Of a stretch of DNA of 32,000 nt, positions 1 to 32,000 are shown piece after piece (the first letter of the stretch is position 1; every line of letters starts with the position of its first letter). The position numbers and the translations under genes are program-made. This DNA comes from Candidatus Iainarchaeum sp. (GTDB lineage Archaea; Iainarchaeota; Iainarchaeia; Iainarchaeales; CSSED10-239), in NCBI GenBank assembly GCA_037441475.1, contig JBBISB010000001.1, positions 607,465-639,464 on the forward strand. The letters run 5' to 3'. A model generated the notes under the pieces. That model did no database searches and was not told the DNA's origin. It saw only the letters and a program-made list of their open reading frames with translations.

Positions 1-1
1 C

Positions 2-154
2 TTACTAATCATCTTTGCTATAGCTTTAATCATCTACTACATTTCAATGCTTTATAATTTTGTAAAGAACATGTATGATTTTGAGATTGCAGGAAATCTT
101 TTAATGACTCTTGTTATCTTAATAGTAATGGTTCTTTTCTCAACAATCCTTTAA
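2..154 (+). CDS. 3' end of a membrane-protein gene (partial; the start lies left of the window)
   Basis: The frame is open from position 2 to TAA at 152-154. The translated tail LLIIFAIALIIYYISMLYNF...NLLMTLVILIVMVLFSTIL forms two hydrophobic helices. It is absent from the ORF track because no start codon lies in the window. Confidence 0.4.
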   Translation, partial: LLIIFAIALIIYYISMLYNFVKNMYDFEIAGNLLMTLVILIVMVLFSTIL

Positions 155-214
155 TTTTTTATTTTTTTTAAAAAATAATAAAAGGATAAGTTATAAAGCA
201 AAAATAGGTTTTTC

Positions 215-2632
215 ATGATAAAAGAAATAAAAAAAGAAACTGGTGTTTTCTTAACTTCCTTTTATGATGAGGGCATTTATGTAACTATTAAAGATGAGAA
301 AGGTATTAAAAAAAATCTCTTTTATGACTTCTCTCCTTACCTTTACCTTGTTTCTGAAAAACCATTAACTGAAGAAGATTGTTTTCTTCTTATTAATTCT
401 TTAAAAAATCTCTTAGAGATTATAAAAACAGAAAAAGAAAACTTCAATAACTGTTATAAACTTCTCTTTAAAGACATTGATTCCTTTCTTTCTTCAAGAG
501 AACATTTAAAAGAAACAAATCTTTCTTCTTCCTTTAAGCTTAAGGAATATGATATTCCTTTTATACAAAGGTTCTTTATAGACAACTCCCTTTCTTGTTT
601 TAAAAAAATCACTTACACTTACAAGGAAGATAAACTACTTTCTTTTGAGATTTTAGAGGACATCTCTCCAGAGTCTTTGTCTCACCTAACCTTTGATATT
701 GAGGTCCTTCCTCCAAACGACTTGTCTTTTCCAGAGCCAAAGTCTTCTCCAATTCTTTCAATATGCACAATGGATGAAGCCTACAACTACAAGGTTTTTT
801 TCTTAAAGGACATTTCCTTTAAAGAAGAGGACTTTTATAAGTCTTTTAAAAAAGAAAAAACAGAGGTGTTCTTTTTCACAGACGAGTCTTTAATGATAGA
901 TGCTTTTTTTAAACATCTAGAAACAAAAGACCCTGATTTGCTTTTCACATATAACGGAGATCGTTTTGATTTTGAGTATATCTATAAAAGATATAAAACC
1001 ATTAAGTCTCAAGAGATTAATTTTTCAAAAAAAATAACCTTTCATAAAAGAGGAAATACTTCTGTCTCCATTGATAACATAATCCATATTGACACATATA
1101 TCTTAATGAGGCTCTTAAACTATCTTCAGGTCTTTAACTACTCAAAGCTTGACCTTAACTCTGTTTATGCAAAGATAACTGGTAATAAAAAAATTATTTT
1201 AAAGGTAAAGGACTTTATAGACCTTTACTCTTCTCAAGAGTACAGTAAGATAATAGAGTATAACATGGATGATGTTTATGCCACTTACTATCTTTCCATA
1301 AACTATCTTTCAATAGTTAATGAAATTTCAAAACTAATCTCTTCCCCTATCTATGATACCTTAAGGACATCAGCAGGGCAGATGATAGAAAAGCTTTTCA
1401 TTTACAATTACTTTAAGAAAAACATTATTCTAGAGGAAAGACCAGGTCCTAATACCATTTCAAGAAGGTATGAGTATAGCTTTACTGGTGCTTTTGTAAA
1501 AGCCCCTTTAGTTGGCTTGCATGAAAACATTGCTGTTGTAGATTTTAGAAGCTACCATATATCTATTTTAATGGCATACAACATAAGCCCAGAAACAATA
1601 AACATTCCATGTAAAGATTTTGAAGAGATTTTAGGTTATAAAATATCTAAAGACAAAAAAGGCTTTGTTCCTGGGCTTTTAGAAAACTTCTTATCTTTAA
1701 GGGTTTCAATTAAAAATCAAATGAAAACTTTTCCAAAAGACTCTCAAGAGTATAAAAGTCTTTATGCAAAGCAGTTTGCTTTAAAGATACTTCTTGCTTC
1801 AACCTATGGTTACATGGGTTTTTCAGGTGCAAGATGGTACTGTAGACCTTGCCTTGAGATAATGTATCATTTGGTAAGAACAAAGATACAGGAGACAATT
1901 GATCTTTTCATTTCCCGAGGGTATACTGTTGTATACGGGGACACAGACTCTTGTTTTATAAAGTTTGAAGATAAAGAAAAACTTTCAAAGGACATAGAAA
2001 AAATAAATAAATCACTTCCTTCTTTAATGTCTCTTGAAACAGAGGGCTTTTTTAAAAGCGGTTTGTTTGTTCTCTCAAGAGATAAAACAAAGGGGGCTAA
2101 GAAAAAATACGCTCTTCTAGCAGAGGACGGTTCTTTAAAGATAAAGGGCTTTGAGTTTGTAAGAAGGGATTGGTGCTTTCTTGTAAAGGAAACACAAAAA
2201 GAACTTTTCAATATTCTTTTAGAAGAAAAAGATGTTAAAAAAGCAGTTGAGTATGTAAGAGGGGTAATAAAGGATCTTGAAAATAAGAAAGTTCCTTTGC
2301 AAAAATTAGTTCTTCAAGCATTCATTCATAAAAACATTAAAAGCTATAAAATCATAAACCCTGCAATGTCAGCTTTACTTTATGCTAAAAAGAACGGAGA
2401 AAAAATAAAAGAAAAAGATTTAATAGAGTACATCATAACAAACCATGCTTCTAAAAACATCTCAGACAAAGCAAGGCTTTACCAAGAGGGAGTTTCTCTT
2501 GATTATGATGTTTCCTACTATCTTGATAACCAGCTTCTCCCTTCTGTTATCTCCATTCTAGAGGTCTTTAACATCTCAAAGGATGAACTTTTAACTGGTA
2601 AAAAACAAAAGGGTTTAAATGATTTCTTTTAA
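215..2632 (+). CDS. polB: Family-B DNA polymerase (archaeal PolB)
   Basis: The 805-aa ORF has the full motif set: ExoI LTFDIEV, ExoII YNGDRFDFEY, ExoIII YNMDDVYATY, Pol motif A DFRSYHISILMAYNISPET, motif B KILLASTYGYMG (KxxxNSxYG type) and motif C VVYGDTDS. Confidence 0.95.
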   Translation: MIKEIKKETGVFLTSFYDEGIYVTIKDEKGIKKNLFYDFSPYLYLVSEKPLTEEDCFLLINSLKNLLEIIKTEKENFNNCYKLLFKDIDSFLSSREHLKETNLSSSFKLKEYDIPFIQRFFIDNSLSCFKKITYTYKEDKLLSFEILEDISPESLSHLTFDIEVLPPNDLSFPEPKSSPILSICTMDEAYNYKVFFLKDISFKEEDFYKSFKKEKTEVFFFTDESLMIDAFFKHLETKDPDLLFTYNGDRFDFEYIYKRYKTIKSQEINFSKKITFHKRGNTSVSIDNIIHIDTYILMRLLNYLQVFNYSKLDLNSVYAKITGNKKIILKVKDFIDLYSSQEYSKIIEYNMDDVYATYYLSINYLSIVNEISKLISSPIYDTLRTSAGQMIEKLFIYNYFKKNIILEERPGPNTISRRYEYSFTGAFVKAPLVGLHENIAVVDFRSYHISILMAYNISPETINIPCKDFEEILGYKISKDKKGFVPGLLENFLSLRVSIKNQMKTFPKDSQEYKSLYAKQFALKILLASTYGYMGFSGARWYCRPCLEIMYHLVRTKIQETIDLFISRGYTVVYGDTDSCFIKFEDKEKLSKDIEKINKSLPSLMSLETEGFFKSGLFVLSRDKTKGAKKKYALLAEDGSLKIKGFEFVRRDWCFLVKETQKELFNILLEEKDVKKAVEYVRGVIKDLENKKVPLQKLVLQAFIHKNIKSYKIINPAMSALLYAKKNGEKIKEKDLIEYIITNHASKNISDKARLYQEGVSLDYDVSYYLDNQLLPSVISILEVFNISKDELLTGKKQKGLNDFF

Positions 2633-3534
2633 AACTTCTTTTGAAACTGGTTAACCCAAAAGGAAAGTGTCTCAGGAGAGAATACCCCTTCTTCTGTTAT
2701 AAACTTATTTATCAAGTCACTTGGAACAATATCAAAGGCTGGGTTTCTAATTTTAAGTTTTTCAGGTCTTGTTTCTTTTTCCCAAACTTCATCAATATCT
2801 CTTTCTTCCACACTTTGAACAAATGACAAAAGATCGTTTGTTTCAACACAGTGTGTTGAGGTTAAAACAACATGGCTTGTCTTAAATTCTTTTGAAGCAA
2901 GACTAATAGCATGTGTCCCTAGTTTATTCATAATTGATCCGTCTGAAAAAACAACATCTGCTCCTGTAAAAAAATAATCAATTGGCTTAAGATAATGAGT
3001 AACTGATGCGTCTGTTATAAGTGTTGTCTTTATACCGTAATCAGAAAGATTTTTAGCAGTTATTCTTCCTTGATACCTTGGTCTTGTCTCTGTACAAAAA
3101 ACTTCAAAATCAATTCCTCTATCAAAGGCTTTCTTAAAAGCATTCTCAACTAAGGTAGAGTGGCAGTGTGTTAATACCTTTGATCCATTAACAATCAATT
3201 GAGAGGCCATCTCTGATATCCTTAAATTACCATCTTCTGTTTTTTCTTGGTATTTTTCAATCTCTAAAACAAGCTCTTCTGTGTTATTTGAATTCTTTTT
3301 AATCTTTTGATAAATATAGCTCATGGAGTTTCTAAGCTTAGGCTCGTTTGGTCTTTGGATAACCAAGTGATTAATATTCTCTTTTATCTCTAAAATAAGA
3401 TTTTCTCCAAGCTTATCTGTATGTCTTAAATACTCTAAAATACCTTTGATGGCTGCAATTTCAATGTTACTTGCCCCTTGTATCTTAATATCTTTGATGT
3501 CTTTTGCTATTTTTTGTATGTTTTTATCTATCAT
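2629..3534 (-). CDS. IF-2B alpha/beta/delta family protein (ribose-1,5-bisphosphate isomerase or aIF-2B-like)
   Basis: The 301-aa ORF shows the family pattern VLTHCHSTLV ... CTETRPRYQGR ... FFTGADVVFSDGSIMNKLGTHAISLASKEF. An AGGTGA Shine-Dalgarno-like site precedes the ATG. I cannot decide between isomerase and aIF-2B-like by eye. Confidence 0.8.
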   Translation of the reverse strand: MIDKNIQKIAKDIKDIKIQGASNIEIAAIKGILEYLRHTDKLGENLILEIKENINHLVIQRPNEPKLRNSMSYIYQKIKKNSNNTEELVLEIEKYQEKTEDGNLRISEMASQLIVNGSKVLTHCHSTLVENAFKKAFDRGIDFEVFCTETRPRYQGRITAKNLSDYGIKTTLITDASVTHYLKPIDYFFTGADVVFSDGSIMNKLGTHAISLASKEFKTSHVVLTSTHCVETNDLLSFVQSVEERDIDEVWEKETRPEKLKIRNPAFDIVPSDLINKFITEEGVFSPETLSFWVNQFQKKF

Positions 3535-3590
3535 TTGGCATCACCTTTTATAATAATGGTTAACCATATTATATTTAAAGGTTTCCTCAC

Positions 3591-3606
3591 TATAATATAT
3601 AATATA
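3591..3606 (+). promoter_or_regulatory. Putative TATA box/promoter for ftsZ
   Basis: tataatatataatata lies 47-62 nt upstream of the ftsZ start. GAGGTG at 3639-3644 sits 8 nt before the TTG start. The same ACTAT-TATA-like pattern recurs in other intergenic regions. Confidence 0.4.
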
Positions 3607-3652
3607 CTTATTTTCGATTATGATTTATTATATTTATTGAGGTGAAAATATC

Positions 3653-4708
3653 TTGACTACAAATCAACAAACCAATGCAGAGCTAGAGGAATTTTTAAAT
3701 GCATCATTACCTAAAATATGTGTTATAGGTGCAGGTGGAAGTGGAAACAACACTATTGAGAGATTAACAAATGTAGGTGTAGAGGGTGCCTTTACAGTTG
3801 CCTTAAACACAGATGCTCAAGCTTTAATAAGAGTTAATGCTGATAAAAAAATATTAATAGGTAAAAAAACAACCAAGGGCCTAGGTGCAGGATCAAACCC
3901 TGATGTTGGTGCTTCAGCTGCTGAAGAGTCAAAGGATGAACTAATGGATGTTATAAAAGGAAAAGATTTAGTTTTTGTAACATGTGGTCTTGGTGGAGGG
4001 ACAGGTACAGGTGCTGCTCCAGTTGTTGCAAGACTTGCAAAAGAACAAGGCTCCTTAACAATAGGTGTTGCAACCTTACCATTCGCTGTTGAAGGTAAAA
4101 AAAGAATTGAGAATGCCTTAGCTGGTCTTGATAAGTTAAAAAAAGAAGTTGATACTTTAATAATAGTTCCAAACGATAAGATTTTAGAGATTGCTCCTGA
4201 TCTTCCATTAAATGTTGCTTTCCAAGAGGTTGATAAAATCTTAACAGAGAGTGTAAAGGGTATTGTTGAACTTATAACAAGAGCAGGAATAATTAATCTT
4301 GATTTTGCTGATCTAAGAACCATTCTTTCAAAAGGCGGAATGGCAATGATAGGTGTTGGAGAATCAAATATTGAGAAAGGAAATGATGCAAGAGCAATGG
4401 AAGCTGTTGAAAATGCTTTAACCTCTCCTCTTTTAGATATTGATATTTCAAGTTCTACAAAGGCCTTAGTAAATGTTATTGGTGGTTCTGACTTAACCAT
4501 TAAAGAAGCTGAACTAATAGTTGATACTGTTGCTTTAAAGATAAATGAGGATGCTCACATTATCTGGGGTGCAATGATAGATGATAACCTTGCAAACAAG
4601 AAAGTTAAAGTTATGGTTGTTATTGCAGGTGCACATATACCTTACCTTGAAGATGGTTATGATTCCATGGACTCAAGGAGCATGGATCTTGACATAGATA
4701 GTGTTTAA
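3653..4708 (+). CDS. ftsZ: Cell division GTPase FtsZ
   Basis: The ORF contains GAGGSGNN and the tubulin signature GLGGGTGTGAAPVVA. TTG is the only possible start: the frame opens at 3641 after TGA at 3638-3640, and there is no in-frame ATG or GTG before the GTP-binding motif. Confidence 0.96.
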   Translation: MTTNQQTNAELEEFLNASLPKICVIGAGGSGNNTIERLTNVGVEGAFTVALNTDAQALIRVNADKKILIGKKTTKGLGAGSNPDVGASAAEESKDELMDVIKGKDLVFVTCGLGGGTGTGAAPVVARLAKEQGSLTIGVATLPFAVEGKKRIENALAGLDKLKKEVDTLIIVPNDKILEIAPDLPLNVAFQEVDKILTESVKGIVELITRAGIINLDFADLRTILSKGGMAMIGVGESNIEKGNDARAMEAVENALTSPLLDIDISSSTKALVNVIGGSDLTIKEAELIVDTVALKINEDAHIIWGAMIDDNLANKKVKVMVVIAGAHIPYLEDGYDSMDSRSMDLDIDSV

Positions 4709-4767
4709 TGATTTTTTTTAAATAAAAAAATTATAAGTGATATAAAAAAAGAAAAGTGAAAAAAAAT

Positions 4768-4944
4768 ATGTCTAAATTAATAAATAACTTAAAAGATTTT
4801 TTTGCATCCTCAAGAAGGATCTTAAACATCTCTCAAAAACCTACCTCAAAGGAATTCTGGTTTATGGCAAAGATTATTGCTCTTGGTATAGTTGTTATTG
4901 GTATAATAGGGTATCTTGTAAAGTTAATTGCAAGTTTTTTTTAA
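4768..4944 (+). CDS. secE: Protein translocase subunit SecE / Sec61-gamma
   Basis: This small tail-anchored protein, MSKLINNLKDFFASSRRILNISQKPTSKEFWFMAKIIALGIVVIGIIGYLVKL, sits in the conserved position just upstream of spt5 and rpl11. The ORF track starts it at GTG 4756; I prefer ATG 4768. Confidence 0.8.
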   Translation: MSKLINNLKDFFASSRRILNISQKPTSKEFWFMAKIIALGIVVIGIIGYLVKLIASFF

Positions 4945-4970
4945 AAATATAAAGAAGAATGTGGAAAAAT

Positions 4971-5408
4971 ATGATTTTTACAATTAGAACAACAGTTGGT
5001 CAAGAAAAAGTAATTATGGACCTTTTATCAAACAAGGCAAAACAAGATGAACTTGAAGTTTATTCTGTTGTTGAAATGGCTGACCTTAAAGGTTATCTTT
5101 TAGTAGAGGCTGATTCTAAAAAAACAGTTGAAATTTTAGTTCATAATGTTCCACACATCAAAGGTGGAAAGATTGTTGAAGGTAACATAAATATTAAAGA
5201 GATTGCTGGTGTTTTAGAATCAAGACCTTTAATGTCTTCTATAAAACCTGGACAAACTGTTGAGATAATCCTAGGCCCTTTTAAAGGTTCTAGAGCAAAA
5301 GTTATTAGAATCAATCTTGCAAAGGAAGAAGTTATAATTGAGCTTTTCGATGCAAGTGTTAAGATCCCAATAACAATAAAAGCAGAAAATATAAAATTAT
5401 TAAATTAA
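4971..5408 (+). CDS. spt5: Transcription elongation factor Spt5 (NusG homologue)
   Basis: It has an NGN-type N-terminus (MIFTIRTTVGQEK ... KGYLLVEA) and a KOW motif (GQTVEIILGPFKGSRAKVIRI). It lies between secE and rpl11. The ORF track starts it at 4959; the internal ATG at 4971 gives the canonical N-terminus. Confidence 0.9.
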   Translation: MIFTIRTTVGQEKVIMDLLSNKAKQDELEVYSVVEMADLKGYLLVEADSKKTVEILVHNVPHIKGGKIVEGNINIKEIAGVLESRPLMSSIKPGQTVEIILGPFKGSRAKVIRINLAKEEVIIELFDASVKIPITIKAENIKLLN

Positions 5409-5437
5409 AATAAAAAGGAAAAAAAAGTGATTAATAT

Positions 5438-5908
5438 ATGCCTACAATAAAAGTTTTAGTTGAAGCTGGAAAAGCAAACGCTGGTCCTCCAATCGGTCCT
5501 GCTTTAGGTCCATTAGGAGTTAACACAATGAGTGTTGTTAATAAAATAAATGAGGATACAAAGCATCTTAATGGTATGGAAATTCCTGTTAAGATACACA
5601 TTGACTCTAAGAAAAATTTCACAATTGAGCTAGGATCTCCACAAACAGGTGCTTTAATAAAAAAAGAACTTGGAATTAAAAAAGGCTCTTCAAAAGCAGG
5701 TATAGATGTTCCTGGAAATTTAACTTTTGAACAAGTTTTAAAAATAACAAATGCTAAATACTCTCAATTAGTCTCAAAATCTAAAAAATCTGCTGTTAAA
5801 GAGATTTTAGGTTCTTGTAGAGCAATGGGAATAACTGTTGACAATCTTCCTGTTTCAGAAGTTGTAACAATGGTAAACCACGGAGATTACGATTCTAAAT
5901 TAAAATAA
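5438..5908 (+). CDS. rpl11: 50S ribosomal protein L11 (uL11)
   Basis: The ORF contains AGKANAGPPIGPALGPLGVN, the diagnostic uL11 N-terminal motif. Its length is 156 aa. Confidence 0.95.
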   Translation: MPTIKVLVEAGKANAGPPIGPALGPLGVNTMSVVNKINEDTKHLNGMEIPVKIHIDSKKNFTIELGSPQTGALIKKELGIKKGSSKAGIDVPGNLTFEQVLKITNAKYSQLVSKSKKSAVKEILGSCRAMGITVDNLPVSEVVTMVNHGDYDSKLK

Positions 5909-5912
5909 GGAA

Positions 5913-5937
5913 TCTTTTCTTTTTTTCTTCTTTTTTT
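5913..5937 (+). terminator. Oligo-T tract, putative archaeal terminator after rpl11
   Basis: T4 (5915-5918), T7 (5920-5926) and T7 (5931-5937) runs start 5 nt after the rpl11 stop and are followed by a 120-nt non-coding gap. Confidence 0.4.
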
Positions 5938-6031
5938 ATTATTTTCTAAAAACAAAAAGCTTTTTATTACTTAACTACTATATATTTATTAGTTTTTTTA
6001 TAAATATATTTAAGTATAAGGGTGATTTAAT

Positions 6032-6526
6032 TTGAAAAATAAAATATTTTTTGCAATCTTCTCGTTTTTAGTTATTTTTTTAATGTCTTTTCAAGTAGCA
6101 GCATACACAGACTATGCCTTAACAGATATTGTTCTTCCAAACACAGTAAGAGCAGGACAAGATCTTAATGCTACGTTTATAATCACCTCAAACTCAGCTG
6201 GAAATGTTAATGTTGATGTTAATGTCTATTCTCCACAAGGAAACCTTATTGGCACTTTTCCTCGTAATATGAGTGTGGGCACAAATAATTTTTCTCTTTC
6301 AATAGCAAATGACTTAAACTTCTCAACACAACCATACATGATAAGAGGTTTAATCTCAACAGGAGATGATAACCCTACAAACAACATCTACAGTAAATAT
6401 TTTACAGTTGCAAAGTCCACAGATAAGATCCCAGTAAGTGATCTTCCTTTATTTTCAGGAATCATAGTTGCTTTACTTTTCTTATTTGTACTTTCATATA
6501 CCAAAACTTCTAAAAAGAAAAAATGA
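6032..6526 (+). CDS. Small secreted surface protein with one CARDB-like beta-sandwich and a C-terminal membrane anchor
   Basis: It starts at TTG after GGGTGA and has an N-terminal signal peptide (MKNKIFFAIFSFLVIFLMSFQVAA). YALTDIVLPNTVRAGQDLNATFIITSNSAGNVNVDVNVY resembles the CARDB pattern. The C-terminus is PLFSGIIVALLFLFVLSYTKTSKKKK. Confidence 0.5.
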   Translation: MKNKIFFAIFSFLVIFLMSFQVAAYTDYALTDIVLPNTVRAGQDLNATFIITSNSAGNVNVDVNVYSPQGNLIGTFPRNMSVGTNNFSLSIANDLNFSTQPYMIRGLISTGDDNPTNNIYSKYFTVAKSTDKIPVSDLPLFSGIIVALLFLFVLSYTKTSKKKK

Positions 6527-6532
6527 TAATTA

Positions 6533-7453
6533 ATGACAGAACAGTATGATTTAAAACTTTTAAAAAAAGCAGGTGAACTTAATCTCAAAACTCAAAAGTA
6601 TGCCCAAAAAATAATAAAGGTTGGGTGTGATCTTTCAAGAGTTGGTGTTGAGATAGATAAGTACATCTTAGATAACGGTGCAGTCCCAGCATGGCCAGTT
6701 AACCTTTCAATCAACAATGAGGCTGCCCACAACTCCTATGATTTAGAAAACCCAGTCATCTTAAAAGAAGAGGATATCTTAAAGGTGGATGTTGGAGTTT
6801 CCATGGATGGCTTTATAGCAGACTCAGCTCAAACAATAATCTTTAATAAAAAACATGAGGCCTTAAAGGATGCAAGTTTAAAGGCTCTTTCTTCTGTTAA
6901 AAAATATTTAATTGATAATTACAAAACAGGAAAAATATCTGACATAGGAAAAATCATTGAACAGGAAATAACCTCTCGTGGCTTTAAACCAATCAGAAAC
7001 CTAACTGGTCATGCTATTGAAAGGTTTGAACCACATGCCTCTCCAGCTATCCCTAACACAATAAACGATATGCACATTCCTTTAACAGAGATAAATCTTC
7101 CCTTTGCAGTTGAACCTTTTGCCTCAACTGGTGATGGTTTTGTAACTGAGGCTGAAAAGATATTAATCTTTCAACATATAGAGGATAGGCCAATAAGAAA
7201 CAAGGATGCAAAATTACTTTTAGAGGAGATACACAAGTATCAAGGAACTCCTTTCTCAGAATACTGGATAGGTAAGACATTAAACACTTTCCAAAAAAGA
7301 TATGCTTTAAGAGAGCTTTTAAAAAATGAAATCATCTCAAGCTTCCCTGTCTTAGTTGATAGAAAGAACAGTTTTGTTTCTCAAGCAGAAACAACCTTTG
7401 TTATTGACAAAAAAGAAGGTCTTATAGATTTGGTGAAAATTGATGAGTTATAG
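6533..7453 (+). CDS. map: Methionine aminopeptidase, type 2 (archaeal, peptidase M24)
   Basis: Metal-ligand contexts are present: LKVDVGVSMDGFIADSAQT, LTGHAIERF, PFAVEPF and SQAETTFVI. At 306 aa it is typical of archaeal MetAP. Confidence 0.9.
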   Translation: MTEQYDLKLLKKAGELNLKTQKYAQKIIKVGCDLSRVGVEIDKYILDNGAVPAWPVNLSINNEAAHNSYDLENPVILKEEDILKVDVGVSMDGFIADSAQTIIFNKKHEALKDASLKALSSVKKYLIDNYKTGKISDIGKIIEQEITSRGFKPIRNLTGHAIERFEPHASPAIPNTINDMHIPLTEINLPFAVEPFASTGDGFVTEAEKILIFQHIEDRPIRNKDAKLLLEEIHKYQGTPFSEYWIGKTLNTFQKRYALRELLKNEIISSFPVLVDRKNSFVSQAETTFVIDKKEGLIDLVKIDEL

Positions 7454-8411
7454 TGAGGCCTTTTCCAAGAAAGGTATTTTAAAAATTTCTTTAATTGCTT
7501 TTTCAATAGTTATGTGGATGTATTTCTATACTTCCTCAAACATCTCTTTAAAGGCATTAATAGTTTTCAATCTTCCTCTTTTAGTTAATTCCTTTTTAAC
7601 CCTAGACTTTTTATTCTTACTTCTATTCTTCCCAGTCACTTCTGCCATATGTATAGCCCTTTCCATTGGTAAACAAAGAAACCTAGATTTACTAGAGGTT
7701 TTCTTAGGTATAGCAAGTGGTTTTTTAATTTCTTTTATATTTTTTGGTTTTTCATTAAATTTCTTAATATTCATACTCTTCTACACAGCAGCTCACCTAA
7801 TCTTATCTCTCTTAACATACAATAAGTTTAAGGAAAGAGATAAGCTTAGTGTTCTTTCAAACTATGCAAACACAAAGATAAGTCTTCTTTTAACCTTAGC
7901 TTTATTTCTGGTTGTTTTTTTAATAATTTTACCAAACCAAGCAAGCTATGCTCAAGGAATGCAAGAGGGTATTGTTAATGTTTTTGTAGGTGAGGACATA
8001 GGTAACTGGCTTGGAACCTCTTACAGCATAAGTAAAGCAAGCACAGTTTCAGCTGTTAATTTTATTGTTGACTCTCCAGAGTTTAGAGATTTAAAAAGAG
8101 TGCAAGACCCTGTTGTTTACAAGTATGTTGATTATTTAGAGGATTTACAAGCAGAAGCTTCTAAAAAAACAACTAAAGAAGATATTGAAAAGATATATGC
8201 AAACCTAAACACAACTGAGATTAAAACACAAGTCTTAAGTGCAATTTCAAGCATGCCTCTAATGATAGTTGTAACAAAGTTCTTTGCTTTGTTTTATGCT
8301 TTAATAATAGCTTCAATGGCTCAGATTTATTTTTCAATTTCATTTTCTTTATTTGGTTTATTGTATGTTTTTATTTTCTCAAAGGTTTTTAATAACAAGA
8401 GGGATGAGTAA
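7443..8411 (+). CDS. Polytopic membrane protein, unknown function
   Basis: There are four to five N-terminal TM helices, a soluble loop of about 100 aa (NQASYAQGMQEGIV...TEIKTQVLSAISS), then two C-terminal TM helices. The start overlaps the end of map; the track gives TTG 7440, and ATG 7443 is likelier. Confidence 0.6.
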   Translation: MSYSEAFSKKGILKISLIAFSIVMWMYFYTSSNISLKALIVFNLPLLVNSFLTLDFLFLLLFFPVTSAICIALSIGKQRNLDLLEVFLGIASGFLISFIFFGFSLNFLIFILFYTAAHLILSLLTYNKFKERDKLSVLSNYANTKISLLLTLALFLVVFLIILPNQASYAQGMQEGIVNVFVGEDIGNWLGTSYSISKASTVSAVNFIVDSPEFRDLKRVQDPVVYKYVDYLEDLQAEASKKTTKEDIEKIYANLNTTEIKTQVLSAISSMPLMIVVTKFFALFYALIIASMAQIYFSISFSLFGLLYVFIFSKVFNNKRDE

Positions 8412-8441
8412 ATTTTTATTTACAAAAAAAAGGATTATAAT

Positions 8442-9767
8442 ATGAAAAAAATAGTTTTAATTTTCTTAATGGTTATCTTAATATCAACAAACATCTTCTC
8501 CTTATCTTTGTTTGGAGCACAGGATATTTCAAGAAAATACCTTTCTGAAAATGACATGATAGATACCTTTACTCAACCTAAGATAGTTTGTGAAAAGAAA
8601 GATTACTTTGTAATACCAATCATTAATCCCTTAGGAGAGCCTGTTCTCTTCATCCCAATCTCAATTGAGAGCTCAGATCTTTTTTTAAGCAAAACAGATT
8701 CTTTTAATATAAAACTTATAAAAACAGGATACCTTGTAAAGCAATTAAGAAACTCAGACTCCAGTAACTATTTATCCCCTCAACTAATAGATAGAATAAA
8801 TTCTTTAATAACTTCCTTAAACTCAAAGAAAGCACAATTAAATGGTCTTTTACAAAAGAACTATTCTTTCCCTGTAAGGGAGCAGCTTACAAAAACTATA
8901 AACCAGATAGATGTTTTAATAGTCTATTTAACAGACTTAAAAGAAAACTCTTCCAATCTTTTAAACTCACAAAATAGTTTCTTATCCTCTCCTAACTGCG
9001 ACTCTACGGCTTCTTTACTTTCTTCCTTTGATACTTCTTTTGAAGGATATAAAGAGCTTTCACAAATTTCCTTACAGTACATACAATCAACTGAAGCTTT
9101 AGTTACAAGACTTGTTGCTGATGAAACAATACCTGCTCAAGAGATTTCAGGAATTGTGAGTGTAGCCTCTCCTCCACAAAACCTAAACTCACAGGTAAAT
9201 TACATTTTTGAAAGCTTTTCTTCTACCAGTGCCTTTTACTCCAAGCAATCAAATGACTTGAAGGGTGTTAATGGTGATAGAAAAATAAAAATATATATTG
9301 ATAATCTTTCTTTAAGAAAAGAAAGTGTTGATTTAAAAAATCTTTTAGAAAAATATGATCCTTCCTTTCCAAACTATTCAAACCTTGATTCTGTAGTTAA
9401 AACAATTTTAGATCAGCAGTATAGAACAAGCTGGGTTGAACAAACAGAAGTTGAAAATGTTTTTAAAACCTATAATGAGATTAACGAGCTTACAAAGAAT
9501 GCTAGATACTCAGATGCAATTACAAAGGTTTCTTCTTTAAAAAAATCAGCTTTAAAGGTCCTAGAATCAGGTTTAATGGAAGAAGAGCCAAATGAGATAA
9601 GTAATACCTTTTACTATATTTTTGTAGGTGTAATTATTTTAATGCTTATAATCTTTTTAATAATCATAAAAAAGAAAAGTAAAGAGAGACCTTCAGTTTA
9701 TAAAAAAGCAAAAACAAAGAAGGAGAGGGATGGTCTTTTTACTTACGACGATCCTTTAATTTTCTAA
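8442..9767 (+). CDS. Type-I membrane protein with a large helical ectodomain, unknown function
   Basis: It has a signal peptide (MKKIVLIFLMVILISTNIFSLSLFG), a Ser/Asn/Leu-rich ectodomain of about 370 aa, a C-terminal TM (FYYIFVGVIILMLIIFLIII) and a basic tail of about 30 aa. AGGA precedes the ATG. Confidence 0.6.
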   Translation: MKKIVLIFLMVILISTNIFSLSLFGAQDISRKYLSENDMIDTFTQPKIVCEKKDYFVIPIINPLGEPVLFIPISIESSDLFLSKTDSFNIKLIKTGYLVKQLRNSDSSNYLSPQLIDRINSLITSLNSKKAQLNGLLQKNYSFPVREQLTKTINQIDVLIVYLTDLKENSSNLLNSQNSFLSSPNCDSTASLLSSFDTSFEGYKELSQISLQYIQSTEALVTRLVADETIPAQEISGIVSVASPPQNLNSQVNYIFESFSSTSAFYSKQSNDLKGVNGDRKIKIYIDNLSLRKESVDLKNLLEKYDPSFPNYSNLDSVVKTILDQQYRTSWVEQTEVENVFKTYNEINELTKNARYSDAITKVSSLKKSALKVLESGLMEEEPNEISNTFYYIFVGVIILMLIIFLIIIKKKSKERPSVYKKAKTKKERDGLFTYDDPLIF

Positions 9768-11771
9768 TTTTTCTTTTCTTTTATAGTCTCTTAAATATTT
9801 ATTAAACTCAAGATGGTCTTTTGGAGGGTTCTTTCTTAAACCTTCAATAAACTTTGTTCTGTTTGTAATTATTTCTGTCATCTTTGTTTTAGAAATATTA
9901 TGTTCATTACAGATTTCTTTTAAAACATCACTATTGTATACAAGAGGTGCCTCTTTTTGGAAAAGATCACTTTGGGAGGTTGCACTTTTCTCTGCAAATT
10001 TATCTGTTGATTTATAGATAGGGTTATACTCAATTTTACCTTCTTTTTTATTATACCTTCTAATTTCGTCTATCTCCTTAACTTCTCTGTGCCCTTCTTC
10101 CCCAATACCTGTAAAACCAGTTACAATAACTATATCAAGGCTTGTTAATAACGAAGGATCAAGAGATATTGGAGGTGTAGTTATTCTTGTAACCAAGGCT
10201 TCAACACTCTTTGAGTGAACAGTTGATAGAGAACAGTGACCTGAGGCCATACCCTGGAACATAAGAGACATCTCTTCTCCCCTTACTTCACCTATGATTA
10301 AGTAATCTGGTCTTTGTCTGAATGATTCTTTTAAAAGATCATTCATAGTAACTTCACCATATTTCTTACCATTCTGGTCAGGTGGTCCAAAACCTGTTCT
10401 TGTTATCTGTGGAATCCAGTTATCAAGCAAAAGATTAATTTCTCTAGTGTCCTCAATTGATACCACTCTTTGTGCATCTGGTATAAAGGAGGATATAACA
10501 TTTAAAAGTGTGGTTTTACCGCCAGCTGTTGGTCCTATAAGCACCATGTTTTTCTTAAACTCAATAAGTGTCCAAAGGTATGCAACAATCTCTGATGTAA
10601 CTGTCTTGGAGTTAACAATATCAATTGTTGTTAATGGTTTTTGTGGGAATTTTCTAATAGTGAAAGTAGGTCCTCTTGTGGAGACGTTTGTTGTAAGTGT
10701 TGCATTAACACGAGAACCGTCTGGCAGAATAGCATCTAAAAGAGGAGATGCATATGAAACATAACTTTTACAAAGGTGTGCCATCTTAATAATAAACTGT
10801 TGAAGTTCATTTTCAGATTCTAAAACTAAGTTAGTAACAATGTGTCCATATTTTCTATGAACAATGAAGATAGGTATACTTATACCATCACACTCAATAT
10901 CTTCAATTAATGGATCGTGCATAAGTGGTTCTATCTTATCAAGTCCACTTACTTGTCTTACAATATAATAAACAATCTTGTCTTTCTGTTCTTTTGAAAG
11001 CTTTACTTTGTTTCTTGTAAATATCTTTTCAACTAAGGTGTACATCTGTGATTCATCAGTTAAGTCTGCTAAGGATATCTTGTTTATTAAAGCATCTCTG
11101 GTGTCTTTTAATATCTTTTCTTCTTCAGCAGTAAGTTCAGGTTCTGCAACCACATATACTCTTTCATGTTCGTTCTCTCTAATAAAGGCATATGCAAAAC
11201 CATGTATCAAGACTTGATAATTTTCAGGTAACAGTTCCTTAGGTGGATCAAAGATTGGTCTTATATCTCCTGGAACAGAGGCTTTTTCTAAAGTTATTTT
11301 TTCTTCTTCTTTCTTTTTATTAAAGATTCTTGTAAATATACTTTCTTTTGTTTTTATAAGGTTTCTATCACTTGCTTCTTTTTGTTTTATGACCTCAACC
11401 TCAATTTTTGCTTCTTCTTTTTTAATAGTTTTTTCTTTAGCTGAGAAAAGTTCTTTAAAAAATTTATTAAAGCTTGATCTATTGTGTGCCTTATAGATAG
11501 GAATGTTTCTTTGTTCAAGTGATTTTGAAAATTCAGAAAAAGAGTTGTTACAATCAACAAAGGCATTGACTGCCTTAATGTCGATCTTCTTAGTTTCGTG
11601 GAATATTTTTTTTTCTTTAAGTCTAATAACTACATCTTTTGCAGTTATTTTTCCTTGAAAGTATTCTTCAAATATTTTTTTTTCTTCAATGTTTCTAGAG
11701 TCTTCTATAGTTTTTAGTTTATTGACTTTGTCTGTAAGTTCTTTTGTGACTTTTAAAGAAGGAAAAACCAT
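9756..11771 (-). CDS. Type II/IV secretion-family ATPase (FlaI/ArlI/PilB-like) with an N-terminal extension
   Basis: Motifs present are Walker A LIGPTAGGKTTLLN, Walker B/Asp box PDYLIIGEVRGEE, His box GHCSLSTVHS and the FlaI-type N-domain RVYVVAEPELTAEEEKIL. About 190 Lys/Glu-rich residues precede the conserved core. Confidence 0.9.
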   Translation of the reverse strand: MVFPSLKVTKELTDKVNKLKTIEDSRNIEEKKIFEEYFQGKITAKDVVIRLKEKKIFHETKKIDIKAVNAFVDCNNSFSEFSKSLEQRNIPIYKAHNRSSFNKFFKELFSAKEKTIKKEEAKIEVEVIKQKEASDRNLIKTKESIFTRIFNKKKEEEKITLEKASVPGDIRPIFDPPKELLPENYQVLIHGFAYAFIRENEHERVYVVAEPELTAEEEKILKDTRDALINKISLADLTDESQMYTLVEKIFTRNKVKLSKEQKDKIVYYIVRQVSGLDKIEPLMHDPLIEDIECDGISIPIFIVHRKYGHIVTNLVLESENELQQFIIKMAHLCKSYVSYASPLLDAILPDGSRVNATLTTNVSTRGPTFTIRKFPQKPLTTIDIVNSKTVTSEIVAYLWTLIEFKKNMVLIGPTAGGKTTLLNVISSFIPDAQRVVSIEDTREINLLLDNWIPQITRTGFGPPDQNGKKYGEVTMNDLLKESFRQRPDYLIIGEVRGEEMSLMFQGMASGHCSLSTVHSKSVEALVTRITTPPISLDPSLLTSLDIVIVTGFTGIGEEGHREVKEIDEIRRYNKKEGKIEYNPIYKSTDKFAEKSATSQSDLFQKEAPLVYNSDVLKEICNEHNISKTKMTEIITNRTKFIEGLRKNPPKDHLEFNKYLRDYKRKEKLEN

Positions 11772-11802
11772 ATTTCATCAATATTCCCTATAATGATTTA
11801 AT

Positions 11803-12141
11803 CTATTTAACTTCAGGACCGTTAACTGTTTCTGTCTTTTTATTATAAAGGTCCTTTAAAGTATTTAACTTGTCGCTAATATCGTTTATTGTCTCAGCAA
11901 TCTCGTTCCAGATTATCTTTCTTTGATTTGTATTGTCATCTAAGTTTTTCTGGTTAACTTCCTGCATTGTAGCATAAGTAAACTTTGTAATTTCTTCTTT
12001 TTCAAGCTTACTTTTTGTGTTTTTAATTTCATTAGCAATTGTTTCTTTATGTTCCTCAAGAGCTCTTAAAATCTCTAATTTTGCAACAATTCCATTACTT
12101 TTTGTAACAATGTTACCTATATTTTCTTTAATTTCGTTCAT
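11803..12141 (-). CDS. Small cytoplasmic coiled-coil protein, unknown function
   Basis: It is about 112 aa from the ATG preceded by AAGGTG (the track starts 12 nt earlier at 12153). The sequence shows a heptad-like K/E/N-rich pattern with no TM segment. It lies 31 nt upstream of the ATPase. Confidence 0.5.
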   Translation of the reverse strand: MNEIKENIGNIVTKSNGIVAKLEILRALEEHKETIANEIKNTKSKLEKEEITKFTYATMQEVNQKNLDDNTNQRKIIWNEIAETINDISDKLNTLKDLYNKKTETVNGPEVK

Positions 12142-12228
12142 AATGACTAACACCTTTTTAAAATTGTTTAATATAATATATTATAAATTATTAGTTCGTT
12201 TACTTTATAAAGCTATCTTTTTATAGGT

Positions 12229-12690
12229 TTATTCTCTTACAATCCTTTTTTCCTTATCATTATATATCTTAAAATAATACTTAAGCTTATCTTTTGAAGA
12301 GATATTAAAAGAGCATTCTCCAAAAAGAATATTTTCTAAAACCTCTGCCTTTTCTAAAACAATTGTTTCTTGATCATTAATAATTGAATAGTTAAGATCT
12401 TGAAAATTACTTAAATAATAGTAATCTCCATCAAAATAGATGTTACATATCTTACTATTATAGTTATTAGATTTAATATATTCTTTAAAAGAAACATTCA
12501 ATTGGTTTAAGTTACTTTCATCTATGTTATTCTCTGTAATATACTTTAGTTCATTTTGATAGTTTGAAAGGATAATTTGTGCTTTATTCTCCTTATAGTT
12601 AATATTTGTTGAAATTAAGAATAACATGGTTGTCATTATCATTATAATAACAGCAATTATAATGTATGTAAACCCTTTTTGTTTCTTCAT
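12229..12690 (-). CDS. Pilin-like protein with a class III (type IV prepilin-like) signal peptide
   Basis: The N-terminus MKKQKG|FTYIIIAVIIMIMTTMLFLIS has a short basic leader, a Gly, then a hydrophobic helix of about 20 aa. It is small (153 aa), has two Cys in the globular part, and lies in the ATPase cluster. Confidence 0.6.
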   Translation of the reverse strand: MKKQKGFTYIIIAVIIMIMTTMLFLISTNINYKENKAQIILSNYQNELKYITENNIDESNLNQLNVSFKEYIKSNNYNSKICNIYFDGDYYYLSNFQDLNYSIINDQETIVLEKAEVLENILFGECSFNISSKDKLKYYFKIYNDKEKRIVRE

Positions 12691-12696
12691 AAGTAT

Positions 12697-13068
12697 TTAA
12701 CTCCAGATTAATATGTTTAATGTCTTATTACTATCATAAAAATAATAGTTTACAGCATATAAAGCTGACTTTGAGGGAACAGTATCTCCAAAATTATTAC
12801 AGTTCTCCTGATTTTCTAAAAAATCACAAAGCACAATTGAAAAGTTAGTGTCCATGTAAGTGTAAAGAGAGTTATAGATTGCAGCTGCATTATCAGAAGA
12901 TACCATTTCTCTAAAACTATTTTCTTGTGCTTTTAAGCTAACAACCTCTGATATCTTATCAGTAATTATGTTTTCCTTGTAGTCGTTCTTTGTATAACTA
13001 CTAAAGAGAGTGATCATAAACATCAAGAGTATCATTATAGCCATAACAGCTTCAAGTGTTTTAATCAT
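12697..13068 (-). CDS. Small pilin-like or pseudopilin-like protein (non-canonical N-terminus)
   Basis: MIKTLEAVMAIMILLMFMITLF is a hydrophobic helix at the extreme N-terminus with a TLE motif but no Gly-containing leader. It is 123 aa with a Cys pair (LCDFLENQENC). Only 6 nt separate it from each neighbour. Confidence 0.45.
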   Translation of the reverse strand: MIKTLEAVMAIMILLMFMITLFSSYTKNDYKENIITDKISEVVSLKAQENSFREMVSSDNAAAIYNSLYTYMDTNFSIVLCDFLENQENCNNFGDTVPSKSALYAVNYYFYDSNKTLNILIWS

Positions 13069-13074
13069 ATTTAT

Positions 13075-14049
13075 TTACCTTAGCATTCCATACATCATAT
13101 TCTCAACAATAGACATGTATTTTTCCTTATCATCCTCTTCTATCAAATACTCAGGAGGCATAGCATAATAGGCAACTCTGTTTGAGTTACTTAAAACTAT
13201 TAAAGGAAAGACACCTCGCTCTCCATAAGATACATTAGTATCTTTGAAAAGTCTTGACCCATAATCAAGTTTTAGAGGATTTGTCATTGGTTTTGTAACT
13301 TCAACTATTGCAAAGTCATCCTTTACCTCAAGATAACTTCTTAAACCATAAACATTAGGGTGATCTGAAGAGGGTATTAAAACACCGTTGTTTGAAAGTG
13401 GTCTTTTAAACTCCATTTGTAATCCTCCAGGAACAGTGTGTATCTTTGTTTCACAATCTTTAACCTGACAATAGTTTGTTAAATAGCTAACTCCTAGAAA
13501 ATCATCAAACCTTATCATGTAACCGTCTTTATCAAGTCTTGCCCACCCACTTATAATGTTTCCATCAAAACTACCTTCAACATCTCCTTTTGTAAGAAGC
13601 ATGTCCATTGAGGTTTCAGTTTCAGTTCCAGCATCTCCTATCCAGACTAGTCTTCCACCTTTTGCCACATAGTTTACAAACATCTCAAGTTTAGGTGTTG
13701 ATATCTTTCTTGATCTTGTAACAATTACCATTGCTTCTTTTTTAAGTTTTTCTTCACTAAGGTAGTTTATATTTTCAAGCCTCACGTTCATTCCAATAAT
13801 CTTATTATCCCTTATGGTTCTTTCAAGAAGGTAGGGGTTTCCAAGTCCTTCTTTATCTGCTGGGTTATAGACTATTAATATACTTGGTTGTTGTTTACCA
13901 GTAACAAGTGTCTGGGTTCCCCAATAAAGAGAGCACATGCCAGGTATATTTCTACATCTCATAGTTCCTGCCCACACAAATAGGTATAATAGTATTATCA
14001 CCATTAAAATAACAATTACAGTTTTCCAAATTAATTTTTTATTCATCAT
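13075..14049 (-). CDS. N-terminally anchored extracytoplasmic protein, unknown function
   Basis: The likely start MMNKK is preceded by GAAGG (the track starts at 14067). There is a single N-terminal TM (LIWKTVIVILMVIILLYLFVWAG), then a Cys-containing alpha/beta-looking domain (PSILIVYNP..., EAMVIVTRS..., FVNYVAKGGRLVWIGDAG). Confidence 0.55.
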   Translation of the reverse strand: MMNKKLIWKTVIVILMVIILLYLFVWAGTMRCRNIPGMCSLYWGTQTLVTGKQQPSILIVYNPADKEGLGNPYLLERTIRDNKIIGMNVRLENINYLSEEKLKKEAMVIVTRSRKISTPKLEMFVNYVAKGGRLVWIGDAGTETETSMDMLLTKGDVEGSFDGNIISGWARLDKDGYMIRFDDFLGVSYLTNYCQVKDCETKIHTVPGGLQMEFKRPLSNNGVLIPSSDHPNVYGLRSYLEVKDDFAIVEVTKPMTNPLKLDYGSRLFKDTNVSYGERGVFPLIVLSNSNRVAYYAMPPEYLIEEDDKEKYMSIVENMMYGMLR

Positions 14050-14154
14050 AATACCTTCTTTTATCAAAAATATATCTTTTCTTACATAAATTATATAAGA
14101 GTAAGTTATTTAATAGTTTTCTATATATATTATTACTGTAGAGGTGTTATTATT

Positions 14155-14319
14155 ATGAAACTTAAGCAAATGAAAAATACAAGTCAAGGCCCAAGCAGTG
14201 TTATTGGAATTATGAAGTTTAATGAAAGTTTATCTGGTTATAAGCTTTCTCCTGAATTGGTTATTGCTTTATCTGTTATTTTTGTAGTTGTTATTTTAGT
14301 TTTAAAACTTATAATTTAG
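14155..14319 (+). CDS. Protein translocase subunit Sec61-beta (archaeal SecG)
   Basis: This 54-aa ORF is below the ORF-track cutoff. GAGGTG lies 9 nt upstream. MKLKQMKNTSQGPSSVIGIMKFNESLSGYKLSPELVIALSVIFVVVILVLKLII matches the archaeal Sec61beta layout: a basic N-terminus, a P-S-S-x-G-(I/L) motif, K-(I/L)-S-P, then one C-terminal TM. Confidence 0.7.
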   Translation: MKLKQMKNTSQGPSSVIGIMKFNESLSGYKLSPELVIALSVIFVVVILVLKLII

Positions 14320-15848
14320 TTAGGTTTTATTAAGACTTTAACAATTTCTTCTCTTCCTTCACTGGTCAGGTATTTTGAGGCTCTTTCAAGAAGCTTAAAA
14401 TTTCCTGCAAAGTTATATTCTCCAATTATTATTTCTTCTTTGTTATTGTATATCTTAATATAATACTCGTAACTGTTTTCTTCTTGGTATTTTTCAAGAG
14501 TTTTAATTATTTTTTCATAAGTTATTAATGTTTCTTTGTTTTTGTAGTTTCTAATAGTAGGATAAGTAACATCCTCTAGATTAAGTCTTAGTTTAATGAA
14601 TGTTTTTTCTTCACAAATTAATCTAAAGCCATCTGTTATTTCTTCATAGCTACATTCTGCACTTTTGTTATCACTATTAAAAAAATCAAGTCCAACATAT
14701 TTATTTAAAATTTCATTTTCTAAAACAACTTTGTTTGCACTTGTAAAAGAAATATTAAAATCAAGATTTAAATAAAAGTCTATATTTTCGTCAGCATCTG
14801 CAACTATTATCATTTCCGCAAGATTTGGAAAAATAACTGCTCTGTGTTTTTGAGTGCTGTCCTTTATTATCCCTGGTTTATTATCAGTAACAGAGGAGTT
14901 GTTTAAAGAGAGAGGATAAGTAATATCTATTCTCCCAATATTCTCTCTTTCAAGATGTGTTTCTATCTCAAGATTTTGACCATTAACAGTTACATCAAAA
15001 TAATTAGTTTCAACTAAATTTCCTGTTTTTTTAAGATAATTATCAGCATACACTTCAAAGCTACTTAAAAAATAAGCCTCTACATTTGTAATTATAATTT
15101 TTCCTTTATTAATTGATGTTTGGTTTAATGTATCTACCACATATCCATTTAATGTACAGTTAACAACTCCCTTGTAGTTACTTGAAATTGAAAGGTTAAC
15201 CCAAAGGTTTTCGTCCACATTAACATCAACTGTGTCTTTTAAAAAAAGTCCTGATGAATTTCTATCATAAAGGTTAAGGTTGTTTCCTGAAAGTTCACAT
15301 AATGAAAAATTATTTGTATTTACATAATTAAAAAAAATATTAACATCAAGTGGTTCAAAAATAAATTGAGAATAGAAATTTGAATATTCTTCTTTTGTCT
15401 CAATAGTTGTTTCTTGATAAGCATATGCTTCTCCCTTAAAACTAATAATTTCTCCTTCTTTTAAACTAAAGTTTCTAAGATTATTTTCATCTATAAAGTC
15501 TTCTTTGAAAAGTAAGGTTTTTGTATTTATCTGGTTTGAATCAAAGTTATAAAATTTTGCCTTTTGCTTTACTGTTCCATACGCCATATTATTGTCTAAG
15601 ATATAGTTTGTGTTTGCTCTTCCGTAATTATTATCAATTTCTAAAAAATAACTATATACCTTATTTTCATCTGTAGAAAAAATAGTATACACATCTATCT
15701 TTTCTATAAGATCAGAGTAAACCATTTTAGAGGTGTATATCTCTTCTTGGCTTGTAATATCAGGTAGAAATCTTGGTATGGCTGTAATAACTATTAATAC
15801 AACAAAAACAAATATCACAAAGGAAACTATCCAGTCAACATGCTCCAT
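14316..15848 (-). CDS. Large N-terminally anchored extracytoplasmic protein, unknown function
   Basis: The 510-aa ORF has an N-terminal hydrophobic helix (MEHVDWIVSFVIFVFVVLIVITAIP) followed by an Asn/Tyr/Phe-rich domain that looks beta-rich. It is the first gene of the minus-strand cluster. Confidence 0.6.
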   Translation of the reverse strand: MEHVDWIVSFVIFVFVVLIVITAIPRFLPDITSQEEIYTSKMVYSDLIEKIDVYTIFSTDENKVYSYFLEIDNNYGRANTNYILDNNMAYGTVKQKAKFYNFDSNQINTKTLLFKEDFIDENNLRNFSLKEGEIISFKGEAYAYQETTIETKEEYSNFYSQFIFEPLDVNIFFNYVNTNNFSLCELSGNNLNLYDRNSSGLFLKDTVDVNVDENLWVNLSISSNYKGVVNCTLNGYVVDTLNQTSINKGKIIITNVEAYFLSSFEVYADNYLKKTGNLVETNYFDVTVNGQNLEIETHLERENIGRIDITYPLSLNNSSVTDNKPGIIKDSTQKHRAVIFPNLAEMIIVADADENIDFYLNLDFNISFTSANKVVLENEILNKYVGLDFFNSDNKSAECSYEEITDGFRLICEEKTFIKLRLNLEDVTYPTIRNYKNKETLITYEKIIKTLEKYQEENSYEYYIKIYNNKEEIIIGEYNFAGNFKLLERASKYLTSEGREEIVKVLIKPN

Positions 15849-16013
15849 ACTTTTTACCTTTTTTCTTTTCTAATAACATATAAATAATAAACATAAACTA
15901 TTTTATATATTATTATTTAATATATTATGACACATATATTATTATACCACACTATTTTATATGTTGCTGTTCAATATAATATATATAACATTTACTAAAA
16001 CAAGGTAAAATAC

Positions 16014-17468
16014 ATGGAAACTTTTGAAAAGAAAAACATTGTTAAAAACATTGGATGGCTTACTCTTTCAAAGATACTTGTTTATCTTCTATCAATCATA
16101 ACCATAACTGTTGTTCCAAGGTATCTTGGTGTTGAAGCTTATGGTCAACTTAACTTTGTTCTTTCTTTTTTAGGTCTCTTCTATATTTTAACAGACCTTG
16201 GTATTAATACCTTAATCTTTAGGGATGTTTCAAAGGATAAAAATAAGTTAAGTAGTTATTTTAATAATTTCTTATTATTTAAGATTACTTTATTTATTTT
16301 AGTTTCTATAATCATCTTACTTTTAACTTTGGTTTTAAATAAACCTTTAATCGTAAATCAACTTTTCTATCTTTTAATAGCTTATTTGTTTTTAGCAGTT
16401 ATTGCAGATTTCTTAATTGTCTTCTATAACTCAATGCAGGAAAATAAGTTTTATGCTATTTATGAGTTTTCTATGAAGTTTTTTTATGTTTTATTTTTAT
16501 TTATTGCTATTTATTTTAATCTTAGGTTAATAGGGGTTTTCTTAGCTCAGTTATTTTCTTTACTCGTATCTGTTTTAATAATAATTTATTTTTTTAAAAG
16601 GTATATTAAAAAAATAGATTTAAAATATAATCTTAGGTTAATAAAAATAAAGCTATACATCTCTTGGCCATTTGCTTTAAACTATTTGTTTTACAATATA
16701 TATTTTAATTTTGATAAAATATTTATTTCTTTAATAACAAATGATACAAATGTTGGGCTTTACTCTATCAGTTATTCTTTTTTAGGTTTTATAATGGCTG
16801 CTGTTGGTTTAATTTCTTTAGTTTTTTTCCCTGTTCTTTCCAAGCATTCTTTTTCTTCATCTTTACCTAACATTTATAACAAATACTTAAGGTTAGTTTT
16901 ATTAATCTCAGTTCCAATGTCTTTAGGGGCTATCCTTTTATCTAAAGAGATTATCACTCTTGTTTTTGGGGTAAGTTACTTGGGGGGAGACCTTCCTTTT
17001 AAGATAATAATGTTCTTTTGTTTAATATATTCTCTTAACATGACCTTTAATAATTTATTTTCAACCTATGGTTATGAAAAATATTTTTTAAAGCTTCTCT
17101 TTATAGCTACAATTTCAAATGTTGTTTTAAACATTATGATTATTCCTTTTTTAGGTATTGTTGGTGCTGCACTTACCACATTTCTTTCAGAAATAATAAT
17201 ATTAATTGGTTCTCTTATCTTTATTAAAAAAAAGATTCCTGGTCTTAAGATAATAGATAATTTTATCTATCCTCTTTTCTCAGGCCTTCTAATGGTTTTA
17301 GGTATCTTTGTGCTTAAGTTATTTACACCATCTGGTTTTCTTCAAAACAACTATGATGTTTTAATATATGTCTTCTTTGGTGCCATTATATATCTTCTGG
17401 CAATATTTTTGTTTAAGGTTATTAGAAAAGAAGATATTAAAGAAATTTTTTCTCTTATTAAAAAATAA
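16014..17468 (+). CDS. Wzx/RfbX-type oligosaccharide flippase (MOP superfamily polysaccharide biosynthesis protein)
   Basis: The 484-aa protein has about 12-14 TM helices. Its N-terminus KNIGWLTLSKILVYLLSIITITVVPRYLGVEAYGQLNFVLSF is typical of the polysaccharide-biosynthesis flippase family. Confidence 0.8.
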   Translation: METFEKKNIVKNIGWLTLSKILVYLLSIITITVVPRYLGVEAYGQLNFVLSFLGLFYILTDLGINTLIFRDVSKDKNKLSSYFNNFLLFKITLFILVSIIILLLTLVLNKPLIVNQLFYLLIAYLFLAVIADFLIVFYNSMQENKFYAIYEFSMKFFYVLFLFIAIYFNLRLIGVFLAQLFSLLVSVLIIIYFFKRYIKKIDLKYNLRLIKIKLYISWPFALNYLFYNIYFNFDKIFISLITNDTNVGLYSISYSFLGFIMAAVGLISLVFFPVLSKHSFSSSLPNIYNKYLRLVLLISVPMSLGAILLSKEIITLVFGVSYLGGDLPFKIIMFFCLIYSLNMTFNNLFSTYGYEKYFLKLLFIATISNVVLNIMIIPFLGIVGAALTTFLSEIIILIGSLIFIKKKIPGLKIIDNFIYPLFSGLLMVLGIFVLKLFTPSGFLQNNYDVLIYVFFGAIIYLLAIFLFKVIRKEDIKEIFSLIKK

Positions 17469-17474
17469 TTTCTT

Positions 17475-18947
17475 TTACTCAATATTAATAATTAGGTTCG
17501 AACCTACATTTAGTGTTTCATTACTTCTAAAAGGATGTTTGTAACTAACATTTATAGCGCATGCTCTTGTGTTGTTTACAAGGCTCCCAACCAAGGAAGG
17601 GTCAATTGCATTTATTGACATAAGTACTTCTGGATTTGTGTTTCTAATAACCCTATTATTTGCAAGAGCATTCTCTGAAATATAGATAAGGTTATTACAA
17701 TCTTTTCTAGTGACATCAAGATCCACTACTTTAATCTCAATAATCTCAATATCAATTGTGCTTTCATTATCAAGTTTTAAAGTAACATACTCTATGTTTG
17801 TAACATTATTATTAACATCGTAAATAAGCTTAATTGTGCTTTTATTTGTGCTCGCTGTAAAGTTTATGCTTGGTTCTTTAATAGTAAACTTAATAGGAAT
17901 TTCTTTTGCATCTTTAAAAATAGAACTTCTAAAAATAAGTTTTCCTTCTATTAAATCATCAGTTGCTGTTTGAGGCACAACAATAGATACTGGTTTTGTA
18001 ACATTTTTTTTAGCATCAAGTAATATATTTCCTTGAGGATAAGTAAACCATTGATTAACATCTTGATTGCTATTACCACTAACCTCTACTTCCATTGTAA
18101 GGTCTGTTATTGGTAAGCTGTTCTTTGAGTTTCCAATAGTTATTGTAAAGTTTTTACTCTCTCCACTTTTAAGTTCTCCAGAAAGTGTGCCTGTAATAGG
18201 GATGTCTGGTTCTTGTATAATCTCAAATGACTTTGAAGTTTCTTTTTTCTTATACTTAACTCTAACACTTATTTTATTACTTTTTTTACTAGTCTCTTCA
18301 ACAGTATATCTAACATGTATAGTCGATTCTGTTCTAGGAGATAGAACTACTTGTTCTTTACTTATAGGATCTGAATAACTATCAGTGTATGCAAAGTTCC
18401 ATTTTTTAACATCCCCTTCAATTACAAGATCATCTATTGTGTATGCTGTATTTTCAGAGGTATTTCTATAATGAATAATCAATGTTGCTGTTTGTCCTGC
18501 AAATACTTTTTCTGGAAAATTAATTGAATTTATGGTTAAAGGTATGTTCTTTTCAAGAGATACATCTTTTTTAGTTGTTTCTTTAATATTTATTTCTTTT
18601 CCATTTTCAGATGCATATCCAGATGATTGAACAGAATAATAATAATTCCCTTTCTTAATCTTTTCAGTTGTTCCATTTTGTAGATTTAAAACAACTTTTG
18701 TAACCATAGGATCTTTTGCAATCTTTATTACTGAAGGTATTGTTTCTCCTTCTGTGTTTTTAACATTAAAAGTTACATCCACTTTACTTAAAAATAAATA
18801 GTTTGCACCATAGTAAATAGCCAAACCAATCAATATGATTACAAGTACAACTGTTACTAAGTTATTACTCTTTGGTTTACTTTCATTTCCTTTATTATAA
18901 TAATTGGAAGAAGAGCCTCCACCAAAAGGATCAAAATTATTTCCCAT
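17475..18947 (-). CDS. Type-II single-pass surface protein with several beta-sandwich-like modules, unknown function
   Basis: It has a Gly/Asn-rich cytoplasmic tail of about 29 aa (MGNNFDPFGGGSSSNYYNKGNES), one TM (LVTVVLVIILIGLAIYYGANYLF), a carboxypeptidase-regulatory-like first module (VDVTFNVKNTEGETIP...GNYYYSVQSSGYAS), and CARDB-like modules (FPEKVFAGQTATLIIHYRNTSEN; LKSGESKNFTITIGNS). Confidence 0.6.
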   Translation of the reverse strand: MGNNFDPFGGGSSSNYYNKGNESKPKSNNLVTVVLVIILIGLAIYYGANYLFLSKVDVTFNVKNTEGETIPSVIKIAKDPMVTKVVLNLQNGTTEKIKKGNYYYSVQSSGYASENGKEINIKETTKKDVSLEKNIPLTINSINFPEKVFAGQTATLIIHYRNTSENTAYTIDDLVIEGDVKKWNFAYTDSYSDPISKEQVVLSPRTESTIHVRYTVEETSKKSNKISVRVKYKKKETSKSFEIIQEPDIPITGTLSGELKSGESKNFTITIGNSKNSLPITDLTMEVEVSGNSNQDVNQWFTYPQGNILLDAKKNVTKPVSIVVPQTATDDLIEGKLIFRSSIFKDAKEIPIKFTIKEPSINFTASTNKSTIKLIYDVNNNVTNIEYVTLKLDNESTIDIEIIEIKVVDLDVTRKDCNNLIYISENALANNRVIRNTNPEVLMSINAIDPSLVGSLVNNTRACAINVSYKHPFRSNETLNVGSNLIINIE

Positions 18948-19784
18948 TTACTTTATCTCTCCTTTCTTTGATAAAGCGTATCTTGTGCTTAAAAGTTCAT
19001 CTTTTAGCTCTTTAATAAGTTCAAGGGCAATTTTTTCTTTCTCAAGATTACTTTTTTCAACTTCAATAACGTCTGAGGTTAGTTTCTTAATTACTCTATG
19101 CATCTCAGTTATTTCAGTTTCAACTTTTATTAAGTGTACATTTAACATAACTGAGTTCTTTTCATTTATCTTAATTCTTTTTATAAGTTCATTTTCAAGG
19201 TTTGTTATAAGTGATTCTTTGGCCTTTTCCTTAGCTTCTAGCCATTTAAAGTCCTGTACTTTTTTTCTAAGTTCCTTTAAGTTTTCTTCCTTATCCTGTA
19301 TTATCCTTAACAGCTCTTCAATTGATTTCTTTTGGTTTGTCATATCCACATACTTATATTTAATCTTTGTCTTTGACTCTTCAATAAAACCAATAAATAA
19401 AGTTAATTCATTTTTAAGAAGTTCTTCAAGATCATAAAAAATCTGTGGCCTTGTGATTGCTTCCTTAAGGTTTACAAGATCATGGTTTATTTCTTTTTTA
19501 TTAGTCTCTAAAAATATCTGTGAGTTTATCTTGTTTGACATCATTAAGAAGTTTTGATAAAACAAATCCATTTTAGAAACATTCAGTTCAGAGGAATACT
19601 GGATAGCTGTATATTTATTAAGCTCTAAGATCTTTCTTGCCAGTGAATCTGTTTGTGTTTTGATCTCAGATAAATTATCTATAAGTTTTTTTTTTTCAAG
19701 CTTATAAAGAGGGGTTGACATAAGCCTATATATCTCTCTTGAAGCAACTAAGATTTCATCCAAGTATTCTATTATGTTTTTCAT
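18948..19784 (-). CDS. Cytoplasmic coiled-coil protein, unknown function
   Basis: The 278-aa K/E/L-rich sequence looks all-helical and has no TM or signal peptide. Its TAA stop (18948-18950) directly abuts the ATG of the downstream surface-protein gene (18945-18947). Confidence 0.6.
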   Translation of the reverse strand: MKNIIEYLDEILVASREIYRLMSTPLYKLEKKKLIDNLSEIKTQTDSLARKILELNKYTAIQYSSELNVSKMDLFYQNFLMMSNKINSQIFLETNKKEINHDLVNLKEAITRPQIFYDLEELLKNELTLFIGFIEESKTKIKYKYVDMTNQKKSIEELLRIIQDKEENLKELRKKVQDFKWLEAKEKAKESLITNLENELIKRIKINEKNSVMLNVHLIKVETEITEMHRVIKKLTSDVIEVEKSNLEKEKIALELIKELKDELLSTRYALSKKGEIK

Positions 19785-19884
19785 ATTTCTTCATCTATAT
19801 ATAAGTATAAATAATTAATAAATATATCTTTTTTTTAAAACCTTTGGTATATACTTTAGATATAGCTTAATTTATTTAAAAATA

Positions 19885-20523
19885 GTGTTATTTATAAGTG
19901 ATTTAGTAAAACAGATTAATTCTTTAAAGAAAACTGAGGTTAAACAAATAATTGATGAAAAGATATTTATTCTTTCAAAAATAAAAGAAAAGCAAAATAA
20001 GGCCCTCTTTAATGAACTTTCCTTTTGTGTCTTAACTGCAAACTATAATGCAAAGAAAGCCATTGAGATTCAAAAGAAAATAAAAAATAGTTTTTTAACA
20101 CTTTCTCTAAAAGAACTTTCCTCTAAGCTAAAGGATCTTGGTTATAGGTACCCTAACCTTAGGGCAGAGTATATTGTTTATAATAGGAAGTATGTAAACG
20201 ATTTAAAAAAAGTTTTAACAACTTTTAAAGAAAGATTACCTTTAAGAGAGTGGTTTGTTGAAAATATAAAAGGTATCTCTTATAAAGAAGCTTCTCATTT
20301 TTTAAGAAACATAGGTTATAACGATTATGCTATAATTGATTTTCACATAGTTGATGTTTTAATAAAAAATGGTTATTTAAAAGAAAAACCAAAATCTTTA
20401 AACAAACAGAAATATTTAGAGATTGAAAACATCTTAGAAGTAATATCCAAAAAAGTTAAGCTTTCTCAAGGTGAGCTTGACTTCTATTTATGGTATCTTG
20501 AAACAGGAACTATTTTAAAATAA
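19885..20523 (+). CDS. ogg: Archaeal Ogg-type 8-oxoguanine N-glycosylase/DNA lyase (HhH-GPD superfamily)
   Basis: The helix-hairpin-helix region ISYKEASHFLRNIGYNDYAIIDFHIVDVL carries the Lys and Asp expected for this family. At 212 aa the size is typical. It uses a GTG start. Confidence 0.8.
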   Translation: MLFISDLVKQINSLKKTEVKQIIDEKIFILSKIKEKQNKALFNELSFCVLTANYNAKKAIEIQKKIKNSFLTLSLKELSSKLKDLGYRYPNLRAEYIVYNRKYVNDLKKVLTTFKERLPLREWFVENIKGISYKEASHFLRNIGYNDYAIIDFHIVDVLIKNGYLKEKPKSLNKQKYLEIENILEVISKKVKLSQGELDFYLWYLETGTILK

Positions 20524-20527
20524 TTTT

Positions 20528-20836
20528 TTAAAAAGATCCAATTTCTTTTTTAACTTCAAATCTTTTTTGGTATTTTTCTAAAACCTTTTCTAAAGCTTTT
20601 TCAAGATCTATGTTAAGATCATTTGCAAGAGTTATTAATACAAAAAAAACATCTCCAATTTCTGATTCTGTATTTTCTGTTATTTTAAAATCTTTCTTCC
20701 CGTAATTAGTTCCTTTAATAACTTCTTTTGAAAGTTCTCCAACTTCTGAAACTAAATTAAGCATCCTTATTTCAAGTGTGCTTTCAAGATTTTTTTCTTT
20801 ACAAAATTTTTTAACTTTTTCTTGTATATCTTCCAT
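20528..20836 (-). CDS. MazG-like nucleotide pyrophosphohydrolase
   Basis: EVGELSKEV and EIGDVFFVLITLANDLNIDLEKALEKVLEKY match the MazG EExxE/D helix pattern. I place the start at MEDIQEK (ATG 20836) after GGAGTGAGAGG. The track's longer form (20869) would overlap pus10. Confidence 0.8.
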   Translation of the reverse strand: MEDIQEKVKKFCKEKNLESTLEIRMLNLVSEVGELSKEVIKGTNYGKKDFKITENTESEIGDVFFVLITLANDLNIDLEKALEKVLEKYQKRFEVKKEIGSF

Positions 20837-20840
20837 CCTC

Positions 20841-21869
20841 TCACTCCCTATATATCCACACAACATCAAGTTGAGTGCATCTACATTCTTTTCCTATAAT
20901 CTCAGAGATTGAAGGCTTTGTCTTTTCTCCTTCCCCTGAAATAAACTCCTTAACATAAAGTCCAGATTCTGCCTTTAGTTTTAGGTTAAATGTTTTGTCA
21001 TCAATCTTTTCAATCTCTAAAACCTCAGCAATCCTCTCTCTTGTAAGCAATGCCCTTCTTTTCTCAACTCTTTTTGGTGTAACCTGTTTTATCTTAATTT
21101 CTTTTTCTAAAGTAATTTTTTTTAAGTCCTCAGAAGTAATCTCTTCTTCTGTAGAAACAACAGCCTTATAGGCTTTAAAGTTTTTCTTATTTTTAATCTC
21201 TGCAACTTTTTCTTTTATGCAAACTTTTAAAGATGATATTTGTAGTTTTTTTTTTTCATCAACATTTATTTTGTCTTCAATTTCTTTTAAGTCTTTTTCA
21301 GAAATGTTTCTTGTCTTTGGAATTTCCATTTCAAGAACAAACTCACGCCCATTACCGAGCATTAAAACATCAATGTCCTCTCTTCCAGCTCCATGAAACT
21401 TAAAGGTTGAAAAAGAGTATTTTTCTTTAAAGTATTTTTCAATAATATCTTGAATAGAGTAATCTCTTAAAACCCCTTTATGGCTGCAAAAAGAACAACC
21501 TCTTCCCCTACAATTATAACAAAAGTCTATTGTTTGTGGAAGTTCTCTTGAGTGCTTTGTATACACTCCATAAACATAAACTCCACTCACCTTATATTCA
21601 ATTCTCTTGTAATTAAAATCAATGATGATGTCTATGTCTCCAAAAGAAGCTTCTGTTCTTTTCTTTTGCATTGTTCTTTCAATCTCTTTAACTAAATGAT
21701 ATTGAAATTCTTTTTTCAAAAGTAGTTTTTCTTCTTCTGAAACATCGTATGGATAACTAATACCAAGGTTAAAGGTACTAAACTCATATTCCTTTAAGTC
21801 CTTCTTTATAGTCTCTATAAAAAAATCAACTTTAAATCTTTTTTCTGGTATTTCAAAATTAGTTATCAT
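20841..21869 (-). CDS. pus10: tRNA pseudouridine synthase Pus10
   Basis: It has a Cys cluster (CYNCRGRGCSFCSHKG) and the catalytic-core motif HGAGREDIDVLMLGNGREFVLEM (GREDxDVRMLG type). The C-terminal LYVKEFISG is also Pus10-like. Confidence 0.8.
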   Translation of the reverse strand: MITNFEIPEKRFKVDFFIETIKKDLKEYEFSTFNLGISYPYDVSEEEKLLLKKEFQYHLVKEIERTMQKKRTEASFGDIDIIIDFNYKRIEYKVSGVYVYGVYTKHSRELPQTIDFCYNCRGRGCSFCSHKGVLRDYSIQDIIEKYFKEKYSFSTFKFHGAGREDIDVLMLGNGREFVLEMEIPKTRNISEKDLKEIEDKINVDEKKKLQISSLKVCIKEKVAEIKNKKNFKAYKAVVSTEEEITSEDLKKITLEKEIKIKQVTPKRVEKRRALLTRERIAEVLEIEKIDDKTFNLKLKAESGLYVKEFISGEGEKTKPSISEIIGKECRCTQLDVVWIYRE

Positions 21870-21906
21870 ATTTTATCAATGTATTTTTTCTTTAAAAAGA
21901 AAATAG

Positions 21907-21988
21907 TGCAAGGGACAGGATTCGAACCTGCGAAGCACTAAGCACATGGTCCTAAGCCATGCCCCTTTGACCGCTTGGGTACCCCTGC
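21907..21988 (-). tRNA. tRNA-Leu (anticodon UAG), class II; CCA not encoded
   Basis: The reverse complement is GCAGGGG-TA-CCC-AAGCGGTCAAA-GGG-G-CATGG-CTTAGGA-CCATG-TGCTTAGTGCTTC-GCAGG-TTCGAAT-CCTGT-CCCTTGC-A. It has a 7-bp acceptor stem with one G-U pair, anticodon loop C-U-UAG-G-A, a 13-nt variable region, a TTCGAAT T-loop and discriminator A. The variable-arm pairing is weak. Confidence 0.85.
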
Positions 21989-22007
21989 CTATATGTATCT
22001 ATTAAAC

Positions 22008-22025
22008 CAATATATATTTATATTA
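22008..22025. promoter_or_regulatory. Putative shared/bidirectional TATA region for tRNA-Leu (minus) and glyS (plus)
   Basis: caatatatatttatatta lies 20-37 nt upstream of the tRNA 5' end on the minus strand and 32-49 nt upstream of the glyS ATG on the plus strand. Confidence 0.45.
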
Positions 22026-22056
22026 TTTCATTACTAAATATTAATAGTGATAAGCA

Positions 22057-23565
22057 ATGGATAAATTAAGAATAGATAGATTTAATGAAATGATTCAAAC
22101 AAGGTCCTTTTACTTTCCATCAGCAGAAATATATTCAAATAATTTTGCTGGTTTTTATGAGTATGGGCCAATAGGTAATAAGATAAGACTTAACATCATT
22201 AATTTCTGGAGATCAGAGTTTGTTAAAAAAAATAACTTTGATGAAATTTCAGGTTCAATTATCCTTCCAGAACCAGTCTTTCAAGCCTCAGGACATTTAA
22301 AAAACTTTGATGACCCTATAGCCTCTTGTTCAAAAACAAAAAGATCCTATAAGCTTGATAAGTATCTTTCAGAAAAGCTTGGAAAAGAGATACCTGAAGG
22401 TCTATCTATCGACGAGTATCAAAAACTAATAACTGATAACAACATTAAGTCTGAAGATAATGGAGACTTAATAAACATCAAAAGATTCAACCTCATGGCC
22501 TACATCAATGTTGGTGTGCAGGATGGTAATAAAGGTTATTTGAGAGGAGAGTCTTGTCAATCCATCTTCTTAGACTTTCAAAGAATTTATAAGACAGGTA
22601 GAAGTTCTCTTCCTTTAACAATTTCTCAACATGGAAAGGTTTACAGAAACGAGATTTCACCAAGACAAGGTCTTATAAGATGTAGAGAGTTTGAACAACT
22701 TGAAACAGAGATGTTCTTTGATCCTGATAAAATAAACGATTATGATTTATCAAAAATTGAAGATTATAAAATAAGATTTTTACTCTTAAGAGATAATACT
22801 GAAAAAGATTACACTGTAAAAGAAATTACTGAACAAAAAATATCTTTAGGAAACCTTTTAACCTTTTATCTTTATTTAAAACAAAAGTTTTTAGATGATA
22901 TTGGTATTTCTCATGAGAACATTAGGTTTAGAGAGGTTCCTGATGATGATAGGGCCTTTTACTCAAAACAAACCTTTGACTTAGAGGTTAACTCTTCCTT
23001 AGGTTGGATAGAGCTTTTTTCCTTTAACTACAGAACAGACCATGATTTAAAAGCACATGGAGAGGGTTCTAAAAAAGATTTATCTGTCAAAGAAGAAGGT
23101 AAGGTTATAAACCCTCATGTCTTAGAGGTTTCTTCAATTGGTCTTGATAGGCTTTTCTATGTTCTTTTAGAAAACTCTTTTGAGGTTAGAAAAGAGGGTG
23201 AGGAGTTAAGAAACATTTTACATCTTAAACCAAAGCTTTCTCCTTACTTTTGTGGTATCTTACCTTTGGTTAAAAAAGACGGTATCTTAGAGGTTGGAGA
23301 AGATGTTTTGAGAGATATCTTGGACAAGACATATGGTGTTTTTGATGTTTTCTTTGATGAGAAAGGATCTATAGGAAAAAGATATGCTCGTTTAGACGAG
23401 ATTGGTTGTAACTTCTGTATAACCATTGATCATCAAACAAAAGAGGATCAAACAGTAACTATAAGGGATAGAGATTCCTTTGATCAAAAGAGGGTTTCAC
23501 TTAACAATCTTTCCCAAACTTTACTTTCTCTTTATACTGGTAAACTTTCCTTTAAGGATATTTAA
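22057..23565 (+). CDS. glyS: Glycine--tRNA ligase (class II, archaeal/eukaryal alpha2 type)
   Basis: The N-terminus is SFYFPSAEIYSNNFAGFYEYGPIGNKIRLNIINFWRSEF. Motif 2 is VYRNEISPRQGLIRCREFEQLETEMFF. The C-terminal anticodon-binding region is GKRYARLDEIGCNFCITID. Confidence 0.93.
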   Translation: MDKLRIDRFNEMIQTRSFYFPSAEIYSNNFAGFYEYGPIGNKIRLNIINFWRSEFVKKNNFDEISGSIILPEPVFQASGHLKNFDDPIASCSKTKRSYKLDKYLSEKLGKEIPEGLSIDEYQKLITDNNIKSEDNGDLINIKRFNLMAYINVGVQDGNKGYLRGESCQSIFLDFQRIYKTGRSSLPLTISQHGKVYRNEISPRQGLIRCREFEQLETEMFFDPDKINDYDLSKIEDYKIRFLLLRDNTEKDYTVKEITEQKISLGNLLTFYLYLKQKFLDDIGISHENIRFREVPDDDRAFYSKQTFDLEVNSSLGWIELFSFNYRTDHDLKAHGEGSKKDLSVKEEGKVINPHVLEVSSIGLDRLFYVLLENSFEVRKEGEELRNILHLKPKLSPYFCGILPLVKKDGILEVGEDVLRDILDKTYGVFDVFFDEKGSIGKRYARLDEIGCNFCITIDHQTKEDQTVTIRDRDSFDQKRVSLNNLSQTLLSLYTGKLSFKDI

Positions 23566-23567
23566 GT

Positions 23568-23916
23568 ATGTCTTTTAAAAAATATTTTAAAGGAGGGGTC
23601 TTTACCTTCATAGGTTATCTTCTCTCTCCTTTATCTTTCTGGAATGATATTTTTTTAATATCCCAATAGCCTATTTTTTTTCCTGGCTTTTAGCTTTTAT
23701 AATCTCAGGAATATTTTTAGAGAGCATGATCTTCTTTTACTGGTTAACAAACATAGTTGGTTTGTTGATGATGCATTTTGGTATAAAGGGAATGGTAAAA
23801 GAGTCTTCTAAGCTTACAAAAAAGATCTTCTATTTAATGTTTTAATTTCAATAGGGTATACTTTACTAATAGTTATCTTAGTAATCTTTAATGTTTTAAA
23901 ATTACCTGTTTTTTAA
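23568..23916 (+). pseudogene. Small multi-TM membrane-protein gene interrupted by two frameshifts
   Basis: Three consecutive open segments in three frames read as one membrane protein: MSFKKYFKGGVFTFIGYLLSPLSFWNDIF / FNIPIAYFFSWLLAFIISGIFLESMIFFYWLTNIVGLLMMHFGIKGMVKESSKLTKK / LLFNVLISIGYTLLIVILVIFNVLKLPVF. The frame changes map to a T7 run (23650-23656) and an A6 run (23818-23823). Confidence 0.5.
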
Positions 23917-23931
23917 AATAAAAAGAAAGAT

Positions 23932-24495
23932 TTAAATCTTTCCAACTAAATCAAGACCTGGCTTTAATGTTTTTTCTCCAGGATGCCAGTTCATAGGACA
24001 AACTTCTTCATTATTCTCTCTTGTAAACTTAGCTGCTTCTATTTTTCTTAAAAGCTCATGAACTGATCTTCCAATATCGTTGTTATGAAACTCAAAGGCC
24101 TTAACAATACCGTCAGGGTCTATTAAGAATGTTGCTCTAAGAGAGAGTCCTTCTTCCTCAATCAATGTCTCATAAGCTTTACAAACTCTCATAGCAGGGT
24201 CAGCTAGCATAGGAAACTTAATTGGCTTTATTGCCTCTGATGTATCTTTCCACGCCTTGTGTGAAAAAACAGTGTCTGTACTAACAGATATTACTTCTGT
24301 TCCTAATTTTTTAAATTCTTTATAATGTCTTGCAAGCTCTTGAAGCTCTGTTGGGCATATAAAGGTAAAGTCTGCAGGATAGAAGAAAAGAACAACCCAT
24401 TTTCCTTTATACTCTTCTAAACTTATTTTTTTAATCTCGTTATCAACATAAGCATCTTCCTTAAAGTTTGGTGCTGCTTGATTTATTTTTATCAT
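23932..24495 (-). CDS. Typical 2-Cys peroxiredoxin (AhpC/Prx1 type)
   Basis: The peroxidatic Cys lies in FFYPADFTFICPTEL and the resolving Cys in EVCPMNWHPG. Length is 187 aa. Confidence 0.93.
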   Translation of the reverse strand: MIKINQAAPNFKEDAYVDNEIKKISLEEYKGKWVVLFFYPADFTFICPTELQELARHYKEFKKLGTEVISVSTDTVFSHKAWKDTSEAIKPIKFPMLADPAMRVCKAYETLIEEEGLSLRATFLIDPDGIVKAFEFHNNDIGRSVHELLRKIEAAKFTRENNEEVCPMNWHPGEKTLKPGLDLVGKI

Positions 24496-24678
24496 TCTTT
24501 CAACTCCTTTTTATTTTAAATATTTATTTCTTACATCTGTTTATGTAAGCTGTTATTAAAGAAATAGTATATATATTTATGAACAAAAATCTTTATATAA
24601 TATATGTTTTTACAATCATTTGTAAACTTATCTTTAATGTAATATCTCTTTAAAAATCTTTTTAGATAATAAATATCT

Positions 24679-25296
24679 ATGAACCAAACAAAAATAATTA
24701 TTTTTTCACTATCAGCTATTTTAGTAATCTTAATAGTTGTTATTCTAGTTTCAATGCAAGGTAGTACAAATGAAACTAAAAAAGAGAGGTATCCTACAAT
24801 GATAGTTATAGAAACATCCTTAGGTAATATAGAGGTTGAGCTTTTTGATAAGAATGCTCCAATCTCAGTTGCAAACTTTAAAAAATATGTTGAGTCTAAT
24901 TTCTATGATGAAACAGTTTTCCACAGAGTCATTAAAAACTTCATGGTACAAGGTGGTGGCTTTACAGAAGACGGAACTGATAAGAAAACAAATGCCCCAA
25001 TTGTCTTAGAGCAAACAAACATAACTGGTTTAAGTAATGTTAAGGGAACTTTAGCTATGGCAAGAACAATGGACCCTGATTCAGCGACATCTCAATTTTT
25101 TATAAACACTCAAGATAATCTTTTCTTAGATTATTCTAATGAAAGAAACCCTGGCTATGCTGTTTTTGGAAAAGTAGTTTCAGGTATGGATATTGTCCTT
25201 AAGATTGAAGGTGTAGAAACAACCACAAAGCACGGTTACTATCAAGACTGGCCTGTAGAAGACATTATTATAAAAAGAATATACATTAAAGAGTAG
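24679..25296 (+). CDS. Cyclophilin-type peptidyl-prolyl cis-trans isomerase, N-terminally membrane-anchored or secreted
   Basis: It contains [36 protein letters not shown] and the N-terminal hydrophobic segment [19 protein letters not shown]. Confidence 0.93.
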
Positions 25297-25304
25297 TTTT
25301 TTAT

Positions 25305-25493
25305 ATGGAGTGCAAGAAAAATATAAATCTAGTTAATTGCTCTTGCACATATCCATGTAAAAGAAAAGGAATCTGCTGTGAGTGTATAAAACACCATAGA
25401 GAAAAAGGAGAGCTTCCTGCTTGTTATTTTCCAAAAGATGCAGAAAAAAAATATGATAGATCTATAGAGCATTTCTTAAGTCTTAAAAAATAA
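25305..25493 (+). CDS. Small Cys-rich protein, probably metal-binding
   Basis: The 62-aa ORF has the motif [29 protein letters not shown] (7 Cys and 2 His in 30 aa). It starts 8 nt after the cyclophilin stop. It resembles a small uncharacterised Cys-rich family, but I cannot name the family with certainty. Confidence 0.55.
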
Positions 25494-25495
25494 AT

Positions 25496-26095
25496 TTATT
25501 TCTTTTGCCCTAATATCAAAACATGCTTCTTTTCAAAAGGATCAAGTCTTTTCTGGTTTATAAGGTTAAACTTTCTTCTAAACAATGTCAATTGATCCTC
25601 AGTTGTCTTCTTATGATCTTTTTGAGAAATAGCAGATAACTTAAGGCTCAAAAGAACAAATCCTTTTTCCTTTAAAAAAAAATCTGCATTCTTAATCAAT
25701 ATCTCAACTTGGTTTTTCTGTGCAATATCCTGTATTATCCAATCAAATTTTTCTTTTAGTAAATCTTGATATTCTTCAACTTTATTACAATTCCCTAAGA
25801 CAGGTATAAGGTTTTCTCTTTTAAAAGAAGCAAGTAATAGTTTCTGCATACTGTATGCTGAAATATCAACTCCATAAACCTTTCCCTTAGGTAAAATATC
25901 TGATATAAAGGAGATTGTGTAACCTTCAGCAGCTCCAAGATAAAGCACTTTATCAGTTTCCTTAATATCAGGAACTATTCCTTTCTTAATACCAGCAGCA
26001 ACTTTTGATCTAGTAGGGTCCCATTCCCTAAGCTTACCAGTTGTACAATCTTTTGTTTTAATATCTTTACCAGTATATATTATTCCCTTATTCAT
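25496..26095 (-). CDS. flpA: Fibrillarin (C/D-box sRNP rRNA/tRNA 2'-O-methyltransferase)
   Basis: REWDPTRSKVAAGIKKG and KVLYLGAAEGYTISFISDI (the SAM-binding motif) are present, with FEKKHVLILG at the C-terminus. The start overlaps the nop5 stop (ATGA). Confidence 0.9.
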   Translation of the reverse strand: MNKGIIYTGKDIKTKDCTTGKLREWDPTRSKVAAGIKKGIVPDIKETDKVLYLGAAEGYTISFISDILPKGKVYGVDISAYSMQKLLLASFKRENLIPVLGNCNKVEEYQDLLKEKFDWIIQDIAQKNQVEILIKNADFFLKEKGFVLLSLKLSAISQKDHKKTTEDQLTLFRRKFNLINQKRLDPFEKKHVLILGQKK

Positions 26096-26853
26096 TTCAG
26101 TTCACTAATTTTAAGTTTAATTTTTTCCATAATCTCTTTAGAGATGTCTTTGCCTTCAAGATCAGCCTTAACACCAAGTGAGATTTTTGAGGCTATGGTT
26201 CTTGCCATTCTTGCCTTGTTTTTATAAGATAAATTAATTATTAATGGATGGTTATAAAGTATACCATACTTAGGTGTCTTTTTATTAAACTTAATGGCCT
26301 TGAAAAAAGATTTCTCTGAACCAAGAAGTTGAATGGTTGATGCAGGGTATCTTGCAAGTCTTTCAAAGGAACCTGAAAGTTCAATCATCTTACATGCTAT
26401 TGAGGGTGAGGCTATGGTATAAAGGTTTACATAGTGTTTCTTTATTAAAAGATTAATTTCATTATCAATCTTTTCCTTAGTTTCAATAAGTCCTAAAATA
26501 TTCTTTGCAAGGGTTGTAGTTATTTCCTTAACATCTTCTTTAAGGATAATTCCAATATCATAATCTAAAATTTCACAAACTTCTTTTATCTTTTCTTCAC
26601 TTATGTTTAATTTCTTTAAGCTTTCTTTATCTTTGTTTACAAGAAGATAAAACAAACAATATTCCTTTATGTTTAAGGTTTGATCAACTGAAGGGTATTC
26701 TTGATCTGTTATTATCTTTAAAAGTTCAGTTAATTCATTTATCTTAAACTGAAGTTTTTCAACAATTAAAGATAGATTGATTATCTTTTGATCTGCTCTT
26801 TCAAGTTTTTCTTTAACTTTTTGTTTGGTTATCTTAATTATTTCTTGCTTCAT
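26092..26853 (-). CDS. nop5: Nop5 (Nop56/58 homologue), short form with coiled-coil and NOP domains only
   Basis: The NOP-domain motifs are YPASTIQLLGSEKSFFKAIKFNKKTPKYGILYNHPLI and KARMARTIASKISLGVKAD. The N-terminus ITKQKVKEKLERADQKIINL...DQEYPSV aligns to the linker/coiled-coil start (the ...hFPEL region) of canonical Nop5. Confidence 0.85.
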   Translation of the reverse strand: MKQEIIKITKQKVKEKLERADQKIINLSLIVEKLQFKINELTELLKIITDQEYPSVDQTLNIKEYCLFYLLVNKDKESLKKLNISEEKIKEVCEILDYDIGIILKEDVKEITTTLAKNILGLIETKEKIDNEINLLIKKHYVNLYTIASPSIACKMIELSGSFERLARYPASTIQLLGSEKSFFKAIKFNKKTPKYGILYNHPLIINLSYKNKARMARTIASKISLGVKADLEGKDISKEIMEKIKLKISELK

Positions 26854-26927
26854 ATCTTTTCAAAAATAAATATATTTATATTGGTATAATACTATATAAT
26901 ATAACAACAAATGTATTTTAAAAGTGA

Positions 26928-27518
26928 ATGTCTATGAATAAACTAATTAAATCTTTATATCTCTCAATAATCTTTTCTGGAATAATCTATATTATTCTAC
27001 ATTACTTTTCTCTACTATTTATAGATGCTCTCTTATTGTTTGTTCTTTTAGTAGTTTTCTTATTTTTAGTGTTCTTTTCATACTTTAAGATAACCTCTCC
27101 TAAATACTCAAAAAAAGAAGTTATTGAAAAATACAATCTTCCTGTAGAAAAGGAAGCTATTTTAAATACAGCTCCAAAGTATACAAGAGAAGAGATTATT
27201 GCAAAGTATACTCTCCCTGTTTCTAATCAAGAGAGTGTACCTTCTCAAACAAAGGAAGTTATTATAAAAAACGAAGTGGTTGTTGAAAATATAGAAGAAC
27301 CAGTTATTGTTCCTTCAAAAGAAATTTTAATAATTGAAAAGTCAGTTTCTAAAAAACCAAAGGACATACCTAAACAAAACTTAAGTTATAGAAATTATGC
27401 ACAGGTCTTTAGATCTATTAACCAAAGCATACATGAAGATAAAAAAGTATCCTCCTCTGATTCTGAAATTTTAACACCTTCTAAAAAAGAGGTTTTAGAA
27501 GAAGATAATTTAAAATAA
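26928..27518 (+). CDS. Membrane protein with two N-terminal TM helices and a repeat-containing, low-complexity tail
   Basis: The TM segments are LYLSIIFSGIIYIILHYF and ALLLFVLLVVFLFLVFFSYF. They are followed by a tandem 17-aa repeat (SPKYSKKEVIEKYNLPV / APKYTREEIIAKYTLPV) and a K/E/S/V-rich tail. Confidence 0.55.
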   Translation: MSMNKLIKSLYLSIIFSGIIYIILHYFSLLFIDALLLFVLLVVFLFLVFFSYFKITSPKYSKKEVIEKYNLPVEKEAILNTAPKYTREEIIAKYTLPVSNQESVPSQTKEVIIKNEVVVENIEEPVIVPSKEILIIEKSVSKKPKDIPKQNLSYRNYAQVFRSINQSIHEDKKVSSSDSEILTPSKKEVLEEDNLK

Positions 27519-27531
27519 TTAATGACTTAAT

Positions 27532-29137
27532 ATGCAAGTTACAGAACAGCAAAACATAAAAACAAAAAATATCTATGTTCTTCCAATTGTTCCTGCTATT
27601 GATCTTCTTTACTCTGTAGAGAAAGATGTTTTTTCTTCTTTTACAAACACAAAAAAAAACAAATCTCTATCTTCACTAATCTCTTAATCTCTTTTCTTAA
27701 AAAAGATTCTTCTAAGATAATCCTACATGGTTCTGGAACAAGCGGTAGGTTTGCGATCTTGATTGCAAATGAGTATAATAAGTTATTTTCCACAAATAAG
27801 ATATATGGCTTAATCTCAGGTGGTTCTTCCGCTTCATTAAATCAAAGGAAGGTTCAGAGGATAATGTTTTAGAAAATATAAGCTCTCTTGAAAAAGAAAT
27901 AAAAGATACAAAAGAGATTCTTTATTTAGGCATCTCCTGTTCAGGAACCTCAAGTGGGGTTTTAGGGTCCTTACATTTCCTTAAATCTTTTAAAAATAAA
28001 AATATTAAATCTGGTTTATTCTTTTTAAACAAGATTTCTTCAATTCCTAAATCAAAGATTTTAAGCTATTATAGCGTCCCTGCTTATAAAATAATTAAAG
28101 AAACTGATTTTATAATAAACCCAATTGTAGGCCATGAAGCAATTTCAGGGTCAACAAGGCTTAAAGGCGGAAGCATTACACAGATGGTAGATATTTCGTT
28201 CTATATCGCAGCAGTAAAGTTAGGGTATATTAAAGATGAAAATAAATACTCTGTAGATAGGATGATTTCCTCTCTTTTAAAAAATTATTCTAAAAATTAT
28301 TTTTCTTTAAGAAAAGATATTTCAAAGCTTGAACCAATAATTGTTTATGCAAAAAACTCTTTTAAAAGTAATTCCAACATCTATTACATCTCTGATAGAA
28401 AAACAGCTCCTCTATCTTTAATAGATGCCTCAGAGTGCCTTCCTACCTTTGGTGTGGATTTTAAAACTGTAAGGGGCTTGACAGTGGAGGGTGGGTATAA
28501 CAGTATATTTACAAAAAATCAAATTAAACTTATAGGTAATAATTTTATTAAAAAACATCCTCTTTCAGTTGATGTTAAAAACATTTAAAAAAAAGACACC
28601 CTTATTTTTATTTTTTATAAAGAGCCTTCAAAAAAAATGTTATCTTTAATAAATAGTTTTTCATCTAAAAATATTTTTGTAATATCCATTAACTCTAATA
28701 TAAAAATTAAAAATAACATTCCAATATTCATTAATGAACAAAATAATTTTGGTTTTGTAAAAACAGCCTTAAAATATATCCTAAACATAATAACAACTCA
28801 AACCTTCATCTACTCTGGAAAGACCTGGGGAAACTTAATGATTGACTTAAAGCTTTCAAACAACAAGTTAATAGAGAGAGCTATTTATAGAATCATATTA
28901 CCAATAGTAAGTAGCTATAGAGAGGTTTCAAGAGAGGAGATCATTCTTCATTTAAACAATAACACCTCTTTTTTTTTTAAAAAGTCTTTTCCAAAAGACA
29001 AGCTTCTTGACTAAAAGGTTTATTTTAAAGTAGATTATCTTGTCTCAATAACAATCTTAACTCTTCTTAAAAATAGTTATGCAGATGCCTATAAAAAAAT
29101 AAAACTTAAAAGACCTTTAAAGTCTTTTATAGAGTAG
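27532..29137 (+). pseudogene. Decayed tandem-SIS GCKR / MurQ-like (N-acetylmuramate-6-phosphate etherase family) gene
   Basis: Five open segments reconstruct one protein of about 535 aa. SIS-1 reads MQVTEQQNIKT..., ILHGSGTSGRFAILIANEYNKLF...GLISGGSSA, SKEGSEDNVLEN...LYLGISCSGTSSGV...HEAISGSTRLKGGSITQM. SIS-2 reads IYYISDRKTAPLSLIDASECLPTFGV, DTLIFI...KNIFVISINSN, KTALKYILNIITTQTFIYSGKTWGNLMIDLKLSNNKLIERAIYRI, followed by a helical tail. The lesions are a frameshift at the A9 run 27651-27659, a frameshift near 27825-27845, and in-frame TAA codons at 28586-28588 and 29012-29014. Confidence 0.75.
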
Positions 29138-29159
29138 ATGTTTTTTTAAAAAAGAAAAA

Positions 29160-29423
29160 CTATTTAACATCAACTTTTTGTGAGATTGCTGTTCCAGGAA
29201 GTCCTTTTTCAAAGATAACTCTTACAGCACCCTTGTTTCCATGAGATGAAACAATAGTTCCAGTAATTGTTTTTCCAGATCCTGTCTTATAAATAGCTTT
29301 TTTACCTAAAAGAGGAGAAACTGTTTTTTTATCCATATATTTATCATCATCAACTTTTAAGATATATTGGTTATTGTACTGTGTTCTAACTCCTCTTCTG
29401 TTACTTAATATTGTTGCTTGCAT
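29160..29423 (-). CDS. rpl35ae: 50S ribosomal protein L35Ae (eL33)
   Basis: The 87-aa ORF contains RGVRTQYNNQYILKV and GTIVSSHGNKGAVRVIFEKGLPGTAISQKVDV, which match the eL33 pattern. AGGTGA precedes the ATG. Confidence 0.88.
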   Translation of the reverse strand: MQATILSNRRGVRTQYNNQYILKVDDDKYMDKKTVSPLLGKKAIYKTGSGKTITGTIVSSHGNKGAVRVIFEKGLPGTAISQKVDVK

Positions 29424-29565
29424 AATTAATTCACCTTTTTTTAAATATATTATATATAATATCTATATATATTAAAAAACAAAACTCTTTTTAAATAGTT
29501 ATTTTTATTACTTACCTTCCCCCTTTTTAAATAAAACCATATATTATATATATTAGTGATTAAAA

Positions 29566-30255
29566 ATGTCAGAAAAGTATAGAAGTGGGGTTGATGAAGC
29601 CGGTAGAGGGTGTGTTTTAGGCCCACTAGTAATAGCCATCTGTACTTTAAATAAAGAGCAAGAGGATTATTTTAAACAACTAGGTGTAAAAGACTCAAAG
29701 CTTTTATCAAAACCAAAGAGAGAGGAGTTTTTTGAAATTATTAAAGAAAAATCCACAGAGTATAAGATAATGATAATTCCAGCAGAGGAGTTAAATGTCT
29801 TAATGAATAGATACTCCTTAAATGAGATTGAAGCTCAAAAAACAGCAGAGCTTGCAAAAAACTTAAAAGTCATTCCTGAAAAGTTAGTCCTTGATTGCCC
29901 AGATACACAGACAGATAAATATAAAAAAAGAATGATGTCTAATTTCTATACACTTGACTTTAAATATGCCTTTGAGATTGTTTCAGAGCATAAAGCAGAC
30001 TTAAACCATGTTTCTGTTTCTTGTGCCTCTGTTTTAGCAAAGGTTGTAAGGGATCAAATGATCTCCCAGCTAACAGGAACTGATATATCAGGTTATTCTT
30101 CAGATCCTAGTACAATAGATTTTTTAAAAAAATATATTTTAGAACATAAAAAAATACCTCCCTATGCAAGAGACAAATGGGAGACAATAACAAAGGTAAT
30201 GAATGAACTTTATCAAAATAAAATAGGGTGGTTTAATGACAAACAATCTAGATGA
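29566..30255 (+). CDS. rnhB: Ribonuclease HII
   Basis: It contains GVDEAGRGCVLGPLVIA, VKDSKLLS, LDCPD and SCASVLAKVVRD (the DEDD catalytic contexts). Length is 229 aa. Confidence 0.93.
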   Translation: MSEKYRSGVDEAGRGCVLGPLVIAICTLNKEQEDYFKQLGVKDSKLLSKPKREEFFEIIKEKSTEYKIMIIPAEELNVLMNRYSLNEIEAQKTAELAKNLKVIPEKLVLDCPDTQTDKYKKRMMSNFYTLDFKYAFEIVSEHKADLNHVSVSCASVLAKVVRDQMISQLTGTDISGYSSDPSTIDFLKKYILEHKKIPPYARDKWETITKVMNELYQNKIGWFNDKQSR

Positions 30256-30616
30256 AATTGACAGAGCAATAAAGCAGATGATCTTAGATTTCGCTCGTAA
30301 GAATAAACCAGATAAGTCAGAGCCCATTAATCTTAATATCCAGTTTAATAGAAACAAAGAGGACTTTGAGATGTGTGATGACATTGATAGCTTTGTTTTT
30401 GATAAAGAGAACATCTACTTAACAATGTACACTCCTCACAACTTAAACAAAATAAGGTTTGATGTTGATAATGATAGAAACATCTTAATGATAAGAAGTC
30501 ATGATTTTTCTTTCTATAAAGAAGTATGGCTTGGTTTTAAGGTTGTAAAGGAAAGTGTAGTTTCAAGTTATAAAAACAACATCTTAGAGATTAAACTCTC
30601 TATTGAACAGATATAA
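30236..30616 (+). CDS. Possible Hsp20/alpha-crystallin-domain small heat-shock protein (divergent)
   Basis: The 126-aa ORF contains FDKENIYLTMYTPHNLNKIRFDVDNDRNILMIRSHDFSFYKEVWLGFKVVKESVVSSYKNNILEIKL. This follows the ACD pattern (D-x-E ... L-P ... L-x-I ... L-P-x-x-V ... A-x-Y-x-N-G-(I/V)-L-x-I) loosely. It overlaps the rnhB end by 20 nt. Confidence 0.45.
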   Translation: MTNNLDEIDRAIKQMILDFARKNKPDKSEPINLNIQFNRNKEDFEMCDDIDSFVFDKENIYLTMYTPHNLNKIRFDVDNDRNILMIRSHDFSFYKEVWLGFKVVKESVVSSYKNNILEIKLSIEQI

Positions 30617-31676
30617 GTTTTTTAAAGAATAAATCTGTTTTCTTAATAACGAACTTCTTATATTTTTTTGTATCAGGAGAGTATGCTTTTCTCATATCTT
30701 TTCTAATTTTTTTAAGTTTTTCAAAAGGTCCATACTGTGTCACTTGATTTTCCTTTATTAAAAGATAGCTTAAGTAGTTTAAGGAAAGAACTGTTGAGTA
30801 TTTGTTAACAGTTCCATACTCTAAGGTAAAGTGAATGTTTTCTTTTCCCTTTGAGTTATTAAAAAAACAATTTTCCATTCCACCTATATGGTCTGTTCCT
30901 TTTTTTTTTGTACTCTCTGTATTCTTTATTTTTAATCTTTTAACAAATGGTTTTATTTCTTTTGAGTTTAATTTATTTGCAGTAAAAACATCTAAGTTAT
31001 ACTTCTTTGCAGCCCCTGTATGGATGTCTATAAAAACAACTCTCTTGTAACCTGTAGTTATTTTTTTTAATTCTTTTTCTAAAGCCAAGATAGATTTTTC
31101 TTTTTTAAAACCTGCAAAGCAAACTCCTTTAGGATATTTATTTTGTCCTCTTCCTAAAACAGTAATTGTTTTGGAAATCCCATGCTTTTCAATAAGCTTT
31201 ACAACTCTTGTATAGTAGTTTAGTTTTGAAAGTTTTTCATTAACAAGAGGTTTTTTCATATCAAAAAGATTTTCTTCTTTAAAAAGGCGATTTCTTTCAA
31301 AGAAGTTATTAACTTCACTAAAGTCAAGATTGTTGTTTCTATTAAGATCAACATTATTTTCATTATATCTTCTATTATTCTTAAAGCCATAAGGGTTAAG
31401 AGCATGCACTAGAAGAGCACTATACTTTTCTTTTATTTTTTCAAAGTATTTTTCTAAAAAGAAAAGTTGTACAGCACTTCCAGTATACCCCTCCACCCCA
31501 TGTGTTGCAGAGACAAGCACCAGTAATGTTTCTTTCTTCTTTGTTTCATGCAAGGCAAAGTCTATGGTTAAGTCATCAATTATATTTACTTTACTTTTTT
31601 TTAATTTTTTTGTATCTTCTAAAAATTTCTTTCTTGCAGAAAAGTAGTCTTTAGAAAAATATTTTTCATAAATCAT
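30600..31676 (-). CDS. M14-like zinc carboxypeptidase-fold protein (succinylglutamate desuccinylase/aspartoacylase-related, DUF2817-like)
   Basis: LLVLVSATHGVEGYTGSAVQ and LVHALNPYGFKNNRRYNENNVDLNRN match the H-x-x-E zinc site and the NP-x-G...R-x-N-E-N-x-V-D-L-N-R-N signature of this family, as far as I recall them. Confidence 0.65.
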   Translation of the reverse strand: MIYEKYFSKDYFSARKKFLEDTKKLKKSKVNIIDDLTIDFALHETKKKETLLVLVSATHGVEGYTGSAVQLFFLEKYFEKIKEKYSALLVHALNPYGFKNNRRYNENNVDLNRNNNLDFSEVNNFFERNRLFKEENLFDMKKPLVNEKLSKLNYYTRVVKLIEKHGISKTITVLGRGQNKYPKGVCFAGFKKEKSILALEKELKKITTGYKRVVFIDIHTGAAKKYNLDVFTANKLNSKEIKPFVKRLKIKNTESTKKKGTDHIGGMENCFFNNSKGKENIHFTLEYGTVNKYSTVLSLNYLSYLLIKENQVTQYGPFEKLKKIRKDMRKAYSPDTKKYKKFVIKKTDLFFKKLISVQ

Positions 31677-31678
31677 AA

Positions 31679-32000
31679 TTATTCATAACTCTTTTCTATC
31701 TTGAAATTATCTCTAAACTTATGGTCAGGATGTATATTTATTGGTTTTGGGTTTCCTGAACCAACCACTCTTTTCTGATTAAACAAATCATAGCTTCCTT
31801 TCTCTAAGATAGAAACAATAGGAGGATCCATTCTTCCAAACTCCTCTCTCATTTGTTTATAGTCATTAATTATTTCTTTAAGGTTTAAGTCTAGTTTGTT
31901 TTTAAAATCAATAATTTTTTTATCATCTTCTTTTTCTAAAACATCTAATAATATTTCATATCTTGGTTTTTTAGAAAGATCTACAAGGTATGGAAGTAAT
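31679..32000 (-). CDS. 3' end of a gene of unknown function (partial; the start lies right of the window)
   Basis: The minus-strand frame is open from the window edge to TAA (31679-31681). The translation is ...LLPYLVDLSKKPRYEILLDVLEKEDDKKIIDFKNKLDLNLKEIINDYKQMREEFGRMDPPIVSILEKGSYDLFNQKRVVGSGNPKPINIHPDHKFRDNFKIEKSYE. I do not recognise the family. Confidence 0.5.
   Translation of the reverse strand, partial: LLPYLVDLSKKPRYEILLDVLEKEDDKKIIDFKNKLDLNLKEIINDYKQMREEFGRMDPPIVSILEKGSYDLFNQKRVVGSGNPKPINIHPDHKFRDNFKIEKSYE

Follow-up and report, generated by a model that had tools for sequence, protein, structure and literature searches.

A type IV filament ATPase locus of an Iainarchaeota archaeon as the probable half of a Tad-like pilus system split into two loci

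Type IV pili are leading candidates for mediating the cell-cell contact on which DPANN archaea are thought to depend. The window that we analyzed, a stretch of 32,000 nucleotides from a Candidatus Iainarchaeum sp., carries a type IV filament ATPase with pilin-like neighbors, and no platform protein is encoded beside it. This raises the potential that the ATPase drives an orphan, platform-less machine, as the original prediction proposed on the basis of six co-oriented genes with no platform or prepilin peptidase nearby. Alternatively, the window may hold only a part of a known system, the remainder of which is encoded elsewhere. We consider the latter likely, with the window representing half of a Tad-like archaeal type IV pilus system whose genes are divided between two loci in one Diapherotrites/Iainarchaeota (DPANN) clade.

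The ATPase itself (671 aa; positions 9756-11771, minus strand) is a member of the PilB/GspE/FlaI family, as had been claimed. Its identity is established by a match to Pfam T2SSE (8.3e-31), by the complete set of motifs expected of an archaeal type IV pilus ATPase (Walker A GPTAGGKTT, Walker B DYLIIGEVRG, and His box GHCSLSTVHS), and by its closest solved structures, A. fulgidus GspE (2OAP, 3e-93), FlaI (4II7, 2e-63), and CpaF (8e-39). The conserved core spans residues ~190-610 and is preceded by a K/E-rich N-terminal extension (1-190). FlaI was also the best NCBIfam model (4.9e-93), and the window ATPase belongs to the same superfamily as the FlaI of the archaellum. However, its score of 312.7 bits lies far under the model cut-off of 550, A. 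fulgidus GspE is a closer match than FlaI, and the window contains no match to FlaH, FlaJ, FlaF/G, or archaellin (Arch_flagellin), and so we rejected an archaellum identity. A T2SSF platform adjoining the ATPase, which would be expected of an archaeal type IV pilus locus, was likewise absent from the 32 kb: as originally reported, no T2SSF protein, A24 peptidase, FlaH, or FlaF/G was matched among the scanned open reading frames of at least 125 aa. At its 3' end, the ATPase gene shares 12 nt with the convergent s441 gene, and there is thus no space for a T2SSF remnant. Our search of the literature on pili of Diapherotrites, Iainarchaeum, Iainarchaeota, and Forterrea found no earlier description of the locus; the only related statement that we found concerns repeats within a Forterrea "secretion-related ATPase".

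All six of the predicted minus-strand genes were recovered at their positions, as were the 6-nt spacings between the middle genes (13069-13074 and 12691-12696), but the run of six is not an uninterrupted one. A plus-strand gene for Sec61-beta (54 aa; 14155-14319) lies between the gene for the N-anchored protein p323 (323/324 aa; 13075-14046, minus strand) and that for p510 (510 aa, originally described as N-anchored; 14316-15848, minus strand), and it overlaps the stop of the latter. Since this opposite-strand gene cuts p510 off, p510 forms its own transcription unit. On the other side of p323 follow p123 (123 aa; 12697-13068), pil153 (153 aa; 12229-12690), and the coiled-coil protein cc112 (11803-12141; 112 aa from its ATG or 116 aa from a GTG at 12153), all on the minus strand and leading into the ATPase. 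The TATA-like strings and the Shine-Dalgarno-like AAGGTG motif that had been noted ahead of the cc112/ATPase pair are present in the intergenic stretch (12142-12228, minus strand), although the reported gap of 75 nt applies only to the GTG start and measures 87 nt to the ATG. Such strings are weak evidence because AT-rich DNA (~25% GC) yields them by chance; judged from its sequence, the stretch may contain an internal promoter. We conclude that the core of the module in the window is p123, pil153, cc112, and the ATPase, while p323, p510, s441, and the polytopic protein poly323 discussed below are parts of independently conserved neighbor blocks rather than demonstrated members of the system.

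We assessed class III signals by eye and with a simple motif script. Within the 32 kb, pil153 was the only pilin-like class-III candidate, and it has the short basic leader and cleavage motif (MKKQKG/FTYIIIAV) that are expected of an archaeal type IV pilin. The KG/FTYII N-terminus that had been predicted is thus confirmed: KGFTY is found in 7/7 pil153 orthologs with an aligned N-terminus, with leaders of variable length, and in an eighth ortholog (L014) if an earlier start is used. The same crude scan also flagged the first transmembrane helix of poly323 and a 69-aa antisense open reading frame. The p123 protein starts with a hydrophobic helix (MIK[ST]xE[AV]...) and conserves residues F52, R53, C81, C90, and D112. 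It has no canonical G/A at position -1, making its processing uncertain. Both proteins gave only weak N-terminal matches of the GspH/ComGD/ComGE type against Pfam and NCBIfam and none in profile searches against PDB sequences. Apart from these and the GIFT-type matches of p323 described below, scans of the partners against the two databases yielded noise below threshold, and no match assigned a partner to the accessory families Epd, Aap, or Ups.

The partners were nonetheless not all unrecognizable. Among the top 120 ATPase matches, the nearest ATPases outside the clade are those of other Diapherotrites (L016 and L017; core identity 48-49%), and these sit in canonical operons that run from pilins by way of a p123 homolog, a pil153 homolog, a 235-aa protein (KGQ/T), and a coiled-coil protein to the ATPase and two T2SSF proteins, TadB and TadC. 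Clade profiles of p123 and pil153 matched genes of these operons at 1e-8 to 1e-11 and in identical order. The pil153 profile matched the gene in the same position (L017 8426-8956, 1.1e-9; L016 8406-8906, 4e-8), the products of which start KKA/QAY and KNA/QTY, respectively, and the p123 profile matched the gene directly 5' of it (L017 8063-8425, 1.5e-11; L016 8009-8401, 8.8e-9). These results establish that p123 and pil153, which could be placed in no Pfam or NCBIfam family, are homologous to adjacent genes in the canonical ATPase-TadB-TadC operons of other Diapherotrites. From their sequences, pil153 is probably a pilin-like protein of the minor pilin kind, and p123 is a predicted pilin-like accessory.

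For cc112, we found neither a signal peptide nor a transmembrane segment. Coiled-coil proteins of 111-113 aa occupy the same position in L016 and L017, where hhalign gave a probability of 6% (not significant), and the clade profile of cc112 matched a 101-aa protein (2.7e-7) whose gene in the Nanoarchaeia locus L018 (11520-11825) is flanked by those for the ATPase and a T2SSF protein. We conclude that cc112 is a small cytoplasmic coiled-coil protein and probably an ATPase-associated accessory. The locus as a whole is under purifying selection, with full-length ATPase identities of 57-76% in six syntenic relatives (and 88% over a partial seventh, L005), and with identities across the clade of 52-81% for cc112 and 28-61% for the pilin-like genes.

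The window therefore resembles the canonical Diapherotrites operon in the lineage of its ATPase, in the long N-terminal extension that both ATPases share, in the order of the p123 and pil153 homologs, and in the ~110-aa coiled-coil gene directly 5' of the ATPase. It differs in that the 235-aa KGQ/T protein was not found (hhalign detected no similarity of p323, pil153, p123, or u164 to it, nor of u164 to a 134-aa/140-aa protein) and in that the ATPase gene is convergent to an unrelated gene. In addition, TadB and TadC are encoded directly 3' of the ATPase in the canonical operon, and pilins with KG/VSP signals lie upstream in the same cluster, whereas in the window's clade these genes form a separate locus.

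We identified this second locus (locus B, with the window's module as locus A) with a TadC profile search, which returned 55 TadC matches, including one group at 37-43% identity. Around three of these TadC proteins (L021-L024), the genes are arranged as MTS, a DRG GTPase, TadB, TadC, three or four pilins, and, in convergent orientation, a tRNA endonuclease. The flanks, which extend up to 10 kb and are shorter at contig ends, contain no T2SSE gene. The arrangement recurs in 20 loci (L021-L040), many of them partial or on short contigs, and the full order from MTS to endonuclease is present in nine. Searching the 20 copies with the ATPase by BLAST gave no match (0/20). TadB and TadC are two T2SSF proteins of ~290 aa each, and the 3-4 pilins that follow have KG/VSPLIATILL class III signals and an archaeal Pilin_N-type N-terminus, with sub-threshold Pfam matches (1.8e-4 and 0.018). 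Like the window, the locus B flanks contained no prepilin peptidase (A24/PibD/FlaK/EppA).

Genomes of clade relatives thus encode a TadB/TadC platform, and the two loci co-occur within one assembly. In the metagenome-assembled genome CAYXAY01, TadC P0256 (L024) is on CAYXAY010000001.1 and the ATPase module (L007) is on CAYXAY010000002.1. For the L036 TadB, TadC, pilA1, and DRG, as for the window-type ATPase P0117, the longest contig is 977,747 bp, and from these equal values both loci apparently share that one contig. Accession numbering further suggests co-occurrence in three assemblies, where TadC MDD3976241 stands against ATPase MDD3975621 and p323 MDD3975617, TadC MDD3178023 against p323 MDD3178661, and TadC MFH0905810 against ATPase MFH0905901. 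Neither the contig that carries the window (671,531 bp) nor the complete genome of Forterrea (839,632 bp) was represented among the 55 TadC matches, but this negative is uninformative since the search, limited by its word index, also failed to return the TadC that is present on the contig of 977,747 bp. We also considered L037 as a Forterrea locus B; its GC content of 0.247 is Forterrea-like, its longest contig is 30,947 bp, and we rejected the candidate as no link was found. The impression of an orphan without a platform arose because the view was limited to 32 kb: relatives hold TadB, TadC, and 3-4 class III pilins at a second locus that has no ATPase.

Given these findings, we infer that loci A and B cooperate in building a filament and that the window's own genome also carries locus B. 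Locus A would supply p123, pil153, cc112, and the PilB/GspE-type assembly ATPase, and locus B the TadB/TadC platform together with 3-4 canonical pilins, which would be cut by a prepilin peptidase. A hexamer of the ATPase would dock on the cytoplasmic domains of TadB and TadC and, through ATP hydrolysis, insert pilins from the membrane into the growing filament. In this process, pil153 and p123 may serve as minor or priming pilins and cc112 as a cytoplasmic accessory of the ATPase. Such a filament would likely serve a reduced DPANN cell for adhesion to surfaces or host cells.

A possible but doubtful extension, which would be compatible with the split system, is that p323 and perhaps p510 were recruited within the clade as novel pilus accessories, for example, as a periplasm-side stator or adhesion part. 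In each of the seven clade members carrying both genes, p323 and p123 are spaced by 1-13 nt, and the 6-nt gap in the window makes co-transcription probable. Its product is the best conserved of all partners (47-78% identity), and an extracytoplasmic domain is suggested by four conserved cysteines, two of which are invariant among 74 sequences while the other two occur in at least 90% of them. In addition, canonical operons hold a large surface protein in the slot 5' of the p123 homolog. By hhalign, s441, p510, and p490 showed no similarity to the large surface proteins of L016 and L017. Against this idea, p323 is paired with Sec61-beta across the phylum, including in lineages with no ATPase nearby. 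Three distant Diapherotrites have p323 and a paralog next to Sec61-beta, in divergent orientation, and the surrounding 10 kb contain neither an ATPase nor pilin-like genes. Gene order around the ATPase is conserved in the clade, but adjacency alone carries little weight because the whole 20-kb neighborhood (including polB, FtsZ, and L11) is syntenic. In p510, which lies behind the opposite-strand gene, conservation is confined to the N-terminal ~350-380 residues. The membership of p323 in the pilus system is doubtful.

The fold of p323 is ThuA/GIFT-like, of the class I glutamine-amidotransferase-like type, according to an AF2 model built from 74 sequences (pLDDT 92.3). Foldseek matched the model to ThuA-like 4pxy (1.4e-7), to the IFT52 GIFT domain (5fms, 2.8e-6), and to a GH42 trimerization domain in the PDB. 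At the sequence level, Pfam matches to ABC_transp_aux, IFT52_GIFT, and DUF4350 were below threshold, and a profile search against PDB sequences gave no match. As a side product, our analysis thus characterizes a Sec61-beta-linked family of 94 members, every one of which had been annotated as hypothetical.

It is improbable, in our estimation, that the two loci are functionally independent, with the window ATPase serving secretion, DNA uptake, or retraction and the TadB/TadC platform and its pilins driven by another ATPase. Some DPANN archaea do have two type IV pilus ATPase loci, such as the Nanoarchaeia contig L018 with its two ATPase-T2SSF sets, and a divergent second ATPase is possible, given that we inspected the 120 best ATPase matches and 10 kb on either side of locus B. 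However, the ATPase found directly 5' of TadB/TadC in sister Diapherotrites has its closest relative in the window-type ATPase, both pilin-like neighbors of the latter are conserved alongside it, and no ATPase was found in the flanks of 20/20 copies of locus B. The ATPase (~48%) and TadC (~40%) have diverged to a similar degree, which fits a single ancestral operon that was later split. Moreover, genome sizes of 0.67-0.98 Mb are small, and every long contig was represented by a single entry among the top ATPase matches.

We give equally little credence to a reading in which the pilus ATPase locus of this Iainarchaeota clade has merged, both physically and in its transcription, with the Sec61-beta/p323 pair that is found across the phylum. 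Here p323, as a membrane-anchored ThuA/GIFT-like protein co-transcribed with the minor pilins, would be a novel extracytoplasmic part of the pilus or attachment apparatus of a DPANN archaeon, and the ATPase would be regulated apart from its platform. In a stronger version, the subclade of the window and Forterrea may have lost locus B, leaving its ATPase to use non-T2SSF partners.

Because poly323 (323 aa; 7440-8411) adjoins the ATPase in convergent orientation, and does so in 7/7 syntenic relatives reaching that far, it could be seen as a replacement platform. Comparison with TadB/TadC by hhalign gave a probability of 2-3%, against 98-99% for a TadB-TadC positive control. A Pfam scan of 56 family members found no family, and a profile search against PDB sequences gave no match. 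The structural model (pLDDT 93.9) showed no PilC/GspF fold in a Foldseek search of the PDB, where the best TM-score was 0.2 (MsbA), and a distant family member has an M24 peptidase and Ig-like surface proteins as neighbors but no ATPase. These results led us to reject poly323 as a diverged T2SSF platform, in keeping with its having first been called unrelated-looking, and they describe a previously unannotated family with a helical membrane fold that has no PDB match. A truly orphan filament, attachment, or uptake machine with p323 and p510 as novel partners is accordingly the least credible reading, for which the lack of T2SSF and A24 peptidase genes in 32 kb, the insensitive TadC search, and the precedent of Thermoproteales subclade 4D, whose ATPases occur with 4-5-TM proteins dissimilar to TadC and no pilins (PMC4858521), weigh little against a TadB/TadC platform with pilins elsewhere in clade genomes, a p323 that goes with Sec61-beta rather than with the ATPase, and a separately transcribed p510.

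The split system that we favor is of a known kind, the archaeal Tad-like type IV pilus, in a split gene arrangement whose second locus is known from relatives. The classification by Makarova, Koonin, and Albers (2016) covers the Haloferax PilB/PilC-PilA and Sulfolobus Aap/Ups systems and treats the ATPase and TadC as one co-evolving module (PMC4858521). Shared with the Tad-like pili are the PilB/FlaI-family ATPase, in clade relatives the TadC-type T2SSF platform (often with two tadC-like genes), and fast-evolving class III pilins, of which the major ones are often encoded away from the ATPase; unlike in the surveyed systems, the ATPase here is apart from the platform throughout the clade. Subclade 4D likewise has a secretion ATPase with no T2SSF neighbor and an unrelated polytopic protein close by, but the window's clade has pilin-like genes and a TadB/TadC pair elsewhere in its genomes, and poly323 is also found in an ATPase-independent context.

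For the Iainarchaeota clade that includes Ca. Forterrea, our results provide a parts list consisting of the ATPase locus, the TadB/TadC-pilin locus, two lineage-specific minor-pilin-like families, and a recurrent small coiled-coil partner of the ATPase. They also call for caution in window-based scans, in which a partner gene that is missing nearby is not necessarily missing from the genome. Finally, they indicate that the ATPase/TadC pair, which is usually treated as inseparable, can stay split stably across a clade.

The original prediction described six co-oriented genes as an orphan filament-like module, in which a secretion ATPase stands with five unrecognizable partners and no platform protein. 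All six ORFs exist where it placed them on the minus strand: the N-anchored 510-aa protein p510 (14316-15848), p323 (13075-14046), p123 (12697-13068), pil153 (12229-12690), the coiled-coil protein cc112 (11803-12141), and the ATPase (9756-11771). Both 6-nt spacings between the middle genes are real, the 153-aa protein begins with MKKQKG/FTYIIIAV as claimed, and TATA-like strings and AAGGTG occur upstream of the 112-aa gene. Family scans assigned the 671-aa ATPase to the T2SSE/FlaI family, and the ORFs scanned in the 32 kb gave no T2SSF, A24, FlaH, or FlaF/G match. The ORFs and their strands stood, but p510 does not form one uninterrupted run with the other five genes. A 54-aa Sec61-beta gene (14155-14319, plus strand), absent from the earlier list, sits between p323 and p510, overlapping the p510 stop by 4 nt and sharing a divergent intergenic region with p323, and this places p510 outside the p323 transcription unit.

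The window DNA is archaeal, with low GC (about 29%) and housekeeping genes for PolB, aIF-2B, FtsZ, SecE, Spt5, L11, MetAP, Ogg, Pus10, fibrillarin/Nop5, and ProRS. Of two adjacent plus-strand ORFs in different reading frames, the first (28184-28588) matches the SIS-2 domain of the GKRP/MurQ-like family and the second (28637-29014) its C-terminal lid; the two may be a single gene divided by a frameshift or sequencing error. Logan contigs from SRR11582162/63 encode an identical ATPase protein, as does the 671,531-bp NCBI contig that holds the window. Its nearest named relatives belong to Ca. Forterrea multitransposorum, with 76% identity and a complete genome of 839,632 bp (CP045477.1), and to "Ca. 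Iainarchaeum/ainarchaeum" MAGs, which places the organism among the DPANN archaea, in the Diapherotrites/Iainarchaeota.

The closest ATPases beyond this window-type clade are proteins of 740 to 900 aa from other Diapherotrites, with 48 to 52% core identity. Two of their loci (L016 and L017) are canonical type IV pilus operons, encoding in order two KG/(I/V)SPVIATVLL pilins, a large anchored surface protein, a 120- to 130-aa product, a 166- to 176-aa product, a 235- to 245-aa KGQ/T protein, a 111- to 113-aa coiled-coil protein, the ATPase, and two T2SSF proteins, one TadB-like (289 to 290 aa) and one TadC-like (284 to 288 aa). The window-clade p123 profile matched the 120- to 130-aa gene of these operons (1.5e-11 and 8.8e-9) and the pil153 profile matched the 166- to 176-aa gene (1.1e-9 and 4e-8), and the two genes keep their window order. 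The cc112 profile matched, at 2.7e-7, a 101-aa protein of a Nanoarchaeia locus whose gene stands between those for the ATPase and T2SSF. Given these matches and the gene order, we conclude that p123-pil153-cc112-ATPase corresponds to the upstream part of a canonical operon without TadB and TadC.

The ATPase carries a K/E-rich N-terminal extension of ~190 residues (11200-11771, minus strand), which is even longer in L016 and L017 and is missing from 2OAP and FlaI. The region encoding this extension in Forterrea contains imperfect 18-nt tandem repeats (10370-10439 of locus L003), which fits the remark of Probst and Banfield (2018; PMC5905446) that repeats were behind assembly errors in a "secretion-related ATPase." Within 15 kb, the Nanoarchaeia locus (DPANN contig JAPDLS010000003.1) carries two distinct ATPase-T2SSF sets (358-4011 and 10001-14010), one with the cc112-like 101-aa gene between ATPase and platform.

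Besides L016-type proteins, a TadC profile search recovered a distinct group at 37 to 43% identity. Their loci in relatives' genomes (L021 to L024) share the order MTS methyltransferase, DRG GTPase, TadB, TadC, three or four 147- to 162-aa proteins, and a convergent tRNA-splicing endonuclease. The 147- to 162-aa products are classic archaeal pilins (e.g., MLLNIRLNKKG/VSPLIATILLVAVSL), with sub-threshold matches to Pfam Pilin_N. A metagenome scan added 15 further TadC copies, most with the same neighbors where the contig extends. No T2SSE gene was found near TadC in L021 to L024, within flanks of up to 10 kb (less at contig ends), and 0 of 20 copies of this second locus gave an ATPase BLAST match. 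A second ATPase may be encoded elsewhere in the genome.

Both loci are found together in relatives. One MAG (GCA_964463155.1) carries TadC (P0256) on CAYXAY010000001.1 and the window-type module (L007) on CAYXAY010000002.1. The longest contig for TadB, TadC, pilA1, and DRG of another copy (L036) is 977,747 bp, and a contig of the same size carries a window-type ATPase (P0117). In three assemblies, the NCBI accession of TadC falls in one series with that of p323 or the window-type ATPase, at offsets of 620, 638, and 91, and the ATPase and p323 accessions are four numbers apart, as gene order predicts. Since the genomes with both loci bracket the window phylogenetically (ATPase identities of 57%, 61%, 61%, and about 72%), it is most parsimonious to infer that the window's genome would hold the second locus as well. 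A word-limited search found no TadC on the 671,531-bp or 839,632-bp contigs, and the TadC of the 977,747-bp contig escaped it as well. With TadB/TadC and pilins at a second locus in clade genomes, and with the ATPase, p123, and pil153 matching a canonical operon, the reading of an orphan module without a platform is not upheld.

Subclade 4D systems are platform-less (PMC4858521), and the window system is not analogous to them. An archaellum was rejected, since the FlaI score falls below the cut-off, the ATPase resembles A. fulgidus GspE more closely than FlaI, and the window gave no match to FlaH/F/G/J. The neighboring poly323 (7440-8411, plus strand) is a 7-8-helix membrane protein whose family has 63 representatives at 50% clustering and no Pfam match. 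Its hhalign probability against TadB/TadC was 2 to 3%, versus 98 to 99% for the TadB-TadC control; its AF2 model is all-helical and confident (pLDDT 93.9), with no fold match in the PDB; and a distant member lies behind MetAP and Ig-like surface proteins at a locus with no ATPase. On this lack of profile and fold similarity and this ATPase-independent context, we rejected poly323 as the platform.

The poly323 gene shares its strand with those for MetAP (M24), the secreted u164, and s441, which has a C-terminal anchor; the genes are closely spaced or overlap, in what looks like a conserved cell-envelope block. With its Sec signal peptide, C-terminal TM anchor, and basic tail, s441 (8442-9767, plus strand) resembles a surface protein. 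The s441 and ATPase genes converge, and their 3' ends overlap by 12 nt, leaving no space for a T2SSF remnant.

The whole neighborhood is syntenic in seven relatives (ATPase identity, 57 to 76%), in the order p278-p490-(wzx)-p510-Sec61b-p323-p123-pil153-cc112-ATPase, convergent with s441-poly323-MetAP-u164-L11-Spt5-FtsZ-aIF2B-PolB. Since the housekeeping genes are equally syntenic, adjacency inside the clade says little about function. Clade identities are informative: they are 47 to 78% for p323, 52 to 81% for cc112, 34 to 61% for p123, and 28 to 61% for pil153, the last a level typical of fast-evolving pilins. For p510, identity is 27 to 52% over the N-terminal ~350 to 380 residues only, so its C-terminal part is variable or truncated; its orthologues are 608 to 672 aa, versus 510 aa in the window. 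Together with p278 and p490 (17475-19784, minus strand), p510 forms a conserved block upstream of Sec61-beta. Of these, p278 appears soluble, with no predicted TM segment; in p490, an N-terminal tail and a single TM helix accompany Ig-like/Cep192-D4-like repeats. This block is a possible cell-surface module, and nothing was found to link it to the pilus genes. A Wzx/MOP flippase gene (16014-17468, plus strand) separates p490 from p510 only in the window and L006. In the other relatives covering this interval (L003, L004, L007, and L014), p510 directly follows p490, which suggests a lineage-specific insertion.

The 94 homologues of p323 are all "hypothetical," have no Pfam domain, and come, where a source is named, only from Diapherotrites-type or unclassified archaeal MAGs. 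Its confident AF2 model (pLDDT 92.3) has a ThuA/GIFT-like fold of the class I glutamine-amidotransferase kind, with Foldseek matches to 4pxy (1.4e-7), IFT52 (5fms), and GH42 trimerisation domains. With p123 and pil153 being homologues of canonical-operon genes, the view that all five partners are unrecognizable is not supported. The p323 protein is membrane-anchored and has four conserved cysteines, two invariant and the other two present in ≥90% of sequences. In three distant Diapherotrites (33 to 34% identity), p323 is divergent from Sec61-beta and followed by a paralogue, and neither an ATPase nor a pilin-like gene occurs within 10 kb. The tandem paralogue is about 280 aa (L013, 11078-11920; L015, 11170-12018). 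The divergent pair is kept across Diapherotrites, including lineages without pilus genes nearby, and it is therefore older than, and independent of, its adjacency to the ATPase.

Drawing on established knowledge of type IV filament systems, we propose that prepilins with class III signals would enter via Sec and then be cleaved by an A24-type peptidase, none of which was found among the scanned ORFs of the 32-kb window. The hexameric ATPase would dock to the cytoplasmic domains of TadB/TadC and drive pilins out of the membrane into the filament. The pilA proteins of the second locus would be the major subunits, pil153 and perhaps p123 would be minor or priming pilins, and cc112 would be a cytoplasmic partner of the ATPase.

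We assign the window system to the archaeal Tad-like type IV pili as Makarova et al. (2016; PMC4858521) define them. Unlike in the usual pili of this kind, the ATPase lies apart from TadB/TadC clade-wide, and the pilin-like genes are split over both loci. Within this recognizable system, p123, pil153, and cc112 are undescribed lineage-specific families.
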